IMG/VR virus record: IMGVR_UViG_3300043493_000021
Location: 79 to 64,078 of that record
From: a virus
Direction: 5' to 3' (one strand)
Length of the DNA: 64,000 nt
In this document: piece after piece, positions 1 through 64,000 of the stretch
Layout of the letters: each line of letters begins with the position of its first letter
Position numbering within the stretch: position 1 is the stretch's first letter
Notes under the pieces: model-generated
Seen by the model: the letters and a program-made list of their open reading frames with translations, nothing else
Told to the model about the DNA's origin: nothing
Databases searched by the model: none
Program-made: the position numbers and the translations under genes

Positions 1-584
1 TGGCCGTGCCCGGCACTGACTGGCTCGGTCGCGATGGCCCAGGGGTATTGGACCCCACTCCCGCCCGGTGTGTAGGAGGTGCCTTGCCCGAGCGGGGCGA
101 AGGTCGACCGCGAGGTGACGTCGTTCGGCTGGATGAACCAGAAGCCGAGGTTCTTGATCGTCGGGCCGGGGTCGATGAACGATCCGGTGCAATAGATAAC
201 GGACTCGGCGTTGCGGTCGAAGTTGTCGAAGATCAGAAGGTAGGTGCTTCCCTCGCCGTCGCCGAAGAACGATTGCCCGTCGGTGAGCCGGATCTGTTTG
301 TCGACCCGGTAGCTTCCCGTGGGGAGGTAGACGCCGAGCCGATGGCCGTTCGGGCCCATGAAAGAAGCGGCCTGATTGATCGCGTCCGAGCTATCGGTTT
401 GCCCGGTGGGGTCCGCTCCGTAAGCGAGGACGTTGACGTATCCCGCGTTCCAGATCCCGACGGCCTGGTCGAGGGTGTCAAAATTCTGATTGTAATGGTC
501 ACCCCACCTCCCCGCATCCTTCTTGTAGTTCGGCTTGAAGAGACCGAGCCGGGGGGTCGTGGAGAAGTCAGCGCCGCCGTCCAT
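1..584 (-). CDS. Tailspike/depolymerase, pectate lyase-3-like beta-helix protein (runs off the window edge)
   Basis: Hand translation from ATG 584 gives MDGGADFSTTPRLGLFKPNY...VNVLAYGADPTGQTDSSDAINQA...VYLPTGSYRVDKQIRL...FFGDG, which matches the Pectate_lyase_3 N-terminal motif. The frame stays open to the left edge. Not in the ORF track. Confidence 0.75.
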   Translation of the reverse strand, partial: MDGGADFSTTPRLGLFKPNYKKDAGRWGDHYNQNFDTLDQAVGIWNAGYVNVLAYGADPTGQTDSSDAINQAASFMGPNGHRLGVYLPTGSYRVDKQIRLTDGQSFFGDGEGSTYLLIFDNFDRNAESVIYCTGSFIDPGPTIKNLGFWFIQPNDVTSRSTFAPLGQGTSYTPGGSGVQYPWAIATEPVSAGHG

Positions 585-597
585 TGCTATTCCCCGG

Positions 598-3174
598 TCA
601 TGTGGTGATCGAGATGAGTTCGGCGTTCGACAAGCCGCGTGGCCAGTAGACGACGCGCCGGATGTAGCCGTTCAGCGGGCCGTCCCCGAGCGGGGCATGA
701 TTGCCGATGCACAATATGTTCGTGTCGGTGATCGCGGTGAAGGCGACCGTGCCGATCGCATTGGCGTTGAACGATCCAGACGCGGTCAGCGAGACTGGCC
801 ACGACCCGGCGATCTTGGAGATGCCGTTCGATGCCGTGCCGACGAGGTCGCCACGCGCGACGACGTTGTTGAGCTTCGAGATAAACGCCTGACCCGTGTT
901 GTTGGTCTCGCGCGCCCTCAGCCACATCGTTGTTTGCGCGATGTTCGCGCCCTGGTTCGTCAGCCCGACGACATCGTGCGGCCCGACCGCGTCGAAGGCG
1001 CGGGGGTAGATGAACTCGGCGAAGAGCGAACTCTCACGCGCGTTGAACCACGCCCCGACCGGCACGGCCACGTTATCGATGGCCCTGGTGAGCCCAACCG
1101 TCGTCGTGGGAATGAGGCTACTCACCGTGCCGCCCACCTCGACCTGGGCTCCCCACAGATATGTTCCTTCGCCCGGGACACCGACGTAAGCGGGGCCGTA
1201 AAATCCAGCCAGCGGCGTGTTGCAGTTGTTTATTCCGAGGCGGACTTGCGTCGTGCTCCCGCCCGCCACGCAACCCGGCATGACACACCGGTAAATTCCG
1301 TTGCCAACACTGGTGATGGTTCCGCCGCCAGCGGCCACCGTGCCGGTCAGTAAATCGAAGTTATTGATCGCCGCCGGTTGCCCGCCACCCAGATCATCGA
1401 AGATCAGTTGCAAGTATCTGATCTCTCCCATCTTGGCGTAGACGGAACATGTGTAGGTGCCATTCGGTATCCCCACGCCGATGGCCTGATAGCCATGAAA
1501 TGAATTGGTCGCGTCATTATCCATCTTCGTGAATGTATTGGTGCCGTCGGGCGCGACGCCGACGCCAGGGGTGAGCGTCGCTGCGTTCTGGAACCACCCG
1601 GATCCCGGCGTGCTCGGGAACACAAGATTGGTTCGCGCGGCCTCGATCAGCAAACCGTTGAGGACTTTGGTGGCGGGGTCGTAGTCCCACCGAGGCTGGT
1701 CGATCGCCGCCGCCCGCATGACCCCGGCGCTATCGGTGTAGGTTCCCGTGCTCGCCCGGCTGAACCGGACATGCGGATCGAGCGCGCCGGGGGTCAGAAA
1801 GCTCATGTCGAGCGTCGGCCCGAGGAAGGTGACGGCTTGCATGTCGGTGTCCGGAAGCACCCTCGGCCAGTAGGAGACGCGGCGGATGTAGCCACTGGCG
1901 TTATTGGCTCCGCCATTCACCACATCGACCGTGAAGATCTTTATGCCGTTGGTCGCGAACTGAGCGTATCCAGCACTTAGGGTAGCGCTGGTCGCGATCG
2001 GTCCCGCGTTCGCGCATATTTTCGCCTGACCCGGGGCCCAGGATGACACGGCCTTGGAGACCACATTCGGGAAGACACCATTGGCCGTGGTCAGGATATT
2101 GGACCCATCGAACTGACCCATGGCATTCGCGCTGGCGGATAAATAAATCGGGGTCGCATCTCCAGCGTTGATCCCACTTCCGATCACGCGACCGTTGGTT
2201 GGAGTTTGCATGAAAGAAACGAACTCCGCGAACCACGTCCCGGCTGACCCACTGAAGCCACTCAGAGCGGCTCCCGGATAAAGCAAAACGTCTTGCGACC
2301 GCTGAACCGAGGTAACGGTCGTGGGAATATAGCTACTCGCGTATTTGTTGATCTCGCATTGCGCGCCCCAGATCAGGATGCCGTTGCCGGGGGTGCCCAC
2401 ATAGGGGGGGAAACCGCCTCCGAGATTGTCTTTCGTCAGAGAGGCCAGAAGTCTACCGCTCGTGGCGGTGCCGAGCACGCCGGTAACCATGCAACGATAC
2501 ACGCCGTTGCCGACATGACGTATCGACGCGGTCGTGCCCCCGGCGACGGCCCCGATCGCTCCCGCCAGCAAATCGAAGTTCGCGGACACGGAGATACTTA
2601 CACCATCATCGATACCCCAGATGAGGTAACGATTTTGCGCCGCCTTGGCGTAGATGCTCATGGTCAAGGTCGCGGACGCGGGGAACGGGATGTTGATCAC
2701 AATCAACGTGTGGAAATTGTTGGCGGCGTCTTCCGCCAGTTTGACCATGGTGTTCGTGCCGTCCGGCGCGATGCCGGATCCGGGAGTGAGCGTCGCGTTC
2801 AGCGCTTGCCATGGCGAACCAAACGTCGCGGACGGCCAGGCGAGGTTCGTGCTGGCGTCCTCGATCAGAAGCCCTCGGGCCTCCAGCGTCGCCGGGTCGT
2901 AGTCGAAACGAGGCGTGTTGATCGCCGCCGAGACCATCACGCCGCTACTATTGAAATAGGTTCCGGTGGTCGCCCGCGTGAATGTGCCGCCGGATCCGAG
3001 ACTTTCGCCCATGAAGCTCCGGTCGAACGTCGGGCTTCGCGATGATGCCAGGGGGCCGGGGCCGAGCTTCTGGTAAGCGCCCGCGTTCCCTCCCAGGGGG
3101 ACGGGTTGGGCCAGCGCACTCGACGCGGCGAGCGCGGACGCCCCGCTCAGAAGGTGTCGGCGGGAGAGGTTCAC
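598..3174 (-). CDS. Fibre/spike-like protein with two tandem lectin-like (ConA/LamG-type) modules and an N-terminal Tat signal
   Basis: Two diverged copies of F(T/S)RA(T/S)TGTY..S.GVM..AAI..PR(F/W)DYDPAT....GLLIE...TNL. N-terminus MNLSRRHLLSGASALAASSALA-Q. The GTG start overlaps the upstream stop (GTGA). Confidence 0.7.
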   Translation of the reverse strand: MNLSRRHLLSGASALAASSALAQPVPLGGNAGAYQKLGPGPLASSRSPTFDRSFMGESLGSGGTFTRATTGTYFNSSGVMVSAAINTPRFDYDPATLEARGLLIEDASTNLAWPSATFGSPWQALNATLTPGSGIAPDGTNTMVKLAEDAANNFHTLIVINIPFPASATLTMSIYAKAAQNRYLIWGIDDGVSISVSANFDLLAGAIGAVAGGTTASIRHVGNGVYRCMVTGVLGTATSGRLLASLTKDNLGGGFPPYVGTPGNGILIWGAQCEINKYASSYIPTTVTSVQRSQDVLLYPGAALSGFSGSAGTWFAEFVSFMQTPTNGRVIGSGINAGDATPIYLSASANAMGQFDGSNILTTANGVFPNVVSKAVSSWAPGQAKICANAGPIATSATLSAGYAQFATNGIKIFTVDVVNGGANNASGYIRRVSYWPRVLPDTDMQAVTFLGPTLDMSFLTPGALDPHVRFSRASTGTYTDSAGVMRAAAIDQPRWDYDPATKVLNGLLIEAARTNLVFPSTPGSGWFQNAATLTPGVGVAPDGTNTFTKMDNDATNSFHGYQAIGVGIPNGTYTCSVYAKMGEIRYLQLIFDDLGGGQPAAINNFDLLTGTVAAGGGTITSVGNGIYRCVMPGCVAGGSTTQVRLGINNCNTPLAGFYGPAYVGVPGEGTYLWGAQVEVGGTVSSLIPTTTVGLTRAIDNVAVPVGAWFNARESSLFAEFIYPRAFDAVGPHDVVGLTNQGANIAQTTMWLRARETNNTGQAFISKLNNVVARGDLVGTASNGISKIAGSWPVSLTASGSFNANAIGTVAFTAITDTNILCIGNHAPLGDGPLNGYIRRVVYWPRGLSNAELISITT

Positions 3175-3635
3175 TTCAGGCCGTAGCCGCTGAACTGATG
3201 GCCCGCGTCAGATGTCACGACGGAGACGGCACCAGCGGCGGGGGTGATCACGTAGCCCTGGCCTGGCACGATGCAGGTCGTGTCCCCGCTCGACGTCGTC
3301 CCGGAAGCGACCCCGATCTCGTTGACGCACATATTGACCGTCGCCGAGGGTGGGTTCTGGAGGAAGCCTCCAGCGGTCCGATTGCCCGCCGCGATCGCGG
3401 TGACGGCGGCGTTGCCCGTGGTCACCGTCTTCACGTCGAGGGTGACGATGGTCCGTGCCGCCGGGCTGGTCTGGATGGATCCCGTGCCGGGCGTTCCGCC
3501 GGAAGCTCCGGTCGCGGGCACCCATTTGGTGCCGTCGAAGACGTAGTTGAAGGCTTCGTGACCACCCGGCACTGACTGAGCCGAGGCGGATCCGGCGATG
3601 AGGAGGGCCGTGAAAGCGGCGAGAAGCCAGCGCAT
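3171..3635 (-). CDS. Exported hypothetical protein (Sec signal peptide), beta-rich
   Basis: MRWLLAAFTALLIAGSASA-QS; Thr/Gly/Val-rich 154-aa ORF coupled to the downstream gene. Confidence 0.75.
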   Translation of the reverse strand: MRWLLAAFTALLIAGSASAQSVPGGHEAFNYVFDGTKWVPATGASGGTPGTGSIQTSPAARTIVTLDVKTVTTGNAAVTAIAAGNRTAGGFLQNPPSATVNMCVNEIGVASGTTSSGDTTCIVPGQGYVITPAAGAVSVVTSDAGHQFSGYGLK

Positions 3636-3658
3636 GGCGGGTCTCCGTCTGACCCTTC

Positions 3659-3716
3659 CTTGGCCCCGGAGCGGGACGGGAATGGCCGGTTTCAGGAGCC
3701 CGGTCCGGCGCGGACC
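3659..3716 (-). promoter_or_regulatory. Conserved structured leader element, copy A
   Basis: Minus strand: GGTCC-GCGCC-GGACC hairpin, 22-nt spacer, then CCGTCCCGCTCCGGGGCCAAG (21 nt identical to 29107-29127), ending 24 nt before ATG 3635. Confidence 0.6.
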
Positions 3717-3719
3717 TGA

Positions 3720-6700
3720 CTATTCGGTGGTCTCAAGCTCTCTAGCAGGTTTTTCTTTTACCCCGTAACTCCTGCGGATTACCTCGGAGCGATCGAGTTG
3801 TTTCTGATCCTCGCGACGAGCGGCGCGTCGTTCACCGAGTTGCGCGGCCTTCTCGGCGGCGGCGTTCCCCGCGTCGGGGCGGAGCCAGTCGACGATCTTG
3901 CTGGCGCGGCCCGCCTCTTCGCCCGCGTCGGTCAGCATCTTCGTCGCCTCTTCGTCCTTGCCGTCGTTCACCAGACGTTGCACCTCGGGCATGATCTCGG
4001 CGGTGTCGAATTTGATCATGTCTTCCCGCTTCTTGTTCGATCCGGCGGATGGCCCATACGGATAGCCGCGCGAGAGCGAACCAATCCCGGAGAAGTTGAG
4101 GAGCACCCGGGCGACGGCGAGCCCTCGTTCCCTCGCCGTGGGAGGGGCGTTCCCGACCCAGTGCGAACCCGGAGCGTTCATCGCGATGTAGATGTCCCTC
4201 TCCATTTCGATGGGGAACATCACATGGCTCATGTGTTTGGCGGTGCGCCAGACGTTCTTCAGATCGAAAGCATCGTCGGTCGGACGGCGATAGTCATGGC
4301 CGTAGTCGTCCTTGCCCGACATGAACTGGTTCGCGGCCTTATACATCGTGCTTTGCTTGCGTTCGAGGGTGCCCGCGAAATCGGAGATCCAATCGATCAG
4401 TTCCTCGCCGACCTTGCCCAGCGGCGTCCGCATGTAGAGGTATTGCGGGGTGGATCCGTAAGGCATGACCCGGGCCCGGTTCGTCTTCCCTGGTTCGTTG
4501 TCGGCCATCGGAAGGAGCCGGTTGATGGTCGATGGGATGAACAAAGATTTGAGCGGATTTTCCATGACGTAGTTCACCGTCTCATGGAAGCGCCGGACAT
4601 AACCCTCGGGGACGCTTTCTTCCGACTCCTTGTCATTCATATAATTATAGACCGCCTGGGAAGCGTGCTGGATCAGCATCCCGAGCATGTAGAACGCGAG
4701 CATATCGAGCGCGCCCGTCCACTGGGCCTTCCCCCGCATCCACTTCCTGAACTTTTTCGCCGCCTCCGGACCGGCCTCGGCTTCGACGTGATTGACGATG
4801 TGCATCGGCGCACCGGTCACCACGTCTTTGATGATGCCGAGGTTGCCGCCCGTGAACGACCGCGAGAACAAAAGGAACTGGGCGAGGGTGTTGGCGAGAC
4901 GCGACATGCCCTCGGGAGGGAGCGCCCCGGCATAGCGGTTCGCGAGATGCGCCGCCGCCGTGTAAGCCGCCGTCGGATGCCACCCAGCGGCCAGCCGATC
5001 CTCGGCGACCGCGAGACCGATGGCGATCTGGAGATCCATGACCCGGTTCCAGAGAAGCGTATTCATGGGGTGACGGATCAGCGCGGCCATGGCCTGACCG
5101 CCACGCGGAGCCTTCCCCGCGAAGTTGGCCAGGGCGTTGCGGATGTCCACGACGGCCTCGCCCACCAGGCCGAACCGCGATTTGTAAGTGAACTCGTTCA
5201 TCAGCGAGACGGGATCGCCGATGAAACCGCGCATGACCGGTGCCATGCCGTGTGCCACCAGCGTATCGATCCGGGGATCTTCCGCCATTCTGGCTCGCCG
5301 CCCGACGGCCAGGGCGGTGAGAGCGACGAACTTGCCCCCGGTAAATAGCGGGCCCGCCCGGCCAAGCTCGACCTGAAGATGGATCAGCGGGGATTGCATG
5401 ACGAAGTGGGTGCTGACCGCTTTCACGGCCATGAACCCCCGCATCAGGGCTCCCGGAGCGGCCCGGAAGACCGCGTCCAGCGGGGCCCGGAAGGCTTCGT
5501 CGATGAAGATGGCTTGCTTCTCGAAGACCGGGTTGCCCTTCGAGTCTTCGACGACCTTCCCGTAACGATCGAACGTCGGAACCATCTTATACATGGAGGG
5601 GTGACCGGCCATGTAGAACCCTCGTTTAGGGGGGGCTCCCGACGTCTGGGTATAGCCAGCCGCGATGCCATTCTTCGTGAGGGACATGATCGCCTGAAGC
5701 AAATCATGCCCGGCGATGGCCGCGTGGATCCGCTCCAGAGCGCCGACGAGGCCGACGATGTCGTCGACCAGTTGGACGTTTGGACCATACTTCGCACGCG
5801 CCGCGTCGAGCGTGTCCTGGATCTCCTCATAGTTCCGGAACCGGGGGATCTCGGTCGTCAGGTTGGTGCCGAACGGGTGCATATCTGGCGTCGGCGTGCG
5901 GCCCCATCGCGCTCGCGGCGTTCCGCCCGGAAGGATCGCGTCGTCCTTGATGATGCGCCGCGCCTTCTTGCCGGGCTCCATGATCACCAGTTGCCGGGGC
6001 ATCCAGTAAGCCCAGCCCTCGGCGTTGGGATCGACCATTCCCCGGCTCTTCAGTTGATTCCAGTAGTCTTCCTGGATCGCTTTCAGACCATTGACGAGAG
6101 CCTTGCCTTTCGGTCCGAGCCCCTCGACGCCCATCTGGGTCGCGTCCCACCGGGCCCGCATCTGGGCCTCGTAACCCGGCTGGGGAAGCGGGGATGTGGT
6201 CGCGAGTTCACGGGCAAGCTTACGCTCGAAGACCGATTGCTCGGCGACCGCGCGTCCGATCGCCCATCGCTCGTCGATCTTCTGGGTGTCGCGGATCATC
6301 TGGGCCAGTTGGCCGAACTTGCGCTGACCCTGACGGATGTTGTTGGCGAATTTGAACGCCTCCTCCCCCGCCTCCTTCGGACCGAGGCGGAGCGGGGCCA
6401 CGAACTCCAGATAGTAGTGGCGGGCGTCTTCGTATTTCGGCTGATCCTGGACCCACTTAACCAGATCCTTGATCGGCTTCCCGGCTTCGAGCCCGAAGGC
6501 GTTATCTACTTCCTGGGTGGAGAATAGTCGGCCCTGGACTGCTCTTGGAGCGACCACCGGACTCCCTCCAGCGCCTGGACCACCTCCGGTGGGTGCGGCT
6601 GGGGCATTGCTTCCAGTCGGCGTTGGAAGTCCAGCAACTCGCTTCGCGGTTGGAACGGCGAGGGTATATCGATCATGTAGTCCACGGCTGGCTCTCCTCA

Positions 6701-9700
6701 TGGCGTCCAACGCCACGTCTGGAAGGATATATGTAGACGAATAGTTAATAATTCCATCCTGGGCCAGGAGTCGATTCAACGCATCGCCATACGCGATTTG
6801 CACCTCCGCATGTGTCATATCCCCGAGCACCATCAGCTTTTGGAAGATCGGGATCATCTCTTGCCGGTAGCCTTCATGCGATCTGGCCAGCGCGTTTCCG
6901 AAGCCGTTCGCCATGTAAGGGTTTTCGGTTCGCTGACTCGGATCCGGTAGCGATACGGTGAAGGTGTGTCCCGCCGGGATGTGGGCGACGACATTGGTTA
7001 TGCCAGGCGACGTCAGCATTTGCAGGTCGCCCGCCGAGATCGAGGTTTCGTTCGGGTGGTTGTGGTGGATCGTGTAGGCGTCGACCGCGCCGTAAGTGTG
7101 CGCCCGTTTGAAGGAGACGGTCAGCCGTTCGTTGGCCGTCCCGGCATGGATGATCCGCCCCGTGGCGTTCTCGACGACGGCGAGATGTTCAAACCCGGTC
7201 TGAGCGCCTCGGGAGAGCACGAACTCCATCGCCGCCTCATGCCCACCATCCGGATTTTGGACGAGGTGAAGCTCATCGGTGAAGTTCGGCACCTCGTCGT
7301 GCGCCCATTTTGAAACCGGTGGCGGCGGAGCGGGGGGTGCCGGTGTCGCGGCGCGGGGCTCGAAGAGACCGGCTTGCTCGACCCTCGGGGCGAACAATCC
7401 CTCGTCGGCGGCTTTCTGGTTTGGCTTCGTCAGACGTCCGGTCCCGGTCTGATCCCGCGCGATCTGGGCCTGAGCCGCCGACGGCCTCATCCCCGGCATC
7501 TCGACCTGGTTCGGATCGTTGCGGATCGTCGGCTCGCGCGGACCCCTCCCGGCGGACAAGTCGCCTTGCTTTTGTTCGACCGATTGATCTTCCCACGGGA
7601 CTTCCGTGACTTTCGATACTACGTCGTGGTGGAACTCGTGGCCTCTCGCCACGTCATGCGCCTCCAGCCGATCCTTGAAGTCTCCGACTTTATACCATGG
7701 CGGCTCTGGCTCGCCCGGCCTTGGTTCCGGGCGAGTATGAACGGTCCAAAGCGAGCCGGATGACTCAGCTTCAGGTTGATCCATTTCCCTTCTGGCCCGA
7801 GCCATGGCTCTTCGGCTGGGGACCGGCCTCATGCTTCGGAACGACCCAGGCGTGTTCGCCAGCATTCCGTTCTCGACCCCCGGCGCGTATTGCCGGGCTC
7901 CGTATCCCTCGTAGATCCGCCCCGAAGCGTCGCGGCCAAAGAGCCGTTGGATGGCCTGGACGAAGCGGCGGAAGATGTCGCGGAAGTGCGACCAGATCGA
8001 CCGGACGACGGCGTCCTGGATGTCCATCTCGTTGAAATGACGGTCCGTCATCGTCTCCGCGAAATACTCGGAGAGGTTCGTGTAACGGTAATTCTCGCGG
8101 GTTACCCGCATCCGAACCCGTGGATTGGCGGTGCCCGCTCCGGTGACCGTGACGCTCCTCATGGCCTCCGGATTTTGACCGTGCCGGGTGATCCAGTCGA
8201 CGGCATTCAGATCGGTCAGTTCCCGGCGTAGCTGGCCCTGGCCGTCCATAAACTCCCGCATCCCGGGGTTGTTTCTGAACCACCGCTCCCGCTGACGATG
8301 AAACTCCCTCGCGAGCGCGAGCCGATCTTCCCGGGGTAGCATCCGCTCCAGCGAATGCCACAACTCATGGACCATCGTATGCGGCACCGAGCCGTTGTCG
8401 ATCGCCGCCCGGAATAGAGAAACGACATGGCTCAGGGGGTCGTATAGCCCCGCCGCGCCATGGCCATGTTGCAAGATCCGGAGGCCGACATCGGTGAACA
8501 TATGCTCGCCGATGAACTGGATGAACTGATCAACCTCCCTGATCGCATCAGGATGGATCGTCGACGGTGGACGGTCCGCATGTTGCCGCGACCGATCCAG
8601 GTTCGCTTGCATCCGAAGCCGGTTGATCATCGCCTCGGGGCCGCGACGGATCACACCCACCCGAGAATTATTAAGAGCGGTCCGCATCGGGGCCATACCA
8701 CCGGCCCTCGGCGCGAGGGAGAAGAAGCCGCCCTGGCCCTCTACTGGGGGTTCTGGGCCTTCGCCCGCTTCTCCAACGCCACCAGAAGTATCGCCTGGTC
8801 GTACAGCTTCGTTCTCTCCGCGTCGGACAATCCCACGGACCTGGGTGAGGAACTGGCTGACGAGGCCGGGGAGGGCTTTCCCTCCTGCAAGGTCTGAAGC
8901 GAGCCCGGTAAGCGCGTCAGAGATTGGCCCTTTAGAACTGGCTTGCCGTTCAAGAATATCGAGAAGTTGCTCATTCTCGGTTTTAGCCCGGACGTTACCC
9001 TCGCGGTCAAGCTGATTGCCCGCCGCCGTCAATGACTCCTCGCCCCGGACCGCCGCGCCGAAGACCCGCTTGTTGCCACGCAGGTTGGCCTTCGCCCGGT
9101 CCAGAATGCGCGCCCGCTGGGGAAAGAGCGACTGGATGGTCGGGCCCATGCCCTCCATCTCGGTCTGACCGCCCTCGACATCGCGCGTATAGCCGGTCGC
9201 GACGATGTCTTTGACGATGCTCCGCGCTTGCTCGGAATTGTTCGGCTCCGCACGCGCCAGCACTGAGAGAGCGGCTACCTGCTGGGCCGGATCGGCGATC
9301 AGATCGCCGACGTGCGCCGCGTATCCGGGGGGCACGATGCCGTTGACGACGATGCCGAATGCCTCATCGCCGAGCTTGGCCAGCGCGTTGCCTTGCTGGA
9401 CCATCTGGCTCCGGGGCGGGAGCGAGGGGAGCGCGCGATCTCCCGGAAGCGCCACCTTGGCGCGAAGAACTTTGGCCGCGTCGATCGCGGTGCCGCTTCC
9501 CTCGGCGATGTTCTTGTAGGCCGCGAGCACGCGCATGTGTTCTGGCGTGTAGCCGTCCGCCTCGCGGTAGACGCGGGCTGGCATCTCGACATTTGGCTGA
9601 CCGGCGGCGGTCGCCCGGGTCGCGAGATCGTGCCGCTGGTGACCGTCGGCCACCCAATACTGACCGGAGTTGTCTTGCCAGGCCATGATCGGGCTGGCGA

Positions 9701-11816
9701 GATCGGACTCCCATTTGGTGGTGCCGCGAAGCACGCCGGTCACGCCTTGCTCGTCGCTCTCCTTGAACTGGAATCTCTTGGGATCGACCTGAAGCTGGTC
9801 GGGCCGAAGCATGACGTAAGCGCCAGTTTGCGGAGCGGCGGCGGTCGGTTCAGAGGTAACGGGCGTCGGTGTCGGCGTCGCGTCGCTTCCGATCGTCACG
9901 CCCGGAGCGACCTCGGTCGGCGTCGTCGGCGGCGTGACCGTCTCGACCGCTGGCGGCGTCGGTCCCGGCATCGGAATGACCGGGGGTGTTTCGAGCGGGG
10001 CTCGCGGTGCCGGGGGAGGAACCGGAGCCGGGAGTTGCGGTGTGGACTCTACTGGCGGGGGCGGCTGAACGGCGGGTGTCGTCCCCTCACTTTGCGCCGT
10101 CGTCGGCTGGGTGCGCTCGGCCTGGGGTTGCTCCACCGCTGGACCCGGATCGTCCACGCGAGGCGCGGCACCGGGAGCATACGTCTCATCCACCGCGCCC
10201 GGACGCCATCCTTCCGGTTTCGGCGGCTCCGGAACATTGGGAGGCCACCGCCGGTTCATCTCCTCTCGGGTCGCGTCCCATTCCCGTCGGTGAGCGTTGA
10301 CCCGATCGTCAGCCGACGGCGCTCCCCGGTAAGGACCGACCTCGGTGGAGGAAGACGCACCGGGCATTTCGATGTTGAGGTTCTCGGGATAGAGCCGACG
10401 ACCGAGCCCGATGGCGGCGTCTCGCGCGTCGCCCATGATCCTGTGTGGCGCATGGAACGCGGCCCCGGTGATCGCCTGAAGCGCCATCTCCTCGGGATCG
10501 CCGACATGCTCGGTCAGAGCCTGGGACGGGCTGAACCCATACTTCACGATGGCGTTGTCGATGATGGTCTGGGTCTGCATGATGCCGACCATCGATCCGC
10601 TCGCCGTGGCATAGTCGATGAGCCCGCCGAGCACCGGGCCTTTCAGGCCGGGAACGAGGCGACCGAACAACTGAGCCCCCGGAATCGACATGAGACCCGC
10701 GCTGACCAGGCCGCTTGCCATCGCGGCATCGTGCGCTTGCTGGGGTGACGCGCCCCTCTCCTGGGCCCGCTCGAACATCCCCTCGTAACCCTCAAGGAAG
10801 CCGACGCCCATCACTCCCGGGAGCCCGCCGATCGCCGCGCCGACCAGGATCGGGGCCATGCCGCCAGCCATTCCGGCCAGTTTCACCACCGCGCGTCCCT
10901 CGTGAGAGACGTCCACCGGGGCGTTTCGTTCGCTCTCCCTCCTGGCGGTTTCGACGATGCCACCCGCGAGGGACGGCTGGGGGTTGGCCGTGACCGTGCC
11001 GAGACGAGCTTTGAACTCAGCCCGCTGGCTTTCATTCATATATTGATAGCCGGATGGATCTTGCTCGTCGGGGACCGTCTGACCGGCGTCGATCTTTTGG
11101 ATCGCGGTCATCTGACCCGACGTCAGAAGCGCTCCGAACCGGTCCACCATGCGAGGGACCGCCGCGATGGTGGTCGCCAGCCCGGTCTCGGCACCCTGGC
11201 GGAACTTGTTGAACGCGGCCCCACTCAGTCCCTGGCCGGGAACCCTGGTTTCCAGTTCCTCATCGCCGCCCGTTTGCTCGGCATAAGTGAGGCCGGACGA
11301 GTCGGGCTGGCGCTGGTCGGGGTAGATCAGCCCCGAACGGACCTGTTCAGAAGTATAAGGTGTCGGAGCGATGTCGAGCCGCTGAACGATCGGGCGCTTA
11401 TTCGGGTCGGGAGACGGCTTACCCGAGACCGAGGGTGGGGGCGTGGAAGGCGTGAAACCTTCACTCGCCAGCCGCGTGTATTCGTCCTCGGTCTCCTGGT
11501 CCGGGGTCATGGACTGACGCCGCGTCATGGCGGGAGGTTGCGGTTGCTTCGGTGGCTCCTCGGTCGTCCACTTCCAGGGGTCTTCGGTCTTTTCGACCGT
11601 GGGTTCAGCCGTGGCTTTCGGCTTTTCAGTCGTGGATTTCGCCGGTTCGGGCGTGGGTTCAGGCGTGGCGGGAGCGGCGACCTTGGCTGGCGGAGGGGTG
11701 GCTGGACGCGGTGGGACCGTTATCCAGTCCCCAGGATCCTTGGCTCCGCCCGCTTTCGGGACGGTGACCCAGTCGTCCGCCTCGTCAAGAGCCGTCTGGG
11801 CCATAGGTCGTGCCAT
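3720..11816 (-). CDS. Giant polyvalent internal-virion/ejection protein (ParB-like, zincin metallopeptidase, JAB-like domains)
   Basis: 2698 aa. ParB-like YWVADGHQRH (~9630-9660); zincin MVHELWH (8355-8369) with downstream SEYFAE (~8055-8070); JAB-like GFEHL...IHHNHPNETSISAGD (7026-7190). Position after the internal virion genes is typical of podovirus ejection proteins. Confidence 0.7.
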   Translation of the reverse strand: MARPMAQTALDEADDWVTVPKAGGAKDPGDWITVPPRPATPPPAKVAAPATPEPTPEPAKSTTEKPKATAEPTVEKTEDPWKWTTEEPPKQPQPPAMTRRQSMTPDQETEDEYTRLASEGFTPSTPPPSVSGKPSPDPNKRPIVQRLDIAPTPYTSEQVRSGLIYPDQRQPDSSGLTYAEQTGGDEELETRVPGQGLSGAAFNKFRQGAETGLATTIAAVPRMVDRFGALLTSGQMTAIQKIDAGQTVPDEQDPSGYQYMNESQRAEFKARLGTVTANPQPSLAGGIVETARRESERNAPVDVSHEGRAVVKLAGMAGGMAPILVGAAIGGLPGVMGVGFLEGYEGMFERAQERGASPQQAHDAAMASGLVSAGLMSIPGAQLFGRLVPGLKGPVLGGLIDYATASGSMVGIMQTQTIIDNAIVKYGFSPSQALTEHVGDPEEMALQAITGAAFHAPHRIMGDARDAAIGLGRRLYPENLNIEMPGASSSTEVGPYRGAPSADDRVNAHRREWDATREEMNRRWPPNVPEPPKPEGWRPGAVDETYAPGAAPRVDDPGPAVEQPQAERTQPTTAQSEGTTPAVQPPPPVESTPQLPAPVPPPAPRAPLETPPVIPMPGPTPPAVETVTPPTTPTEVAPGVTIGSDATPTPTPVTSEPTAAAPQTGAYVMLRPDQLQVDPKRFQFKESDEQGVTGVLRGTTKWESDLASPIMAWQDNSGQYWVADGHQRHDLATRATAAGQPNVEMPARVYREADGYTPEHMRVLAAYKNIAEGSGTAIDAAKVLRAKVALPGDRALPSLPPRSQMVQQGNALAKLGDEAFGIVVNGIVPPGYAAHVGDLIADPAQQVAALSVLARAEPNNSEQARSIVKDIVATGYTRDVEGGQTEMEGMGPTIQSLFPQRARILDRAKANLRGNKRVFGAAVRGEESLTAAGNQLDREGNVRAKTENEQLLDILERQASSKGPISDALTGLASDLAGGKALPGLVSQFLTQVRGIVRRGENEAVRPGDTSGGVGEAGEGPEPPVEGQGGFFSLAPRAGGMAPMRTALNNSRVGVIRRGPEAMINRLRMQANLDRSRQHADRPPSTIHPDAIREVDQFIQFIGEHMFTDVGLRILQHGHGAAGLYDPLSHVVSLFRAAIDNGSVPHTMVHELWHSLERMLPREDRLALAREFHRQRERWFRNNPGMREFMDGQGQLRRELTDLNAVDWITRHGQNPEAMRSVTVTGAGTANPRVRMRVTRENYRYTNLSEYFAETMTDRHFNEMDIQDAVVRSIWSHFRDIFRRFVQAIQRLFGRDASGRIYEGYGARQYAPGVENGMLANTPGSFRSMRPVPSRRAMARARREMDQPEAESSGSLWTVHTRPEPRPGEPEPPWYKVGDFKDRLEAHDVARGHEFHHDVVSKVTEVPWEDQSVEQKQGDLSAGRGPREPTIRNDPNQVEMPGMRPSAAQAQIARDQTGTGRLTKPNQKAADEGLFAPRVEQAGLFEPRAATPAPPAPPPPVSKWAHDEVPNFTDELHLVQNPDGGHEAAMEFVLSRGAQTGFEHLAVVENATGRIIHAGTANERLTVSFKRAHTYGAVDAYTIHHNHPNETSISAGDLQMLTSPGITNVVAHIPAGHTFTVSLPDPSQRTENPYMANGFGNALARSHEGYRQEMIPIFQKLMVLGDMTHAEVQIAYGDALNRLLAQDGIINYSSTYILPDVALDAMRRASRGLHDRYTLAVPTAKRVAGLPTPTGSNAPAAPTGGGPGAGGSPVVAPRAVQGRLFSTQEVDNAFGLEAGKPIKDLVKWVQDQPKYEDARHYYLEFVAPLRLGPKEAGEEAFKFANNIRQGQRKFGQLAQMIRDTQKIDERWAIGRAVAEQSVFERKLARELATTSPLPQPGYEAQMRARWDATQMGVEGLGPKGKALVNGLKAIQEDYWNQLKSRGMVDPNAEGWAYWMPRQLVIMEPGKKARRIIKDDAILPGGTPRARWGRTPTPDMHPFGTNLTTEIPRFRNYEEIQDTLDAARAKYGPNVQLVDDIVGLVGALERIHAAIAGHDLLQAIMSLTKNGIAAGYTQTSGAPPKRGFYMAGHPSMYKMVPTFDRYGKVVEDSKGNPVFEKQAIFIDEAFRAPLDAVFRAAPGALMRGFMAVKAVSTHFVMQSPLIHLQVELGRAGPLFTGGKFVALTALAVGRRARMAEDPRIDTLVAHGMAPVMRGFIGDPVSLMNEFTYKSRFGLVGEAVVDIRNALANFAGKAPRGGQAMAALIRHPMNTLLWNRVMDLQIAIGLAVAEDRLAAGWHPTAAYTAAAHLANRYAGALPPEGMSRLANTLAQFLLFSRSFTGGNLGIIKDVVTGAPMHIVNHVEAEAGPEAAKKFRKWMRGKAQWTGALDMLAFYMLGMLIQHASQAVYNYMNDKESEESVPEGYVRRFHETVNYVMENPLKSLFIPSTINRLLPMADNEPGKTNRARVMPYGSTPQYLYMRTPLGKVGEELIDWISDFAGTLERKQSTMYKAANQFMSGKDDYGHDYRRPTDDAFDLKNVWRTAKHMSHVMFPIEMERDIYIAMNAPGSHWVGNAPPTARERGLAVARVLLNFSGIGSLSRGYPYGPSAGSNKKREDMIKFDTAEIMPEVQRLVNDGKDEEATKMLTDAGEEAGRASKIVDWLRPDAGNAAAEKAAQLGERRAARREDQKQLDRSEVIRRSYGVKEKPARELETTE

Positions 11817-14800
11817 CGGCCCGACGGGCCCGGTTCAGTTTCGCGCTATATTGATCGCCCGGTTGCACCCACGACGGCGCGGTTCCCGTCGGTGGTGTCA
11901 CGGCTTGCTTCGACGGGGAGGAGAGCGAGGGGCGCGGCGGCGTCGAGCCCCGGAGCTTCGCGTCCTGAGCTTGCACTTCCCTGACGACATCGGGGTATCT
12001 CTTCCCGGGGTTCAACGCCCAGATGCGAGCCGAGTCCGAGAGGTAGCCACGGATCCGCGCATCATCCAGACCCTGAGCCCGCAAACGGTTTCGCTCATCG
12101 CTCGCCGACTGGCTATTCAGGATTTGTTGCTGGCGCAAAGCCAGACCTTGCGCGGTCATGTCGAGCCGCTGATCCCCTTGCCTCTCCAGGACGCCGTTCC
12201 GGGTGATCCTGATCTCGCGCGACGCCGCCGCATCAGCCGACCTGGTATCCTGGCCGCGTCGACGATCTTCCGACACCTGACCGGCAATATCCCGTTTTGT
12301 CTCGTCTCCCGCGTAGAAGAGTTCACCCTTCTGATCGATCTTGAGGAGATCCCGGTCGTTCTGAAGATTGTGGTTCCGAATAAGCTCGTCGATCCTCCGG
12401 TTTCTTTGCTCAGTCGTCGCGTTTCCGTTCGCCATCTTCCATTGGTTGAACTCCGAGATGGCGGCGTCGCGGTTTTTCTTTCGATCGACTTCTTGTTGCT
12501 GGATACTCAGGCGTTCATCGCCTTGCCTCCCCAGCCGATCTTCCCTGAGCCCGGCGTTCTTCGCCTGAGCGGCCCGCCAGACGGCGTTGGTCTTCGCCAC
12601 ATCGCGACGGGTCGCCGCCGCCTCCAGGGTTTGTTGCTCTTTGTCGGAGAGCGCGATGCCCTTCAGCGCGCCAGCACCTACGTTCACGAGGGCGTGGGGA
12701 GAAGTTCCGCTCATGATGCCGAGGCCGACGTTCATCAGCTTTTGCCAGCCCGAGACCTTCGGATTGTCCTCCTTATCCTTATCGGCGTCGGGCGATCCCG
12801 CTTGCACGGGAGGTGCTGGTGGCGGTGCCGGAATACCGGCCCCCGTATCGCCGCCGCCATCGGATGTATCGGCGGCGGGAGGCGGCGGAGCGTTCACGTT
12901 GGCCGGGGTGATGATGCCCTTCGCGCCCGCCGGGGTTGGCGATGTGCTCGCGCCCAAACCCACCAACGAGTCACCGGGACCGGATGCCCCCGTTGGATCG
13001 GACATGGTCCGGAGGGGTCGCGCCAGATCAGGCGGGCTCGACATGCTTCGATCGGCCCGCCTTCCAATGGTGAGGCCCGTCTCCGGATCGCTCGAATCGA
13101 TGGTGTATGGATTGCTCCCCAGCATGGATGACTCGTCATAGGGATCACCACCCCCAGCAAGACCGACGATCCCGCCGCCACGCGCGACGCTCTGAGTCCC
13201 GGCCATGAAGGCCCGATACCTCTGGCGCACCGCCTCGTCGGCTTCCTTTCCCTGACCGGTCGAGAAGGTGCCGTAACGCCCGATGGCGCGCTCGTAATCG
13301 CCGCCGTTCTTGTCGAGCATCTTCCGAAGATACCCCGCCGCTCCCATGATCGCTTGCTGGGGATCCCACGGATCGATTTGCATTTCCGCCGCCGTGCCGG
13401 GCTTGAACTGGCCGATGCCCATGGTGCCCGAGAGGCGATTGTAGGCTTTCGGGTTCCACCGCGACTCGGTCGAGAGAAGCCACGCGAGTTGCTTCGGATC
13501 CACCCCGTATTTGGCGGCGGCTTGCTGAACCACGGGAGCCAGTTCGGGCGGTGGCGGCACATAGCCGGGGCCCGCTTGCATCGGCACCGGACCGTGCGGA
13601 CCTTGAGGAGCCGGTGACGCGGATCCGCCTTGGGGAGGGGCGATGATGCCCGCGCCCTGGGGGACCGTCGGCCCGCCCATGTAGCCTTCCGGCAAACCCA
13701 GCGTGCTATTCACGCTCGGCGTCGGGTCGCCAACGTCGGGGATCTTGATGTCGACGTTTTGCTCGGGCTCGGCGGGAGCGCGCGGCGCTTCCTGGGGAAT
13801 GTCGCCGCCTTCCTCGCGACCGATCCGGCCCCCGAATGCCTCGCCGCCTCCGCCACCGTCGCCCATCGAGTTAAACCCGGGCAAGTTATACGAGAAGATC
13901 TGACCCGGCACATCGGACTGGCGAACCAGGTGGCCCTCTCGGTTATAGATCGCTCCCTGATGGGTTCCGTCGCCTGGGAACGCTTGCACGTAAGCCGGAT
14001 CCATCAGGTATTCGAGTTGGGCGGGCGTCGCCTGAACGTAGCCCCCGGTCGTCCCCGGGGCACTCTGGTTGGGGATGTGGTAAATGTTGTGTTCCGGATC
14101 GTCTTTCGGCACGTCGGGCACGCTTTTGGCGGGACCGTTCGTCGCGGCGACGGGCGGAGGAGGCGGCAAGGCCACCCGGCCCTTGGCCTGGCTGGCGAGG
14201 TAATCGTCCACCGAACCAGACGGCGCGATCCCCGCTCCACCACCGCCACCACCGGTCAGTTGCGGAATGCCCGGACCACCGTGTTTGCTTTCCATGATCG
14301 AAACGCTACCGCCGCCATCCAGCCTCGGCACGTTGCGATACATCTCGTCGTTGTCGATGATCCCGCCGCCACGGTCGAAGTGAACCTGGGAATTGAACGC
14401 CGATCCGGCGGCGGCTCCCGCCGGTCCGCCCCAAAAGGCGGCGGCGATCTGCCCGCCCGTCTTAATAAGAGAGCCGAGTTCGCTATCCTTTTGCGGTCCG
14501 CCGCTCGTGGTCGCGGTTTGCCCAAAATCCCCGAAAATTTTCCCCTTGCCGCCACCCGCGATGCCTTCGGGGACGACGCTTCCCTCATCGAGCGGTTTGG
14601 TCCCGTCGAGCGGTCCGATGCCGCTGGTCGGTCCACCGAAAGCGTAGCGGGGAATGATGCCGCCACCGACGGCGCGACCCGGGATCATTCCTCCACGCCG
14701 ATAGATCCCACCAGATGATGGATTAATGCCCGAAAGGGCGGGATCGACGCCGCCATAGGACGGGGTTGTCCAGCTACCACTAGACCCGCCGCCACTTCCG

Positions 14801-16368
14801 GTCAGCCAGCCCTCTTTCCCGAAAGCGCCGCTTTGTCCGAGAGCCCCAACGCCCGCCGTCGCGAGACCTCCATACTGAGAGGCGAGGCTCGGACCCGGCG
14901 ATGTGGTCGATCCGGTTCCGCCCGACGCGCTACCGAGACCCTGGACGATGTTGGATAGCCAACCGGTGGTCTGGAACGGATACGCCTGGTTCGCTTGCCA
15001 TTCCTGGTAGGGAATGTTCAGCCCGGCCTGAGCCTGACCTTGCTCCATTCCGCCGACGCCGAGGAGCGCGTTCGACCCCGTCAATCGCGAGTTCAACGCC
15101 TGATTGCCGAGGCTTCCCATGCCCCCGGCACCTTGCATGTTGAGCCAGCCCTCGGCTTGCTTCGCGCCGAGTTCGGCCCCTTGCTGGTTGCCGTAAAAAC
15201 CCAGTTGCGTCTTGGCGGCATCCGAATACGCCTGAGACTGGCCGGTCGCTCCCCTCAGTCCGAGATCCCCGGCTGATGTCGCGGTTTGCGCCCCAAGACC
15301 CCCGGCTGATGTCGCACCCTGAACGCCGAGTTGTCCCGATGCGATGGCACCCTGGAGAGCCTGGGCACCCGCGTTGGTCGCTCCTTGCACACCCAGTTGC
15401 CCCGAGTTCGTCGCCCCCTGAACGCCAAGTTGTCCGGCGTAATTCGCGCCCTGAACGCCAAGCTGACCGGCGTTCGTGGTGCCCTGGATCCGTTGCCGAC
15501 CTTGCTCTTCCGCCGCTTGCGTCGCTTGCTGGTAGCCCGTGCTCCGAAGCTGGGCCATGATCGGATCCTGGGCTCGGGCTTGCTGGCCCGCGATGATCCC
15601 CTGAGCCACCGCTGACCGATCGCCACCCCACGCGCCGCGTCCGATGGCGTCGCCGATGATGCCTTGTTGCTGGATATCGTTCTGATTTTGAAAGTCCCGT
15701 CCCATCGCGTCGACCACGCTCTGGGTATAGGGATCCTCGAATTGCCTGATGCTATCCGGCCTGAACGTCCCGGTCGCACCCAGAATGTTCGACACACCCT
15801 GGCCGGTATAGTCGTAGATCGTGTCGACGCCCGCCTTGGTATAGTTGTCGATATTGCTGACGCCCTTGGCGGTCTGACCCAAGATACCCTGACCACCAGT
15901 CGAAGAGGCGTTGTTGATACCCGTCTGGCCAGCGGCGGTCTGGCCCCATATCCCGCTGACCCCGGCGTTCCCCGCATTGTAGATGTTGTTCGCGCCCTGA
16001 CTGGCCGCGTTCCCAATATCGCCATTGGCGGAGGCATCCAGCCGACCCATGGCCTGACCCGGCATCGCCGCCATCATCCCCGCGTCGGGGTGCGTGGAAT
16101 TATCCCAGATCGGTTGCGTGGCCCGGTCGATGTATTGCGCGCCCGCGTTTATGTAGGGATCGGAAATGCCCTGAGCGTTTCGCACGCCCTGGATCCCGGC
16201 TTGCTGATCCGGCGAGAAATCCGCGAGCTTCTGACCTGGGTAGGGCGAATATGGCGCACCCGCGACGCCGGTCGCGCGCTCGGTGATCTTCTTATAGGCG
16301 TCGAGATACTCCTGGGGAGGGGCATTCGAGGTGGTGGTCGTGTTGGTATTGCCGCCGCCGCCGCTCAT
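11785..16368 (-). CDS. Internal virion (ejection) protein with lytic transglycosylase (SLT) domain
   Basis: Start reassigned to ATG 16368 (MSGGGGNT), which overlaps the upstream stop (ATGA). SLT motifs AAAKYGVDP...LLSTESRWNP...MGIGQF...AAGYL...AIGRY at ~13270-13535. N-terminal Gln/Gly/Ala-rich region. Confidence 0.8.
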   Translation of the reverse strand: MSGGGGNTNTTTTSNAPPQEYLDAYKKITERATGVAGAPYSPYPGQKLADFSPDQQAGIQGVRNAQGISDPYINAGAQYIDRATQPIWDNSTHPDAGMMAAMPGQAMGRLDASANGDIGNAASQGANNIYNAGNAGVSGIWGQTAAGQTGINNASSTGGQGILGQTAKGVSNIDNYTKAGVDTIYDYTGQGVSNILGATGTFRPDSIRQFEDPYTQSVVDAMGRDFQNQNDIQQQGIIGDAIGRGAWGGDRSAVAQGIIAGQQARAQDPIMAQLRSTGYQQATQAAEEQGRQRIQGTTNAGQLGVQGANYAGQLGVQGATNSGQLGVQGATNAGAQALQGAIASGQLGVQGATSAGGLGAQTATSAGDLGLRGATGQSQAYSDAAKTQLGFYGNQQGAELGAKQAEGWLNMQGAGGMGSLGNQALNSRLTGSNALLGVGGMEQGQAQAGLNIPYQEWQANQAYPFQTTGWLSNIVQGLGSASGGTGSTTSPGPSLASQYGGLATAGVGALGQSGAFGKEGWLTGSGGGSSGSWTTPSYGGVDPALSGINPSSGGIYRRGGMIPGRAVGGGIIPRYAFGGPTSGIGPLDGTKPLDEGSVVPEGIAGGGKGKIFGDFGQTATTSGGPQKDSELGSLIKTGGQIAAAFWGGPAGAAAGSAFNSQVHFDRGGGIIDNDEMYRNVPRLDGGGSVSIMESKHGGPGIPQLTGGGGGGAGIAPSGSVDDYLASQAKGRVALPPPPPVAATNGPAKSVPDVPKDDPEHNIYHIPNQSAPGTTGGYVQATPAQLEYLMDPAYVQAFPGDGTHQGAIYNREGHLVRQSDVPGQIFSYNLPGFNSMGDGGGGGEAFGGRIGREEGGDIPQEAPRAPAEPEQNVDIKIPDVGDPTPSVNSTLGLPEGYMGGPTVPQGAGIIAPPQGGSASPAPQGPHGPVPMQAGPGYVPPPPELAPVVQQAAAKYGVDPKQLAWLLSTESRWNPKAYNRLSGTMGIGQFKPGTAAEMQIDPWDPQQAIMGAAGYLRKMLDKNGGDYERAIGRYGTFSTGQGKEADEAVRQRYRAFMAGTQSVARGGGIVGLAGGGDPYDESSMLGSNPYTIDSSDPETGLTIGRRADRSMSSPPDLARPLRTMSDPTGASGPGDSLVGLGASTSPTPAGAKGIITPANVNAPPPPAADTSDGGGDTGAGIPAPPPAPPVQAGSPDADKDKEDNPKVSGWQKLMNVGLGIMSGTSPHALVNVGAGALKGIALSDKEQQTLEAAATRRDVAKTNAVWRAAQAKNAGLREDRLGRQGDERLSIQQQEVDRKKNRDAAISEFNQWKMANGNATTEQRNRRIDELIRNHNLQNDRDLLKIDQKGELFYAGDETKRDIAGQVSEDRRRGQDTRSADAAASREIRITRNGVLERQGDQRLDMTAQGLALRQQQILNSQSASDERNRLRAQGLDDARIRGYLSDSARIWALNPGKRYPDVVREVQAQDAKLRGSTPPRPSLSSPSKQAVTPPTGTAPSWVQPGDQYSAKLNRARRADGTTYGPDGS
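15240..15490 (-). repeat. Coding tandem repeat with 33-bp (11-aa) period, GQLGVQGAxxx
   Basis: QGTTNAGQLGV QGANYAGQLGV QGATNSGQLGV QGATNAGAQAL QGAIASGQLGV QGATSAGGLGA. CCCTGAACGCC recurs in the DNA. Confidence 0.85.
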
Positions 16369-17066
16369 TTCGACCTCGCCGCCGTGAAGGGGGATGGGTA
16401 GACAAAGGCCGCGCCAGCCTGAGCGAACTTCCGACGATAGAGCGCGATCTTGGAGCGGATACGGCGGGCCCCGAGCACGCCGCACAAGAGGTAAACCTGA
16501 TACCCCATGTGCCGACTATGCTCATCGACCACCCATCGCTCGAAATCCAGAAGATCATCGGCGTGACGGCTTTTCCGGTGATCGGGATGCACGAACATCG
16601 CGATCTCGAAGTAATACCAGCCGTTGGAGAACCACCATTGCTGAGGATGAAGTATAACGACCGCGACCGGACGATTCGCCGGGCCATCTATTACTCCGAC
16701 GAAACCTCCGCGAAGCCGGGTTCCGACCTGAAGCGTCTCCAGGATCTTGGTATCATCCATCGGACCCATGAAGGCGGCGTTCTCCGCCAGATCCTCCCGC
16801 AATAGCTCGACCAGAGCGGCCTCATCGTGCGCGGTGGCGATCCGCACGCTCGATGGCCTGGTCGTTGGGCCGTTGAAAACCGCGCCATCCTGATCGGCGA
16901 CGAGGAAGCTCCGAAGCTCACGCCGCCCCTTGGCCGCGTCTCCATCGCCGAACCGGGCGAGTTGCTCCGCCGTGACGTAGAGACCGCCGGTCTCATCCAT
17001 GATCGTTCCTGGTTTCGGGGACTGGTGCTTCCCGACATGGGCCAGTTCTTTCAGCGCGGCGCTCAT
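16365..17066 (-). CDS. GNAT-fold acetyltransferase-like virion-module protein
   Basis: SVRIAT..DEAALVELL...EIAMFVHPDHRKSRHADDLL resembles GNAT motif A. Coupled starts and stops on both sides. Confidence 0.55.
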   Translation of the reverse strand: MSAALKELAHVGKHQSPKPGTIMDETGGLYVTAEQLARFGDGDAAKGRRELRSFLVADQDGAVFNGPTTRPSSVRIATAHDEAALVELLREDLAENAAFMGPMDDTKILETLQVGTRLRGGFVGVIDGPANRPVAVVILHPQQWWFSNGWYYFEIAMFVHPDHRKSRHADDLLDFERWVVDEHSRHMGYQVYLLCGVLGARRIRSKIALYRRKFAQAGAAFVYPSPFTAARSK

Positions 17067-17995
17067 CGTTTCATGCCGACCGGTTTGGGAAGTTTACTCA
17101 TCTGGGCGATGATCTCTTTGCGCGACGCGACGATGATCTTGTCCAGGATGGCGTGGCCCTTCTCCATATCGCCCTGACCGAGGGCCAAAACCTGTTCCGG
17201 GGTCACCACGAACTCGCCGTGCGAGAGCGCCACCGGCCTCATGTCGGCTTGTGCCCCGCCTCGGGCTTTCTCGCTCGGTTCACGGTAGGGCGCGGGAGGT
17301 GCTGGGATCCCCATCCGCCGCCCGCCACCACCTTGCGGCATGGGTATTCCGCCCGGTCCCATCTGGAGCATCTTGGTCCAGGCGTTGGCCCCGGCCATGC
17401 TATTGCCCTCGCCGAAACCGGCCACGACGTCAGCCGGTATGACGTGAGATCCGGCGGGAGCGTGGGTCATGATGTCGTCGGCGCGGCCCGCCGTCGGCCC
17501 ATGCAAGTAACCTTTGGCCCCGTCATAAGACGTGTCCCCGGGGTTTTGATTGAAATGCACCGAAGGCGGAGCCCGCTCCAGAACGCCACCGGATGCCCGG
17601 CTCGCTTGCTCTTCCTCGTGGGGTGATTGTTCCGGCATCGCCCGCTTCTGAGCCAGGATCTGCTGGATCATCTGACCCTGGGGCGAGCCGCCCATCATGA
17701 CCGCGAGTTCGGCGAGCTTCTCCGTCGAAAGCGAGGAGTAGCGCTGGGCCATGCCACGTTGGATTGGGCTCATGGTCTGGGTTGTCGGCCTCAGTCCACC
17801 GGCCCCCTCACTGGCTGGATCGACGATCCCGCCGCCCTCGTCACGACCCTGGAAGTGCTTGTTGGCGATCGCGATGCTCATCCCCTCATCTCCACTTCGA
17901 CGTAAAACCGCGTTCGCGATCCGCGCCGCGTGGTCCGACTGAGGGCCGCTCAGGCTATGGTTGTGCTTGGCGAACGACGATCCGGACCAGGGCAT
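17063..17995 (-). CDS. Conserved phage virion-module protein (GPTAGRADD...HVIPADVV...GEFVV domain)
   Basis: GYLHGPTAGRADDIMTHAPAGSHVIPADVVAGFGEG and VALSHGEFVVTPEQVLALGQG resemble the GPGTGxSDSI..LSxGEFV motif I recall from tape-measure/ejection proteins. Confidence 0.55.
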   Translation of the reverse strand: MPWSGSSFAKHNHSLSGPQSDHAARIANAVLRRSGDEGMSIAIANKHFQGRDEGGGIVDPASEGAGGLRPTTQTMSPIQRGMAQRYSSLSTEKLAELAVMMGGSPQGQMIQQILAQKRAMPEQSPHEEEQASRASGGVLERAPPSVHFNQNPGDTSYDGAKGYLHGPTAGRADDIMTHAPAGSHVIPADVVAGFGEGNSMAGANAWTKMLQMGPGGIPMPQGGGGRRMGIPAPPAPYREPSEKARGGAQADMRPVALSHGEFVVTPEQVLALGQGDMEKGHAILDKIIVASRKEIIAQMSKLPKPVGMKR

Positions 17996-18042
17996 GTATG
18001 TTCTCCCTGAAGCCCGCTACCACACGTTGATACGGGAAGCCA

Positions 18043-18942
18043 TTAACGCCGCCTCCGCGCGCCAATGAACCCGTAGACACCCATGCTTCCGGTGAAGTTG
18101 GCCGACGCCATGAGGTAGACCGTGGTGAGAGCGGAAAGCGCCACGCGGACGGATCCAACGGGGAAAGCGTTGCGCCCGCCAGCGACGAAATCCACCGAGA
18201 ACTGAGTGTAGCCACCCAGACCTGGAGGCGGCGGCATCGTCGGGGTGGAAGGGCTGATCGCGGCGGTTTCCTGGGTGATCGTCGCCCCGGCCCCGGCCTC
18301 GAAGACCACGTTGCCGCTGACATCCCAGTCCCCCGGGGAGAGGTTGATGCTGGTCACCACGGTCGCGACCGCCGAGGACATGGCGATCCCGGCGGCGACG
18401 GTCGAGAAAATGAACTCGCCGACGATCCCGGAAGCCGCGTTGCCGTTCGAGTTAGTCCCCTGAACCTGCACGACATCGAGCGAGCCACCCGCGACGGAGA
18501 GGCGGTTGGTGATGCCGTTGACCTGACCGGCGTTCCACTGAACTCCGAGCGTCCCCGTCGTGGTGATCGGACCACCGGTAATGCCGGGGCCGGTCGTGTC
18601 GATGTGCGTGACGCTCCCGCCACCGCCTCCTCCGCCACCGGTCGCGGTCAGCGTGTTCCCGGCATCGAGGTTCAGGCCGGTTCCGATATGGACCACGGAC
18701 GCGACGACACCGCCCTGACCGCCGAGAAGCCCCGTTGAAGCCATCGGGGCGGCGGTGATTGTCCCCGAAGGGCCGATCGAGGCGGGATTGAGGAACGGCT
18801 CGGCGTCGATCACGAGGCTGGTGGTGATCGCGACCTCGGAAATCTTCGAGAAGAGATCGCTCAAAGACCGCTGGATATTGATCAGGTTCTGATTGACGTC
18901 GGTCAGACCCTCGACTTTTACCGGAACGCCGAAGCCCGACAT
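18043..18942 (-). CDS. Short tail fibre/tail-associated protein
   Basis: GITGGPITTTGTL linker and C-terminal GTNSNGNAASGIVGEF...TSINLSPGDWDVSG...TTVYL...GFIGARRRR, a pattern common in phage fibre C-termini. Confidence 0.55.
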   Translation of the reverse strand: MSGFGVPVKVEGLTDVNQNLINIQRSLSDLFSKISEVAITTSLVIDAEPFLNPASIGPSGTITAAPMASTGLLGGQGGVVASVVHIGTGLNLDAGNTLTATGGGGGGGGSVTHIDTTGPGITGGPITTTGTLGVQWNAGQVNGITNRLSVAGGSLDVVQVQGTNSNGNAASGIVGEFIFSTVAAGIAMSSAVATVVTSINLSPGDWDVSGNVVFEAGAGATITQETAAISPSTPTMPPPPGLGGYTQFSVDFVAGGRNAFPVGSVRVALSALTTVYLMASANFTGSMGVYGFIGARRRR

Positions 18943-20402
18943 CAGCGGCTCCCATCAGGCGAGATGTTCGCGATCGGCTTGCCGTAACGCCAGAAAGTGC
19001 CGGGTTTGGTGCATTCGATGCGGATGCGCGCGACGCTCCCCGAGCCCCGCACGATGACGAACGGCGTTCCACGGTTCACCGGATACGGGCCATAGGTCCG
19101 CACCGGGTAATCGGTATCGTCGTCGGGAATTTCATCGGCGAAAATCACGCTCAACATGATCTCGCCGCCAGGATTGATGGAGAAATCCGGCCTGATCCGT
19201 TCCAGGAAGACGCTGACATGGGCCTCCTGGAGGTAAAACCAGCCCGAGAGGAAGCCGCTATCGTAGGGGTTCCCGTCCCAGTCGAGCGCGGTCTCGAATT
19301 GCTGGATCAGACCGTTGTAATCGGTGCCCAGCGGTGGCCCGACGATGCTTTGATCCGACCACGCGGAGATGTCCGGACCGAAGAAGCCGTAATCCCAGTA
19401 GGTCTCACCGGCATCCCACTGAACCTTCACATAGGCGGTGCAAACGCCGCCCGAACCATGCACCGGAAACCGCCACATGACCTCGCCGTAGAAGGCATTC
19501 GCGTCGGCGTGAATCGCGTCGACGAATGTCTTGTCCAGATTGTCGAAGACGAAGTCGATCACACTACAATCCAGTTCCTGGATGGCCCCGCCCTGGAAGA
19601 TGAAGAAGGTATTCTGAGACATCCACACGATGCGTTGGCCAAGTTGAGCCACCGCGCGCCGGGAGATCAGCCCGCCGTTTTGCGAGAGATTGTTGAAGCC
19701 GTAGACCAGTGGGTAGTTCACGTAAGTAATCGACCAGACATCCAGGTCGGTCCAAAGAATACCCGAGAGACCGGGCCACATGACGGCCATGATCTCCGAG
19801 CCATGCGGGATCCGGAACGAGCCCGCCTGATTGTTCACGTCCGCCCGCCAGACCGTGATCCCGGCGACGTCGCACCATTTGACGAGCATCGGATCCTGAG
19901 CGCCGAGCGTCTCGGATGTGGCACCCCAGGTGATGATTTGCTGCTGAGGCGCGGCGACGATCAGGCCGTTGATCACCGCTGGCGCGTTCGGCACCGGGGT
20001 CGCGATGTTTCCTCCAGCGACGGGCGGGATCCAGTGATAGACGGTCCGACCGGCGGGGGAAGCCACCAGATCCTGGCCCCATTTGTCGAGCGACCAGTCA
20101 CCCGATCCGGGACCGGTGACGGGCGTGATGTTGACGAGGACACCCCCGGCCAGGACGTCGAGCACGGCGGAGGTGCCGATGGCGACATACTTCGTTCCGT
20201 TCAGCGCCGCCCACGGCATGATCGCGGTGGCGATCCCGGCAAAGGGCGTGTTGATGACTCGCTGGCAACCGCCGAGCTTCTCGATCTGCTTATTGAGATA
20301 GCGGATCAGGTTGCTCTCGCTGATCTGGCCCATCGACTGAAACGCCGTCGAGACGGTGTCGACGTTCGGCTTGATGGCGAGGGTGACGGGAGAGAGCGCC
20401 AT
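18942..20402 (-). CDS. Tail tubular/nozzle protein (tail tube B, P22 gp10-like)
   Basis: Start reassigned to ATG 20402 (MALSPVTL), which overlaps the upstream TAA. 486 aa, beta-propeller-like (WSLDKWGQDLVA, DPMLVKWCD, NQAGSF, FYGEVMWRFP). Synteny. Confidence 0.7.
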   Translation of the reverse strand: MALSPVTLAIKPNVDTVSTAFQSMGQISESNLIRYLNKQIEKLGGCQRVINTPFAGIATAIMPWAALNGTKYVAIGTSAVLDVLAGGVLVNITPVTGPGSGDWSLDKWGQDLVASPAGRTVYHWIPPVAGGNIATPVPNAPAVINGLIVAAPQQQIITWGATSETLGAQDPMLVKWCDVAGITVWRADVNNQAGSFRIPHGSEIMAVMWPGLSGILWTDLDVWSITYVNYPLVYGFNNLSQNGGLISRRAVAQLGQRIVWMSQNTFFIFQGGAIQELDCSVIDFVFDNLDKTFVDAIHADANAFYGEVMWRFPVHGSGGVCTAYVKVQWDAGETYWDYGFFGPDISAWSDQSIVGPPLGTDYNGLIQQFETALDWDGNPYDSGFLSGWFYLQEAHVSVFLERIRPDFSINPGGEIMLSVIFADEIPDDDTDYPVRTYGPYPVNRGTPFVIVRGSGSVARIRIECTKPGTFWRYGKPIANISPDGSR

Positions 20403-21112
20403 TACGCGGCCTTCCCTCCGGGATGCGGAATGTTCGGAGCGATTCCTCGGCGGCGGGCTTCCTCGAAGGCGCACGATCCGAGGAGCGTTTGGTATTGCCC
20501 CTCCCAGGACATCGCCGATTTTGGATCGTCGGCCTGGGCTCCATAGTTGCGCTTCAGCGTGCCTTCCATGAACACCATGCACCCGGCGACGAGGAGATCG
20601 GGGTAGGTCGTGCTGAGGTAGGTGCTCGCGTTCGCCGACGAGAGCGGCGTCGGCTGAAACAATCCCGTGGAGACCACCGTGTAGACCCCGTCCGGAGTGG
20701 GAGCGATCACCACCATCGTCTCATCCAGCATGGCCCAGTAGCGCCCGATGTTATCAGTCAGAGCCGGGTCCATCGTGGTCGCTTCGGGCCAGAAGAGGTT
20801 GATGAAATCGAGCGTGGCGCGATCGAAGGCGACGGTGCCGCTCGGCGTGGTCAGCGAGAAGCCTTCCTGGACCATGATCGGCGGCGTGATGGGCGAGAGA
20901 TCGATCTGGCGAGATCCCGGTGACGTCGTCAGCGAGGTGTTTTGCGTCCGGTTCGCCAGGAGCGGGACTTCCCGGCAAATCCGCCCCTCCGCGTAGCTGA
21001 TCGCGCGGGGATAGAGTGCCGCGAAGTCCGGCGGGACCGTGTTGTAGGGCGGCGGGGACTGAGCCAGCGAGATCAGAAGCTCGGTCTGGAGCGAGGTGAA
21101 ATCGAGCGCCAT
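20402..21112 (-). CDS. Head-tail adaptor protein
   Basis: Start reassigned to ATG 21112 (MALDFTSL). AISYAEGRI..., VIAPTPDGVY, TYLSTTYPDLLVAG are patterns seen in podovirus adaptors. Confidence 0.6.
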   Translation of the reverse strand: MALDFTSLQTELLISLAQSPPPYNTVPPDFAALYPRAISYAEGRICREVPLLANRTQNTSLTTSPGSRQIDLSPITPPIMVQEGFSLTTPSGTVAFDRATLDFINLFWPEATTMDPALTDNIGRYWAMLDETMVVIAPTPDGVYTVVSTGLFQPTPLSSANASTYLSTTYPDLLVAGCMVFMEGTLKRNYGAQADDPKSAMSWEGQYQTLLGSCAFEEARRRGIAPNIPHPGGKAA

Positions 21113-23286
21113 CAGTTGGCCCCCGTGCAAACGAAATAGATTTGCCGACCGGACATATCCACGCCGTTGGTGGTCCAGTTCCAGGTGTTGCCGACGGCGA
21201 CCGCCTGGACGATCACCCCATCGGTGCCGTTGGAATAAAACCGGCAAAGGTAGCCGAAGCCGAAGACCGGCCACGGCACCTTGAGCGCGCCTTTGGTGAT
21301 CGCGCCGCCGGTTCCGATCTGAATGAAGCCGCTGAAAGCGCCGATCGGAACGGTGCAATTCGTTCCGCACCCGCTCGGGATCGCCACGGGGGCTTTGTCG
21401 AACTGGTTATTATTATACTGAACGCCGTTCCCGGAACTCGTCATATTCACGTCGTTGATCGCCTTCGGCCCGAAGGTGTCGATCGACCAGTTGCCGGTGA
21501 TGAACGTCGTCGGCGCGGCTGGGATATCGATCACATCGTTGAGACCCTGGAACGCACTATCCCTGAGCAAGAACCGGGTGACCTGAACGGTCGTTTTTAT
21601 GCCGTGGGTCTTGGCGTTGAACTGGCCGGAAAACGAACTGTTTTGCACCCCGATATGGGCTCCGCCGCTGGGGTTGGCGGTGGCCAGGACGCCATAGTAA
21701 TCCCCGGCGTCTTTCGCGTTGCCCACATGGGCGAGCACCCGGTCGATGATGACGTTCGCGCCAGCGGTCTGGATGAAATTCCCCGCCGCTTCCGCGACCC
21801 AACCGTTCAGGACGAGATGGGCGTTCGCGCCGAGATTGAAGCACGGCTCGTGGCCTATGTTCGCGGGCGTGACCATATCGGCGTGCGAGCAATTACTGGC
21901 CCCGCGCATGGCCACATTCTGCGACGAGTATGCGCCGCCGGTCCCGGCATCGAGAACCGTTCCGACCTTATCCAGGCTCCAGTCGAGTTCGGTGATCCCC
22001 ACCACCCCGGCTGGCTCGATCTTCAGGCCATAGCGCCAGGCGAACGAAGCCACCCCGGTCACCGACATGTTCACCACGCCGACCGCGTGGAACATGGTGT
22101 TGGAGTTGGTGACCTCGCCAATCGCGGCGGCGGCGGCGTTATTCGTCATCGTGAACCACGGTCCCGGCGTGAAATGGACCGCGTTGACAATGAAACTATC
22201 GCCGATATTGCCCACCCGGAAAGCGTCATGGACGGCGTAGATGAAGCTATTGGATACGAGGAAGCGACCGCCTCCGGTGACGATCGCGTCGTAGGCGTTC
22301 ACGATCACCACATGGTCGAGATACCAGCCGACCGTGGTGTCTTGCTCGCCGCCGACGGGGCTGAACAACGGCGGGTAGAATGTCTTTCCGTCGGTCTGGT
22401 TCGGCCAGTAGAAATTGACCCCGGAGATGCCCCAGTTGTCGCCGATGGTGAACGGTTTGACCGAGGTGCTGGTCATGATGAACATCGATCCCGTCGCGGC
22501 ACCGGCCATGACCCCGACACCGATCAGGTGGCAATCCCGCAAATGGATTGTCGCCGCGCCGTTCAGCAAGATCTTGCCGAAGGGGAGGTTCAGTCTGATC
22601 CCGTAATTGGCGCACGCATCGACGGCGGCTTTCATCTTCACGTCCGCCGAGGTGATCCCGTCGGTCGGGACACCGAGTTGCGTCACATTCACCCCGGTCG
22701 CGGAGGGCTCCAGGATCCAGCGTCCGGGAGAGCCGCCACCGGGGGTGATGAAGAACAACCCGTCGATCCCGGCTGAACTCGTCTTGTCGTAGATATAAGT
22801 GGCACCTCCGTAATCGCCGACTTTGTAATAGCCAGCGGTGTGCGCGACGACCGTGGCTCCAGCCCACGCGGCGGCGGTGGTGTAGACCGAGGGCTTGTAG
22901 GCGGCGAAGTCGGCAAAGGTCGCGAACTCCAGCCGGACCGTCGCGAAATGGCCCAGCGCATCGGAGATGTTGAGCGATTTGAACCACCCGTTCACCGGGT
23001 TTTCCGGGGTGCCCGGGGGAGGGATGGGCTGGATCGGAACGTGCTTCAGCACCTCCTTGGTGATCTGGTCGACCTTCAGTGATCGGGTCGACGGTTGCTG
23101 ACCAACTTGCCAGCCGAGCACCAGATCATCCGGCCCGACCGCCCCCGCTTGCGGCTGGCATCCGACCGCCGTCGCCAATGTCCCCGCCGGACATTGCCCG
23201 GGCCACGGACTATCGGGAGCCTGGGTGACCTGGGCCACGCTCGATGAGATGAGCAAAAGGAAGACGAGGGCGAGGTATCTGATCAT
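21112..23286 (-). CDS. Tailspike-like beta-helix polysaccharide depolymerase with N-terminal Sec signal peptide
   Basis: Start reassigned to ATG 23286 (ATGA overlap with upstream stop): MIRYLALVFLLLISSSVAQVTQA. Then YYKVGDYGGATY (tailspike head-domain-like), VTQLGVPTDGITSAD...AAVDA...LNLPFG (pectate-lyase-3-like) and beta-helix repeats. Confidence 0.7.
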   Translation of the reverse strand: MIRYLALVFLLLISSSVAQVTQAPDSPWPGQCPAGTLATAVGCQPQAGAVGPDDLVLGWQVGQQPSTRSLKVDQITKEVLKHVPIQPIPPPGTPENPVNGWFKSLNISDALGHFATVRLEFATFADFAAYKPSVYTTAAAWAGATVVAHTAGYYKVGDYGGATYIYDKTSSAGIDGLFFITPGGGSPGRWILEPSATGVNVTQLGVPTDGITSADVKMKAAVDACANYGIRLNLPFGKILLNGAATIHLRDCHLIGVGVMAGAATGSMFIMTSTSVKPFTIGDNWGISGVNFYWPNQTDGKTFYPPLFSPVGGEQDTTVGWYLDHVVIVNAYDAIVTGGGRFLVSNSFIYAVHDAFRVGNIGDSFIVNAVHFTPGPWFTMTNNAAAAAIGEVTNSNTMFHAVGVVNMSVTGVASFAWRYGLKIEPAGVVGITELDWSLDKVGTVLDAGTGGAYSSQNVAMRGASNCSHADMVTPANIGHEPCFNLGANAHLVLNGWVAEAAGNFIQTAGANVIIDRVLAHVGNAKDAGDYYGVLATANPSGGAHIGVQNSSFSGQFNAKTHGIKTTVQVTRFLLRDSAFQGLNDVIDIPAAPTTFITGNWSIDTFGPKAINDVNMTSSGNGVQYNNNQFDKAPVAIPSGCGTNCTVPIGAFSGFIQIGTGGAITKGALKVPWPVFGFGYLCRFYSNGTDGVIVQAVAVGNTWNWTTNGVDMSGRQIYFVCTGAN

Positions 23287-24545
23287 GGCGGTGGTCGTGT
23301 CCCATAGCCCGAGGTGCCGAAGTTGCCGGTGCCGTAGCCACGCGGCACGCGCGGCACGCCAGAAGCGATGAGGACGGTGCCGCCATCCACGCCGCCCGGG
23401 TTCCAAAGCTGACCGCGCACGGATGGCTCGGTCCAGGGGAGATCGTTGCCGCCCGTGGTGAGAAGCTCCATCGGCGTGACCTCGCCGTAGATGAGCTTCT
23501 TGAAGCCGTTGTGCGGATCCGATCCGGGCCCGACGTTGACCACCGTTTTGTCGTTCCAGACGCCCGGTCCCGACGGCGCTTTCGTGGGCCAACTGAGAGC
23601 GTTGAATACCAAAAGGATCTCGCCGTTCCGCTCGAAGTAGGCTTCGGGCTGACCCCAGCCGTCATTGATCGGGATCGCCTGACCCCAGTCGTCGGTGATC
23701 AGCGTTCCGTAATCATCGGTAAGCCAGAGTTCCGGAGCGCCCGACTCCCAGGCCCAAAACTCCATTCCGGGAAGCAAACCTATCACCGAGAGCGCGCCGC
23801 GATACGGGTCTCCGAGACCCTGATCAAGAGACCCGAAAAAGGCTTCGCCCGGGCCCAAAATCAGGTTGGAGATGTTGCCCCAGGTGACCTGAAGCGTGCC
23901 CACGGGGAGGGGCGGCGCGGTCGCGGTCAGCGCGACCTGAGCCTGGGGATTGACCGGGTTGTAGATCAGAACCCAGCCCCTGGCCGGTTGCGTGCCGAAG
24001 ACCCCGATGGACTGGTTTGGCTTCGTGATGGTGACCGAGCGGTCGAAAATCTGGCTCGGCGTGGCGATACCCGTGATCTCGGCGACCATCTCCAGCACGC
24101 GATACTTGGCGAGCGGGTAGTATGGCGGGAGCGAGGCTCCGCCGACGATGAGTTGGGTGAGCCCGTAATTGCCCGGCGTCGTCGGACCGGTCGGGTTCTC
24201 CCTCGGCTCGACCGCGAAGCCCCAGGTGCCGAACTCGCCGTCTCCGAAGGGACGCGCGACGGTGGCGAAGACGGGCCGATAGCCGGTGACATGAGGACTT
24301 GGGCGGGGGTTCTGAACCGGGCGGGGATCGGGCGGGAGGATCACCGAACGGTATTGATGCTGAGGTTTGTCCAGTTGGTCCGGGCCCACGAGTAAGCCGG
24401 TGTCGACGAGCTTGTTACCGGCCCATTCCATTTTGTGGCGCATCTCGGAGAGCGGATACCAAAAGCCCGTCAGGTCGCACTCGCCCATCGCCTGGGGGTG
24501 GCGGGCGTTGATCTTGGCGCGTCCGGAACGGGCACGCTGGACCAT
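23283..24545 (-). CDS. Conserved phage protein (degenerate Zn-finger N-terminus) fused to a fibre-like C-terminus
   Basis: N-terminal AMGECDLTGFWY...W.GNKLVDTGLLVG...DKPQ...LPPDPRPVQNPRP. C-terminal WPTKAPSGPGVWN and LPWTEPSVRGQLWNPGG. Confidence 0.5.
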   Translation of the reverse strand: MVQRARSGRAKINARHPQAMGECDLTGFWYPLSEMRHKMEWAGNKLVDTGLLVGPDQLDKPQHQYRSVILPPDPRPVQNPRPSPHVTGYRPVFATVARPFGDGEFGTWGFAVEPRENPTGPTTPGNYGLTQLIVGGASLPPYYPLAKYRVLEMVAEITGIATPSQIFDRSVTITKPNQSIGVFGTQPARGWVLIYNPVNPQAQVALTATAPPLPVGTLQVTWGNISNLILGPGEAFFGSLDQGLGDPYRGALSVIGLLPGMEFWAWESGAPELWLTDDYGTLITDDWGQAIPINDGWGQPEAYFERNGEILLVFNALSWPTKAPSGPGVWNDKTVVNVGPGSDPHNGFKKLIYGEVTPMELLTTGGNDLPWTEPSVRGQLWNPGGVDGGTVLIASGVPRVPRGYGTGNFGTSGYGTRPPP

Positions 24546-25267
24546 CAGCCCATCCGCCCATAGATCCCAACATTCGGGATGTGCGTGATCGGGCCGGGCT
24601 CCTGATCCCGCCGGGTCATCCTCTCCCAGGCACCCTCGAAGATCTTCAGCTTGGCGTCATATTGCTGGGGCGCGAACTTCTCCGCGAGCCTCCGGGTCAT
24701 CGCCGAGACGAAGGTCTCGTAGGCTCTCCGGGGGACGTTCGGTGCTTCGCCGCCCGCGAGATTGGCGTCCTCCATTTGCTGGAGCCCAAACCACCTGACC
24801 ACCTGGGTCGGGGCTCCGATCGAGGGAACCTGCCAGAAGGTGATCTGCTGGGGCATCGACATCTGATACCAATACTGGGTCACCGTGCCTTGCTGGCGCT
24901 TGTTGGTGAGCGCCGCGTAGCCGGTGCGCGTGATCGGAACCAGGATCCGGTCGAGATCGACCTCGGCTCCATTGCCATCCACACGCGAGATCCAGACCTC
25001 TTCGAGGGTCACCAGATCGGCGGGGAGAGGATACGTCCCCTCGCCCGCGATGAGATCGATGGTGCCTGAACTGGTCTTCCAGAAATTGAACCCGGCGTCT
25101 TCCCACTCGGTAAATTCGAGGTTCATCGAGGAGCGCGCCGACATCATCATGTGCCGGTCGATGTCGGTGGGGCGGATCTGGATCCGGTCAAACGCCTCGG
25201 TGATCACCGAGCCGTTGGTGAGGAGGTAGCTGAACGTGCCGCTGGACTGACCTGGTGTTATAGCCAT
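24545..25267 (-). CDS. Tail tubular protein A / adaptor
   Basis: SGTF...VITEAFDRI...ARSSMNL...EW...G.NFW...G...YPLP.D..., followed by YW...ITFWQVP and DA......P.RAYE. Synteny after the capsid genes. Confidence 0.65.
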   Translation of the reverse strand: MAITPGQSSGTFSYLLTNGSVITEAFDRIQIRPTDIDRHMMMSARSSMNLEFTEWEDAGFNFWKTSSGTIDLIAGEGTYPLPADLVTLEEVWISRVDGNGAEVDLDRILVPITRTGYAALTNKRQQGTVTQYWYQMSMPQQITFWQVPSIGAPTQVVRWFGLQQMEDANLAGGEAPNVPRRAYETFVSAMTRRLAEKFAPQQYDAKLKIFEGAWERMTRRDQEPGPITHIPNVGIYGRMG

Positions 25268-25307
25268 GGCTCACCTCCACGGCCCGGGATGAGCCCGTAT
25301 CGCTCAC

Positions 25308-25547
25308 TTAATGGCCGTATTCACCCTTGTTGTCAGCGCCCTTGCCGCCCTCGTTGTCGCCGGGATGCGAGGACACGTAACCCGGCTCGGAGACCGAACC
25401 AGCCGCCGAATAGGGATTGCTCTCAGCACCACCCCGGGCACGCTTGCCAGGATTGCCCTTCGATTTCGCACCCGTGATGCGGCCACCCTTGGCGCGCTTC
25501 TGAGGGCCTTCGGGTTTGTCGCCAACCGTGGCGGGGTTCATTGCCAT
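25308..25547 (-). CDS. Small basic protein with x-x-G-G motifs
   Basis: Start ATG 25547 with RBS AAGGA; KRAKGGRI, KRARGGAE. Confidence 0.6.
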   Translation of the reverse strand: MAMNPATVGDKPEGPQKRAKGGRITGAKSKGNPGKRARGGAESNPYSAAGSVSEPGYVSSHPGDNEGGKGADNKGEYGH

Positions 25548-25561
25548 TTTCTTTGTCCTTC

Positions 25562-26248
25562 TCAGTCGATACCGGCCTGAATGGACTGCATCACGGCTCT
25601 TCCGGTTCCAGCCGTGATCGTGAGGCGGTGTGCCATGATTGGCTGATCCGCGTAAGTGGTTTCGCCGTTCGCGGTCTTGCCCTGGAGAGTGCCGTTCGGC
25701 CAGGCCAGCGGCGCGACATAGCTCGCCGGTTCCAGCGACCATTGCTCGGGCATCGCGGTGAGCGTCGGGCCGACGTCGTTCGGATCGTCGTAGGTGTGCT
25801 CGACCGTGTAGGTCACCGTTCCGGTAACCGAGACGGCGACCGTGAGCGCCCAAACCGTGGCGAGGTGATTGTCGAGAACCCAGGGGCTGGAGGCGACGCC
25901 GTTCGTTCCCACGGTGATCGCCCCGGTGGTCGCGGCACTCGTGGCGATGCTCGTCACCGTCTTGAAGTCGAGCGCGGTCTGGCCCGTGGCCGTGCTGGTG
26001 ACCCCGGTAACCGTCGAAGAGATGGGCGATCCGTTGGCGTTGGTGCCGTTCACGGTGAAGATCACCGCCGCGTCGTTACCGGTGGACGCAATGGAGACCC
26101 GACGGGGGACATCGAGAACCGCCACGCCGCCGGAAACCAGGGAACCGCCTAAAACCAGGTTTCCGGCGGTTCCCGGCGTTTGCGAAAGGGCGATCCCGTT
26201 GGCGACCAGCGCCCCGAGTTGCAGGATTACGACGGAAGGATTGGACAT
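25562..26248 (-). CDS. Virion structural protein (unknown family)
   Basis: 228-aa Thr/Ala/Gly-rich ORF with RBS GGAGG, in the head gene cluster. Confidence 0.6.
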   Translation of the reverse strand: MSNPSVVILQLGALVANGIALSQTPGTAGNLVLGGSLVSGGVAVLDVPRRVSIASTGNDAAVIFTVNGTNANGSPISSTVTGVTSTATGQTALDFKTVTSIATSAATTGAITVGTNGVASSPWVLDNHLATVWALTVAVSVTGTVTYTVEHTYDDPNDVGPTLTAMPEQWSLEPASYVAPLAWPNGTLQGKTANGETTYADQPIMAHRLTITAGTGRAVMQSIQAGID

Positions 26249-26267
26249 CCTTTGCCTCCCGTCCGCA

Positions 26268-27536
26268 TCAGAACTGGGTGACCCCGAACATGTATTTCGG
26301 TTCGGCGGGGGTGGACCGGATCATCGCGCCCACGTTGATGATCTGGCGCATTTCGAGACGTCGGCCCGTCATCACCAAACTGGTGATCGCGCCGTTCGAG
26401 GCGTTCGCGCCGATCCCCGTTCCACCACCGGAAGCGCTTACCTGGATCACGCCGCGAGGGTCTCCGGTGATCGCGGTCGCCGGTTCGGTCTGATCGGGAG
26501 CCAGAAAACCGACGTTCGATGCCATGGAAGCACCATTCCAGAACACCGTCGTCTCTTCCCAGAACGGAGCCCGGAAGTGGAAGGCGAACACGTCCCCGGT
26601 TCCTACCGTGTAGTTGTGCGTGGCATCGGTGAAGAGCGGCGTGACCGTGCCGATCGCCTTGAAGCACTTCTTCCCGTAGGTCGTGACCGCGCCAGCGCCC
26701 GCCGTGACCGTCTCACGCATCGGGACACCGTAGATATCCCAGCCCGCGACGGCGATTTGCCCGCCCGTGCCGCCCGCGACCCCGGTGATCGCCACATTGC
26801 GCGCGATAGCCTGACGAGGATCGAGAAAAAGGCCCGGACCACCCGCCATGAACGGATAAGCCGCTTGCGGAAGCGGGAAGCCCATCGGCGATGGGCCCCA
26901 CAGATCTCCCGTTCCAACGGGAGCGGTGGCGTTGGTGAACAACGCGGCATTAGCGAGAGATATGGTGGTCGCCGTGAGGATCGAAGCGACCTGGGTCAGA
27001 AGTGGAGCCGTCCCGGCGCTATTACCCAGAGAGCCGATCACCAGCGGCATACCCACGGTGTAGAGCCGAGAGTCGGAAACGATGACCGTGGTGCTACCCA
27101 GGGTGGCGTTGACGAAGCCAAAACCGAAGTCGAGCACGGCGGCGGCGACCACCGGGGCCGCGCCAAACACGGAATTGGAGAAGGGACGGATCGGCACGTT
27201 GCGGGTGACGCCCAAAGAGGCGTTCGCGAACGTCATCGGCACGTTGATCGTCAGCACCTGACCGGCGGCGATGTTCACCGCGCTCACGGGAGCCGGAACG
27301 GCGGAGACCGAACGGATCTCCATCGCATCCTGGAACGCCTGAACGACCCCGGTATAGCCCTGGACCTTGTCCTTCATGTAGGCCATGCGGGGATCGAGAA
27401 TCCCGATGCCCTGATAGAAGAGCGACGGGCCCGCGTCCGAGTTTGGATCGACTACCGGGGAGCCGAAGTAAGCCGCCAGGTAAGCCTGCATCGAACCAGG
27501 GACATGCAGCGGCCCATCAAAAATGCTAGTGGCCAT
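26268..27536 (-). CDS. Virion structural/decoration protein
   Basis: 422-aa ORF directly after the major capsid gene, RBS GGAAAG, beta-rich. Confidence 0.6.
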   Translation of the reverse strand: MATSIFDGPLHVPGSMQAYLAAYFGSPVVDPNSDAGPSLFYQGIGILDPRMAYMKDKVQGYTGVVQAFQDAMEIRSVSAVPAPVSAVNIAAGQVLTINVPMTFANASLGVTRNVPIRPFSNSVFGAAPVVAAAVLDFGFGFVNATLGSTTVIVSDSRLYTVGMPLVIGSLGNSAGTAPLLTQVASILTATTISLANAALFTNATAPVGTGDLWGPSPMGFPLPQAAYPFMAGGPGLFLDPRQAIARNVAITGVAGGTGGQIAVAGWDIYGVPMRETVTAGAGAVTTYGKKCFKAIGTVTPLFTDATHNYTVGTGDVFAFHFRAPFWEETTVFWNGASMASNVGFLAPDQTEPATAITGDPRGVIQVSASGGGTGIGANASNGAITSLVMTGRRLEMRQIINVGAMIRSTPAEPKYMFGVTQF

Positions 27537-27548
27537 CTGGTGCTTTCC

Positions 27549-28457
27549 TTAGTTCGTTGGGTAGGCTCCGAACCCGCACCGCCAGTCGTCCCAACCGATG
27601 TAATACCGTTCCGTCCCTTTAACCATGAGGTTATTGGTCGAGAAATCGGTCTGGATTTCGGTCCGGAATGGCTTGCGGTCAAGGCAAATGAGCCCCCCTG
27701 AGTCGGAGAGCACGAACCAGGCATATGGCGACGTCAGGAAGTCCATCACCACGTAGCCGTCGCGGAGATCGTCGTTCTCCTTGACCGACCATGTGTCGTT
27801 ATTCGTGGTTCCGGGGCGGAGTTCGGTCTCCATGAGGCGTTTGGCGACGTGGCGAAGCTCGACCGGGACCACCAGCTTCTTGCCCTGGCTCCCGTAGAGC
27901 AATCCGGCTTCGTCGCGGAAGCGGCGAATCATGTTGTTAGCCAGGATCAGCGAGTTTTCGTTCAGCCCGACCTGATTGGTCGGCGTGTTGGGCACCTGGT
28001 AGCCGTCAACGGGGTGGTTCGTAGCGAAGAGGGGGAGGTTATCGCCGCCGATGGTGGCGTTCAGCACGTTGCCCGTGTTGAGAGGAGCCGCCCCGTTGAT
28101 CTCTTTCATCTGGCGGAACGATCTGGCGAGCCCGAGGTTCGCCGCGTCGAACGCTGACTTGTAGAGGTTGTCGTCGAGCGCTTCCTCGGTGAACGCATAG
28201 CCGAGGGAGAAGACGACGTGGAGATGATTCCAGGTAAACCGTTGCCCGGCGAGGTTATCGAACTGGGTCGGCGTGCCCGCGAGCTTCAGTTGCGGCAAGG
28301 GCAAATACCGCACATGGACCGTGCGCTCGGCCTCCATGTTCGACGGGCCCTTCGCGTAGATCTTGGTCCACTGGGTATCCATCTCGCGATAGAGACCCTT
28401 GATCTTGCGGACGCCTGGGAGGAGCAACGCGGGGATTTGCGAGGTTGTGATTGCCAT
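27549..28457 (-). CDS. Major capsid protein (Mu gpT-like family)
   Basis: LLLPG...S.MEAE...G.P.QFD...GYAFTEEALDDNLY...LARSF..MKE..GA..LN.G...GGDNLPLF...HP...KLVVP.EL...A.RLM, a gpT-like HK97-fold pattern. Confidence 0.85.
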   Translation of the reverse strand: MAITTSQIPALLLPGVRKIKGLYREMDTQWTKIYAKGPSNMEAERTVHVRYLPLPQLKLAGTPTQFDNLAGQRFTWNHLHVVFSLGYAFTEEALDDNLYKSAFDAANLGLARSFRQMKEINGAAPLNTGNVLNATIGGDNLPLFATNHPVDGYQVPNTPTNQVGLNENSLILANNMIRRFRDEAGLLYGSQGKKLVVPVELRHVAKRLMETELRPGTTNNDTWSVKENDDLRDGYVVMDFLTSPYAWFVLSDSGGLICLDRKPFRTEIQTDFSTNNLMVKGTERYYIGWDDWRCGFGAYPTN

Positions 28458-28460
28458 GGT

Positions 28461-29081
28461 TCAGATCCCCAGTCCCTGAAGGTTTTCCACGAGGGATGGA
28501 TTGATCCTCACCAGGATCCACGGATTGGTGTTCGTCGGGTCTTGCGGCCCGCCCGCGACGCCAGCCAACCCGACAATGCGGAGCGGAAGCGCCGCCGTCG
28601 TGTTGATCGAGGCCCCATCGAGCAAAAGCGACGAGAGACCGGCGGCGCTCGGCACCCCGTTCGTCCCCGTCACCCAGTTGATGTTCTGGCCCCTCCAGGT
28701 TTCGGCCCATGGACCGCCCTGAACCTGAGCCCGGTAGGTCGTGAACGGGTCATCGATCACCGCGCACGGGATATCCACCCCAGCGGGCGGCGCGGCACCG
28801 GCCTTATAGGCCCCGTTCTGGCCGTGCATCGTTTGCTGGAAATTGATATCGTAATAAGGATAAACCCCGGCGAATACTCCGAGATATGAAGTATCGTTCA
28901 AGGCGGCGATAATCACCTCACCCTGATTGACACCGGCACCTCCGGTTCGCACCAGATCGCCGATGGCGATATTCCCGGTATATCCATTTTTGATTTTATA
29001 GGCCGATAACCCGTAGGTGGGTGCCCCGACCATTTGGTTGGAGCGGATCAGGCCAAGTGGCGAGATGGAATTGAGCGCCAT
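28461..29081 (-). CDS. Capsid decoration/cement-like protein
   Basis: PLGL...NIAIGDLV...GVFAG..Y...VIDDP...Y..Q...LPLRIVG...TN...V.IN, a conserved gene type upstream of the MCP. Confidence 0.6.
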   Translation of the reverse strand: MALNSISPLGLIRSNQMVGAPTYGLSAYKIKNGYTGNIAIGDLVRTGGAGVNQGEVIIAALNDTSYLGVFAGVYPYYDINFQQTMHGQNGAYKAGAAPPAGVDIPCAVIDDPFTTYRAQVQGGPWAETWRGQNINWVTGTNGVPSAAGLSSLLLDGASINTTAALPLRIVGLAGVAGGPQDPTNTNPWILVRINPSLVENLQGLGI

Positions 29082-29106
29082 GGATGGGGCTTCCGTCCCG
29101 GAGATG

Positions 29107-29165
29107 CTTGGCCCCGGAGCGGGACGGCATACCCTGTGAATGAAAACCCCGGCCCGGCGCGGGCC
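29107..29165 (-). promoter_or_regulatory. Conserved structured leader element, copy B
   Basis: Minus strand: GGCCC-GCGCC-GGGCC hairpin, 23-nt spacer, then CCGTCCCGCTCCGGGGCCAAG and CGGGACGG (closing an 8-bp stem). ATG 29081 lies 26 nt after the core. Confidence 0.6.
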
Positions 29166-29179
29166 TTGGCGTTAGTGCC

Positions 29180-29211
29180 CAGCGTTGGAGTATTTACAAG
29201 AAAGTGTCAAG
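29180..29211 (-). promoter_or_regulatory. Possible promoter for the capsid operon
   Basis: CTTGACA followed by AT-rich CTTTCTTGTAAATAC in an intergenic gap. No convincing -10 at 17-bp spacing. Confidence 0.3.
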
Positions 29212-29215
29212 CGTC

Positions 29216-29911
29216 TTACCCGGCGAGACCCTCGATTTCGACGCTGATCGGGATGGACCTGACGCCGCGACCGTTGGGAATACCCTCTTCTCCGCGCGTC
29301 GCGGACTTTCCCGACGCCGCCGCCATCGTCTTATCCCGTTGTTGCTGATACGCCGCCGCGAGATCCTCTTGCCGTGCTTCGTGGGTCAGCCGCATCGGCC
29401 TTCCATATAGTCTTTGGCCGCGCCGCTCGATCGGGGCGTCTGGCGATGTGCCGGGCTCCACGAGATCCGGCCAGTCGACCGCCTTCTCGGGACGCCATCC
29501 GGCATTACGGATCTCCAGCATCTCACCAGGATCCACCGGTTCGTTGTAAACCCGGATGGTTTTATATTCGTAATCCCAGCCCGGTTTGCGCTGATGTTTC
29601 GGGAGATCAGCCCATCCCGAATCGCGCTCATCGCGCCGCACACGGGTAATGACCTCTTCCGCCCGTTCCTCTCTCGCCGCTCGCGCGGGCTCCGCCGGTC
29701 CTGGATTGCTCCCGACCCCGGCCTTTGCCGCGTCTTTCGCCGTGCGCCGCTCGGCCATGGTCGCCTGGAACTTGGCGCGTCCCTTGGCCAGGTTCTCCAT
29801 GCGCTGGTCGTAGCGCGCTTGCTCGTCGGGGGTCCGCTCCGGAGCCGCCGCTTGCTCGACCTCGGCCAAGGTTTCCGGCGTGATCTTGAATGTGGTCTCG
29901 CTCACCGTCAT
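29216..29911 (-). CDS. Conserved phage head-module protein
   Basis: PGWDYEYK...GWRPEKA..WP.L...IERRGQRLYGRP; RBS AAGGGG. Confidence 0.6.
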   Translation of the reverse strand: MTVSETTFKITPETLAEVEQAAAPERTPDEQARYDQRMENLAKGRAKFQATMAERRTAKDAAKAGVGSNPGPAEPARAAREERAEEVITRVRRDERDSGWADLPKHQRKPGWDYEYKTIRVYNEPVDPGEMLEIRNAGWRPEKAVDWPDLVEPGTSPDAPIERRGQRLYGRPMRLTHEARQEDLAAAYQQQRDKTMAAASGKSATRGEEGIPNGRGVRSIPISVEIEGLAG

Positions 29912-29916
29912 TCCCC

Positions 29917-30939
29917 TTAGTTAAAGGCCCGACCATCGCCACGGACGATGTCGCCATTGCCGCCATCGGCTTGCTCCTGAGCGATGATCACATGCTCGTT
30001 CGCATACTCGGCCAGCGCCCGTTTGAAGTCTTCCGGCGATCGCGATGCCCGCTTATCGAGAAGCGCTCCTTCCTCGAAATCGGCCTGGGTCTTGGCGTTC
30101 GGGAACCGAATACCCCTGGTTCCGTCGGACCGCTCCTGAACCAAAAGGTCGCCCAGTTCGGTTTTGACCGTCTTCCATCCAGATCCGCCTCCACCACCGC
30201 GAGACGGCGGGACCGAGGTGGGCCGTTTCGCTGGGGCCATGGGCCGCGCTCCTTGCTGATTGTCCTCGACCTGGCCGTGTCCTTCGCCGAACTCTCGCGT
30301 CATGATCTGGTCGATGTAATCGACGTATGACCGGCTTCCCTCGGGATGACCTTCCCTCAGAGCCTCGTTGTGCGCGTCGGTCGCGACACCCCGGTAGACC
30401 CGATCGGTGTTGAAACGAGGATGGTCATCAAGCCATTGCTGGGCCTCGGATGTGCGACCGGTTCTCTGGGGTTGCGCCGACGGCCTCGGTTGGGCCCTCA
30501 GATACTCAAGCTCCCCAGCGGCCTGGGCCATCCGATAGGTCGCACCCTGGAAACTCTCCTGAGCCGCCAGTTCCGCGTCGACGTCGCCCATTTCCCGGGC
30601 TGATCGAATGGCCAGCTTCGCCGCCGCTTGCTCGGATTTGGCTCCTTCCAGAGCCTGAGCCACGACGGTCTGGCGATCGTTGACCCGGCCTTCCTGGGCC
30701 TGGACGACCTGAGCTTCCGCCGCCTGACGGCGCTGATCGGCCTCGCGCGCCGCGCGCCGCGCTTCCGCGACCTGACGATCCTTCGCCTGAAGTTGCTCAT
30801 GGGCGTCGGCGACGGCGATTTCCGGGGAGACGACCTCCGCCTCGACCTGGACCTCGGGGGCCTCCCGCTCGCGCCGGTTCCTCGGTTGGCGGACGTAGGT
30901 GTCGCCGTTATCCGCCGTTATGGTGACGGTATCACTCAT
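29917..30939 (-). CDS. Capsid scaffolding protein
   Basis: Ala/Glu/Gln coiled coil, WLDDHPRFN.D, S..Y.DYID. Position between portal and MCP. Confidence 0.65.
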   Translation of the reverse strand: MSDTVTITADNGDTYVRQPRNRREREAPEVQVEAEVVSPEIAVADAHEQLQAKDRQVAEARRAAREADQRRQAAEAQVVQAQEGRVNDRQTVVAQALEGAKSEQAAAKLAIRSAREMGDVDAELAAQESFQGATYRMAQAAGELEYLRAQPRPSAQPQRTGRTSEAQQWLDDHPRFNTDRVYRGVATDAHNEALREGHPEGSRSYVDYIDQIMTREFGEGHGQVEDNQQGARPMAPAKRPTSVPPSRGGGGGSGWKTVKTELGDLLVQERSDGTRGIRFPNAKTQADFEEGALLDKRASRSPEDFKRALAEYANEHVIIAQEQADGGNGDIVRGDGRAFN

Positions 30940-31199
30940 GGTCCCCCCTCATTATATAATGTGATGATCCGCTCCAGCGCCTGGCACCGGATCTTGCTCT
31001 CGTAATCGCTCTCCGCCAGCACGCCGCGCTTCCCAGGATCCCGAAGCCGTTTGATCTCGGCTTTCGCGTAGACCAGAAGATCCGGATCGCCGTCGAGGAG
31101 TTGCCTTATGTTGTTGTAAGGCGGGACCGCCGGGACGTTCGAGTTCATGGCGTTGTAGATCGCCACGATCGCGGGCTGGATCCGCTCCGATGGGGTCAT
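30936..31199 (-). CDS. Hypothetical protein
   Basis: 87 aa, coupled overlaps with both neighbours. Confidence 0.55.
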   Translation of the reverse strand: MTPSERIQPAIVAIYNAMNSNVPAVPPYNNIRQLLDGDPDLLVYAKAEIKRLRDPGKRGVLAESDYESKIRCQALERIITLYNEGGP

Positions 31200-31693
31200 A
31201 CGACCGACGTCGGTCGCGGGATCCGGCCCAGAAATCCGTCATCCATGACGATGCGAACCTGCCACCCGTCCCCGGGATACATATCGTGCGTCTCGCCGTG
31301 CCGGTCCTCGTATTTGACCCGCTCTGAGCCGTCGCCCTGGAAGGAGAACTGGATCCCGGTGTTGGCGTTTTGAAAGAGCCAGTCGCCCGGCTTCGGCGGC
31401 GGCTGATCGCCATACATCGACTCTATATAAGAGTCGTCGCCGCTGAAGGCCGACGGACCGGCCCGGATGACGAGCACCACCTTGCCCTCATACCAGTCGG
31501 CTTCTTGCTTCTTCGCGGTGAAACTCAGCCCCGTGCGCTTGTTTTCCGCCGGTCGCACATAGACCGCGACGAGCACCTGACGCCCGAAAACCTCCAGGTT
31601 GTCGATGCTCCCGAGTTGGCGATGGATGTGGTCCTTCGCGATCTCGTAATCTTCGTGGCCCCACCCGTGGAGCGCGCTCGCGACATCAGCCAT
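31196..31693 (-). CDS. groES: GroES-like co-chaperonin
   Basis: LEVFGRQVLVAV...KRTGLSF...EGKVVLVIRAGPSAF...PKPGDWL...RIVMDDGFLG follows the Cpn10 pattern. Confidence 0.65.
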   Translation of the reverse strand: MADVASALHGWGHEDYEIAKDHIHRQLGSIDNLEVFGRQVLVAVYVRPAENKRTGLSFTAKKQEADWYEGKVVLVIRAGPSAFSGDDSYIESMYGDQPPPKPGDWLFQNANTGIQFSFQGDGSERVKYEDRHGETHDMYPGDGWQVRIVMDDGFLGRIPRPTSVV

Positions 31694-31880
31694 ATCCGTC
31701 CATTCCCTTGTAGGCTTCGTCCTGAAGCTCCATCGCCCGCCTCAAACCGGCGACGTAGCCCTGATTGTATCGAACCCGGTCCAGAGTGCCGTCGATCTGG
31801 CCGATCAGTTCCTCGACATACATCTCCGCCTCTTTATTCACCTTCTCATGGGTGAACGCTCGAAGCGCCTCGGCTGACAT
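31686..31880 (-). CDS. Small conserved phage protein
   Basis: ATG 31880: MSAEALRAF...DRVRYNQGYVAGLRRAME; the Y...G...GL..A pattern is common upstream of phage GroES. Confidence 0.55.
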   Translation of the reverse strand: MSAEALRAFTHEKVNKEAEMYVEELIGQIDGTLDRVRYNQGYVAGLRRAMELQDEAYKGMDGYG

Positions 31881-32116
31881 TACTTCTTCTTGTCGTCGTG
31901 CTTCGTGTCGTGCGGCTCTTCCTTCTTCGCGGCCACGGGCGCGGGCTTTTTGTAGCCGTGCGCCTTCAGCGCGGCGTCTTCGACTTCCTCGGCGTCCTTG
32001 CCCTTCGGGTAATAGACGCCGTGTTTGTCGCCATCGTGGACGTCGACGATCCAGCCGTGCTCGGCATCGCCGCTCACCGTGACAACCGGGGGTGCCGCTT
32101 CCTGGGTCTCGCTCAT
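31880..32116 (-). CDS. Hypothetical protein
   Basis: 78 aa, RBS GAGGAG, coupled. Confidence 0.55.
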   Translation of the reverse strand: MSETQEAAPPVVTVSGDAEHGWIVDVHDGDKHGVYYPKGKDAEEVEDAALKAHGYKKPAPVAAKKEEPHDTKHDDKKK

Positions 32117-32119
32117 GGT

Positions 32120-32359
32120 CTACTCCTCTGCGAAAATGCTGTGGGCCATCTTTGGCCGACGGATCTGGATCTTCTTGTCCCCCGGCCAGACCGCCTGGCC
32201 GGTGGCGATCTGGATCGAAACCAACGCCGCCATCCGAAGCTGAGGCTCCGCGATCGTGCTCATGATCACCGGATCCCCGGCGGTATCGACGAGCCCATGC
32301 GTCGCGTCGACGATCTGGGCCATCAGCGACCGCATCAGGTATTCCGGGATCACGATCAC
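32120..32359 (-). CDS. Hypothetical protein
   Basis: 79 aa, stop/start overlap with the upstream gene. Confidence 0.5.
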   Translation of the reverse strand: MIVIPEYLMRSLMAQIVDATHGLVDTAGDPVIMSTIAEPQLRMAALVSIQIATGQAVWPGDKKIQIRRPKMAHSIFAEE

Positions 32360-33003
32360 TAGACGGCACCGCCAACGAACCGGCCCATCGCGTCGCGCAT
32401 CGCGCCACCAGCGGCCATCGGCGGTCGCATCGGCGGACCTCCCGGTGGCATTCCAGGCGGACCCATCGGAGCCCTCAATCCGGGAGGAAGCGGACCGCCC
32501 GGACCTCCGGGAGGCAATCCGGGTGGACCACCCGGCGGCATTCCCGGAGGTGGACCGCCTGGACCCGCGCCCGGAGGCGGTCCGGGCGGAGGCATCGGCG
32601 GTTTCGGCGGCGGCATCGGCGGCGGACCACCGGCACCCGGCGCACCACCGGGCGGACCACCGTGCGCGATGACGATGTTCACCTTCCCAATCCCGGGCTT
32701 GCCCTTCACTTTGCCGCCCTTCGCCAGCGCCTGAGTGTCGTCGATCCCGCCGCCAGCGGCGCGCGACTTCCGACCGGGGCTGAACGGCGGGGCCATGCCC
32801 TTCACCGCACCGCCGCCCTTCGCTTTGATTCGAGCGTGACCAAGCTCTTCCTTGATCAGCTTTTTGTCTTCCGCCTCGTCCGAGTGAACCGCCCCGCCAT
32901 CCTTCTTAATGGCACCGCCAGCGGCGTATCCGGCCTCACGCAAATCCCGTTTTCCGCGCTCTTGCGGGGTCATGCAGTTATCCACGGATGATCCTCCATA
33001 CAC
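32359..33003 (-). CDS. Low-complexity Pro/Gly-rich protein with seven x-x-G-G motifs
   Basis: YAAGGAI, KKDGGAV, KAKGGGAV, RAAGGGI, LAKGGKV, MAAGGAM, RFVGGAV. The true start may be ATG ~32973. Confidence 0.6.
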   Translation of the reverse strand: MYGGSSVDNCMTPQERGKRDLREAGYAAGGAIKKDGGAVHSDEAEDKKLIKEELGHARIKAKGGGAVKGMAPPFSPGRKSRAAGGGIDDTQALAKGGKVKGKPGIGKVNIVIAHGGPPGGAPGAGGPPPMPPPKPPMPPPGPPPGAGPGGPPPGMPPGGPPGLPPGGPGGPLPPGLRAPMGPPGMPPGGPPMRPPMAAGGAMRDAMGRFVGGAV

Positions 33004-33132
33004 GCGCCACCTTGCGCCACCAGGACGAGACTGGCCGATCTACGCTCTTTTTTGGGAAATACACAATCTTGTCCGGAATATCCTGGGGCGGGATCTTGTC
33101 TCGGTCGGGCCATCTCGGAAGACGGCTCTGGA

Positions 33133-33396
33133 TCACGCGCTTCCCTCGGCCTCCGTGCGATCCATCTTCTCCAGATCGATCGCCGCCCCAAAAGCCTTCC
33201 GCACATAGTCTCCACACCATTCGGTGTCGGGAACCTCGGGCCAGTAAGTATTGATCACCGGGAAAGGATCATTCGTCACCCGGTTCTTGGCGATCGTGAT
33301 CATCATCGGCACCGGTGGTCGAGCCCGGCAAACGCCTTGCGGATGACCCACGCTGATCCGCCGAAAGTAGCGGCACGAGCCGCATTCCTCACTCAT
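33133..33396 (-). CDS. Cys-rich small phage protein
   Basis: Start ATG 33396 (ATGA overlap): CGSCRYF...GVCRARPP...WPEV...WCGDY. Confidence 0.6.
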   Translation of the reverse strand: MSEECGSCRYFRRISVGHPQGVCRARPPVPMMITIAKNRVTNDPFPVINTYWPEVPDTEWCGDYVRKAFGAAIDLEKMDRTEAEGSA

Positions 33397-33614
33397 CCGA
33401 GATACCTCCTCCGCCGAGGCTTCACCCGAAAACCAGGAAACGGATCTTGCCACTCCCGAGCACGCCGCTCCGGGGGAAGCCGGTCGAACTGAGACATCCG
33501 AGTAACCGCCCGTTCGACCGCGCCAGCGTAGCCGTCGCGCGAAAAGTCATCGACGAACGGCGGAGCATCCGGCGGCAAAGGCTCGGGATCGGTGAAGATC
33601 GGCCTACTCATCAC
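33393..33614 (-). CDS. Hypothetical protein
   Basis: 73 aa, coupled between the portal and the Cys-rich gene. Confidence 0.45.
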   Translation of the reverse strand: MMSRPIFTDPEPLPPDAPPFVDDFSRDGYAGAVERAVTRMSQFDRLPPERRAREWQDPFPGFRVKPRRRRYLG

Positions 33615-36030
33615 CCTTGTCCGACATCAAACCCGCCGATAGCTTTTGCCCCTCGATCCCGGCCTGATGCGACCGGTCCTGAGCCTTCTGGTCCGCCTCG
33701 TGTTGCTGGTTGGCCTGGCCCTGGGCCCAGTCATGCTGACGATCCTGATCGCTTTGCGTCCGCTCATGCTGACGATCAGCCTCGTTTTGCCACGACTCGT
33801 GGGCATGATCCGCCGCCTTCATGCCCGCGTCATGCCCGGCTTTCAGCCGCATTCCCGCCAGTTGCATCGCGGCCCGCGTGTCCTCGCTCATCCGATCAGC
33901 CTCGGCCTGAGCCGCCTTCGCCTGGATCTCCGTCAGCTTGCCCTGATGGTCGAGCGCCTTCTCCTGCAAATGACCCTGGGTCTTCGCCTGATCCGCCTCG
34001 GCTTTGATCTGAGCGGCCTGAACCTTCGGATCCGGCGGTGGCGGAGCCTCATCCGGAGGCTGAGGCGGCATCATGAACTCTTCGGCATCCCCACCCGAGA
34101 GCACTTCAGCGGCACGGCGGAAGATCGCCCGCTGATTGACGATCGGGCCCTCTTTGTCGCCCAGCCCAAACTGAGGAAGCCCGCCCAGCATCACCAAACC
34201 CTGGATCTTCGTCAGCCGGTGGATCTGGGACGGCGTGTTCGGATCGGCCCGTGGAATGAGATCCGGAGCCAGCAACTCCTTCTTGATTTGCCATTTGCGA
34301 GCGGGGGCCTTGTTCCCGCGCGTCAAAACGTCCGGCTCCTCGGCGATCAGTTCACGGAGGAGTTCAAATTCTTGCTGCTGGGCGATATGGTCGTCCTTAT
34401 GCACCGCGCCAGGAACCTGGGAGATCGCCTCGATGTAACTCATGATCGTGCCGACGGGCGTGTTCCCCAACCGGCCCTCACCGACGGGTAGCTCGACCAC
34501 TCCGGCTATCCGGCGGACGTCGCCCTCCAGTTTCGTGAGCATCGCCATCGATGACGCCGACGGCTCTTTGTATGGCCACGACATCAAATTGTCGGACAAC
34601 TTCGACTGACCCGTCGTCGGGATCTTCACCACCTCCCCGACACCCGGTCGCATGATCGGGTTCTCCAGCCGAGAAGCGGCTGACTGAGACATCGCCCAGG
34701 CCGGGAAATTGGCGAACAACCCAGCATCCACCACCGATCTCTGGATCATCGTCGCGGCCTGAGTCGGATTGCCGACGATGTGAATGAGACCCATATCGTA
34801 GAAGCCAAACCCAGGAATGAAGCCGTATTTCACGAACCTCGGACGGATCCGATGGTCCGTGTCGCCCTTCTTCCAGTTCCGCCGAATAGCCAAAATCTGG
34901 CGGCTATCGACGTCGATGCTCACCCGATAAGGCAACGGATACCCGGGCTCCTCGCCCGTTTCATCCTGATCCAGCAAAGCCAGCGATCCGATCAGGTCAT
35001 GCGCCGTCCCCGAACCGAGTTCGCAACAACTCTCGTAGACCGTGTGGTCGAAATCCCGAGGCAACATCGGTTGCGGCGTCGTCCCCTGGGTCTCACCAAT
35101 CACCAGTTCCGTATTGGAAGTAATGCCCGTGGGATGGGACAACGGCATGTCCAGATAGTGCCCCATCACCTGCAACCGACGCATCGTCGACTGAGACACC
35201 TTCGCCCGCTTCGTCACCCGCCCCGCCGCTTCCAAATGCGACGGATCGCCCTGGACAATCAGATCCTGAGCCATCACCCAGCGAGAGATCGGCTTCCTTT
35301 CCAGCGGACACCGAAACACCTCCTTGAACGCGATGCCGATGATCGCCCGGTGGAACAACATCTTCGACGTGTCGGGGTAATATCCGCGATCACCCTTCGT
35401 CAGATACCAGTTCATGTCCCGCTCAAGCGCGTCCGCGAGATCATCGCCCGCCGCATCCGTCTCCGTCTGAGGAGCCTGACCCGGCTCGCTATCGGACGTA
35501 ATCCCCTGGGAAACCGCCACTTGTGGCGTGCCTCCGCCGACCTGATCGCCAACCGCCTTCGGCGTCGAGATCCGTTCCACTTTCACCGGCCCGGCCACCG
35601 GCAACATCTCCGCCCGCGCCGTGCCCCACAACTTCATCGCCGTCTCTAAAAGCGCCGTCACCACACCCTGAGATACCGTCCCATCCGATTGCGGAGACGA
35701 CACCGGATCGTTCAGCTTAATCCCGAGATAATTCGCCGCCTGGTTAGCCGTCTCCTCCCATTGTTGGCGACCACCCTCATCGCTCTCGATCCCCTCCAGG
35801 AGATACGAAGCCAGCGACGCAAGGTCCATTTCATCCAGGTCTTCCGCCAGATTGCGGTCGAAGTCGTCGCTCCCAAACTTAAATTCTTCCTCGACCTCAT
35901 CGCCCGTCCCGATCTCAATGGAAATCAGCCCGTCATCCCCGATCGATACCGACACCGCCCCGTCGGGCTTCGGATCCTCCACGATCTCGACCGGAGGACG
36001 GCGGTCTCGCATCAGTGGGATGACGGCCAT
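33604..36030 (-). CDS. Portal protein
   Basis: 808 aa directly after terL: FDRNLAE.LD...IESDEG.R..W..., PVKVE, MNWYL, RFVKY.FIPG.GFY..GL.H, D.G...N.PA, G......GE, with a C-terminal coiled coil. Confidence 0.85.
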   Translation of the reverse strand: MAVIPLMRDRRPPVEIVEDPKPDGAVSVSIGDDGLISIEIGTGDEVEEEFKFGSDDFDRNLAEDLDEMDLASLASYLLEGIESDEGGRQQWEETANQAANYLGIKLNDPVSSPQSDGTVSQGVVTALLETAMKLWGTARAEMLPVAGPVKVERISTPKAVGDQVGGGTPQVAVSQGITSDSEPGQAPQTETDAAGDDLADALERDMNWYLTKGDRGYYPDTSKMLFHRAIIGIAFKEVFRCPLERKPISRWVMAQDLIVQGDPSHLEAAGRVTKRAKVSQSTMRRLQVMGHYLDMPLSHPTGITSNTELVIGETQGTTPQPMLPRDFDHTVYESCCELGSGTAHDLIGSLALLDQDETGEEPGYPLPYRVSIDVDSRQILAIRRNWKKGDTDHRIRPRFVKYGFIPGFGFYDMGLIHIVGNPTQAATMIQRSVVDAGLFANFPAWAMSQSAASRLENPIMRPGVGEVVKIPTTGQSKLSDNLMSWPYKEPSASSMAMLTKLEGDVRRIAGVVELPVGEGRLGNTPVGTIMSYIEAISQVPGAVHKDDHIAQQQEFELLRELIAEEPDVLTRGNKAPARKWQIKKELLAPDLIPRADPNTPSQIHRLTKIQGLVMLGGLPQFGLGDKEGPIVNQRAIFRRAAEVLSGGDAEEFMMPPQPPDEAPPPPDPKVQAAQIKAEADQAKTQGHLQEKALDHQGKLTEIQAKAAQAEADRMSEDTRAAMQLAGMRLKAGHDAGMKAADHAHESWQNEADRQHERTQSDQDRQHDWAQGQANQQHEADQKAQDRSHQAGIEGQKLSAGLMSDKGDE

Positions 36031-36040
36031 CCAGCAACTC

Positions 36041-37750
36041 CTATGTCCGGGCTATCGCGTAAGGCACGCCCATCGGCTTCCGATACCGTTTACGCTCCAA
36101 CTCCTGCATCTCAAATTCTATCTTCCGCAAGACCACGCCGTTCTTCCTGATCCAGCCCAAACCCATCGACATGCAATCCACGTAATCGTCATGCGCCCCA
36201 TACGGAAAAGACGCGCACTCATCGATCACATCCTGAGCCCAGTCCTTGTCCGGCGCATGGACCACACCCCCATCCCACGTCTCGATCCCGGTCGCCGCGT
36301 CCTTCCGGTAATCCCCTGAAAACAAACCCTCGACCGCCTTCAACCGAGCCACCTTCGACGTCTCGACCTTCACCAAAACCGTGATCCACGCTCCGTCCTG
36401 ATAGATCCGGCAGATCTCGTCATGCACGTCCCGGCCCCGCGTTCGGTGCTCGATCAAAAGGTAATCCGCCTTCCGCCGACGGCACGTCACCGCCACCCTT
36501 TCGACCAGTTCCGCCAACGGCAACCGAGCCCGCCACGCCTCCAAAAGCAAAACCAGCGGCTCACCTTCCTCCCCGGCGAACGCGCCCAAGACCACGCACG
36601 CATTGTAATCGTTCTGAGTGCCCTCCTCGACCGCCGTGTCCAGAATAACGAGCACGGTCCCCAGTTCCGGGTAATCATCCCGTTGCCACAACCGCCACCA
36701 GTCCTTCCGAATGATCGAACCACCCCTCACCCCAGGGATCTGATTGTATTGCGAATCCCACGCATACTGGCCCTTTTCAGCCTGAAGAGCCCGCACCAGA
36801 TCGGGCGGAAATCTCTCAGGCCAGCACAACGTCCCCTCCGCCTTCGCCATCAAAGACCCTGGTAAAACCCTCGGCTCGCCCCGCGCATTCGTCGTCAGTC
36901 CCGCCAGCAACGTCCCATCCGGACCCAGAGCACGAGGGTCCGTCCAAACCTGATCAGCCTCCCCATCCTCGTTCCGCCGCATGACCACCCGAGAAATCCG
37001 TAACGGATCAAATTCCATTGGTATCGAGATAAACTCGTAGCCCTGGCCATACTTAATAAGCGTGCCAGTAGCGTCATCTTCATGCGTGCGTTGCTGAAGA
37101 TTGATGACCACGCTCTTCCCCAGATCGTTCAGCCGATCCGGCATGATCTCCCGAACCCACTTGTTCGTCGAACCGCGAACATCGTCCGACTCAACATTAT
37201 TTGGATTATTAAGATCGTCACAAAGGATGCGATCACCGCGCCAACCAGTAGTGCCGCCACCAGTAGAAGTAACCCGCTTCCAGCCCGTTTTAGCGTTCTC
37301 AACGACCTCACTCCCCTCCCGCGTCAGCTTCACCCGGTCACCCCAGCACAAACGATAAACCGGATCATTCACGATCCGGGCGAATCGGATGTTGTCCCGC
37401 TCCGGAATGCCCGTCGAATACGACGCACTCAAATACCGGAGCCAAGGCATGTTCTGAGGACCCCACTCCCACGCGGGCCACAAACAATTCAGCAACGAAG
37501 ACTTCATAGACCCAGGCACCACATTAATGTTCACCCGGTTCAAATGACCGTCCGTCACCGCCATCAAAACATCGCACAAGCAGTCTAAAACCCAGCCCTC
37601 AATTAGCTTTTTTTCCGGCTCCAGCACCCGCCAAAACATCCGGACAAACGACAACAAATCGTCCTCCGCGTCCTTCGCCATCGCCAGGATCTTCCGACGA
37701 CGAACCAGTTCAGCCTTCGCCGCCTCCCGAACCGCCTCGCTCGCCGACAT
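36041..37750 (-). CDS. terL: Terminase large subunit
   Basis: NINVVPGSMKS (Walker A), G.RGDRILCDD (Walker B), QQRTHEDD, W.SQY.Q.P, DTA, FPYGAHDDYVD nuclease end. Start taken at ATG 37750. Confidence 0.92.
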   Translation of the reverse strand: MSASEAVREAAKAELVRRRKILAMAKDAEDDLLSFVRMFWRVLEPEKKLIEGWVLDCLCDVLMAVTDGHLNRVNINVVPGSMKSSLLNCLWPAWEWGPQNMPWLRYLSASYSTGIPERDNIRFARIVNDPVYRLCWGDRVKLTREGSEVVENAKTGWKRVTSTGGGTTGWRGDRILCDDLNNPNNVESDDVRGSTNKWVREIMPDRLNDLGKSVVINLQQRTHEDDATGTLIKYGQGYEFISIPMEFDPLRISRVVMRRNEDGEADQVWTDPRALGPDGTLLAGLTTNARGEPRVLPGSLMAKAEGTLCWPERFPPDLVRALQAEKGQYAWDSQYNQIPGVRGGSIIRKDWWRLWQRDDYPELGTVLVILDTAVEEGTQNDYNACVVLGAFAGEEGEPLVLLLEAWRARLPLAELVERVAVTCRRRKADYLLIEHRTRGRDVHDEICRIYQDGAWITVLVKVETSKVARLKAVEGLFSGDYRKDAATGIETWDGGVVHAPDKDWAQDVIDECASFPYGAHDDYVDCMSMGLGWIRKNGVVLRKIEFEMQELERKRYRKPMGVPYAIART

Positions 37751-37992
37751 CAGATCGATCCCCCGTTGGGTTCCTGAAATTCCGGGTGATCCTCCTTGAA
37801 CCGCTCCCACGAAGGGCACCCATAGCCGACATCACCCGCGCAATCGGACGCCGGGGCCGCACCACATATCGGGCACGGCTCGAAATCCCAGATCGGCTCG
37901 GCCCTCGTTTCAGTCGGGTCCATCGTTCCAGCCCAGCCTTCCAGCTTTCATTGCCAGCTTTCTACCTCGAAGGCTGAAAGAAAGCTGACACG

Positions 37993-38235
37993 TCACGCCA
38001 CAAAGGGGGATGGACTTCCATCATTTCCATCAACTCCATCATTTCCATCATTAGGTAGAGAAGCTAACCAACGAGCCCGCGCTCCAGCCATCTCAGACTC
38101 GTGCGCGAACCACACCCGCTCACTCATCCGACGAGCCAGATCCCGTAACAATCTGGTCCGCTCCGGAACCACGAAACCCGTTCCGATCACCGAACCATCC
38201 CAGCCCAGTTCGTCGCCCATGACACACCGTCCCAT
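37993..38235 (-). CDS. Possible hypothetical protein in the terS-terL gap
   Basis: 80-aa ORF only; no motif. Confidence 0.25.
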   Translation of the reverse strand: MGRCVMGDELGWDGSVIGTGFVVPERTRLLRDLARRMSERVWFAHESEMAGARARWLASLPNDGNDGVDGNDGSPSPFVA

Positions 38236-38236
38236 T

Positions 38237-38640
38237 CCTGAGAATAATTTAGCGGATGTCAGGCTACCGAATTATTGGGTCATATTGACATACCCGGAAA
38301 TTATTCCGGATCGTTCGCGCGCGCGCTCCCCTTACCGGAAGAGAAGCATCGGACCCATCACCAGCAAAAGCCAAACCGCCCCAAACCCAGCCACACCCAA
38401 TACAAACCGAAACGACGCAATTCCGAAAAACCAAACCCCGGAAATTATCCGCGATATCCCAGCCATCACCCAAATCTCCTTTTTACCCTAATGTTAATAT
38501 ATCGCGCAGAAATTTGAGGCCGTGGCAAGCTCTACCGATAAGCGATTAATTCACTCGCGTAGGGGCGAGGGGGGGGGGTCGAGTGGGCATCCCCGCCCCC
38601 ATGCCCATAGGGCCATGGGTGCGTAACCGATGGGTGACAT
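38237..38640. other. Candidate packaging/terminus (pac/cos) or origin region
   Basis: AT-richer, likely non-coding. Direct repeat CCCGGAAATTAT at 38293-38304 and 38437-38448, 10-G run at 38569-38578, and GC/AT skew inversion. Confidence 0.45.
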
Positions 38641-38731
38641 ACCCACGGGACCGCGCCCCATGATCGCGGGATCATGTGCAATCGTTCGTTTGCGGATGCA
38701 CTACGCCATTGTAAAGACGTTAGAGCGCCGG

Positions 38732-39319
38732 TTAATGCTTTGTCGTCAATGCGTTAGGATCGACCACGGGGCCAGTCTCACCGGCCAGTGCCATCAGTTC
38801 GGCTTCGCTCAGGTCTTCCAGGTTGCGGATGACTCGGACGTCCTTGCGTTCGACAATGTGCCCGTGAAGCTTCGCGAGGTCCATCAGCGCACCGCGCCGG
38901 TCCGCCAACTCGACTTTGAGGGAGCGACCATACTTCGTGACCGATGACGATACGCTCTGGACCGCCGCCGCCTGGTTGTCGGTCAGGTCAGCGCTCGGCT
39001 TGAGCGTCATCCCAGCGGCCTCCCAATCGTAGAAGGTGCGCGGATCAGCGAAGGCCATGCAGGCGAGCGCGTGCGAGATTCTATCCTTGGTGACGACATA
39101 CTGGGCGGCGGCTTTAGCGGTTGCCTCTTCGAGTTTCCGACGTGCGTCGGCGAGAACGGGTGCGAGTTGGGCGTTTTCGAGGAGTCGACCGGCATTCTTG
39201 CTAATCGCCTGAATACTGGTTGTCGGCTTGCAGTTATAGGCTTTGCGGTAAGCATCGGCGGCATTGTTCATGCCGCTTTCGAGATAGAAGCGGATGAATG
39301 CCGCTTGCTTGCCGGTCAT
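38732..39319 (-). CDS. terS: Terminase small subunit
   Basis: MTGKQAAFIRFYLESG.NN.ADAYRKAY...A.RLL.N..., A.MAFAD..., KVELADRRGAL..LAK..G: Terminase_2-like pattern. Confidence 0.85.
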   Translation of the reverse strand: MTGKQAAFIRFYLESGMNNAADAYRKAYNCKPTTSIQAISKNAGRLLENAQLAPVLADARRKLEEATAKAAAQYVVTKDRISHALACMAFADPRTFYDWEAAGMTLKPSADLTDNQAAAVQSVSSSVTKYGRSLKVELADRRGALMDLAKLHGHIVERKDVRVIRNLEDLSEAELMALAGETGPVVDPNALTTKH

Positions 39320-39379
39320 GGTTTTGCCTCCGGGCGCGATGGTTTGCGGCCCGGAGTAGTGCGATCTGGTGCGGTATCG

Positions 39380-39661
39380 TCAAGCCCGTCGTTTTTTGGG
39401 CGCTGATTTGGGTATGGGTGTGACCTGCGGTTCAGGTGTCGCGAGCGGTTTCGCGGGCGGTTGCCCGAGATTGACGACGGCGTGTGGCGTGACCTGCTGG
39501 CCAGGTTGCTTCGCGGCGTGTTGCTGGGTTTCGCGTGCATCGGCGCGATCCAGTAGGTGCTCGACTTGCTGGGCGATTGATCGGTGCTCATCGCGCGCCA
39601 TTTCGCGGAGTGCGGCGACTCGCTCCACTGGGAGTCGGATGGTGATTTGTTCCGTAGCCAT
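39380..39661 (-). CDS. Ribbon-helix-helix (Arc-like) DNA-binding protein
   Basis: ATG 39661 with RBS GGAG: EQITIRLPVERVAALREMARDEHRSIAQQVEHLL. Confidence 0.7.
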   Translation of the reverse strand: MATEQITIRLPVERVAALREMARDEHRSIAQQVEHLLDRADARETQQHAAKQPGQQVTPHAVVNLGQPPAKPLATPEPQVTPIPKSAPKKRRA

Positions 39662-39826
39662 TTGGTTAAGCTCCAATAGTTGACGATCCTTGGATATTGG
39701 TCGCGGTTCATTGGGATGCAAGACACTGGGATTGCCCGGTAGTGTCCGGCGTTCAACGCATATCAGCCATGCACGGATCGTGACATTATTTGGGGTTGTT
39801 TGGGGGTTATTCGACACCATCTAGGC

Positions 39827-39876
39827 TTGACGTGTTTTTATCTGACTAGCCTAACCCGCTCCGGGGTCACGGGGTT
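39827..39876 (+). promoter_or_regulatory. Putative promoter plus third copy of the leader core
   Basis: TTGACG-N16-GCCTAAC immediately followed by CCCGCTCCGGGGTCA closed by AACCCG/CGGGGTT. Confidence 0.45.
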
Positions 39877-40060
39877 GAGGAACAAAAATATCGCTACCCT
39901 GGCAATCCAGGCGATGACGTGGGGCCGGTTCATTCCGCCGCGTTGACACTAGAACCCAACTGACTTTTGAGCCTTCCTGAGCGCCCGATCATCGGACGCT
40001 GAGGTGGGCTCACATTGAGTCTGACGGTGCCCGGACGGTTATCCGGGCGGAGGCTATAAC

Positions 40061-41632
40061 ATGAGTAAAGAGAAGAGCGCGGAAGTTGCCGCGTTGTTGC
40101 GGTCGCGTTGTGGGCTGATTTGGATCGTTTCGCGTGAAGAGGCGCGGGCTGAAGCCAGCGTTTTTGAAGCGGCGGCTTCGGCTGGATACCTCGCTCGTTT
40201 CTGGGATTGTGGGCAAGGCGTGACGGACTCCAGCGGTCGCGTTCAGCCGATAGCGTCGGCTGACCCGTCCGATATGCTCCGCACGATCGCGGAGCGTGGC
40301 GACCGTGGCGCGGAACGGAATGTCTGGGTGCTTCGCGATTTGGCACCTTGGCTTGCTGGTCCTATCGGTATGGCGACGGTGCGCCAGCTTCGCAATTTGG
40401 CGCGTACGTTGCCGACGGTTCCGAGAGACTCGGCGCAAGCGGTCATCGTGCTTTCGACGTCGGCTGACGTGCCGGCGGAGTTAGCCAATCATTGCGCGGT
40501 GCTGGAATGGCCGTTGCCTGGGCGTGGCGAAATTGCCGCCATACTGGACGCGGCCATAGCGGCGTTGCCTGAAGAGCTTCAGAGCGGCGCGGCGGCGAAT
40601 GGAACGCGCGACGCGGCGATTGACGCGGCGGTGGGCCTGAGTGGAGAGGAAGCGGCGGGTTGCTTCGCGAAGTCATTGGTTCGGCTTCGGCGGATCGACC
40701 CGGCGACCGTGGCATCCGAGAAGCGGCGCGTGATTTCACGCGAAAAGCTGCTTGAGTGGTTCGATCCTTTACCGGGCGGGCTGGATGCGGTTGGCGGGCT
40801 GGACCTTCTGAAAGGTTGGCTGGGCACGCGGAAAAACGCCTACTCGCAAGCGGCTCGCGACTATGGGCTACCGGCTCCGAAAGGCGCGTTGCTTGTCGGG
40901 GTGCCTGGTTGCGGTAAATCGCTGACGGCGAAGGCGATTGCGACGGCCTGGGGCGTGCCTTTGCTTCGGCTGGATCTGGGCTCGCTCAAGAGCAAGTTCG
41001 TCGGCGAATCGGAAGGTAACCTGCGGCGGGCGTTGAGCGTGATCGATGCCGTGGGCCGGTGTGTCGTCTGGATCGACGAAGTGGAGAAAGCACTGGCGGG
41101 CGCGACGCAAGGCGCGGCTGACGGTGGCGTTTCAAGCGATGCACTGGGAACAATCCTAAGCTGGATGCAGGATAGAACCGGCGAAAGCTTTGTGATTGCG
41201 ACCGCTAATGACGTGTCCGCGTTGCCTCCTGAGTTGATGCGGAAAGGTCGTTTCGATGAGGTCTGGTTTGTCGATTTGCCCACGGGCGTTGAGCGTGGGG
41301 AGATCGTGCGAGCGGCGTTGCGCTCGCATGGCCGGGAACGTCTGGCATCGCCGGAAGGTGACTGGGGGCCGGTTGTGGCGGCGACTCAGGGGTTCACCGG
41401 GAGCGAGATCGCGGCATTGATACCCGATGCACTCTATGCGGCCTTTGCTGACGGCGGGCGAGAGATCGTGGAGCGTGACCTTCTGACGGCGGCGGCATCG
41501 GTGGTGCCGTTGGCCAAGACGGCGAGCGAGAAGATTGCCGCCTTGCGGGCCTGGGCTGACGGGCGGGCGCGACCGGCGACGACTCCGGAACGTGACGGCG
41601 AGCGCGCGAGCGTTCGGGCTTTAGATATCTGA
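40061..41632 (+). CDS. AAA+ ATPase, Ycf46-like
   Basis: Walker A GVPGCGKS, Walker B VVWIDEVEK, ATAN, LPPELMRKGRFDE. Degenerate N-terminal AAA domain LLRSRCGLIWIVSREE. Confidence 0.85.
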   Translation: MSKEKSAEVAALLRSRCGLIWIVSREEARAEASVFEAAASAGYLARFWDCGQGVTDSSGRVQPIASADPSDMLRTIAERGDRGAERNVWVLRDLAPWLAGPIGMATVRQLRNLARTLPTVPRDSAQAVIVLSTSADVPAELANHCAVLEWPLPGRGEIAAILDAAIAALPEELQSGAAANGTRDAAIDAAVGLSGEEAAGCFAKSLVRLRRIDPATVASEKRRVISREKLLEWFDPLPGGLDAVGGLDLLKGWLGTRKNAYSQAARDYGLPAPKGALLVGVPGCGKSLTAKAIATAWGVPLLRLDLGSLKSKFVGESEGNLRRALSVIDAVGRCVVWIDEVEKALAGATQGAADGGVSSDALGTILSWMQDRTGESFVIATANDVSALPPELMRKGRFDEVWFVDLPTGVERGEIVRAALRSHGRERLASPEGDWGPVVAATQGFTGSEIAALIPDALYAAFADGGREIVERDLLTAAASVVPLAKTASEKIAALRAWADGRARPATTPERDGERASVRALDI

Positions 41633-41731
41633 TCATGATGGTTGCGGCATCCTTCGGGGTGCCGCTTCCATGATGACCCGATCATGGGACATTGGCGACG
41701 CCTGGCGCTAACCGGGCGGGGAGTTAAGAGC

Positions 41732-42568
41732 ATGAGAGTTTCGACGTTGCGACCGGGCTTGCTCGTGTCGCTTTCGACCACCATCAAAGGCAACGTGAGC
41801 TATCGCGTAACCGAAATCGAAGCCGAGCACTTTACCGGCGACGGAACGAAGCGGGCGCGCTGGGAGACGGACAAGCTCATACTTGAGCCAGCCGAGCACG
41901 AGGAAGCCGTGAAGCTTCGCGGCAAGGCGCGGTCCTTGGTGACGGCGGTTTGTTCCGCGTCATCGTTCGGGTTGCTTTGCCCGGAAAGCTCACGGGAAGC
42001 GCTCAACGCGGCGGTGATGGAAGCTCAGGCGATTGCCGACGCTTTCAATTCGCGGGCGAGCGTTACCCGGATGGCGGTGCATGTCATCGTCGGCAAGATT
42101 GGCGACGACGACGCGCAAGCGGTTCGCGCGATCAATGCCGAGGTGCGCGGGCTCATGGAGGCGATGGACCAGGGCTTGCGGAAGCTGGACGTGGCGGCGG
42201 TGCGCGATGCCGCCAACCGGGCTCGCGAGCTTAGCGCGATGCTCACGCCGGAAGCGGCTGGACGGGCTCAGGCGGCGATTGACGCCGCGAGGAGCGCCGC
42301 ACGCCGGATCGTGAAGGCCGGGGAAGAAGCGGCCATCGAAATCGACGCGGCGACGCTCCGGGTTATCCGGGAAGGGCGGGCGGCGTTCCTTGACCTTGAA
42401 GAGGCCGCGCCGATTGCGGACTCGGTGGTCACTGGGCGGGCGCTGGACCTGGACCCTGGGGTGCAGGTTGAGGCGGGCGGCACGGTGGCGGCGACCATTG
42501 ACCTTGACGACGCGCCGCTTGTGCTGAGGGAGGCGGGACCGGTTGCTCAGTTCGGGTTCGAACTGTGA
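41732..42568 (+). CDS. Hypothetical alpha-helical protein (AAA+ cassette partner 1)
   Basis: ATG 41732 after GGAG..AAGAG; 278 aa. Confidence 0.65.
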   Translation: MRVSTLRPGLLVSLSTTIKGNVSYRVTEIEAEHFTGDGTKRARWETDKLILEPAEHEEAVKLRGKARSLVTAVCSASSFGLLCPESSREALNAAVMEAQAIADAFNSRASVTRMAVHVIVGKIGDDDAQAVRAINAEVRGLMEAMDQGLRKLDVAAVRDAANRARELSAMLTPEAAGRAQAAIDAARSAARRIVKAGEEAAIEIDAATLRVIREGRAAFLDLEEAAPIADSVVTGRALDLDPGVQVEAGGTVAATIDLDDAPLVLREAGPVAQFGFEL

Positions 42569-42909
42569 CCTGCGACACGCAAACGCTGCCCGGGCAGACT
42601 TTCACCGAGCGCAAGCAAGAGGTTCGCGACGCCGTCGCGAGCCTTGCGCGGCTCTTGGCGAGCGGCTCAGCTAAGGCGATTGTTTCCCGGGCAACGGGAA
42701 GCATCGCGTTTCGCGGCTGGGCTGGGGGCGAATACGCCCGGATCACGGACGCTTGTGCATACCGGCTCGTTATGGCGACCGGCTCCGCCATGGCGAGGCA
42801 AGCCATAGCGCGGGCGGAGGCACTGGCGGGGCGCACGGTTGATCGAGCGGCGCTGACGGCGGGCATCCATAGCCACGACGGGGGCCGGACGTTTCATAAA
42901 GGACATTGA
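42565..42909 (+). CDS. Hypothetical protein (AAA+ cassette partner 2)
   Basis: GTGA-coupled; ends GIHSHDGGRTFHKGH; ITDACAYR motif. Confidence 0.65.
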   Translation: MTCDTQTLPGQTFTERKQEVRDAVASLARLLASGSAKAIVSRATGSIAFRGWAGGEYARITDACAYRLVMATGSAMARQAIARAEALAGRTVDRAALTAGIHSHDGGRTFHKGH

Positions 42910-43020
42910 CCATGCTGGAAGGCGGGCCGGGATCGTTCCCGGCTACGCCTTCCACAATGGCCAGCGTGTTTCGGATCATTGGCGCGGTGCCTCGCGCGGA
43001 CTCAGGGGCGGAGTGATGAC

Positions 43021-43323
43021 ATGCGAATCACGGTGCAATTCGGACCATGGAATCCCAAGAGATACGGGAAGCCATGGATTGCCAAAGTGACGGCCTGGCC
43101 GGTGGGCAAGGCTCCGACTCTGGAGTTCGGCGCACTGGTGGGGACGACGCCAGAGATTGCCGCCGAGCCTGGGACGGTGGTCCGGTGGGGCCAGCGTGAC
43201 TACCGGGGCAACGGCACGGAACGCCACTGGGGCGTTGTGCTGGATGACGGCACGATAGAGCCGAGGAGCAATGAGGAGTGCCGCGCGCACTGGCTCGCAA
43301 CCATGGCGGAGGCGGTGACATGA
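43021..43323 (+). CDS. Hypothetical protein
   Basis: ATG 43021: N.KRYGKPWIAKV...G.VVRWGQRDYRGN. Confidence 0.55.
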   Translation: MRITVQFGPWNPKRYGKPWIAKVTAWPVGKAPTLEFGALVGTTPEIAAEPGTVVRWGQRDYRGNGTERHWGVVLDDGTIEPRSNEECRAHWLATMAEAVT

Positions 43324-43514
43324 GCATGAGCAAGGACCAGCAACACCTTTTCAATTTCCTGATGGAGGCGAGCAACCGATTGCGTGCGTTCCAGATGTTT
43401 GAGATCGGCCAAGGTCACGGCGCGGTATCGGGGGGCGTCAATCGTGAGGTTGTCCATGCCCTGACACACGTCTGGACCGCCGTGAAGTTAATGGAACAAA
43501 ACGACGGAGGCTGA
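43320..43514 (+). CDS. Hypothetical protein
   Basis: ATGA-coupled, 64 aa. Confidence 0.5.
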   Translation: MSMSKDQQHLFNFLMEASNRLRAFQMFEIGQGHGAVSGGVNREVVHALTHVWTAVKLMEQNDGG

Positions 43515-43516
43515 CC

Positions 43517-43681
43517 ATGGTCATATGGCGGTCGCGCGCCTGGCACGAGAAGAAGGCCAGGAAAGCGGCGGCGCGGGCGGCTGAAATCGCGCGGTTGCGA
43601 GCGATAGAGGACGCACGGGAAACGATGGACGCAATGCTTGCGTCGGTGGTGCGGCATTTGTGTTTTCCGCACACGGTCTGA
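43517..43681 (+). CDS. Hypothetical protein
   Basis: RBS GGAGG, 54 aa (MVIWRSRAWHEKK...); below the ORF-track cutoff. Confidence 0.45.
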   Translation: MVIWRSRAWHEKKARKAAARAAEIARLRAIEDARETMDAMLASVVRHLCFPHTV

Positions 43682-43775
43682 CCACGCCGGATGACATGCC
43701 AGGGCCGTCCTGGGTGTCATCCGCAGCGGTCAGCGCTGAACCCGAGTCCCGGGGATCAGGGGCGGAGTTGAGACA

Positions 43776-44027
43776 ATGCAAGTTTACGAGGAACTATATT
43801 TGCCGGTTGACCAGCTACCCCCGGAGGGGGACTGGACCCTCTATTCCGGCAACAACACGCACAACTCATGGCGGCGACCAGGGCCGGTGCTGGTGGCCCT
43901 GGAGGCCCTGGCGGAGTGGATGAGAGCCCACGCCCCCATGAGCGGGCCGCACGACCCGTTCCCCCTCCTGGTGGCGGCTCGCGAGGCCGTTGACGCGGCC
44001 AGGCTGGACGCGATGGGGGGGCGCTGA
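43776..44027 (+). CDS. Hypothetical protein
   Basis: 83 aa, RBS GGAG. Confidence 0.5.
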   Translation: MQVYEELYLPVDQLPPEGDWTLYSGNNTHNSWRRPGPVLVALEALAEWMRAHAPMSGPHDPFPLLVAAREAVDAARLDAMGGR

Positions 44028-44029
44028 CC

Positions 44030-44323
44030 ATGCGGACCACTTACGGGCCGGTGGCCATGACTCAAGCGATCTGGGACCAATACACGCGGGCCGAGAAAGA
44101 TGCGGCGCGCGACTTGTCCGGCCTGAACCCCCAGCTAATCGGGCTGGAGGGTAGCCGGATCGAAGTGACGGACGCTTACGGGGAGAGACGGCGCTTCTGG
44201 GTGTCGCGTTCTACCGGTTGGCGACCATGCCACCTTGAGATCAGGCGGCGCGGCAACTGGGGCGGCGACGTGGCGACCGGCCCCTACAAAGACATCAGGG
44301 TCGTAGATCGCGGCCCCTTCTGA
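44030..44323 (+). CDS. Hypothetical protein
   Basis: 97 aa: LNPQLIGLEGSRIEV...RRFWVSRSTGWRPCHLEI...GG..A. Confidence 0.55.
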   Translation: MRTTYGPVAMTQAIWDQYTRAEKDAARDLSGLNPQLIGLEGSRIEVTDAYGERRRFWVSRSTGWRPCHLEIRRRGNWGGDVATGPYKDIRVVDRGPF

Positions 44324-44334
44324 CCATGCCGATA

Positions 44335-44361
44335 GGCCAAACCTACCCCCTAGGTTTGGCC
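44335..44361. terminator. Perfect 11-bp intergenic hairpin (terminator or processing site)
   Basis: GGCCAAACCTA-CCCCC-TAGGTTTGGCC; no long U-tract. Confidence 0.45.
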
Positions 44362-44423
44362 CTTCGCGATGGTCCGACCGGACGATCCCGCCGCCCCCCG
44401 GATGTGGGGCCGAGGACAAGAAC

Positions 44424-44714
44424 ATGCCGAAGATGATTACCTACCGAGTCCAGTTGACCCCCGCTGAAATCGACGCTGACGGCGTTGTTTCGTTCGTCAT
44501 CATGGACCCGGGGACACGGGAATATCTCTACGAGACGGACAATCTGGCGAAGCTCCAGGGTGAAATCCGCGCGCTGGTGGCGGACGTTTTCCGGCAAACG
44601 GCGGTTTGTTGGGTGCGACCGATGCCGGGAGCGAAGAAGCCCCCCGGCTTCGATAGGGCCATGGATCAGGTGGCGACGCTACGCTACGTGGCCCCCACCC
44701 CGGTTGAAGTCTGA
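44424..44714 (+). CDS. Hypothetical protein
   Basis: 96 aa, RBS GAGGA. Confidence 0.5.
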   Translation: MPKMITYRVQLTPAEIDADGVVSFVIMDPGTREYLYETDNLAKLQGEIRALVADVFRQTAVCWVRPMPGAKKPPGFDRAMDQVATLRYVAPTPVEV

Positions 44715-44724
44715 CCACCACACG

Positions 44725-44747
44725 GGACGCCCCCAGGCGGGGCGTCC
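44725..44747. terminator. Intergenic 9-bp hairpin
   Basis: GGACGCCCC-CAGGC-GGGGCGTCC; no U-tract. Confidence 0.35.
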
Positions 44748-44804
44748 AAGTGGTAGCCAGTTCGGTTATCAGCGCGCCCCCGCGAGGGGCTGGAGTCAAA
44801 GCAA

Positions 44805-45056
44805 ATGCCGACATTCAAGGTTCGGGTGGAATATGTGGACCACATCGCCCACTACGCCGAAGTATTGATCGAAGCCTCTACCGTGGAGGAGGCGCTGGCC
44901 CAGGTCCAGCGGGATGACGAGGCCGGGGAAATCGACTTCTGCGAGGGTGGGACGCTGGATTGTGACCCGGCGACCTATAGGGCCGTGCCGATCCCCCCCA
45001 CGCCGGAAGAGGCGGCGCTGGCGGACATGACCGCCGCGTATCTCGGGGAGGGCTGA
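44805..45056 (+). CDS. Hypothetical acidic protein
   Basis: 83 aa, F.V.V.......V.IEA.T.EEAL..V pattern. Confidence 0.5.
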   Translation: MPTFKVRVEYVDHIAHYAEVLIEASTVEEALAQVQRDDEAGEIDFCEGGTLDCDPATYRAVPIPPTPEEAALADMTAAYLGEG

Positions 45057-45059
45057 ACC

Positions 45060-45263
45060 ATGGGCACGCGAACCATCGCCACGACCAACAAGGCCCTCGC
45101 GCATTGTCTGGAAGTGCTGGAAACGCTGATAGAGTGGGCCGAGGCCGACGCGGAACATGCGTTTGAGAACGACGCCCCCGAGACCGCGAAAGACGATCTG
45201 CGGCGGCATCACGTCCTCCGCATCGCTCGCGTTTTGGTCGCCAGTTGCCAGAAGGAGGACTGA
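45060..45263 (+). CDS. Hypothetical protein
   Basis: 67 aa, in the coupled array. Confidence 0.45.
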   Translation: MGTRTIATTNKALAHCLEVLETLIEWAEADAEHAFENDAPETAKDDLRRHHVLRIARVLVASCQKED

Positions 45264-45265
45264 GC

Positions 45266-45451
45266 GTGTCGAAAAAGCCCCTCACGAAAAAAGCGATCTG
45301 GAAGAAGCTCCGCAAGCTGAACTTTCGCGCGGTCGATCTGAAACGCGCGATCATGGAGAGCGGGGAAAACCCGTTTCCGGTGGTCCATATGCACACGATA
45401 ATCGCTGAACTGGACCAGGCCATCAAGGCCATGGCCCCCTGGAAGGAGTAA
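45266..45451 (+). CDS. Hypothetical protein
   Basis: GTG 45266 after GGAGG. Confidence 0.45.
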   Translation: MSKKPLTKKAIWKKLRKLNFRAVDLKRAIMESGENPFPVVHMHTIIAELDQAIKAMAPWKE

Positions 45452-45453
45452 AA

Positions 45454-45672
45454 ATGATCGAATACATCTCACACCGGCACGGGTGGTCCATCTATCGGGT
45501 GGACCTTCCCAAGACTTACCGAACGCCGGAACGGTGGATGGAATATGCGCTACCGGACGACCCGAAAGAGCGGACGGCGGCGCACAAGGCCGCGCTTCGG
45601 AAGCTGGAGCGGACGGCGACGCTGAACGGGGTCAAGGTTCAGGTGCTCGCCTCCCCCAAGCGTTTCGGCTGA
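45454..45672 (+). CDS. Hypothetical protein
   Basis: 72 aa, RBS GGAG. Confidence 0.45.
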   Translation: MIEYISHRHGWSIYRVDLPKTYRTPERWMEYALPDDPKERTAAHKAALRKLERTATLNGVKVQVLASPKRFG

Positions 45673-45763
45673 CCATGCTGTAACCGGCTCCACGGGGGAG
45701 CCGGGAACAGGATAGCCAGACGGCATCCCCCATGCCCCCGGGGAGCGGGGCTGAGTATGAGTC

Positions 45764-46009
45764 ATGTCAAAATCGAACACGCGACCGATCCCCACGAGTA
45801 ACGCCATCGCGTTGTATTTCCATTGCCGCAAGTGTTTTGACGATATCCCGAAAGGGATGTCGCCGAGCCAATGGTCGCGGCTGGAGGCTGGATGGACCGA
45901 GATCGGCCTTCAGATCCGATGCAAGCGGTGCGACGCGAACATTCTTCACGTCGATTTCGAGGGCCAGAAGCATCCGGCCAGGACGGACACTGGCGGCGAG
46001 GAGGGCTGA
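45764..46009 (+). CDS. Small Zn-binding protein (2x CxxC)
   Basis: YFHCRKC...LEAGWT..GLQIRCKRCD..I.H.DFEGQKHPA. Confidence 0.55.
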   Translation: MSKSNTRPIPTSNAIALYFHCRKCFDDIPKGMSPSQWSRLEAGWTEIGLQIRCKRCDANILHVDFEGQKHPARTDTGGEEG

Positions 46010-46010
46010 C

Positions 46011-46196
46011 ATGAGTTTCACGGGAAACCACCCGAACAGATCCCGGACCGTCGTGCGGCATTGCGCGTGGTGCAACCTGGAGGTCACGCGGTGGGAGTTT
46101 CCCCCGTGGTGCTCCATGCGGTGCGCGCTGAAGTATGCCCGTGCCGCGTTTCGCGCGGGCTTTCGCGTCCCCCCGAAGGAGCCGAACCATGACTGA
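46011..46196 (+). CDS. Small Cys-rich protein
   Basis: ATG 46011 after GAGGAGG; CAWC...CSMRC. Confidence 0.45.
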   Translation: MSFTGNHPNRSRTVVRHCAWCNLEVTRWEFPPWCSMRCALKYARAAFRAGFRVPPKEPNHD

Positions 46197-46377
46197 TGAA
46201 ATGAAACAACGCATCGACGCCATGACCCGCGAAGAGATGGCTCGCCAATGGCGGTTCGCCCCCATGGGCGATCCGATGTTCCAAGGTGAAACCGGCGACT
46301 ATTTCGGCCAACGGTTCCGCGAACTCGGCGGCTTTTCGCCCGCCATCAGCAAAGACATCGGATGGGACAAACCATGA
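46189..46377 (+). CDS. Hypothetical protein
   Basis: ATG 46189 after AAGGAG: ID.MT.EEMAR.WRFAP.G.P.FQGETG.YF...GGFSP.ISK.IGW. Confidence 0.55.
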   Translation: MTDEMKQRIDAMTREEMARQWRFAPMGDPMFQGETGDYFGQRFRELGGFSPAISKDIGWDKP

Positions 46378-46679
46378 TTTGGAAGCTTTTCCACCCCGCC
46401 GCGACCCCGGACTCGCTGGGGTTCATCCCCTCATTCTTCGATGAGGACGAGTTCCTCACGGCGAGGGAACAAATCGACCTGAACTACGCGCACGGGGGCG
46501 GCTGGCGACCGTTCCCGGGGGTCACGATGGACGAGGGTTGCTTGCGTTACCCTGGCGACCCCCCGTTCCCGTTGCTCGCGGAGGCTAAATTCCGCGACGA
46601 GACGATCCGGCTCTATCTCGGAAGCTGGCTGGCGATCATCCAGCCCGACGGGAGCTACGAGGTCGCGAAGATCGACTGA
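46374..46679 (+). CDS. Hypothetical protein
   Basis: ATGA-coupled; LG.IP.F....D...A.EQ....YAHGGGW.PF...YPGDPP..L. Confidence 0.55.
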   Translation: MIWKLFHPAATPDSLGFIPSFFDEDEFLTAREQIDLNYAHGGGWRPFPGVTMDEGCLRYPGDPPFPLLAEAKFRDETIRLYLGSWLAIIQPDGSYEVAKID

Positions 46680-46691
46680 AAGGACAACACA

Positions 46692-46880
46692 ATGAGCATC
46701 ACGATGACTGGAGCCCCCGCCGAATGGAAACGGCGGTCACTGAGGGCTTATTGCCCGCATTGCCATTCTTCCCAGTGGACGGCGGACGGCCAGATGCAAC
46801 GCGATCACGACCGCCCCGATGGGAAGCGATGCGAGAAGTCAATCGTGTTCAATGAACTTTGGAAATCGACCGACCGATAA
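46692..46880 (+). CDS. Small Zn-ribbon protein
   Basis: YCPHC...H.RPDG..C; RBS AAGGA. Confidence 0.45.
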   Translation: MSITMTGAPAEWKRRSLRAYCPHCHSSQWTADGQMQRDHDRPDGKRCEKSIVFNELWKSTDR

Positions 46881-47011
46881 ATCATTTATCGTTTATCGGG
46901 GAATTTGTCGGTTAGTTTATCGGCTCGCCAGCCACTCGGGTTCCGGCCCTAAGAGGGCGAAAGGCCGTCGGGGAATTGTGGGAAAACCTGACGGCACCCT
47001 CTCGTCGCGAG

Positions 47012-47350
47012 TCATCGCAAAATCCCCAGTGCCCTGGACGCCTCGGCGTAGCGTCCAGCGAGCGCCCCCAGATCGAGGCCGTGCTTTGCCTCCCAGGTTC
47101 GCCACCCCCCCCAATGACCTTCTGAGTGATGCGACCAACAAAGCGGCACGCACGCGCTATCGTCGGGCTTCAGAGCCACACCGGCCCCTTTGCGGACGTG
47201 ATGAGCCTCCGACCCGGGCTTGCGACACCCCGGCACGCAACACGGCAACGTCCTGAGCCACGCGAGATGCGAGGCTGATCTTTCCCGGGAAGACTTAAAA
47301 CGAGGCTCCACCTCAGTCGTGGGCAAGCGCATCCAGCACCTTATCGACAA
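47012..47350 (-). CDS. DUF968/Ref-like HNH-type nuclease
   Basis: R...HL.W.R.LPC.V.GC......AHHVR......KP.D...VPLC..HH...H. The true start may be near 47311. Confidence 0.6.
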   Translation of the reverse strand: MSIRCWMRLPTTEVEPRFKSSRERSASHLAWLRTLPCCVPGCRKPGSEAHHVRKGAGVALKPDDSACVPLCWSHHSEGHWGGWRTWEAKHGLDLGALAGRYAEASRALGILR

Positions 47351-47498
47351 TCAAATCCACGTCGATCACGACATCCCCCCTCACGACATCGCCCTCCAGT
47401 TGGATCGCATAGCCCGTGTCCATGGGATGGGCCTGGGGCAACTGGCGGAATAGTTCGTTGGTGATCGCGTCGTTGAGCCGGTCCCTGATCGCCCTCAT
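47313..47498 (-). CDS. Hypothetical protein
   Basis: ATG 47498 overlaps the upstream stop (ATGA); 61 aa. Confidence 0.4.
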   Translation of the reverse strand: MRAIRDRLNDAITNELFRQLPQAHPMDTGYAIQLEGDVVRGDVVIDVDLIVDKVLDALAHD

Positions 47499-47728
47499 GC
47501 GATGTGCTCGGGAGACATGTGTTCGGGGCAATAATCCACCCCCGGTCGCGGCGAGATCGCGCATCCCCGGCAAAGCGGCGCGTCGCACGACCGGCCCAGT
47601 TCCGACCAATCGCAAAGCAAGGTCGAGCGCCCTCGGCAAACCCGGCATGGCATCGTTATTGGCCTGGTCCGACACACGATCGCGCGTGTGCCATCGGGTA
47701 GAAACACGACGTCGGAGCGGCGCGGCAT
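47495..47728 (-). CDS. Cys-rich small protein
   Basis: C.VC...S..LCDW...CDAPLC..CA......DYCP.H. Confidence 0.55.
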   Translation of the reverse strand: MPRRSDVVFLPDGTRAIVCRTRPITMPCRVCRGRSTLLCDWSELGRSCDAPLCRGCAISPRPGVDYCPEHMSPEHIA

Positions 47729-47736
47729 GGTCGGTC

Positions 47737-47940
47737 CTATCTTTGGTAGAGCCTCGCGCGAACGGCGGCGTCCTTCGCTTCCAGCAATTTGCGGAGCGCG
47801 ACGGTCCGCTCGGGGTTGCGCGGGAGGATTTCCACGATCCAGGTCGCCAGTGCGCTGAACTGGCCACTGACTTCCACGAGGTGCGGTGGCAGATGGTCGT
47901 AGGCAAAGAACTGCAAGATGGGCTCTACATCGTCTGGCAT
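47737..47940 (-). CDS. Small helical-hairpin protein, possibly Acb2/Tad1-related
   Basis: ATG 47940 with GGAGG: EPILQFFAYDHLPPHL...LP.NPERTVALRKLLEAKDAAVRA. Confidence 0.5.
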   Translation of the reverse strand: MPDDVEPILQFFAYDHLPPHLVEVSGQFSALATWIVEILPRNPERTVALRKLLEAKDAAVRARLYQR

Positions 47941-47945
47941 AATGG

Positions 47946-48137
47946 TCAGTCCTCCGGAAGCCGTTTGCCGTCGTCGTCCCACCGGTCCCAACCCGGCGTC
48001 GAGGGCTGATAGACCGCGATCCCCACTGGCTCCCCCAGGGTCATCGGATCGCCTCCATCGAACGTCGGACACGGGCTATCGAAGGCGAGGAAGTGGTCGC
48101 CGTTTTTCCAGAGCCAGAGCTTTTTGTATTCGGTCAT
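47946..48137 (-). CDS. Hypothetical protein
   Basis: 63 aa, coupled. Confidence 0.45.
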   Translation of the reverse strand: MTEYKKLWLWKNGDHFLAFDSPCPTFDGGDPMTLGEPVGIAVYQPSTPGWDRWDDDGKRLPED

Positions 48138-48397
48138 CCGGGAAAATCGCTCCCCTCGACCCTCGTGTATCCCGCCTCGAAAGCCTTCGCGGGGCTGATG
48201 CTCTTATAGCCGTCCTCGTAGATGACGGCGTAATCGCCCACCGTGGCCTCGGCCAGCATCACGCCCTGCTTTGGAACGAACGTCTCACCGCCTTCCACGA
48301 TGGCGCACACGCGCCCGCCCGTGTCGCGGGTATCGAAGCCGACGATCTTCGCGGCCTGGACGATCTTGTGGCTCTCGTAGCGCGGCCAATCAGACAT
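48134..48397 (-). CDS. Conserved phage protein (Y.SHK.V.A.KI...Y.DGY.S.SP...FE.GY family)
   Basis: RYESHKIVQAAKI...GDYAVIYEDGYKSISPAKAFEAGYTRV. Confidence 0.55.
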   Translation of the reverse strand: MSDWPRYESHKIVQAAKIVGFDTRDTGGRVCAIVEGGETFVPKQGVMLAEATVGDYAVIYEDGYKSISPAKAFEAGYTRVEGSDFPG

Positions 48398-48409
48398 TTT
48401 GGTTTCCTT

Positions 48410-48595
48410 TCATCGGACCCTGACCCCCGTGAGCGGGAGCAAATAGCTGATCAGCACGATCACCACGACCAGCGCGAGAAGAACCTGGATCACCCAGACG
48501 GGGAAGCCTGGGGGGAACGGGATCAGCGTGATCACCCACCAGATAAGCGCGCAAATAATCAGAACGACCAGCAAAGTGACGAGAAGATCGATCAT
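48410..48595 (-). CDS. Small two-TM membrane protein (Thivi_2564-like)
   Basis: MIDLLVTLLVVLIICALIWWVITLIPFPPGFPVWVIQVLLALVVVIVLISYLL; RBS GGAGG. Confidence 0.6.
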   Translation of the reverse strand: MIDLLVTLLVVLIICALIWWVITLIPFPPGFPVWVIQVLLALVVVIVLISYLLPLTGVRVR

Positions 48596-48733
48596 GGCTT
48601 GTCCTCCATGTCCCACACCTTAACGAAAGAAACCCCCGGCCACGAGGACCGGGGGAAGTTTGTGTGTGGGGGTAGTCACGGGATACGCCCGCCACGACCG
48701 GCCCCGAACGAGGGAAAGGGACCGATGAACTGG

Positions 48734-48820
48734 TCAGCCCCACGCCATCCAAAGCGTGAAGCCGACCACCGCCCAGAAGACCAGCACGAGTGCCGCCAAC
48801 CGGGCGAAACCTTCAGGCAC
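48734..48820 (-). CDS. 28-aa hydrophobic micro-protein
   Basis: GTG 48820 overlaps the end of the PEP-CTERM gene: MPEGFARLAALVLVFWAVVGFTLWMAWG. Confidence 0.35.
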   Translation of the reverse strand: MPEGFARLAALVLVFWAVVGFTLWMAWG

Positions 48821-49448
48821 GGCGGCGCTTCGCGGCCCCCAGGCCCAGCAATCCCATACCCAGGAGCGCCATGGACGCCGGTTCCGGCACGTCCACGTCG
48901 ACCGGGTTTACCCCGCATCCAGGGCAATCACTGAACAACGTGCGCGCGATGGTGTAGTGCGATACCCCGTGCGTCGTGGAGCCGCCCGGCAGATCAAACG
49001 GCGGATCGGTGAACGGCGATGACCACACGCCATTCGTGAACAACTCGTTGAAAACGAACCCAACGAGGTTGGTGCCGTCGCCGTCTTTGAAGAAGATCCC
49101 GTAAGCGTAGTGGACGAAATCCGCGTTCAGGATCGACCACGTTCCGGTCAGCGCGCTCCCTCCGTTGATCTGTGTCTGACCGTTATCAACCCAGTGGGTA
49201 TCTCCGAAGAACCCCGTCGTGTTCAGGTTCGAAATGGACGCAACGAAGCTATTGTTCGGCGGGTCGATGTATTGACACTTGATCGTCGCGGAAAGCGTCC
49301 CCGCCGCGTTCTCGACCTTCGCGTTGGGCTCGGTGGTGAAGCCCGGTTCGGGACACGTCACCAGGGCGGCGCGGGCCGGAGTCGGAGCCTGGGCGACGGC
49401 GATGACACCCAGAACTCCGACCGTGGCCGCGATAAGTTGGGCCTTCAC
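48813..49448 (-). CDS. PEP-CTERM sorting-domain protein 2
   Basis: GTG 49448 (GTGA overlap): signal peptide MKAQLIAATVGVLGVIAVAQA; C-terminus VDVPEPASMALLGMGLLGLGAAKRRRA*. Confidence 0.9.
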   Translation of the reverse strand: MKAQLIAATVGVLGVIAVAQAPTPARAALVTCPEPGFTTEPNAKVENAAGTLSATIKCQYIDPPNNSFVASISNLNTTGFFGDTHWVDNGQTQINGGSALTGTWSILNADFVHYAYGIFFKDGDGTNLVGFVFNELFTNGVWSSPFTDPPFDLPGGSTTHGVSHYTIARTLFSDCPGCGVNPVDVDVPEPASMALLGMGLLGLGAAKRRRA

Positions 49449-50107
49449 GCGGCGCACCCCGCGACGCTACCACGCCGACGGCGGGCAACGCCAAGACCGA
49501 TCAGACCGGCACCCAGGAGGGCGAGGGAGGCCGGTTCCGGAGCCGCCGTGGACGCCGACACGGTGCCCGAGAAGTCAGCCGTGAAGGCCCCGAGCGTGGT
49601 CCCGTTGATGTGGAGACCCGGCGTCAGGTTCGCGAACGTCAGACCGAACGTCGACGGGGACACGAGATCGGCGGCGTCGATCACGGAGGAAGTCAGAACC
49701 AGCGTGTCGGGCGGCGAGTTCACGTTCAGCGTCAGACCCGGTCCGCCCGCCGCGCCAAACGTGGCGTCCGTGAACGTCCCCGAGAGGTAGTTGGTGCCGG
49801 TGCAACCGTTCAGGCTCGTGAAGCAAAACGACCCGCTATAAAGCTGGATGATCTGCGTCCCGATCTGGGTGGCGGGCGAGGCATTGGTGGCGTTCAGCGA
49901 GAACAAGCTGGTTCCCAGGATAGCGCCGTTACCGGCGGTGATCTGAGTCGAGATGTTGGTGGCGGTGATGTTGGTCGTGGTGCCGTCATCGGTCGCGATG
50001 ATAGTCGGCGTGTCGCTCTGGTTTTGCGAGAACGAGGCGACGAGGGCGGCGTCAGCGGAGGTAGCGATGGCTACCAGGGCCGTTGCCGCGAGGAGAAGGT
50101 TTCGCAT
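49445..50107 (-). CDS. PEP-CTERM sorting-domain protein 1
   Basis: ATG 50107 with AAAGGG RBS: signal peptide MRNLLLAATALVAIATSADA; Ser/Thr-rich body; C-terminus APEPASLALLGAGLIGLGVARRRR. Confidence 0.9.
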   Translation of the reverse strand: MRNLLLAATALVAIATSADAALVASFSQNQSDTPTIIATDDGTTTNITATNISTQITAGNGAILGTSLFSLNATNASPATQIGTQIIQLYSGSFCFTSLNGCTGTNYLSGTFTDATFGAAGGPGLTLNVNSPPDTLVLTSSVIDAADLVSPSTFGLTFANLTPGLHINGTTLGAFTADFSGTVSASTAAPEPASLALLGAGLIGLGVARRRRGSVAGCAA

Positions 50108-50274
50108 GAGTTTCCCTTTGTTGGGTTCGGTTGTCGGTCCGAGAAAGTTAACCAAACCTTCAGGATCTGTCCTGGCCAATCGTCGCGGACATATTCTTGG
50201 GACGCGGCAATAAACTCAGTGGTTTATCGGTCGAAAGTCGGGATCTGGGCCGGGACTGTAAATTCCGCCGACAC

Positions 50275-50448
50275 TCACCAGAACCCGTTCGATGTCTGAT
50301 AGAACTGGGATTGGGCCGGTCCCGTGATCGGTGCCAGGAGCGCTTTCACGGTTTCCCGGAGTTCATCGTTGTGCCGTCGCAAGTCAGCGACCTCCCGCTC
50401 CAGGTCGTCAACGCGGCGTCTCAGTTGGTCCAGTAGGTAGTCTTGCAT
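50275..50448 (-). CDS. Small coiled-coil protein
   Basis: LRRRVDDLEREVADLRRHNDELRETV. Confidence 0.45.
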   Translation of the reverse strand: MQDYLLDQLRRRVDDLEREVADLRRHNDELRETVKALLAPITGPAQSQFYQTSNGFW

Positions 50449-50636
50449 TGGCGCTTTCCCTTGGCTTTCTCGATGGGTGGTTTCGGCTGGTTCGTTCCCC
50501 AATTTGCATGACACGCCGCGTTGCAGAAAAATCGGAATTGTTGCGTGTAGTCGTCGTCTTGTTGCATCTCAAGCCGGATCAGGGGCTGGTAGGAGTGGCA
50601 ATAGGTGCATCGGGCACCGGGGGGGATGCGGTCCAT
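50421..50636 (-). CDS. Small Cys-containing protein
   Basis: ATG 50636: CTYC...FFCNAAC. Confidence 0.4.
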   Translation of the reverse strand: MDRIPPGARCTYCHSYQPLIRLEMQQDDDYTQQFRFFCNAACHANWGTNQPKPPIEKAKGKRQCKTTYWTN

Positions 50637-50929
50637 TCCTTCGTTTCCTTGCCGGTCCAGACGGTGCGTAATTGCTCCAGCGCCCGGACCATGATCCACA
50701 AATGCGCGAGAGGCGACGTCGGCCCGTAATACTTCATCGCCGCCATCAACGCGGTCTCGCGCTTCTCGTCCTGGCTCAGTTCGCCGGAATTGAACTCAAA
50801 CGGCGGCATGGGCTCGCCCTTCTGGGCGTGGTGGTGCGCCAGGTCGTGGGTGACGGCGTGCGCCGCGACCAGCACGTTCTCGACCGCCCGGGTCATGTCC
50901 CGGAGGCGGTGGCTTAGATCCTCGGTCAC
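50579..50929 (-). CDS. Hypothetical protein
   Basis: GTG 50929 overlaps the upstream stop (GTGA). Confidence 0.45.
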   Translation of the reverse strand: MTEDLSHRLRDMTRAVENVLVAAHAVTHDLAHHHAQKGEPMPPFEFNSGELSQDEKRETALMAAMKYYGPTSPLAHLWIMVRALEQLRTVWTGKETKEWTASPPVPDAPIATPTSP

Positions 50930-51186
50930 GGTAAAATCCTTTCCAAATCGGTTGCTGGCAAACGAACTTGCCAATCATGCCTGTGAAACTTGACAATCAG
51001 CCAGCCGTCGACCGCCACGACGGTCCCCGCCCGCGTGCCGATGTCGGGATACCGGGCACGCGCTTGCTCGGTCAGCACGACGCGATCTCCTCGCTTGGCG
51101 TGTCGAATGTCACGCGGATCTCCCACGGGGGCGACCGATCCGACGCCCGCGTTATGGAAACGCTTTGAACGCGCTTTCCGAGCCAC
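50926..51186 (-). CDS. Hypothetical protein (start uncertain, possibly GTG 51078)
   Basis: SH3-like GTRAGTVVAVDGWLIVKF. Confidence 0.3.
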   Translation of the reverse strand: MARKARSKRFHNAGVGSVAPVGDPRDIRHAKRGDRVVLTEQARARYPDIGTRAGTVVAVDGWLIVKFHRHDWQVRLPATDLERILP

Positions 51187-51416
51187 TCAGCCCCCACCTT
51201 CGCGCGTGGATAGACGCGCCAAAACCGCACGGGATTGCGCGCCTGGCCAAGGTATTTGAAGGGCACCTTCAGGTGCAGACCTCTCACCGGGTCATCCACG
51301 ACGCGGGTTCGCTTGTGGGTCCATCTGAGACCTTGCCATCCCGCGTTATCCCCCGTGATCTCGTAGCCTTGGACCAGCACCGTTCCCGGCGCGATCTGGA
51401 AAACTTCCGTCGTCAC
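51072..51416 (-). CDS. Hypothetical protein
   Basis: 114 aa; RBS AAGGAG before the TTG start. Confidence 0.45.
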   Translation of the reverse strand: MTTEVFQIAPGTVLVQGYEITGDNAGWQGLRWTHKRTRVVDDPVRGLHLKVPFKYLGQARNPVRFWRVYPRAKVGAEWLGKRVQSVSITRASDRSPPWEIRVTFDTPSEEIASC

Positions 51417-51603
51417 CCGCCAATCTCCTTAGAAGTCCGGCGATTAGACGGGCATCGGGGCTCCCGGAGAAGATGGCGAGCGGCATGACGTGATCCGGGT
51501 AAGGACGGCCCCTTTCGAGCGTGAGGGCGATCCCCAGCGCCATGACCTTGTCGGCGGTCATCTCGGGATCGGCACGCTCGCACGAGTGCAAATTCAATGT
51601 CAT
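51346..51603 (-). CDS. Hypothetical protein
   Basis: 85 aa, ATG follows an upstream TGA. Confidence 0.35.
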   Translation of the reverse strand: MTLNLHSCERADPEMTADKVMALGIALTLERGRPYPDHVMPLAIFSGSPDARLIAGLLRRLAGDDGSFPDRAGNGAGPRLRDHGG

Positions 51604-51864
51604 CGCATCACCTGAACCAGAGCCAGATCGCGCCGAACCCGAACAAGATCACGAGCACCCTATTATCTTCTGCAGGCTTCAAATCATCCGGAAGAAAGTC
51701 GCGGAGCGACCGGACTTTAAGATACTCCGATAGTCTGGACCCCGACGTTGCGAAATGGCTCCGAGAGAACGAACTGCGGGAGAAGATGGCCCACCGCTTT
51801 GGGAAAGTGCCGGTTCAGATGACCCTCTATCTGGACCCACCAGGGCGGTAGCGTCTGCAGGCTG

Positions 51865-52083
51865 CAAATCGAACGATTATGCTTGACCGCGTTCAGCAAG
51901 AAGGTGGTGAACCACACTCACATGGTGGCGCTGCACTTCATGGCGTACAACTTCACCCGCATTCATTCGACGCTGAAATGCTCACCGGCCATGGCCGCAG
52001 GCGTGTCCAAGACACTTTGGGATGTGGCGGATATCGTGACGGTGGTCGAGGACTGGGAGGCCCGGCAGGCGATCTTCGCCTGA
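51865..52083 (+). pseudogene. C-terminal remnant of an IS1-family-like DDE transposase
   Basis: QIERLCLTAFSKKVVNHTHMVALHFMAYNFTRIHSTLKCSPAMAAGVSKTLWDVADIV matches the ...RLTNAFSKK..NH...AL.F..YNF.R.H.TL..TPAMAAG....W tail. In-frame stop at 51820; no catalytic N-terminus. Oriented opposite to the surrounding operon. Confidence 0.7.
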
Positions 52084-52307
52084 TCCGTCGGAAGTGGGAC
52101 GCCTCGGGCTTCTCCCCGCACGGCGTGGTCCGGTAGCTTGGTGGATTCCAATGCCTCTCGCAGCGTGATATAGGATTCGACCATGGGAGTCTGGTGCCAC
52201 AGATGACGGAATCGGCGCAATCGGCATCTTCTGGTGGCGATTATCCGCGTCTGGATATCGCAAAGCACCCAGAACACGACGTCGTGGATGATCTCGCGGT
52301 CAGTCAT
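51963..52307 (-). CDS. Hypothetical protein (C-terminus overlaps the IS remnant)
   Basis: ATGA-coupled to the rep gene. Confidence 0.35.
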   Translation of the reverse strand: MTDREIIHDVVFWVLCDIQTRIIATRRCRLRRFRHLWHQTPMVESYITLREALESTKLPDHAVRGEARGVPLPTDQAKIACRASQSSTTVTISATSQSVLDTPAAMAGEHFSVE

Positions 52308-53623
52308 CGCGATCTCCCGTTGGTTCTCATGGCCGCTTCACGGACCGGTTTCTCGAAGTAAGCCAAGCTGCTCGGGGGTGCGTATTCGCTCCATTCGGCA
52401 CGCCGTTTGATCCCGGCCAGGATCATCTCCGAGTCGATGCCGTCTCGGAGCCAGGAACCCAACGGAGTCCACGATCCCCTCCAGGTCGGAGGCAAACCAG
52501 CGATCTCCGCGATCGTGGTTGCCAGACCCACCGCATCGAACCCGGCGATGCTCGCCACTTTCACCCCATCGCCGACCGTTCCCACCTCGGTTGGTTCCGT
52601 CGCGACCCAGGCGTTGATGCCCCAGGGGTCCAGAAGATCCGGTTCCCGCCCGTTGCCGCCCTTGGCCCCAGCGGTGAGCCACGCCATGGGGTCGCTCGGT
52701 TGCTCGCTTTCCGCTCGTCGAAGGAGCCCGAGAAGCCGCTCGTGGTCGGCGTGCGCCGCGTCGATCAGCTTGCCCAGGAGCTTGCGGGTTGGTCCCTCCG
52801 GTTTCCCGGTGAGCCGGACGAGGATCGCCAGACCCTCTCGCCAGAGGGCGGTCTTCGCGTCCGGCGGCGTCGGCTCGACGCCCTCCCGAAGGGAGGAGTC
52901 TTTCTTCTTGCTTCTTTCTTCTGGAGTAGGCGTTTTTGGGCGTTCGACGCCATCAGATGGTAGGCGTTCGACGCCTAGGGTATTAAGCATTTGACGCCAT
53001 GTATCCGGTCTATAATCCGTCCGGTCCGGACCCTTTGATGCGTTACACCTCTGACAAAAAGGCTGGATGTTTTCGATCGCATCGCTCCCGCCCTGGTAGA
53101 TTGGAGTGATGTGATCTTTCACGGGACCGCCGTTTCCCTGGAACGGTTTTTGGCATCTCATGCACATTCCATTGGCCAAATTGAGTAAGGCGACCCACTC
53201 AAGATCTGTGTGTGTCCCCTTGCGGCGCGCTTCGCTAAGTCGAGAAGAGCGGCTGATTCCTTCGGATTTTCCGGAACCCCACCTCTTTTTGATCGCCACC
53301 GCGCCGTCGCCGGAAGCCAGGTCATCGCGAACCATTCGCCTCGAAAATATTATCCCATCATCGTTTTTGCTAAACACCCCGGCGTCTCCCAGTTCAGTCA
53401 GAAGACGGGTAGCTTCCTTCTCTCCAATGCCGGTCATTTTGCTGATCTGAGTTACCGTCGCCGCTCGTCCGTTAATGGTGACGTGCCCGTAAGGCGTTCC
53501 TTCGTGGGCGAGGCAAAGAAGCTCCATCCACAAACCCCGAGCGGCGAGGCCGCACGACCTCAGTCCCGGATCTCGTTGCCAGTCCTGTGGCCAGAATTTT
53601 ATCCAGGATCGGTTCGCGGTCAT
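52304..53623 (-). CDS. Phage replication initiator (N-terminal wHTH) with internal HNH domain
   Basis: WIKFWPQDWQ.DP.L..C...ARGLW.ELLC...G.L...GVFS...G.I.SRRM (rep HTH); CMRC...KDHITPIYQGGSDAIENIQPFCQRCNASKG (HNH, ~53030-53230). Coupled to dnaB. Confidence 0.75.
   Translation of the reverse strand: MTANRSWIKFWPQDWQRDPGLRSCGLAARGLWMELLCLAHEGTPYGHVTINGRAATVTQISKMTGIGEKEATRLLTELGDAGVFSKNDDGIIFSRRMVRDDLASGDGAVAIKKRWGSGKSEGISRSSRLSEARRKGTHTDLEWVALLNLANGMCMRCQKPFQGNGGPVKDHITPIYQGGSDAIENIQPFCQRCNASKGPDRTDYRPDTWRQMLNTLGVERLPSDGVERPKTPTPEERSKKKDSSLREGVEPTPPDAKTALWREGLAILVRLTGKPEGPTRKLLGKLIDAAHADHERLLGLLRRAESEQPSDPMAWLTAGAKGGNGREPDLLDPWGINAWVATEPTEVGTVGDGVKVASIAGFDAVGLATTIAEIAGLPPTWRGSWTPLGSWLRDGIDSEMILAGIKRRAEWSEYAPPSSLAYFEKPVREAAMRTNGRSR
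52926..52978. repeat. Clustered palindromic repeats, candidate origin iterons
   Basis: GGCGTTCGACGCC at 52939-52951 and 52963-52975 (second copy within the perfect IR TAGGCGT-TCG-ACGCCTA), TAGGCGT at 52927, and CCATCAGATGG between. Confidence 0.45.
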
Positions 53624-55008
53624 TGCGCGTCGCTCCCGGAGAAGGTGGTTGTCGCACCATCGAAGCGGAGCCGGTCAGTGCCCGACTCCCCATCTCGGAC
53701 CTTGCCCCAGATGACCTCGGCGACACCCGCGAGTCGTTTCTTTTCAGTGGCCCAAACGGTGCAACGGTTGGCGTAGATTTCGTTGGTTTCTTTGGATTGC
53801 CGCTCAGGCTCATTACTCAGATAGTATTCTGGTCGGTAGACGAAGCCGACGGCGTCGGCGTCTTGCTCGATATCCCCGGCCTGACGGAGATCCCCGAGCC
53901 CAGGTCGCTTGTCCTCGCGCCCTTCCACGCCCCGGTTGAGTTGCGCGGCGACCAGGACCGGCACCTCGCAATCCTTGGCGAGACGCTTCATCGCACCGCT
54001 GATCCGGCCCATGGCCCAGGTCGGCCCTTGCTTCGCGTCGCTCTCCTCGGGCCGCACGATATGGAGGTGATCGACCACGACCAGACCCAGACCGTTGCGC
54101 CGCGCCGCGCGTGCTCGTGCGGCTATCTGGCGGACGGTGAGACCCGCGCCGTCGTCTATGGTGAGCGGAAGATCGCCAAGCTCCCTCCGCGCCGTGACAA
54201 TTCGCGCGGCCTGGTCGAGATCGACGGTGCCATACTTCATCGCCTTGATCGGCACGCCCGCCGCCGTCGAAAGCACCCGTCGCCCGAGTTCACGCGCGGA
54301 CATCTCCAGCGAGATCATCAGCACACCCGCGCCATTGCGCGCCGCGTTGATGCCCCACTGGAGCGCGAGCGCGGACTTGCCCATGGCGGGCCGCCCGGCG
54401 ATCACGGTCAGCGTTCCTGGCTCCAGCCCACCGATCCGGTAGTCGATGTCGCGGAAGCCGGTGGAGAGCCCGGTCGGGCCGTTCTGGCCTCGGGCGATAT
54501 CGATGGCGGCTATCGCGTCATCCAGGGCCGCGCTCAATTTGACGGAACGCCCGTCCGATTTAGCGCCCGTGATGACGTCGATCCTCGCCAAAGCGCTGGA
54601 TAAGGCGGTAGGCACGGGATCACCCGCGAACATCTGGGTCACCAGCCCTTGGCAAATGTCGATCAGTTCGCGACGCGCCGCGCACTCCGCGATCACGCCC
54701 GCCAGTTCCGGCACCTGGATCAGGCCGACCATCGAAGCCAGCACATTCGAGAGGAGTTCGTTATCAAATTCATGCTTCAGGGAAACGGCGGAGACGTTTC
54801 GTCCCGCGTCTATCCGTTCGGTGATGCGGGCGAAGAGCCGCCCATACTCGCTATCATAGAATTGTTCCGGTTTGAGATCCTCGCAACGGTCCCGACACGC
54901 ATTCTGGTGCAACAACGCTCCCAGCAAGGCTTGCTCGGCCTGGGTATTATACGGGGGAGCGCGGAGCGATAAGCCAGGGAATAGCGGCTCTGAGCCATCT
55001 GGCATCAC
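53620..55008 (-). CDS. dnaB: Replicative DNA helicase, DnaB-like
   Basis: PPYNTQAEQALLGALL, GLSTGF..ID...GG...G.L.VIAGRPAMGKS, ISLEMS, VVDHLH, AAQLNR.VE.R.DKRP.L.DLR.AG.IEQDAD, KVRDG..G. Confidence 0.93.
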   Translation of the reverse strand: MMPDGSEPLFPGLSLRAPPYNTQAEQALLGALLHQNACRDRCEDLKPEQFYDSEYGRLFARITERIDAGRNVSAVSLKHEFDNELLSNVLASMVGLIQVPELAGVIAECAARRELIDICQGLVTQMFAGDPVPTALSSALARIDVITGAKSDGRSVKLSAALDDAIAAIDIARGQNGPTGLSTGFRDIDYRIGGLEPGTLTVIAGRPAMGKSALALQWGINAARNGAGVLMISLEMSARELGRRVLSTAAGVPIKAMKYGTVDLDQAARIVTARRELGDLPLTIDDGAGLTVRQIAARARAARRNGLGLVVVDHLHIVRPEESDAKQGPTWAMGRISGAMKRLAKDCEVPVLVAAQLNRGVEGREDKRPGLGDLRQAGDIEQDADAVGFVYRPEYYLSNEPERQSKETNEIYANRCTVWATEKKRLAGVAEVIWGKVRDGESGTDRLRFDGATTTFSGSDAQ

Positions 55009-55187
55009 CCAGCACTCCGGTTCGTGCTCTGGATGAGGTGGGCCAACTGGGCGAGCACGACGCCGGTCGTGCTGACCGCCTCGCGTTTGACTTCGTAGGG
55101 TATCCCGGGGTTTTCCAGGAAGTCGCGAAAGCAGTTGAGGAACCGGATCCGGTCCTCGTCGAAGAGCCTAATCGCGTCTTGGTCCAT
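55005..55187 (-). CDS. Small protein, paralog of 55416-55595
   Basis: RBS GGGAGG; RIRFLNCFRDFLENPGIP. Confidence 0.6.
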   Translation of the reverse strand: MDQDAIRLFDEDRIRFLNCFRDFLENPGIPYEVKREAVSTTGVVLAQLAHLIQSTNRSAG

Positions 55188-55236
55188 ACTTTCCTCCCAC
55201 GCACACAACTTTTTCGTGACGATTGTGCGGCGGGGG

Positions 55237-55264
55237 CTTGTTAACCGAAGGAACAAAATATATT
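55237..55264 (+). promoter_or_regulatory. Possible plus-strand (antisense) promoter
   Basis: CTTGTT-N16-TATATT in an AT-rich gap. Confidence 0.35.
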
Positions 55265-55361
55265 CCGTCGAATTAACACGCCGACTGAGCCAACATCAGT
55301 CGTCGTTCCGATCAGAGAGTTTGCCGCTCTCCTCGGGAAGTGAGGGTTTCTAAACCCGGCG

Positions 55362-55395
55362 AAGCCGCTCCCGCAAGGGGGCGGTTTTGTTTTTT
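55362..55395 (+). terminator. Intrinsic terminator on the plus (antisense) strand
   Basis: AAGCCGCTCCC-GCAA-GGGGGCGGTTT then TGTTTTTT. GNRA loop; the two G-U pairs are valid only on the plus strand. Confidence 0.7.
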
Positions 55396-55415
55396 AGGGC
55401 CTCCGAATCACTTCA

Positions 55416-55595
55416 TCACCCGACGCCTTTGACCGGACCGACCAGTTCCAACAACTGACGGAGCACCGCCGCCGTCGTTTCTATTTCCGCAACTTTTATG
55501 ACGCCCGGTATTCTGGGATTTTCCAGAAAATATCTGGCGAAGGCCAGAAACCGTTGCCGTTCCTGGTTCCAGCGAGCGTATCCGTCCTCGTCCAT
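55416..55595 (-). CDS. Small protein, paralog of 55005-55187
   Basis: RBS GGAGGG; RQRFLAFARYFLENPRIP. Confidence 0.6.
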   Translation of the reverse strand: MDEDGYARWNQERQRFLAFARYFLENPRIPGVIKVAEIETTAAVLRQLLELVGPVKGVG

Positions 55596-55619
55596 CAAAT
55601 TTTCCCTCCGCACGTCACT

Positions 55620-55820
55620 TTATGGCCTCCGGATAATTTCCCAGGAACCGTCCTCCTGGACTCTTGTAAACACCTTCGGCCATTGCGGTCCGTTGGTGAT
55701 GTTCCGAACCACGGTGAACGGGATCTGAACGATCATGGCGATCTCGACGTTGGTGTAGCCCCGCGCTTTGAAGGACCAGATCCGCGCCTCGACCTCGGGG
55801 GTGAGCTTATCGAACGCCAT
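55620..55820 (-). CDS. Small HTH protein
   Basis: ATG 55820: KARGYTNVEIAMIVQIPFTVVRNI. Confidence 0.5.
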   Translation of the reverse strand: MAFDKLTPEVEARIWSFKARGYTNVEIAMIVQIPFTVVRNITNGPQWPKVFTRVQEDGSWEIIRRP

Positions 55821-55978
55821 GGCCAGCACTCCCGGCACCACGCCACGGACGGCTCCCCGACTTCTAGCATCTTGTCGAGCCTCGTGAACAGGTCCACCGC
55901 ACCGCGTCTGAGCGGCTCCACGCCGGGTCTGACGGCCATGACGTCGGCGCTTCCACACGAGCACCGCCAGTCGGTCAT
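55733..55978 (-). CDS. Small Cys protein
   Basis: ATGA-coupled; CSCGS...WCREC. Confidence 0.35.
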   Translation of the reverse strand: MTDWRCSCGSADVMAVRPGVEPLRRGAVDLFTRLDKMLEVGEPSVAWCRECWPWRSISSPPRSRRGSGPSKRGATPTSRSP

Positions 55979-56115
55979 CGGGCCTGGAGGATGCGTGCCA
56001 ACTGGACCAGTTGCGCGGCGAGCGTGAGCGCGGCGATGGCGGTAACCATGTCCCCGGCGGCGAACGCTTCCCGAGCGAGATCGGCGGCTTTCTGGGCCTG
56101 ATCCAGGAGGGTCAT
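55975..56115 (-). CDS. Hypothetical protein
   Basis: ATGA-coupled, 46 aa, Ala/Leu-rich helix. Confidence 0.4.
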   Translation of the reverse strand: MTLLDQAQKAADLAREAFAAGDMVTAIAALTLAAQLVQLARILQAR

Positions 56116-56294
56116 GCCTTGAGCCCCACCAGGAGATCCAGGATCGCCTCCATGATTTGGATCTCGCGGTCGGCGCGGTCCTGGCTCATGCGCTTGCCCT
56201 GGACACGGCCAGGATAGACCCTCTTACGAAGGCCGATCTCGCGCTCGACGGCGGCGATCTCCTCTTCCAGGGAGACGGGGAGAAGGTCAGCCAT
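56112..56294 (-). CDS. Conserved small phage protein
   Basis: ATG 56294: SL.EEIAAVEREI.LR.RVYP..V....MS...A..EI..ME.I. Confidence 0.55.
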   Translation of the reverse strand: MADLLPVSLEEEIAAVEREIGLRKRVYPGRVQGKRMSQDRADREIQIMEAILDLLVGLKA

Positions 56295-56547
56295 CGTGCT
56301 TGTTCTCCAGGATGTTCTGGACCTCGACGATGTTGATCTCGACGCACTCGACCAAAAAGCCCAGCAACTTATCTCTGAGGCCATGATCCTCCAGTGCGCC
56401 GAGGACCGAAGCCGCCGCCATTCCCAGGGCGTTGACCACCTCCAGGACACGCGCTGGATCAGCTAGATTGTTCCGGTAGTGGTCTCTGATCGCGCGCCCG
56501 AAAATCGCCGTCAGATCCTCGACACGCTCGCGGTCGATCTCGATCAT
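56287..56547 (-). CDS. Small protein, paralog of 56544-56789
   Basis: ATGA-coupled; ERVEDL...RVLEVVNALGMAA. Confidence 0.55.
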   Translation of the reverse strand: MIEIDRERVEDLTAIFGRAIRDHYRNNLADPARVLEVVNALGMAAASVLGALEDHGLRDKLLGFLVECVEINIVEVQNILENKHDG

Positions 56548-56789
56548 GGCGGGTCGCCGACTTCGGTGTGGGCCATTTTGAATGCCTCCAGAAGGAAGGT
56601 TGCCGCGAGCCGCTTTTCGCGTTCGTTCGGACACGCCTCGATGACCATTCCGCCGACCAGACCCAGCGCGTTCAGACACTCGAAGATGCGGGTTCGGTTC
56701 ATCGGACCCTTTTCGCAGTTCTCCCGAAGGATGATCGAGATCTGGACGGCCATCCTCTCGATCCGCTCATCGTCGGTGTCGTCGGTCAA
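56544..56789 (-). CDS. Small protein, paralog of 56287-56547
   Basis: ERIERM...RIFECLNALGLVG. Confidence 0.55.
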   Translation of the reverse strand: MTDDTDDERIERMAVQISIILRENCEKGPMNRTRIFECLNALGLVGGMVIEACPNEREKRLAATFLLEAFKMAHTEVGDPP

Positions 56790-57046
56790 AAGCCCATCCT
56801 CCGCCGGTCAAGATCATTCCGGACGCCGGTTCGCAATTCTTGGGCCCACCGGTCGGCTTGCTCCTCCATTCGGCGCGCGGCCTCATCCCGCTCAAGCTCG
56901 GTCTTGTCGGCCATGATGAACGGCCCATAGCCCATGGCGTGCTCTCTCCTGAAGGTCGCGGCGAGCTTTCGGGCGCACCACATTTGCATCGCGGGATTGA
57001 GCGGCTTGCGGGAGCGCTGGGCACCCCGGGAGCGATCACGAGCCAT
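56786..57046 (-). CDS. Hypothetical protein
   Basis: 86 aa, coupled. Confidence 0.45.
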   Translation of the reverse strand: MARDRSRGAQRSRKPLNPAMQMWCARKLAATFRREHAMGYGPFIMADKTELERDEAARRMEEQADRWAQELRTGVRNDLDRRRMGF

Positions 57047-57048
57047 GG

Positions 57049-57561
57049 CTACCCCACGAATGATTTGATTTCGATCACGAGGCGCGGCGTCTCAGAATAT
57101 CTCTTATGGATGACGGCGGAGACCACCTGGGCATCGTCCACCCAGACGAGTTTGTTCAGCGCGTCTTCCATTTTCGCGTAGTTGGAATAATCCGGCTTCG
57201 TGGTCGGGAACATCCGACCGGCCAGCGCGAGCGCCCGCTTCTTCTTCGACATGGAGGTGGGGATCGGTCGGTAAGCGCACATCCGGAGGATAACCGCGCC
57301 ATCATACGGGGGCCGACCGGCCATTGCCTCATGGGCCATGTGCCGGATCACAGCCATTTCCGAGCGTGTCTTCGGATCCGTGAAGATCGAACCGTGCCCC
57401 GCGACGATGCCGACCTTCCCAGCGCCCTTACCTCTCGGAGCGCCGGGGACGGTGATCGTCAGGTGGAAGCGGTCGCCCTCGCGTTCAGGCTGGGTCGGCG
57501 GGGAGATCGGGTCCATTCGTAGGGGGAGCGCCCGCTGGGGGAGTTCCTGGGTTCCGGCCAT
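57049..57561 (-). CDS. rusA: Holliday junction resolvase RusA family
   Basis: VPG.P.GKG...FTD.KT...P..G.V.L......P...S.KK...A..G...PTTKPDYSNY.K..DALN..VW.DDAQVV.....K.YSE.P...I.I. Confidence 0.85.
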   Translation of the reverse strand: MAGTQELPQRALPLRMDPISPPTQPEREGDRFHLTITVPGAPRGKGAGKVGIVAGHGSIFTDPKTRSEMAVIRHMAHEAMAGRPPYDGAVILRMCAYRPIPTSMSKKKRALALAGRMFPTTKPDYSNYAKMEDALNKLVWVDDAQVVSAVIHKRYSETPRLVIEIKSFVG

Positions 57562-58150
57562 GCTCTTGCTCCCAAACGTAATCGGTCATGCCCTTGGCCC
57601 ATTGCTGGCCCTCTTCAGTGCCAGCGCGGAACGGGTTGTCGGTGATCGTGCCGTCGCTCATGGCTGAGTTCCAGCCGTCTGAGTAGGCCCTGGCGTTCTT
57701 CAGGTTGGCCTCCGCCGCCGGGGTCGGCTTCGGTGGCGGGGCTTTCATCATGTCGTCGAGGGTGGCCTGACCCTCTTCATCGAAGCTCACGCTGATGCCG
57801 ATGTCGGTCGCGTAACCGATGAACTCCTGAACCTCCGCCTCGGCCTCGGCCTTCGACATATCGGTGAGTTCCCACATGCGTTTGAGCATTTTGGGACTAC
57901 CGCCCTTATTGGCGAACGACTTCAAAAGGCTCCGGAGGCTACCCCGCTTCTCCGAACCGACCTTATTGTGGTCGGCGAGATCGCGCATTTTCTTACGGAA
58001 CGCCTCCAGATACTGGCGTTTTTCCTCCGCCGTCGGGCCGTTAGCCTGAACCGACGACATCTTTGGATTGTCGGCGCGCGGCTTGGTTTGCTCCTCGCCC
58101 GTCGCTTTCGCGGCTTTCTTGCGGTTCGTGCTTCCTGGTGGACGACCCAT
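57485..58150 (-). CDS. Putative nucleoid-associated protein (AT-hook + helical GapR-like region + RMF-like tail)
   Basis: MGRPPGSTNRKK (AT-hook); helical middle; AYSDGW.SAM.DG....NPF.AGTEE..QW.KG. Confidence 0.45.
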   Translation of the reverse strand: MGRPPGSTNRKKAAKATGEEQTKPRADNPKMSSVQANGPTAEEKRQYLEAFRKKMRDLADHNKVGSEKRGSLRSLLKSFANKGGSPKMLKRMWELTDMSKAEAEAEVQEFIGYATDIGISVSFDEEGQATLDDMMKAPPPKPTPAAEANLKNARAYSDGWNSAMSDGTITDNPFRAGTEEGQQWAKGMTDYVWEQEHGRNPGTPPAGAPPTNGPDLPADPA

Positions 58151-58364
58151 TCTTCTCACTCCTGGATTTAGGGTCCGGCCAAAGGTCAGGCCGGATCTCG
58201 TGTAGTGGCACGCCGGTCAGGCGCGACACGGTTTGTGCCCGCTCGGCGGGGACTTTGCGCCATTTGCAGACGGCGGCGTAGGAGAGCCCCAGCGCCTCGG
58301 CGATCCGGGAAAGCCGCCCGCGTGGGGCGAGGAGTCTCTCCAGGGGTTCGTCTCGTTCTGGCAT
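58041..58364 (-). CDS. Cro-like / YdaS-family HTH regulator
   Basis: RGRLSRIAEALGLSYAAVCKWRKVPAER...VSRLTGVPLHEIRPDLW. Confidence 0.8.
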   Translation of the reverse strand: MPERDEPLERLLAPRGRLSRIAEALGLSYAAVCKWRKVPAERAQTVSRLTGVPLHEIRPDLWPDPKSRSEKNGSSTRKHEPQESRESDGRGANQAARRQSKDVVGSG

Positions 58365-58469
58365 AAATATGCGATACCTCCCTCGACATATTTTTACAAT
58401 ATCTCAATTTCTCCGGTTGACTGACAGATTTATCAGAGGCAGATATTAACCATCGGGAAAGGAACTCCC
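58365..58469. promoter_or_regulatory. Divergent promoter region
   Basis: AT-rich 105-bp gap between divergent operons. TTGACT at 58417 (+); TTGTAA-N17-TATCGC (-); TTAACCAT at 58446-58453. Confidence 0.55.
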
Positions 58470-58625
58470 ATGCGCCCAGATCTGGAATGGAGCTATCGGA
58501 CGCCGCCGGTTCAGCCGCTTTGGAAGCGTTTGTGGGAAGGGTTCGAGCCCATCGGGGAGCTTATCCTGGCCATCGGCTCCATGGCGGCGGTCTATTATCT
58601 GGCGGTGCTGGTGACCGCGTTATGA
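58470..58625 (+). CDS. Small single-TM protein
   Basis: RBS AAAGGA; MRPDLEWSY...ELILAIGSMAAVYYLAVLVTAL (51 aa). Confidence 0.5.
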   Translation: MRPDLEWSYRTPPVQPLWKRLWEGFEPIGELILAIGSMAAVYYLAVLVTAL

Positions 58626-58960
58626 GCGATGTATCGCTCACGCCGGTCCAGTGGGGTCCAGACCCGCTGATAAGACGGAGGATGAAATACAAGATCCACC
58701 CGAAGGCGTGGTTGGCGCTCGAAGAGGCGGGGCCGCGAGGGACGACGGCGCAATACCTGACCGACATGACGGACACGGTCTATGAGACGACGAGTTCGTG
58801 GCTATCGCAAATCGACAAGCTGGGGTTCACCTTAATGATCGAGAAAAGGGGGGTGCGGACGCGGTATTTCCTCCTCCCCGAGAACCAATGGGCGAGGCCG
58901 CTCACCCCGGATCTTTTCATGTATCGGCAATACCCGCTCGATTTACCGGAGCCTTCGTGA
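58622..58960 (+). CDS. Winged-HTH-like protein
   Basis: ATGA-coupled at 58622: WLAL..AG..G.TAQ.L.D......T.SSWL..I...G......RG...RY. Confidence 0.45.
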   Translation: MSDVSLTPVQWGPDPLIRRRMKYKIHPKAWLALEEAGPRGTTAQYLTDMTDTVYETTSSWLSQIDKLGFTLMIEKRGVRTRYFLLPENQWARPLTPDLFMYRQYPLDLPEPS

Positions 58961-59124
58961 ACGCGACCGACATCAAACTATCGCTCAACGATATCCAGGT
59001 GGCGTTGCGCTACGTCGATCACATCGGGGGTCATATCGGGGAACGCGAGATTATCCGGAATAGTCTTATCGCCATCCGCGAGCGGCTTTTGTGGGCGAAA
59101 ATCGAAACCAAGGAGACACAATGA
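58957..59124 (+). CDS. Hypothetical protein
   Basis: GTGA-coupled. Confidence 0.4.
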   Translation: MNATDIKLSLNDIQVALRYVDHIGGHIGEREIIRNSLIAIRERLLWAKIETKETQ

Positions 59125-59357
59125 CGACGCAAGAGGAAATTCTGAAGGCTTATTGGGCGATGCGTGAGATCGGATTCCCGGCTGACGACGTCACGATCGG
59201 GGCCTTCGAATCCGGGGCCGTGGCGGTGATGGGCGTGCTGACGGATCTGTTTAAGGGGCCTGACCTTCCGTCGATAGCGACCGTCTCGGCGACGCTCCTT
59301 CAGTTGAACGATGCCGTCGGCAACCTGAAAAAGGCGATCCAGGAGAGCGGCGGTTGA
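59121..59357 (+). CDS. Hypothetical protein
   Basis: RBS AAGGAG, ATGA-coupled. Confidence 0.5.
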   Translation: MTTQEEILKAYWAMREIGFPADDVTIGAFESGAVAVMGVLTDLFKGPDLPSIATVSATLLQLNDAVGNLKKAIQESGG

Positions 59358-59527
59358 CCCAGAACGAGTTCCGCGAGGCGCTCGCGAAGCTCCGGTTCGT
59401 GGATTGCCATCCGTGGATGGGCGAAGCCTTCTGGCGGATGTTTCAGGACGATCCCGCGAAGGGCTTTCTGAGGGCCGACGACGAGACGGCGGAGAAGATC
59501 TGGGAAATCATAAGGCCGAAACCATGA
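59354..59527 (+). CDS. Hypothetical protein
   Basis: TTGA-coupled, 57 aa, RBS AGGAG. Confidence 0.4.
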   Translation: MTQNEFREALAKLRFVDCHPWMGEAFWRMFQDDPAKGFLRADDETAEKIWEIIRPKP

Positions 59528-59826
59528 CCCCGCGCGAGCTTTTGGATCGGCTCACGACCGCCATCGAAGTCGATATGCGGCTTGGTGACGACGATGTGCC
59601 GCGCGTTAAGATCGTCGGCGGAGAAGCGATGATCAAGGCCGCGTTCGCTGAACGAGACGCCGAGATCTGGGATCTGAAGATGTCGGTGGTCGCGTTCGCC
59701 GCGCCTTCGATGGTCCAATGGGCGCGGGACATGGGTCTCCCCGAGAAGCATCTCTACCCCGAGCACTATGACCTTCTGGAGCGTTGCGGGGCGCGCATGG
59801 TCGACTTCACGCGGAGTGAGACGTGA
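59524..59826 (+). CDS. Hypothetical protein
   Basis: ATGA-coupled, 100 aa. Confidence 0.45.
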   Translation: MTPRELLDRLTTAIEVDMRLGDDDVPRVKIVGGEAMIKAAFAERDAEIWDLKMSVVAFAAPSMVQWARDMGLPEKHLYPEHYDLLERCGARMVDFTRSET

Positions 59827-60023
59827 CCCATTTCCGGCTCCGATGGGTGCGGCTCGGCGATCACGTCCATGTGCGGTTCTTCTCGGGGAAGCGCGAGGAC
59901 TGGGGCCACGGCAAGAACGGCGATCTGTGCTTCAGGGTGGAGGAATGGGAGTCGTTCCAACGGTGCTTCAACGATCACTTTGACGACCACGTCACGATCA
60001 TCCTGGAGGACGGAAAGCCGTGA
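59823..60023 (+). CDS. Hypothetical protein
   Basis: GTGA-coupled; G.HVHVR.F.G......GKNG.LCFR.EEW. Confidence 0.5.
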   Translation: MTHFRLRWVRLGDHVHVRFFSGKREDWGHGKNGDLCFRVEEWESFQRCFNDHFDDHVTIILEDGKP

Positions 60024-60026
60024 AAA

Positions 60027-60073
60027 AGAAGCCAGCCAGGATCGTCGCGCGCCGCCTCGCGGGACGAGACCAT
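60027..60073 (+). repeat. 47-bp perfect direct repeat, copy 1
   Basis: AGAAGCCAGCCAGGATCGTCGCGCGCCGCCTCGCGGGACGAGACCAT, identical to 60358-60404. Confidence 0.95.
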
Positions 60074-60091
60074 TCTACGGAGGATTGAACG

Positions 60092-60307
60092 ATGAGCCGA
60101 TATGATCTTCATGCAGACATGATGAACGCGATGACTAACGTGGTTCTCAAGCGTGTGGAGAACTGCGTCAAAGGCTTGCAGGCCGATCCTTCAGCAACAT
60201 CAAATGAGCATGTCGTCGGTTATTCGTCCGGCTTCCAAGCGGCAAAACGCGCTATGCTGGATATGTTAACCGACTTTTCCGAGTTGCGGACGAAGGAGAG
60301 CGGGTAA
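60092..60307 (+). CDS. Hypothetical protein between the direct repeats
   Basis: RBS GGAGG; 71 aa; lower GC than its flanks by eye. Confidence 0.55.
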   Translation: MSRYDLHADMMNAMTNVVLKRVENCVKGLQADPSATSNEHVVGYSSGFQAAKRAMLDMLTDFSELRTKESG

Positions 60308-60350
60308 TGTGGCTGACCATGGGAGTTGGCGTGCCGCCAGCTTCGCCGCC

Positions 60351-60881
60351 TTGAGCGAGAAGCCAGCCAGGATCGTCGCGCGCCGCCTCGCGGGACGAGA
60401 CCATGCGGTGATCACCGTGCATGGCGGCGGGGGCACCTACCGCCGCGAACCATGCGAGAAATGTCCATGGCGCAAGGACACGGTCGGCGAGTTTCCGGCT
60501 GATGCCTTCCGATACTCGGCGAACACGGCGACCGACGGCGCACGCGCACTGGGCGATATAGACGCGGCGATGCACACGTTCGGGTGCCACGATAGCGGGG
60601 CCAGGAAACCGGCGATCTGCGCTGGGTATATCTTGCGGAGCCAGGACGCCATCGGCTGGCGGATCGGTGCGTCGACGGGCAAGTTCGATCCGGCCAAGGT
60701 CAGTTCAAGCGTTCCGTTGTTCGACAATTATTATGAGATGGCGGTCGCCAACGGGGTGTCGCCGGAGGATCCCGCGTTGCGGTGGTGTAAGCCGCACGAT
60801 CCGCGTGAGCCATTCCCGAGATCGCGGAAGCTGATCGCGGACGCTATCGAGGCGGCGATGACGAATTGGAACGAACCATGA
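60351..60881 (+). CDS. Zn-binding protein, DUF6283-like
   Basis: EPCEKCPWRKD..GEFP..AF..SA.T...FGCH.......ICAG. Start uncertain (TTG 60351). Confidence 0.5.
   Translation: MSEKPARIVARRLAGRDHAVITVHGGGGTYRREPCEKCPWRKDTVGEFPADAFRYSANTATDGARALGDIDAAMHTFGCHDSGARKPAICAGYILRSQDAIGWRIGASTGKFDPAKVSSSVPLFDNYYEMAVANGVSPEDPALRWCKPHDPREPFPRSRKLIADAIEAAMTNWNEP
60358..60404 (+). repeat. 47-bp perfect direct repeat, copy 2
   Basis: Identical to 60027-60073; encodes KPARIVARRLAGRDH. Confidence 0.95.
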
Positions 60882-61090
60882 GCGAGAAGCCAGATACACC
60901 CGAGCAAAACCGCGAGGAATATCTCGGCGACGGGCTCTACGTGAGCTTCGATGGCTGGGGGGTCAGATTGCGGGCACCCAGGGAGGGGGGCGATCATTTC
61001 GTCGTGATTGACCCAGAAATATGGTTGGCGTTGCGCCAGTGGGTCAACCGATGGCGAGGGGTCAAGCGGCACCTGGAAGGTCAGCAATGA
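60878..61090 (+). CDS. Conserved small phage protein
   Basis: EYLGDGLYVSFDG....LRA......H.....PE.W..L..W. Confidence 0.55.
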   Translation: MSEKPDTPEQNREEYLGDGLYVSFDGWGVRLRAPREGGDHFVVIDPEIWLALRQWVNRWRGVKRHLEGQQ

Positions 61091-61284
61091 CCGACGAGGA
61101 GAAGCGCCGACTGACCGCGTGCCAGGGGATATGCCTCTTGCTCGGGACCGAAGCACTGATGCGGATCATGGATAGCATGGAGCGGGATGACTTCTCCGAG
61201 GACCACAAAAAGTGGATGGAGCAACAACGCATCCACCTGACCGCCTTTCTTCAGGTTCTGGAAGTTGCCGTGGAGGACGCATGA
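61087..61284 (+). CDS. Hypothetical protein
   Basis: ATGA-coupled. Confidence 0.45.
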   Translation: MTDEEKRRLTACQGICLLLGTEALMRIMDSMERDDFSEDHKKWMEQQRIHLTAFLQVLEVAVEDA

Positions 61285-61880
61285 CCATCATCGCATTCGA
61301 CTTCGAGACAAATGGGCTCCCGTTGTGGAACGTCGCGAGCGACGACCCACGGCAACCGCACATCGTCCAGATGGCCTTGGTGGCCTATACGGATACGGGT
61401 CTTGAGATGACCCATGATTGCGTGATCGTCAGACCGGACGGCTGGACCATCACACCGGAACTGACCGCGATCCACGGCATCAGCTACCAGCGGGCGATGG
61501 ACGAGGGCATCCCGGAAAAGGCGGCGGCGGAGATGTATCTCGATACGATGACGGATGCGGTTCTCCGGGTGGCGCACAACGTCGCCTTCGACGTCCGTAT
61601 CGCGCGGATCGCCTTGCTCAGGTCTGGCTACGCGCGGGGACTGATCGAGAAGCTGGAGGCGAGGCCGCAATTTTGCACATGCGAAACGGCCAAGCCCATC
61701 GTCAAAGCGCCGCTGACGCAAAAGCAAATCGCGGCTGGGTTCGGGGGGTTCAAAAGTCCGAACCTCGCGGAGACGATGCGCCATTTCTTCGATGAGGAAA
61801 TCAAGGGAGCGCATGACGCGCTGGTCGACGCGCGGTGTTCCGGTCGGATCTACTTTCACATGACAAAGGTGCCCGCATGA
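61281..61880 (+). CDS. DEDDh 3'-5' exonuclease (DnaQ-like)
   Basis: IAFDFETNG (ExoI), VAHNVAFD (ExoII), GAHDALVDA (ExoIII); HGIS. Confidence 0.85.
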   Translation: MTIIAFDFETNGLPLWNVASDDPRQPHIVQMALVAYTDTGLEMTHDCVIVRPDGWTITPELTAIHGISYQRAMDEGIPEKAAAEMYLDTMTDAVLRVAHNVAFDVRIARIALLRSGYARGLIEKLEARPQFCTCETAKPIVKAPLTQKQIAAGFGGFKSPNLAETMRHFFDEEIKGAHDALVDARCSGRIYFHMTKVPA

Positions 61881-62776
61881 CCGCTCGCAAGAAGCCCGCC
61901 GAACACCTGGAGATCCAAGGTGAGGTGGTGGGCGGCGCGGCCCAGACGGTCGCCACGCGGCCCGAGACCCAGGTGGCCACGACGGGTGAGGGCCAGACCA
62001 TCCGGAGCGCGATCATCGAGTTCGCCCGAGATCCGAATTTCGACGTGGAAAAATTACGCGCGCTGAATGACCTCCAAAACTCGGTTGAAGATCGGCAATC
62101 CAAGAGGCTCTTCCAGGAAGCATTCGTTCGGCTTCAGGCTGACCTACCGGTGGTCCACCGCGATGGCTCCCTGGAATACGAGAAGGTGAAGGGAAACCCG
62201 GCGACCAAATACGTCGTCGCCAAATTCGCACGCTACGAGGACATCGCGAAAGCGATCCAGCCAATTCTCGGTCAGCATAAGTTCTCGGTTTCGTTCGACG
62301 TCCAGCAACGCGATGGCGGCGGTCTTCTCGTGTCGTGCAACCTCGGTCACGAAGCTGGTCACGTCCAGCCGGGGCCCCAGATCCCGGTCCCGCTCGACAC
62401 ATCGGGGGGTAAGAACGACGTCCAGGCGTATGGATCGGCGCTCTCGTATGGGAAACGATACGGGCTCTTCGCGGTGCTGAACATCATCACCGAGGGCGAC
62501 GACGACGACGGCGTGGCGGCTGGCGGAAGGCCGATCAGCTTCGACGAGGCCGCTCAGATCAAGGGCATGGTCGCCGAGGCGGGGATCTACAACGAGAGCG
62601 ACACGGAGGAGGAGCGGAAGCTCAAGATCCTGGCGTGGTTCGACGACGTCCTCGGCTACGACCTACCCAAGGGCTACCCGTCGATCCGCACCGAGGACGG
62701 CGTCCGCGTGCGCCGCGCGCTCCTCTCGCTGAAAGCCAAACGGCTCACTCAGAAGGCGGAGGAGGTGAAGATCTGA
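61877..62776 (+). CDS. erf: ERF-family ssDNA-annealing recombinase
   Basis: A...LQ..LP.V..., FA..EDI..AI.PIL..H..S.SF, L.H..G, Q..GSA.SYGKRY.L...L.I....DDDG. Confidence 0.85.
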   Translation: MTARKKPAEHLEIQGEVVGGAAQTVATRPETQVATTGEGQTIRSAIIEFARDPNFDVEKLRALNDLQNSVEDRQSKRLFQEAFVRLQADLPVVHRDGSLEYEKVKGNPATKYVVAKFARYEDIAKAIQPILGQHKFSVSFDVQQRDGGGLLVSCNLGHEAGHVQPGPQIPVPLDTSGGKNDVQAYGSALSYGKRYGLFAVLNIITEGDDDDGVAAGGRPISFDEAAQIKGMVAEAGIYNESDTEEERKLKILAWFDDVLGYDLPKGYPSIRTEDGVRVRRALLSLKAKRLTQKAEEVKI

Positions 62777-63495
62777 TGCCGAAGTTCATCACCGACGTCG
62801 AGCAAGGCTCGGATGCGTGGCGCGAACTCCGCCTGGGTATCCCGACCGCCTCCTCGTTCGACCGCATCATCACCGAGGTCAAAGGCGAGATGGCCGCTGG
62901 CCGGTGGAAGTATGCCTACGAACTGGCGTGTGAGCGGCTCCTCCATGAGGACACGAGCTTGCCGCTGGATGGGTTGCACTGGGTCGAGCGCGGCAAGCTC
63001 CTCGAAGCGGACGCGGTCAAACATTACGAGGCGATCGCGGGCGCGACGACCGACCGGATCGGCCTGATCATGACCGACGACCAGTCGATGGCGTGCTCAC
63101 CGGATCGGATCCAGACGGACAAGTTGATCGGTTTAGAAATAAAATGTCCGTCGGCTCCCGTCCACGCCCAGTATATGCGCGAAGGTCCGGGGAAAGCCTA
63201 CCGGTGGCAAGTCTACGGCTCTCTATTGATCAGCCAATTTGAGGCGTGGTGCTTTGAATCGTATCATCCGAACCTCCGCGAGGTGATCATCCGCTATGAC
63301 CGGACCCCGGAAGCGACGGCGGAGATCAAAAAGCTCGACGCCGCGCTGACCCAGTTCCGCGCCGAGGTGGACGAGATCGAAGCCTTCCTTCGCCGCGAGG
63401 GGTTCGTCGATCCGATGGTCGCTCTCCCGAAACGGGCCGAGGACGAGTGGCGCAAGATGCTCGAAGCCGATCCCGGCATGTGGGCGCTGGCATGA
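62776..63495 (+). CDS. YqaJ/lambda-exonuclease-like recombination nuclease
   Basis: EQGSD.W...RLG.PTAS....I, RG..LE..A...YE, ACSPD......GLEIKCP, Y.WQV.G.L. Confidence 0.85.
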   Translation: MPKFITDVEQGSDAWRELRLGIPTASSFDRIITEVKGEMAAGRWKYAYELACERLLHEDTSLPLDGLHWVERGKLLEADAVKHYEAIAGATTDRIGLIMTDDQSMACSPDRIQTDKLIGLEIKCPSAPVHAQYMREGPGKAYRWQVYGSLLISQFEAWCFESYHPNLREVIIRYDRTPEATAEIKKLDAALTQFRAEVDEIEAFLRREGFVDPMVALPKRAEDEWRKMLEADPGMWALA

Positions 63496-63788
63496 CCGGC
63501 GGCATCGTCATCCCAACCTGGATGTGCGCGGCTTGCGGCTACGTGATGAACCGCGCCGCCCCGGCTGACCGAGCCTGGAACAGATCGCCTGGAGAGAGCG
63601 ACATCCTGATGTGCGCTGGATGCGGCAAGCTCTACACGATCCGTTCCGGCGAGCGGGTGGCGATCACGCCGGAGGACATCGCCTCGATGTCACCCGAGGA
63701 GCAAGAGGAACTCGCCGTCGCGGAACTGGCCAGGATAGCCGCCTTCGGTCGCCGCGTGCGAATGAAACGGGGGAAACCCAATGGCTGA
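63492..63788 (+). CDS. Small Zn-ribbon protein
   Basis: CAACG...P...D...CAGCG. Confidence 0.5.
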   Translation: MTGGIVIPTWMCAACGYVMNRAAPADRAWNRSPGESDILMCAGCGKLYTIRSGERVAITPEDIASMSPEEQEELAVAELARIAAFGRRVRMKRGKPNG

Positions 63789-64000
63789 CCCCGGACACCT
63801 GGAACGGCTGACCAAAGAAGCCGCTGATCAGGGCAAGCTAATCGAAGCTGGCTGGATCGCGTTGCGTATCGGCCTGGTCCCAAACGCACCGGCCTCCATG
63901 ATTGACGGCATGAGGGTCGCCTACATGGCCGGGGCCCAGCACGTATTCGCTTCCATGATGACCATGATGGACGCGGGGGACGAGGCGACGGAAGCCGATA
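63781..64000 (+). CDS. Conserved phage protein (runs off the window edge)
   Basis: DQGKLIEAGW..LR.....AP......MR.AY.AGAQH.F.SMM; open at the right edge. Confidence 0.5.
   Translation, partial: MADPGHLERLTKEAADQGKLIEAGWIALRIGLVPNAPASMIDGMRVAYMAGAQHVFASMMTMMDAGDEATEAD

Follow-up and report, generated by a model that had tools for sequence, protein, structure and literature searches.

Two covarying RNA leaders predicted to hide the ribosome-binding sites ahead of capsid and tail genes in an uncultured soil phage

Introduction

In tailed phages, expression of the late virion genes is generally taken to depend on transcription and on ribosome sites of fixed strength. In the lambdoid phages, the N-recognised hairpin boxB stands in two operon leaders, as part of nutL and nutR, and is near-identical within one phage while differing between phages. 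The RNase III sites of phage T7, described by Dunn and Studier in 1983, reportedly occur both after promoters and within operons.

The Cluster K mycobacteriophages carry a 13-bp repeat, the start-associated sequence (SAS) GGGATAGGAGCCC, in 11-19 copies per genome, mostly before non-structural genes (PMC3203893). SAS and extended SAS are oriented repeats with a ribosome-binding site a few bases before the start codon and imperfect inverted repeats just upstream; the consensus differs between subclusters, and a role in translation was suggested (PMC3203893).

The element described in this study is a structured leader that occurs twice in one phage genome, as copy B ahead of a decoration-like and a capsid gene and as copy A ahead of a tail unit. 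From comparison of the sequences, the B family, A as its syntenic paralogue and the concerted evolution of A and B within genomes are newly described here.

The phage and the genes around the leaders

The window, meaning the whole stretch of 64,000 nucleotides that was analysed, covers the greater part of a 70-kb IMG/VR contig from an uncultured soil phage. Among the runs listed as containing this phage, none was an RNA run. Its virion module consists of minus-strand genes running from 39.3 kb down to 0.6 kb and includes the small and large terminase, a probable portal gene, a 1566-aa protein that carries a lytic transglycosylase domain, and tail proteins. Beyond 40 kb come the genes for replication and recombination (DnaB, ERF); the phage encodes both an ERF-type annealing protein and an exonuclease. 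The following genes adjoin the leaders:

28461-29081, minus strand: 206-aa gene that follows B; its product is probably a capsid decoration or cement protein (AlphaFold2 and Foldseek)
27549-28457, minus strand: major capsid protein, Mu gpT-like (PF10124, phrog_371), starting 3 nt past the 206-aa gene
3720-11816, minus strand: 2698-aa virion (ejection-type) protein gene, its end 3 nt before hairpin 1 of A
3171-3635, minus strand: 154-aa protein with signal peptide, downstream of A; the gene varies among strains
598-3174, minus strand: 858-aa tail protein (phrog_5939, E = 2e-110), overlapping the end of the 154-aa gene

The gene order at A is 2698-aa virion protein, 154-aa signal-peptide protein, 858-aa tail protein. 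For the 206-aa protein, the AlphaFold2 model had a mean pLDDT of 80, and its best Foldseek matches were capsid decoration proteins with weak scores (E about 1e-3). The 858-aa tail protein (598-3174, minus strand) has an internal tandem duplication, and its gene carries direct repeats of 41-95 nt with a spacing of ~1218 nt and 70-74% identity (repeat families D1, D2, D9 and D13). The early-gene region contains a 57-nt direct repeat (60017-60073 and 60348-60404, plus strand) whose copies are 93% identical and 331 nt apart.

Sequence and position of copies A and B

An earlier note on this DNA had reported a repeated 5' leader with an identical 21-mer and a compensatory base change, and both copies proved to be real. 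A covariance model (R1) made from an alignment of 14 related leaders, with copy A left out, recovered A as the sole other significant match in the window. The parts of the two copies are:

29079-29172, minus strand: leader copy B, full covariance-model match ending with the ATG (29079-29081) of the 206-aa gene; R1 78.8 bits, E = 2e-15; fold z = -2.76
3633-3722, minus strand: leader copy A, from the TAG stop (3720-3722) of the 2698-aa gene to the ATG (3633-3635) of the 154-aa gene; R1 40.6 bits, E = 5.5e-7
29151-29165, minus strand: hairpin 1 of B, GGCCCG-CGC-CGGGCC; the helix covaries in the leader family
3702-3716, minus strand: hairpin 1 of A, GGUCCG-CGC-CGGACC
29107-29127, minus strand: 21-mer in B, tip of hairpin 2 (GUCCCG-CUC-CGGGGC and flanking letters)
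3659-3679, minus strand: 21-mer in A, tip of hairpin 2, identical to that of B
29205-29210, minus strand: -35-like TTGACA, ~40 nt upstream of hairpin 1 of B; putative promoter only, with a weak -10 (CAACGC)

The exact 21-mer was found at only two places in the 70-kb record, both on the minus strand, with zero matches at up to three mismatches expected by chance (100 shuffles); a search for it in IMG/VR gave no match beyond the window's own record. Hairpin 1 of A and B differs by a single pair, U-A versus C-G, and this change is compensatory as the earlier note had stated, but we read the stem as 6 bp with a 3-nt loop instead of a 5-nt loop. Both leaders end 4-5 nt ahead of the ATG.

A TTGAC/TTGCA box was present at the same distance as in B in 12 of 22 related leaders, and promoter scores of individual leaders were not significant. 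Counted from the putative start, the leader element begins 10-20 nt downstream. Promoter scores ahead of A were no better than those of shuffles.

Predicted fold and the hidden Shine-Dalgarno sequences

Single-sequence folding identified the 21-mer as the tip of one long imperfect hairpin that begins right after hairpin 1. Its elements were located as follows:

29086-29150, minus strand: long hairpin 2 of B, base GGGGUUUUC paired with GGAAGCCCC, ~26 bp overall
3639-3701, minus strand: long hairpin 2 of A, base GGGCUCC paired with GGAGACCC; the stems below the tip differ from those of B compensatorily
29090-29094, minus strand: Shine-Dalgarno GGAAG of the 206-aa gene, on the 3' side of the base helix, with 8 nt between it and the ATG
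3643-3646, minus strand: Shine-Dalgarno GGAG of the 154-aa gene, in the base helix, 7 nt before the ATG

The leader is built from a GC-rich hairpin 1, closed by a 3-nt loop, and a longer, imperfect one of ~26 bp, the tip of which is itself a hairpin with a 3-nt loop; in the base of the long hairpin the 3' strand holds the Shine-Dalgarno, 4-9 nt ahead of the AUG. From the tip down to the base, the letters of A and B differ while the pairing is kept (AUUCC/GGAAG in A, UAUGC/GCAUC in B). This architecture was the minimum-energy fold, or near it, in nearly all leaders examined, with predicted stabilities of -35 to -45 kcal/mol. Compared with shuffles, z was negative for every B-type leader (-0.05 to -3.95), whereas the A-type copies alone folded no better than shuffles (z = -0.45, -0.17 and +0.48).

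The structure covers the ribosome-binding region, as had been proposed, through the base of the long hairpin, which pairs the Shine-Dalgarno. The second stem to which this role had been assigned, CCGUC(CCG)/(CGG)GACGG, did not turn out to be a conserved fold. It can be drawn in A and B but is peculiar to B and the nearest relative of B, being weaker in A; among 22 leaders, 65.5% of it was paired versus 60.9% in shuffles, and forcing it cost 10-25 kcal/mol in most relatives.

An alternative pairing (P1ext) is available to the GGGG segment after hairpin 1, which can pair with a conserved GCCC(C) upstream of hairpin 1 instead of with the downstream GCCCC. The resulting conformer with an extended hairpin 1 lies only 2-8 kcal/mol above the optimum. 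In the family alignment the support for P1ext was modest (76% paired, a double change in two pairs).

The leader family in related phages

Homologues of the 206-aa protein were collected from IMG/VR, JGI metagenomes and Logan assemblies and formed at least 233 clusters at 90% identity, all from uncultured phages; among cultured phages no homologue was found. Upstream of most homologues, a TTGAC/TTGCA box is followed ~40 nt on by a small hairpin (NNCG-YGC-CGNN) and then, after a gap of 0-3 nt, by a hairpin of 63-66 nt whose base GGGGCUUUC is paired with GGAAGCCCC. The tip is variable in sequence, is nearly always a 5-7-bp stem with a 3-nt loop, and is followed, past the base, by 4-9 nt to the AUG. 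By these alignments, B belongs to a widespread leader family heading decoration and capsid genes of uncultured phages.

Covariation in homologous leaders, which the earlier note had named as a check, was strong. Covariation in three helices was already present in the first alignment, which comprised 14 leaders and was made by MAFFT alone. Among 22 distinct leaders, 90.6% of cells were paired versus 77% in shuffles, and 13 of 16 pairs showed double changes; model-fitted alignments lean toward the R1 structure, but the MAFFT-only alignment gave the same result. None of 500 shuffles reached any of these measures, and slid controls on the 22-leader alignment were at most 62% paired. The base helix was 90% paired, with double changes in six of its eight pairs. 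Because G-U and U-G pairs outnumbered A-C and C-A pairs 33 to 6, the pairing is that of sense-strand RNA.

The B leader diverges no faster than the adjoining coding sequence. Strongly conserved letters were restricted to the GCCC(C) segment upstream of hairpin 1, hairpin 1, both strands of the base and the Shine-Dalgarno, and the middle is free. The loops vary among lineages and between hairpin 1 and the tip (CGC, CUC, CUU, AUC, UGC). A scan of the whole window against Rfam 15, also proposed earlier, gave no match at the gathering threshold, and permissive E values around A and B returned noise (E about 5).

No prophage relative was found in the genome collection searched. Homologues of the 154-aa protein shared only its C-terminal domain, in unrelated contexts and with no leader, and the C-terminus of the giant 2698-aa protein had one distant match in IMG/VR, likewise without a leader. 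The capsid relatives HTVC023P, CRP-901/902 and MW202675 also do not have this leader. MW202675 (L068, MW202675.1), the nearest GenBank relative by capsid (49.5% identity), has a different leader (site 2150-2410) that likewise hides the Shine-Dalgarno, with CUCC paired with GGAG. Upstream of its homologous decoration-like gene lie a tRNA-like sequence, a clear terminator and a TTGACA-N17-CATTAT promoter.

Paired copies in other lineages

Both copies were reached in only three lineages, the window's own and two others in which long contigs could be walked. In the second lineage (decoration protein 62% identical), an A-type leader (R1 43.7 bits, E = 7.5e-8) was located between a 2009-aa gene and the gene of a small signal-peptide protein. 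Its hairpin 1, GACCG-CUC-CGGUC, equals that of its own B copy except for one loop letter, and its tip, GCCCCG-CGC-CGGGGU, is an exact match to its own B copy; the 13-mer of this tip occurs only at the A and B copies within 33.6 kb. The A-type leader of the third lineage (58% identical; R1 31.2 bits, E = 4e-5) is located between a 1576-aa gene and the gene of a small protein starting MRWFLAA. Here hairpin 1 is identical in both copies, while the tips are not: the loop and inner pairs are common to both and the outer pairs are exchanged compensatorily. P1ext, too, has changed compensatorily in this lineage, with a double change from one copy to the other (GCUCC/GGAGC versus GAUCC/GGAUC). In more distant relatives without the giant gene (G005, G007-G009), whole-record R1 scans detected the B copy only.

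The loops of hairpin 1 and tip are CGC and CUC in the window but CUU/CUC and CGC in the second lineage. The tip follows the genome, with 18 of 18 letters matching within the window and 15 of 18 within the second lineage, versus 12-14 of 18 between them. The strands of the long stem, in contrast, follow the locus (16/24 for B versus the B of the other lineage, 9-10/24 for A versus B). On this evidence A is an old paralogue of B at a syntenic place. The syntenic A copies and the matching within genomes therefore indicate that the duplication is old and that the hairpins have been kept alike within each genome. Such matching of the hairpins within a lineage suggests one shared regulator.

The third site and other tip-like sequences

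The earlier note had counted a third, partial copy ahead of an AAA+ operon:

39853-39876, plus strand: third site, containing the tip-hairpin 12-mer CCCGCTCCGGGG, not a leader copy; R1 11.4 bits, E = 1.4; fold z = +0.48

This site scored near chance and could not be upheld as a copy of the element. It matches the core at 14 of 15 letters, and a 15-mer with at most one mismatch arises in 21% of random windows of the same composition; matches of the quality of the third site were obtained in 10-20% of random windows. Its intergenic position and sense strand leave some room for a shared short hairpin. The plus-strand copies of 12 and 11 nt of the tip (37394-37405 and 33465-33475) were discarded, their counts being within chance; there the tip complement is carried by minus-strand mRNAs, namely those of terL and of the gap following the portal gene. 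The AAA+ ATPase operon (39945-40060, plus strand) has its own TTGACA box at 39945-39950; the hairpin (GCCCGGA...UCCGGGC) that immediately precedes its GGAGG Shine-Dalgarno scores 10.5 bits and has no relation to the leader family. The reading of the element as an RNA operator or processing signal fits A and B, a sense-strand RNA structure over the ribosome-binding region whose two copies look jointly constrained; its extension to the AAA+ operon fell away with the third copy.

Copy A at a mosaic boundary

Copy A is part of a segment that was invariant among related genomes:

3603-3722, minus strand: island of 120 nt that spans leader A plus 11 codons at the start of the 154-aa gene, 100% identical in a relative with flanks of ~70% identity; metagenome contigs agree

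The relative is Logan contig L087 (island at 6174-6293), the tail protein of which is just 61% identical to that of the window. In metagenome contigs from other soils, variants of the 154-aa gene with 6-13% DNA divergence join a leader that does not vary; in one variant the sequence becomes wholly different a little upstream of leader A. From the invariant leader and the diverging flanks, A is therefore a conserved island at a mosaic boundary, and its perfect conservation there bears on how phages exchange tail modules.

The island behaves as a conserved junction for tail-module exchange, with strains diverging on either side. The C-terminal ~100 aa of the 154-aa protein recur in unrelated phages, either as C-termini of long fibre-like proteins or in small secreted proteins. 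The syntenic small proteins of the two other lineages also begin with a signal peptide (MRWFLAA, MRRIGIALA).

Possible modes of action

The reading we favour, with a probability of roughly 0.55, is that the leader acts as a translational or processing operator, off by default, and that its opening by one shared, hairpin-reading trans factor couples capsid and decoration protein synthesis with tail synthesis. The fold would keep translation initiation off by default and, at -35 to -45 kcal/mol, would be too stable for opening by the ribosome, and expression would need the base helix to be opened or removed. One shared trans-acting factor may read hairpin 1 and the tip and open both leaders; a single factor is suggested because hairpin 1 and tip of A and B are alike within a genome and differ between genomes. 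Such a factor might be an RNA-binding protein of phage or host, or else a nuclease specific for double strands that the hairpins guide, and shared opening would couple synthesis of capsid and decoration protein with that of the tail unit. Pairing of the GGGG with the upstream CCCC (P1ext) may help to set the open state. Because the loops differ between hairpins and lineages, recognition would be lineage-specific or mostly by shape. Among the small ORFs of the phage, no RNA-binding regulator was recognised with PHROGs or Pfam.

By analogy with the reading of boxB by N, hairpin 1 and the tip might be genome-specific address tags that a co-evolving, phage-encoded RNA-binding regulator reads on late virion mRNA, acting on its translation or processing. 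We put this forward tentatively. If it were true, a small post-transcriptional regulon would link production of the capsid and decoration proteins with that of the secreted protein and the tail unit.

Host RNase III offers a possible, if doubtful, explanation that involves no phage factor: the nuclease would cut the long helix and free the Shine-Dalgarno, leaving hairpin 1 as a protective 3' end upstream. This agrees with an irregular helix of ~26 bp whose length (63-66 nt) is kept while the decoration protein is 44-93% identical, since hiding a Shine-Dalgarno alone would need far less helix, and with the conservation of shape but not of loop sequence. Hairpin 1 abuts the helix, and the positions of B, behind a putative promoter, and of A, within an operon, are two settings in which T7 sites also occur. 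Such cleavage leaves unexplained, however, why tips and hairpin 1 of A and B are identical within a genome while the orthologues differ. Within-genome identity could also come from short-patch gene conversion, for which the phage has the ERF-type annealing protein and the exonuclease. It is on conversion that a self-contained translational attenuator or 5' stabiliser without a trans factor would rely. There the extended hairpin 1, near the 5' end, would form first and shield that end, and the base helix would close later, so that only young transcripts are translated. The small energy difference between the two GGGG pairings and the compensatory change in P1ext of the third lineage are consistent with such an attenuator, which we nevertheless regard as improbable. 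The covariation of P1ext in the family is modest, and conversion of two patches of 15-21 nt, 24-25 kb apart and within diverged flanks, would have to recur in three lineages.

Control of transcription, in which the extended hairpin 1 and a U-rich run form a terminator overcome by an antiterminator (the logic of lambda PR'-tR'-Q) or the hairpins serve as a nut- or put-like signal, appears unlikely. A GC-rich stem is followed by a UUUUCAUU-type run in B, L003, L004, L026 and L034, and the element lies 10-20 nt downstream of the putative start; a two-hairpin unit of ~85 nt that occurs twice per genome and is genome-specific also recalls boxB of nutL/nutR and putL/putR of HK022. A terminator scan, however, found none at A or B, and the U run is absent in A, in the A of the second lineage and in several B-type leaders. 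Termination becomes less likely because this run is the partner of the purine-rich Shine-Dalgarno (CUUUC/GGAAG) and is absent where the Shine-Dalgarno is GGAG (CUCC/GGAG in A). Moreover, no boxA-like sequence was found near the leaders, the loops are of 3 nt and not boxB-type pentaloops, and the fixed distance from helix to AUG points to translation. A role as a DNA element, either as a recombination-junction linker for the swapping of tail modules or as an operator or promoter for a DNA-binding protein, is very unlikely. Although A is an island of perfect identity with strains diverging on both sides and the tip is an inverted repeat, the compensatory changes in 22 sequences and the excess of G-U over A-C favour pairing in RNA. 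The leader ends at the start codon and includes the Shine-Dalgarno, and a junction role may be a by-product of conservation. An N4-type DNA-hairpin promoter, considered for the 3-nt loops, was rejected because the G-U bias means sense-strand pairing and because these are late genes of a phage in which no virion RNA polymerase could be recognised. The riboswitch-like motif that the earlier note had offered as one option is extremely improbable. A metabolite-sensing riboswitch would agree with a structured leader whose pairings can alternate and whose end is at the Shine-Dalgarno, but no unpaired nucleotide, junction or pseudoknot is conserved, only the stems and the Shine-Dalgarno with its partner strand; Rfam contained no match, and a ligand pocket is argued against because the middle of the leader is free to vary.

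Comparison with known systems

The T7 cassettes of promoter and RNase III site (among them R1.1, R3.8 and R6.5) and the RNase III site of the lambda N leader are likewise long irregular hairpins between late or middle genes. They are often located right after a promoter and right before a ribosome-binding site, there are several per genome, and their processing can unmask translation. With ~26 predicted pairs and a conserved length, the leader has the ~20 bp or more of mostly double-stranded RNA expected of an RNase III site. It has no sequence relation to the T7 sites, however, and the small hairpin 1 and the tips matched within a genome are not features of T7.

The likeness to the nut sites lies in a hairpin that is the same in two operons and differs between phages. 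Whereas boxB has a 5-nt GNRA-like loop, is accompanied by boxA, acts in early transcription and is not located beside a start codon, the leader has 3-nt loops and a helix that holds a late-gene Shine-Dalgarno. Both hairpins have GC stems of 5-7 bp with loops CGC and CUC, not the 5-bp stem and 5-nt purine-rich loop of boxB, and no match to boxA (CGCUCUUA-like, at most one mismatch) was detected near A, B or the third site. Intrinsic terminators also differ from A and B: the U run of B starts 4 nt past the perfect stem and A has no U run, while some relatives come closer to the terminator layout. GGA, the CsrA/RsmA target, occurs only in the paired Shine-Dalgarno strand and in no loop.

SAS belongs to actinophages and is present in 11-19 copies, versus two copies of the leader, which stand before virion genes. 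Near the three leader sites, one match to the SAS consensus was found, at B with three mismatches. There, the Shine-Dalgarno strand GGGACGGAAGCCC (29087-29099, minus strand) matches GGGATAGGAGCCC at 10 of 13 letters; we do not take this as evidence of relatedness, and the likeness probably reflects convergence of GC-flanked ribosome sites.

Mu com/mom and the leaders of T4 e and soc likewise lock the ribosome-binding site of a late gene in a stem. Release is brought about in Mu by the small hairpin-binding protein Com and in T4 by another transcript start; for the present leader, neither was a Com-like protein recognised nor is an internal promoter evident, and the helix is much longer. In the leader of the MS2 maturation protein, kinetic folding is at work, an alternative fold near the 5' end postponing the long-distance pairing by which the start is closed; virus type and structure are different, and the comparison is an analogy only.

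The present leader, absent from Rfam 15 and strongly covarying, is predicted to lock the ribosome-binding site of the most abundantly needed virion genes. Its second copy, before a tail unit, changes in step with the first, which would make it a concrete case of post-transcriptional coordination of head and tail and gives a handle for finding the factor. Hairpin 1, a long hairpin with a 3-nt-loop tip, a Shine-Dalgarno in the base and an end at the ATG are the features that define the leader family, and both A and B have them. In organisation, the T7 cassettes, boxB of nutL/nutR and the Cluster K SAS are the closest known systems, and the leader is a member of none of the three.

Follow-up and report, generated by a model that had tools for sequence, protein, structure and literature searches.

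The middle of a giant phage protein encoded in the DNA stretch studied here (64,000 nucleotides, hereafter the window) is occupied by a JAB/MPN superfamily domain with a complete predicted zinc site, and a second, small gene lies directly behind this domain, overprinted in the +1 reading frame. As judged by a sequence profile, the small gene is homologous to the free-standing genes that follow the same domain where it forms the C-terminus of phage MuF proteins, and its modelled product covers the active site. We consider that the two probably form a cassette, in which a swappable, virion-delivered effector that is harmful to bacteria is silenced in the producing cell by its overprinted antidote; the toxicity and the delivery of the effector are the parts of this proposal that we infer. 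The features on which the argument is built are collected in Table 1.

Table 1. Positions of the features discussed, in window coordinates
Feature	Position	Strand	Basis and remarks
Giant polyvalent protein gene	3720..11816	minus	2,698 aa; matches to phrog_10691, phrog_21, and ParB-like phrog_1033
ParB-like domain of the giant, aa ~660-1000	8817..9839	minus	phrog_1033; marker for collecting related giants
HExxH zincin motif, aa 1150-1154	8355..8369	minus	Motif in translation
Transglycosylase-bearing ejection protein with five x-x-G-G motifs	11785..16368	minus	Pfam/PHROG matches, motif count
JAB/MPN-fold zinc-hydrolase domain (predicted), aa 1512-1712, core aa ~1522-1625	6681..7283	minus	Homologue alignment, model
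Catalytic set E1543, H1585, H1587, S1594, D1597	7026..7190	minus	Spacing H-N-H-x6-S-x2-D; codons 7190-7188 (E1543), 7064-7062 (H1585), 7058-7056 (H1587), 7037-7035 (S1594), 7028-7026 (D1597)
Helical hairpin typical of the clade, aa 1633-1686	6759..6920	minus	AlphaFold2 model; predicted partner docking surface
Nested gene, 59 aa, GTG start (alternative ATG at 6676)	6506..6685	minus	+1 frame; putative antidote/active-site inhibitor
Shine-Dalgarno AGGAG, 8 nt ahead of the nested GTG	6694..6698	minus	Sequence

The Giant Gene and Its Surroundings

The window belongs to a 70 kb phage sequence record with a GC content of 62%, which is 67% complete; no integrase was found in this incomplete record. 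Its largest gene encodes the giant polyvalent protein, and upstream of it, on the same strand, lie the terminase, portal, major capsid, and tail genes and the gene for a 1,527-aa transglycosylase-bearing protein. A location after the virion genes would be the usual site of ejection proteins in short-tailed phages, and the giant gene is probably the last in the ejection-protein block of such a phage. This position suggests that virions carry the giant protein and inject it; DarB of phage P1 is an example of a packaged protein (PMC6630229). The sequence-only reading had placed the domain in a giant ejected protein, and the setting in an ejection-gene block is supported here, the ejection itself being suggested by gene position.

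A ParB-like module, an HExxH motif, and the JAB domain are combined in one giant protein whose neighbours are ejection, tail, capsid, portal, and terminase genes, and this is the arrangement of a polyvalent protein. The ParB-like domain is probably DdrB-like; a search of the giant protein with the Pfam ddrB-ParB model gave no match. By analogy with the polyvalent proteins described by Iyer et al. (PMC5512222), the HExxH motif may mark an autoprocessing metallopeptidase (MPTase type).

The JAB/MPN Domain

The sequence-only reading had pointed to an intact E...HxH...S..D signature and to a JAB/MPN-like protease domain at positions 6900-7230. The signature is confirmed: GFEHL starts at aa 1541 and the histidine motif at aa 1584, a comparable motif appeared in only 0.44% of shuffles of the giant protein, and across 161 homologous segments the five residues are conserved at 98% (E), 100% (H), 98% (H), 96% (S), and 99% (D). 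A full-library search retrieved 242 relatives of the domain. The place given for the domain was right and its extent too short: the domain extends over about 7283-6681 and takes in a conserved helical hairpin as well as a last strand, and in the homologue alignment the conservation continues past the earlier limit up to about aa 1697.

The proposed fold is borne out by an AlphaFold2 model of aa 1512-1712 (pLDDT 97, pTM 0.92), which comprises a JAB core, the helical hairpin, and the last strand. The best PDB matches of the model are all JAB/MPN or deaminase folds, each of them individually weak (Foldseek E 0.008-0.02, above 0.001); those listed are RadC, AMSH, JAMM1, Rpn11, BubCD, a bacterial Ubl deubiquitinase, and Cap3, and then deaminases, all weak and tied. 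JAB/MPN proteins also occupied the top rows in three PDB searches, at Z scores of just 5-6.2. The top VIA match was P. furiosus JAMM1 (Z 6.2, rmsd 3.8 Å, 110 residues), and BubCD (Z 6.1), the bacterial Ubl deubiquitinase 8tyy (Z 5.4), and Cap3 9ild (Z 5.1) were also scored. Because RadC lies within about 1.7 Z of the Ubl isopeptidase matches, the structural Z score cannot separate isopeptidases from RadC. Far closer shapes (TM 0.6-0.74) were found among unnamed domains of phage MuF, minor-capsid, VG15, and portal clusters. The charge of the domain is -8 (the family median is -5), and the homologue alignment contains just one moderately conserved basic residue. On the alignment and the model together, we regard the domain as a real JAB/MPN domain, with the superfamily fold and the E/H/H/S/D zinc site in place; zinc binding and catalysis are predicted.

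The canonical JAMM motif is E-xn-H[S/T]H-x7-S-x2-D (PMC300881). It was rejected for this domain, which has H-N-H-x6-S-x2-D; the x6 spacing occurs in 142 of 150 members of the clade and the asparagine of H-N-H in 138. HNHP is present as in RadC, with a loop one residue shorter than in 2qlc (x7). The giant protein of the window is matched by no JAB model of Pfam or NCBIfam. Among the 150 members, weak Pfam matches were obtained with RadC (PF04002; 17 members, best E 2.9e-4), Tox-JAB-1 (5 members), and Prok-JAB (PF14464; 2 members, best E 0.003), the NCBIfam RadC model matched nine members, and Tox-JAB-2 matched none. Membership of Prok-JAB was rejected, the giant having no PF14464 match at E up to 1, and membership of RadC by profile was rejected as well; the curated cut-off was the threshold for both. 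It should be mentioned that a Tox-JAB assignment was also tried and discarded, because neither a Tox-JAB profile nor a cognate immunity family (Imm65, Imm-NTF2-2) is matched by the domain or its partner. By motif and profile, then, the domain is a predicted JAB/MPN superfamily enzyme of an unnamed phage clade, for which RadC is the nearest family by sequence and of which it is not a member by profile.

Pfam, PHROGs, and NCBIfam offer no name for the JAB domain or for the partner, and neither the JAB domain nor the C-terminal chassis gave a match as a single-sequence query against viral contigs. In literature searches that were thin on subscription journals, we found no work on the JAB clade, the partner family, or the nesting, and nothing relevant on phage JAB deconjugases, nested immunity genes, or tested JAB toxins.

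A Partner Gene in the +1 Frame

Where the JAB domain is the C-terminal part of a MuF protein, it is followed in all 18 testable cases by a coupled ORF of 48-77 aa. These free-standing partners form one family, are mostly acidic, and share an I-D-x-P start and two helices. In the giants, no partner gene was found after their own stop codon. All six frames were searched with a profile made from the 18 free-standing ORFs alone, and the top hit among the 1,280 six-frame ORFs of the genome (30.3 bits, E 2e-8; the runner-up reached 7.0 bits) was an ORF that overprints the linker of the giant at aa ~1711-1771, directly behind the JAB domain. By this score, the nested ORF is homologous to the free-standing MuF partner.

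The same layout was seen in other giants. For 20 of the 21 distinct internal JAB copies with DNA, a partner is located just downstream and always in the +1 frame (two of them at only 8 bits); the profile used for this final tally included nine nested sequences, each of which had earlier scored 24-45 bits with the independent profile. In one giant the JAB domain occurs four times and is accompanied each time by a partner that has an ATG and a Shine-Dalgarno sequence, and the sole partner-less internal copy has lost His and Asp ligands. The partner is absent from the loci of JAB-less relatives in a profile scan. Among giants known as protein alone, a strict host-frame shadow of I-D-x-P was found after 56% of the JAB copies, against a background of 5%; the near-constant presence of the partner is a statement on the loci with DNA. 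The only in-frame antidotes found inside giants were in P0087, which is a JAB-partner fusion, and weakly in P0122.

The codon pattern of the overlap also bears on the reality of the gene. The +1 frame, which contains 2-9 stops over the JAB core, is free of stops over the partner. Within the overlap, the third codon position of the giant is the most conserved one, with 58% identity versus 35% in the JAB core, and the amino acid identity is 37% in the nested frame (a value somewhat inflated by the nested-frame-guided alignment) versus 27% in the host frame. From co-occurrence, homology, and codon pattern, we conclude that the nested 59-codon gene is real, its product being a predicted protein. 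Because no sigma-70 promoter-like site was found in 6400-7400, there is no support for the nested gene having its own promoter; terminator-like sites were also not found in this region.

The predicted product consists of two helices (pLDDT 82). It has no meaningful PDB match, which says little for a 59-aa hairpin, no usable Atlas match, and no convincing Pfam or PHROG family. The charge of the nested partners varies from -7 to +8. Both the domain and the partner are present in three phages in culture, Sinorhizobium PBC5, Agrobacterium Atu_ph08, and Ruegeria 45A6, and the nested gene is unannotated in all three. It lies at about 19905-19702 on the minus strand of PBC5 (AF448724.1) and at about 26137-26346 on the plus strand of Atu_ph08 (MF403009.1). 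The sequence-only reading had missed the nested gene, which is the most informative feature of the locus.

Carriers of the Cassette

Among the 64 giants closest to that of the window in the ParB-like region, 35 have a JAB domain and 29 have none. Identity to one relative is 94-97% in the ParB region but just 37% over the JAB region, and a diverged JAB copy is present in the closest relative, P0156. The JAB cassette is, in other words, swappable and dispensable among close giants. The same JAB domain is also found in DarB-like methylase-helicase giants and at the C-termini of MuF proteins, and the carriers indicated by shape comparison are the MuF, minor-capsid, VG15, and portal clusters. In a tree, the MuF-type and giant-type copies are mostly separate (6 changes versus at least 19 when shuffled), and no direction of transfer is read from it. 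It is also observed that the density of Q-x-x-L-F words, which are clamp-binding-like, is raised about 3.5-fold in the 150 aa around the domain on either side.

The Predicted Complex

A model of the JAB domain with zinc and the nested protein obtained a complex score of 0.80, compared with 0.00 for the best of three controls. This score is a confidence value and not an affinity; 58 of 80 solved complexes attain its mark, as do 2 of 110 mismatched pairs, counts that apply only roughly here. At least 66% of the contacts agree between runs, and the pLDDT of the partner is at least 78. The modelled interface includes E1543, H1585, H1587, S1594, and D1597: residues 4-6 of the partner contact the Ser and the Asp, Phe11 sits in the hairpin, and the second partner helix lies on the hairpin. 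The list of contacts raises the possibility that Asp6 of the partner ligates the zinc, and the model suggests an open cleft. No solved complex resembling the partner was found. The partner is predicted to be an inhibitor that occupies the active site, and the model supports this role and does not prove it.

A Proposed Effector with an Overprinted Antidote

We propose that, late in infection, the giant protein and the 59-aa partner would both be made, the latter by translation of the +1 frame from the internal ribosome-binding site. The two helices of the partner would dock on the helical hairpin of the enzyme, and its N-terminal I-D-x-P strand would lie across the zinc site; the enzyme would be silent in the virion-building cell because this strand covers the zinc site. 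The giant protein would then be packaged and injected. In the new host, the enzyme would be free of its partner, which may be lost on delivery, and would hydrolyse a general bacterial target, and this hydrolysis would aid takeover or slow the host. The cassette has two layouts, in which the partner is either a separate gene behind the MuF stop codon or overprinted on a linker within the giant gene. The need for an antidote suggests that the target is common in bacteria, and with a partner predicted to plug the active site, the pair looks less like a ubiquitin-type protease than like a toxin with its own antidote.

As for the chemistry, we lean slightly and tentatively towards zinc-dependent amide (peptide) hydrolysis of a host protein that is not ubiquitin-like, over nuclease or nucleotide chemistry, because JAMM sites hydrolyse amide bonds, the domain is acidic with few conserved basic residues, and the model places the partner across the site as an extended chain. 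The same cassette could instead act on nucleic acids or nucleotides, as a RadC-like nuclease (the alternative named in the sequence-only reading), a deaminase, or a nucleotide hydrolase, and this alternative, which concerns the chemistry only, we hold to be possible and rather doubtful. RadC models are matched by more members than any other JAB model, the fold is common to deaminases, the clamp-binding-like words are denser near the domain, and RadC and toxin JABs have been argued from context to be nucleases (Iyer 2017, PMC5512222; Zhang 2012, PMC3482391). However, that published idea is itself a prediction; nuclease activity of such JABs was proposed over a decade ago, and our literature search found neither a test of it nor an experimental JAB nuclease. 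The acidic domain, almost without conserved basic residues, also speaks against such substrates, as do the nested partners, which are unlike DNA mimics because their charge is not consistently acidic.

Three other readings give the enzyme or its partner a different task. The sequence-only reading had suggested that the injected enzyme strips host ubiquitin-like conjugates as an anti-defence function, as a Cap3- or BilC-like isopeptidase would, and we regard this as unlikely. The JAB site is intact, Ubl isopeptidases are tied at the top of the structural matches, an injected mimic of Cap3 is plausible given that CBASS is dampened by Cap3 deconjugation (PMC10419184), and a broad deconjugase might harm ThiS or MoaD chemistry and hence need an inhibitor. 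A narrow deconjugase, on the contrary, would help the phage-producing cell, so that a near-universal, dedicated, predicted active-site blocker would be unexpected and is left unexplained. Moreover, the motif differs from that of JAMM and only two of the 150 members match Prok-JAB; the closeness of RadC in Z means that structure does not single out isopeptidases; no linked ThiS or lambda-I Ubl gene was found in the 67%-complete record; and no literature on such a phage enzyme was found. The sequence-only reading had also proposed that the enzyme processes the GG-motif proteins of the phage itself. A maturation protease for the x-x-G-G motifs of the ejection proteins, blocked by the partner until packaging, might seem to fit the five motifs in the upstream ejection protein (of the form [R/F/Y/L/M]-[A/D/E]-x-G-G) and the two in the gene before it, with the inhibitor acting as a timer, but it is very improbable. 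The 29 close giants mentioned above lack the JAB domain, 2-5 motifs persist in the same protein of four relatives without the JAB (L014-L017), none of which has a JAB in the 10 kb on each side, and JAB-positive MuF and DarB loci have 0-1 motifs; the GG motif and the JAB domain therefore do not travel together. The separate HExxH peptidase motif of the giant provides an alternative processor. Finally, the partner might be a chaperone, an activator, or a packaging adaptor or tag of an enzyme that is harmless to the host. Co-occurrence and predicted binding would suit any obligate partner, and the in-frame fusion in P0087 may be cited in favour of this role, but it appears improbable to us, given that the predicted interface covers the catalytic residues, that the layout is that of toxin-immunity pairs, and that a catalytically dead copy (a single case) has no partner.

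The injected effector with its overprinted antidote is thus the explanation that we prefer. Our confidence is evenly balanced on the wider model that this JAB clade is toxic through a substrate that is not ubiquitin-like, that it is checked by a new family of zinc-site plugs, and that giants absorb such cassettes by overprinting the antidote.

Relation to Known Systems

The themes combined here are already known, each separately: JAB domains in polyvalent and MuF proteins, toxin-immunity pairs, and nested genes. MuF toxins have a toxin-immunity layout with a downstream immunity ORF (Jamet 2017, PMC5576092); that paper makes no mention of JAB or RadC. The MuF polymorphic toxins (PMC3482391, PMC5576092) share with the present system the same JAB clade in the C-terminal toxin slot, the coupled small ORF, and, for the giant presumably, virion delivery, whereas the window encodes the domain within a chain of 2,698 aa, with the partner overprinted in the +1 frame. 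With a polyvalent protein as its carrier, the proposed cassette would work in the manner of a MuF or polymorphic toxin-immunity pair. As in toxin-immunity systems, the domain has several carriers (giants, DarB-like proteins, and MuF proteins) and a small gene downstream of its terminal (18/18) and internal (20/21) copies. Tox-JAB-1 (PF15659) and Tox-JAB-2/DUF4329 (PF14220) are likewise JAB toxins with cognate immunity proteins (PMC3482391), but they are secreted Rhs-type toxins and their immunity proteins are Imm65 or NTF2-like.

With the polyvalent proteins (Iyer 2017, PMC5512222), the giant shares its character as a giant modular late protein, the ParB-like and HExxH modules, virion-gene neighbours, and swappable enzymes. 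RadC-type JABs are listed in that study, mainly in conjugative elements, and overlapping genes are never mentioned; the JAB of the window differs in belonging to a clade of its own, marked by the helical hairpin and the nested partner. RadC-like JAB (PF04002, 2qlc) shares HNHP, is the nearest family by sequence, and was the top Foldseek row, while the window domain has the shorter loop, an extra 55-aa hairpin, and a partner gene. The JAMM/Prok-JAB isopeptidases (PfJAMM1, Cap3, BilC/BubC, AMSH, and Rpn11) share the fold and the E/H/H/S/D zinc site, and differ in motif spacing, in sequence (10-14% identity), and by the dedicated predicted active-site blocker found here; lambda tail protein K also belongs to this group. 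Small same-strand genes that lie wholly within a larger gene are known from lambda Rz/Rz1 and from comS in srfAB of B. subtilis. In the present case, by contrast, the nested gene is a putative antidote to a domain of its host gene and is free-standing in other phages.

Implications

The nested gene explains how a probably toxic domain can lie in the middle of a giant protein without an adjacent immunity gene: the gene is present, out of frame, where annotation misses it. The cassette also bears on the long-standing question of the function of RadC-like and toxin-type JABs. With the antidote available, cloning of the enzyme should be feasible, and cultured systems exist in PBC5 and Atu_ph08. 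If the partner does block the JAB zinc site, it would represent a new type of JAB inhibitor, small and of natural origin. If the proposal is true, standard annotation overlooks a layer of phage immunity genes.

Partner ORFs and JAB copies

Across all loci with a partner, the small putative antidote ORF behind the JAB domain, every one of the 20 nested partners lies in the +1 frame of its giant polyvalent protein gene, and 15 of the 18 free-standing partners lie in the +2 register of a stop-start overlap. In the protein P0087 (262 aa), the JAB domain and the partner are joined in one frame; the fusion could be natural, or it could stem from a frameshift or an error in the sequence.

Two to four diverged JAB copies occur per protein in P0033 (locus L053), P0044, P0048, P0050, P0073, and P0136, and some copies in these proteins have a longer loop leading from the His pair to the Ser. 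At L054 (8246-8605), which encodes the giant P0073, a tandem pair of partner-family ORFs in the +1 frame stands behind a single JAB copy and immediately precedes the third, catalytically dead copy; the pair is possibly an orphan or stacked antidote.

Motifs and shape matches

Motifs of the window's giant protein
Motif	Window	Giant aa	Remark
Q-x-x-L-F	7373-7359	~1482	also in homologues
Q-x-x-L-F	6533-6519	~1762	also in homologues
HExxH	8355-8369		same protein as JAB
E-Y-F-A-E	8055-8072		downstream of HExxH

Up to 150 aa from the JAB domain, Q-x-x-L-F words occur at about 3.5 times their density in the rest of the giants. These words resemble sliding-clamp-binding motifs, and they may be generic linker words. 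HExxH and E-Y-F-A-E together mark a putative zincin-type peptidase, which is another candidate for the enzyme that would free the JAB module or cleave at the GG motifs.

Against BFVD, the weaker shape matches of the JAB-domain model (window 6681-7283) include uncharacterised proteins from two kinds of virus: large DNA viruses of eukaryotes (ASFV F317L, EsV-1-200, and proteins of a Bathycoccus virus and of Harvfovirus) and a rod-shaped archaeal virus. The matched proteins may be unrecognised JAB-fold proteins.

Split and mosaic giant genes

At L010 (16957-17908), the giant gene P0004 is apparently split close to its end, and the ORF that follows looks like a continuation of the C-terminal chassis, which is whole in P0005. 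Compared with the window giant (3720-11816), P0156 is 94% identical over aa 647-1037 and 37% identical in the JAB region, its middle is wholly different, and its C-terminal third has no match. This sharp mosaic suggests recent recombination among giant genes.

Follow-up and report, generated by a model that had tools for sequence, protein, structure and literature searches.

We identified a short linear motif, [R/F/Y/hydrophobic]-A-x-G-G-x-[V/I]-(P), that is real, conserved and common to four virion proteins of a phage represented by a 64,000-nucleotide stretch of the virus record IMGVR_UViG_3300043493_000021 (positions 79 to 64,078; hereafter the window). In the longest of the four, an ejection (internal virion) protein of 1527 aa as translated (11785..16368, minus strand, like all features below), the motif sites partition the protein at module boundaries, and the bracketed modules are exchangeable. 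Our preferred explanation, in which we place slightly less than even confidence, is that cleavage at these sites, of the kind that matures the T5 tape-measure protein, splits the 1527-aa protein. Together with three proteins of 310, 79 and 204 aa that carry the same motif, it probably belongs to the injected proteins of this short-tailed phage.

We first quantified the motif against its compositional background. The preliminary description had noted a recurring x-x-G-G pattern at eight sites in the 1527-aa protein and in 17063-17995 (RDEGGGI, RASGGVL and KARGGAQ), 25308-25547 (RAKGGRI and RARGGAE) and 32359-33003 (seven sites), and every one of these was found where it had been placed. As a plain pattern it does not rise above the Gly-rich background (3 occurrences of the loose [RK]xxGG seen vs 3.4 expected), but extended to the 7-mer [R/F/Y]-A-x-G-G-x-[V/I] it occurs approximately 13 to 25 times more often than in local shuffles. 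Matches were counted using a weight matrix trained on distant homologues only (the training set contained neither the window protein nor its 81% relative), with a flank score of at least 3 and shuffles within 40-aa blocks as the background. The 1527-aa protein contained six matches (scores 3.7-10.4) compared with 0.47 expected (P < 3e-4), the 204-aa protein four (0.16 expected), the 79-aa protein two (0.04 expected) and the 310-aa protein one. The 21 remaining structural-module proteins, including a 2698-aa giant protein with none, together gave two marginal matches, and none was found among the 40 ORFs of the non-structural half.

We further analyzed the architecture of the 1527-aa protein. 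Its ATG at 16368 overlaps the stop of the upstream gene, and the MSGGG start is shared with homologues, of which 14, with 31-81% identity, were found. A conserved N-terminal domain is followed by Gly-rich linkers, a hydrophobic helix, a variable Pro/Gly segment, an SLT domain and a C-terminal domain. In the alignment of 15 homologues, six sites have Gly-Gly columns that either never vary or show at least 90% conservation, confirming that motif positions are kept; these pairs are among the few invariant columns, while the linkers around them are full of insertions and deletions. A tandem cluster in a predicted disordered region (aa 556-581; 14626..14703) comprises YRRGGMI, RAVGGGI and YAFGGPT, with first Gly residues at 559, 568 and 578, and the Gly-Gly of the first two is invariant. 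A Gly/Ala-rich hydrophobic helix in the AlphaFold2 (AF2) model (aa ~630-661; 14386..14481) immediately precedes HFDRGG (aa 664-669). This sequence overlaps FDRGGGI (aa 664-670, first Gly 667), whose Gly-Gly is invariant and whose matrix score is the highest of all sites (10.4-16.2), and RLDGGGS follows (aa 682-688, first Gly 685; 14305..14379 for both).

The lytic domain is bracketed by the remaining sites, as the preliminary description had proposed. REEGGDI (aa 851-857, first Gly 854; 13798..13818), with a Gly-Gly invariant in the 15 homologues, lies upstream, and the tandem VARGGGI and LAGGGDP (aa 1061-1076, first Gly residues 1064 and 1073; 13141..13188), with Gly-Gly pairs kept in at least 90% of homologues at a unit spacing of 8-9 residues, lies downstream. 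The SLT lytic transglycosylase domain itself (aa 947-1032; 13273..13530) matched PF01464 with 48 bits against a curated cut-off of 21.3 (E 1.1e-12), and its catalytic-type TES (Glu-Ser) motif is nearly invariant among homologues. Tblastn matches of this region were phage lytic tail, internal core and tape-measure proteins. AF2 with the homologue alignment folded only the SLT domain (pLDDT ~90) and one helix (pLDDT ~63), whereas all motif sites had pLDDT < 50 and fall in predicted disordered linkers. In P0015 and P0020, PF18013 (Phage_lysozyme2) takes the place of SLT between the same brackets, with the upstream Gly-Gly kept.

The 310-aa protein (17063..17995) carries three motifs (17825-17845, 17579-17599 and 17249-17269) that flank a two-part core (~17096-17518), and in six related loci an orthologue is found upstream of the SLT gene. 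The core, modelled by AF2 with a pLDDT of 79.5 and no named fold match, defines a family of 3629 clusters at 50% identity. The window phage encodes this core as a separate gene, but P0006 and P0010 have the same core as an internal fusion within the SLT protein, with motif pairs on either side. Between its two halves the core has a Gly-Gly that does not vary in 83 core-family sequences and adjoins modelled strands, so this copy may be structural. The basic 79-aa protein (25308..25547), encoded just upstream of an SU10-type adaptor gene, has two motifs (25476-25496 and 25422-25442); three are present in its 96-aa orthologue in L006, which likewise immediately precedes the adaptor gene. The Gly/Pro-rich 204-aa protein (32359..32973), encoded downstream of the portal gene, has seven motif-like sites, the last of which, RFVGGAV, stands at the extreme C-terminus; its 217-aa orthologue in L007 has sites at matching places and ends in ...GRFSGGAV. 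Among cultured phages, the F116-like Pseudomonas phage LKA5 also bears the motif: its gp058 starts with ...RFADGG and has FFADGG at residues 121-126.

These distributions bear on whether the motif has any specific function. It could be a by-product of Gly-/GC-rich low-complexity linkers, or a set of hinges for tail threading; Gly makes up 14-24% of the motif proteins, the loose x-x-G-G pattern shows no enrichment, and short DNA similarities among the sites are explicable by codon bias. Nevertheless, the 7-mer stands well above local shuffles, and motif positions are fixed while linker sequence and length drift. Other Gly-rich proteins that this phage encodes do not have the motif (for example a 299-aa fibre protein with 13 Gly-Gly and an 858-aa tail protein, by matrix scan), and it recurs in 125 of the 149 best core-family representatives, which are mutually <50% identical. 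We therefore regard an origin without specific function as improbable.

To place the motif among characterized systems, we compared it with tape-measure proteins. The maturation of the T5 tape-measure protein pb2 is said to have been described by Zweig and Cummings in 1973. LC-ESI-TOF mass spectrometry placed the cut after R1127 (Linares et al. 2023, PMC10038345), between a hydrophobic stretch and the muralytic part. The cut sequence, FVPR|AEGGMMYP, fits the motif: among the five Gly-Gly of pb2 (1219 aa), PRAEGGMMYP at residue 1130 is the single matrix-positive site (score 4.9), and by a rough estimate the chance of the cut and the motif coinciding within three residues is ~0.6%. The position is also similar, since the T5 site follows a hydrophobic stretch as FDRGGGI follows the helix in the window protein, where other sites bracket SLT. 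T5 differs in being a long-tailed phage whose protein lies in the tail lumen and has one site rather than eight or more; moreover, the T5 cut is mapped and host involvement in it has been reported, whereas the window phage is known from sequence alone.

The tape-measure protein of lambda, gpH, offers a weaker parallel. Its cleavage to gpH* was reportedly described by Hendrix and Casjens in 1974 and by Tsui and Hendrix in 1983. The cut, which yields gpH* and gpHC, falls in a Gly-rich C-terminal region (PMC12617516). This region contains HFATGG and GYATGG, whose matrix scores (-2.0 and 2.3) are below the threshold of 3, so that, unlike the window sites, they are weak matches; a cut at F733|A734 would yield 79.8 and 12.5 kDa. 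The order in gpH is a hydrophobic Gly-rich stretch, HFATGG, a short GEFVF core and GYATGG, which resembles the helix followed by HFDRGG in the SLT protein and ARGG followed by a GEFVV core in the 310-aa protein. Aligning A2 and A4 with gpH 651-853 using hhalign covered 36-48 residues (P 1e-3 and 6e-3; probabilities 22% and 6%, respectively), and homology between the 310-aa core and the C-terminal region of gpH is weakly supported. PF09718 (Tape_meas_lam_C) had no match in the whole 70,216-bp record (E up to 10) or in the 83 core-family members.

Because T5 pb2 is cut at the motif and the cut in lambda gpH falls in a Gly-rich region with two weaker look-alikes, a proteolytic partition of the window protein is plausible. 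By analogy with T5, the scissile bond would lie between residue -3 and Ala -2, two residues ahead of Gly-Gly, and the 1527-aa protein would give rise to about five products: an N-terminal product of ~56 kDa (aa 1-556), a hydrophobic-helix piece of 8.5 kDa (aa 576-664), a variable piece of 17 kDa (aa 683-851), an SLT muralytic piece of 22 kDa (aa 852-1061) and a C-terminal piece of 49 kDa (aa 1071-1527). Cutting would thus release the wall-digesting enzyme from the channel-forming parts, and the 204-, 79- and 310-aa proteins would likewise be trimmed. The cutting of the window-phage sites, its register and these fragment sizes are all plausible by the same analogy. The enzyme might be of host origin, as for P22 gp7, or an unrecognised phage protease. 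Scans of the head and ejection modules with Pfam, PHROGs and NCBIfam revealed no protease; neither a prohead nor a clan CE protease was detected, and the very divergent ORFs between the portal and the major capsid protein matched no protease family in Pfam, PHROGs, NCBIfam or atlas searches. Our search for cultured relatives of the window phage found none.

The preliminary description had proposed as a candidate for the cutting a giant polyvalent protein of 2698 aa (3720..11816), whose JAB-like or zincin module would cleave after Gly-Gly in the manner of ubiquitin processing to release parts of a virion polyprotein. The giant carries ParB-like, zincin (HELWH) and HNHP JAB-like (HNHPNETSISAGD) signatures, each of six related giants has at least one of the JAB-like signature, HELWH and an HESVH motif, and processing of polyvalent proteins by zincin domains has been predicted (Iyer et al. 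2017). However, the sole mapped cut in the motif, R|A-E-G-G in T5 pb2, precedes Gly-Gly by two residues rather than following it, and the window sites, themselves disordered, follow no ubiquitin-like beta-grasp fold. The HNHP form is that of the RadC clade, whose members are predicted to have nucleic acids as targets and no groove for a ubiquitin tail (Iyer et al. 2017), and Pfam, NCBIfam and PDB sequence searches recognised neither the JAB-like nor the zincin module. Nor are these modules co-conserved with the motif: the JAB-like signature occurs in 4 of the 6 giants and HELWH in 2, while the motif is kept in all 6 phages. The giants lie outside the motif system, with no matrix match among the ~110 Gly-Gly dipeptides of all six; the window giant, with 19, and the five related giants each have none. 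We thus consider this mechanism highly improbable; what stands of the earlier proposal of shared cleavage signals is that the sites are shared, conserved and placed at module boundaries, with T5 pb2 cut in the motif. Processing of polyvalent proteins by embedded zincins (Iyer et al. 2017) was also considered as a candidate system and set aside, as the giants lack the motif and only two of six have HELWH.

Another possibility, a serious alternative to which we assign limited confidence, is that the motif is an uncut docking or assembly peptide, whose multiple copies in disordered linkers bind a common partner at loading or after ejection. Candidate partners include a chaperone, the portal or tail channel, another ejection protein or a host envelope component. 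Both flanks of Gly-Gly are conserved (Ala -2, Val/Ile +2 and often Pro +3), as in strand-forming binding peptides, and copies often abut as 9-residue units in tandem, many of them within small proteins. The C-terminal copy is conserved as GRFxGGAV-end in two orthologues, and the invariant Gly-Gly between the core halves may be structural. The would-be P1 residue in the 1527-aa protein varies (Y, R, F, V and L), and most of the conservation is found in A-x-G-G-x-V/I, a pattern that suits a P'-specific protease and a binding peptide equally well. Two further points count against cleavage: one site is only six residues from a C-terminus, and the 204-aa protein would fall into very small peptides. 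On the other hand, the motif proteins do not share a compartment, since tape measures occupy the tail lumen and podophage ejection proteins the head, which argues against a capsid or portal partner. The motif is also cleaved in T5; under the docking explanation, that cut would be a side effect in a peptide that serves chiefly for binding.

Phage head proteases such as T4 gp21 and phiKZ gp175 cleave internal proteins at short motifs, and these systems, that of T4 gp21 with its capsid-targeting sequence and that of phiKZ gp175, resemble the window phage in having a short motif that recurs across several internal virion proteins. Because the motif is common to tape measures, which occupy the tail lumen rather than the head, it is not a head-specific signal, and the capsid-targeting role also suggested in the preliminary description is unlikely. 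Adenovirus protease sites, (M/L/I)XGG|X, share Gly-Gly with the window motif, which has Ala instead of Met/Leu/Ile at the would-be P4. The window protein matches T7 gp13-gp16 and P22 gp14, gp7, gp20 and gp16 in genome position and presumed role. It has an acetyltransferase-like gene directly upstream, as T7 gp13 does (IVP-A; Hardies 2016, PMC4819975), and a muralytic SLT domain as in T7 gp16. In T7 and P22, however, the modules are separate genes rather than one 1527-aa protein, and comparison of the window protein's N-terminal domain with P22 gp7 and T7 gp14 showed no sequence similarity. P22 ejection proteins do not have the motif. Those of T7 and SU10 are essentially without it, so the motif is lineage-specific. 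In P22 gp7, host OpdA removes 20 N-terminal residues, just before KGGKGG.

A processed Gly-rich site is also known outside these phages. The Gly-rich processing site of the tail-associated lysin Tal in the lactococcal phages TP901-1 and Tuc2009 was reportedly described by Stockdale et al. in 2013. As in the cleavage proposed for the window protein, Tal is cut at a Gly-rich site just before the wall-degrading domain of a virion protein, giving particles with and without the lytic domain, and Gly-to-Arg changes in TP901-1 Tal abolish processing (PMC11409707). In contrast to the window motif, the Tal sequence NGGGNSGGGD has no Ala -2 and no Val/Ile +2, and the tail-fibre protein of this Gram-positive siphophage has just the one site.

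It is possible, if rather doubtful, that siphophage tape measures and the ejection proteins of a large group of uncultured podophages share one 'cut-here' peptide, [R/F/Y]|A-x-G-G-x-V/I, which also marks the lambda gpH* site. If so, that site, unknown for 50 years, is predicted at F733|A734 and/or Y778|A779, and one long ejection gene would give rise to a set of injected modules: a membrane helix, a muralytic enzyme and a channel part. The finding bears on how podophage ejection proteins and siphophage tape measures, which start out as assembly parts, become a trans-envelope channel and a free wall-digesting enzyme, and on which agents cleave lambda gpH and T5 pb2 and at which sites. A consensus common to both protein classes offers a concrete site for mutation in cultured phages, namely T5, lambda and F116-like ones such as LKA5. 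With it, mature virion proteins could also be predicted from the sequences of the many uncultured phages that bear the motif; the associated core family by itself numbers >3600 clusters at 50% identity and is without a Pfam model. If the motifs are binding peptides instead, they would mark injected proteins with a multivalent code for loading or assembly, which would be equally important and would matter for understanding and engineering phage delivery into cells.

The window covers most of the 70,216-bp record of an uncultured virus and carries a podovirus-type structural module on its minus strand. In order of transcription, this module comprises a putative terminase gene (36041-37819) and a putative portal gene (33604-36030), both assigned from position and size only, followed by genes for a major capsid protein weakly resembling Mu gpT (27549-28457), an adaptor (24545-25267), fibre or spike proteins, and an ejection block. 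Orthologues of the adaptor in three related phage loci (L004-L006) carry the SU10_adaptor family PF24175. The ejection block encodes a 310-aa protein, a GNAT-like 233-aa protein (16365-17066), the 1527-aa SLT protein (11785-16368) and a 2698-aa giant protein (3720-11816), all on the minus strand. The GNAT-like assignment is weak (phrog_1249, E 6e-4; PF00583, E 0.019), and the gene shares an ATGA overlap with the beginning of the SLT gene. This gene occupies the position of the T7 gp13-type IVP-A genes, which are acetyltransferase-like (Hardies 2016, PMC4819975), and a matching order of core protein, acetyltransferase and internal virion protein D is found in MW202675.

Between the portal and scaffold-like genes, a 165-aa ORF (31196-31693, minus) shows similarity to phage co-chaperonins of the GroES/Cpn10 type (structure TM 0.69, atlas feature score 0.93) and had no match in Pfam. 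Third-position GC favours this ORF and those at 30936-31199, 31880-32116 and 32120-32359 over the long Arg-rich ORFs at 30952-31413 and 31686-32408 (minus), which are probably not genes. By third-position GC, the approximately 600 nt from the portal stop to the gene of a 204-aa protein (33004-33603) also held no convincing ORF.

All of the x-x-Gly-Gly sites listed in the preliminary description are present where it placed them. In this loose form, the signal does not rise above the glycine-rich background: [RK]xxGG occurs three times in the 1527-aa protein (16% Gly), against 3.4 expected. Enrichment is carried by a fuller pattern, [R/F/Y]-A-x-G-G-x-[V/I], whose consensus was built from 76 homologous instances. 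Counted from the Gly-Gly, position -3 is F, R, Y or A, position -2 is A in 51 of the 76, position -1 is R, P, D or E, and position +2 after the Gly-Gly is I or V in 57, often with P at +3. Motif units frequently abut, giving 9-residue tandem repeats. A weight matrix trained without the window protein and its 81% relative, with a flank score threshold of at least 3, identified six sites in the 1527-aa protein, whereas 0.47 were expected from shuffles within 40-residue blocks. The same matrix found four sites in the 204-aa protein (0.16 expected), two in a 79-aa protein (0.04 expected) and one in the 310-aa protein; the remaining structural-module proteins, pooled, gave just two marginal matches, and there were none in the giant or in the 40 ORFs of the non-structural half. 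A candidate site in the giant, SLAPRAGGMAPM at residue ~1039, was rejected with a sub-threshold score and no counterpart in relatives. We also rejected nucleic-acid binding through RGG boxes, because the conserved flanks are Ala at -2 and Val/Ile at +2; Arg is simply the commonest residue at -1, where Pro, Asp and Glu are also found.

Lack of enrichment and lack of conserved positions were both named in the preliminary description as grounds for refuting its proposal, and neither outcome was obtained. Conservation of the sites in position was borne out in an alignment of 14 homologues of the central part of the 1527-aa protein (31-81% identity). The Gly-Gly pairs at residues 559/560 (S1), 568/569 (S2), 667/668 (S3) and 854/855 (S4) are invariant, and conservation reaches at least 90% at 1064/1065 (S5) and 1073/1074 (S6); elsewhere the mean column identity is 29% and the linkers are full of insertions and deletions. 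The motif recurs at corresponding positions in orthologues of the three small proteins: a 96-aa orthologue directly before the adaptor gene of L006 has three sites, a 217-aa orthologue after the portal gene of L007 ends in GRFxGGAV like the 204-aa protein of the window, and in L001-L006 it is also present in the proteins encoded ahead of the SLT gene. An atlas search with the 204-aa protein itself returned no usable match. DNA-level repeats between sites do not exceed 24 nt and are explained by codon bias. The motif is real, conserved and above chance.

AF2 modelling of the 1527-aa protein from this alignment gave only two folded parts, the SLT domain (pLDDT ~90) and one hydrophobic Gly/Ala-rich helix (residues ~630-661, pLDDT ~63), and all motifs lie within segments of pLDDT <50. 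The motifs mark module borders: S1/S2 separate the N-terminal domain from the helix, S3 lies between the helix and a variable segment, S4 divides that segment from the Pro-rich linker and SLT domain, and S5/S6 precede the C-terminal domain. In two homologues (P0015 and P0020), Phage_lysozyme2 (PF18013) replaces the SLT domain between matching brackets. By hhalign, the N-terminal domain showed no similarity to P22 gp7 or T7 gp14, and an IVP-B fusion is not claimed. The N-terminal MSGGGG is kept in homologues, and the N-terminal half contains repeats of the GQLGVQGATN type, encoded by a 33-nt tandem repeat (15260-15325, minus, coding), in a region where homologues vary in length.

Motifs also flank the core of the 310-aa protein (17096-17518, minus), which consists of two parts, GRxD..PAGSHVIPADVV..GEGN and ARGG..HGEFVV. 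In the window a separate gene encodes this core; in the homologues P0006 and P0010 it is a fused part of the SLT protein, with additional motif pairs on either side. No Pfam model exists for the very large, uncharacterised family of phage proteins that the core defines (738 clusters at 1e-30, rising to 3629 with E up to 1e-3), and 125 of the 149 best representatives carry the motif, in 247 copies. Near-invariant residues include D41 of the GRxD motif and E129 of the GE motif, numbered on the 178-aa core segment of the window. The AF2 model of the core is confident (pLDDT 79.5). Because fold searches gave no named fold (Foldseek against PDB, E >2; VIA-wide, best Z 4.1) and only uncharacterised phage proteins in BFVD, the core is not recognisably a protease.

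The closest experimental parallel comes from tape-measure proteins. T5 pb2 (1219 aa, NC_005859) has five Gly-Gly sites, of which just one, PRAEGGMMYP at residue 1130, is matrix-positive (score 4.9). Cleavage of pb2 has been mapped after R1127 (Linares et al., PMC10038345), and the cut therefore falls between FVPR and AEGG. In lambda gpH, residues 690-790 run from a hydrophobic, Gly-rich stretch through HFATGG and a core containing GEFVF to GYATGG. About 14 kDa is removed from the glycine-rich region of gpH, with the precise site and the catalyst unknown (2025 structural paper, PMC12617516); a hypothetical cut between F733 and A734 would yield 79.8 and 12.5 kDa (A734-R853) by calculation, and a C-terminal piece A779-R853 would be of 7.7 kDa. 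This shared architecture is suggestive, with homology unproven, because the motif-like lambda sites score below the matrix threshold, profile comparison of gpH with the 310-aa core aligned only 36-48 residues (P 1e-3 and 6e-3), and PF09718 was undetected in the whole record and among 83 core-family members. A search for gpH homologues returned near-identical E. coli sequences only, which give no gauge of conservation. The full unit recurs at the N-terminus of gp058 of LKA5, a cultured F116-like podophage, as RFADGG (residues 14-19), core and FFADGG (121-126). The ejection proteins of T7, P22 and SU10 are without the motif.

The preliminary description had proposed that the sites are cleavage or capsid-targeting signals, with the JAB or zincin domain of the giant as protease. 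Tape measures never enter the head, and capsid targeting is therefore unlikely for a motif that they share. The proposal for the enzyme fares poorly, and a JAB mechanism that cuts after Gly-Gly is not supported. The mapped T5 cut precedes the Gly-Gly, whereas JAB cleavage would follow it, and the JAB-like module bears a RadC-type HNHP signature, predicted to be without the ubiquitin-tail groove (Iyer et al. 2017). The JAB-like signature occurs in four of six related giants and HELWH in two, others having HESVH only, while all six phages carry the motif; no site lies in any of the giants. These giants (window 3720-11816, minus; L002-L006) have in common a conserved C-terminal part of ~900 residues, upstream of which JAB-like (HNHP...S..D), HELWH zincin and ParB-like modules are swapped as a mosaic.

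The main rival to cleavage is that the motif serves, uncleaved, as a docking or assembly peptide, a reading we consider possible if doubtful. Pfam, PHROGs and NCBIfam scans of the head and ejection modules found no protease for the motif, the would-be P1 residue varies, one copy lies at a C-terminus, and the 204-aa protein holds copies at very high density; all of these favour docking. Proteolytic maturation at the motif appears to be the best single explanation, plausible and unproven, and we hold it with slightly less than even confidence. It has one exact experimental precedent, in T5, and a compatible one in lambda, which gives the polyprotein-like reading a better precedent than the preliminary description was aware of. 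A further analogue is TP901-1 Tal, in which a Gly-rich site ahead of the lytic domain is cut (PMC11409707). Host processing also has a precedent, as P22 gp7 is trimmed by host OpdA just before KGGKGG. Maturation cleavage would account for the bracketing of exchangeable modules by the motif, and cuts in the same register as in T5 would divide the 1527-aa protein into pieces of ~56, 8.5, 17, 22 (SLT) and 49 kDa together with short spacer peptides.

Literature searches, including motif strings (FADGG and similar), returned no paper on the motif, the strings matching only primers, and we found no published description of it. The kind of processing that it would represent, cleavage during the maturation of tape-measure proteins and virion lysins, is itself known.
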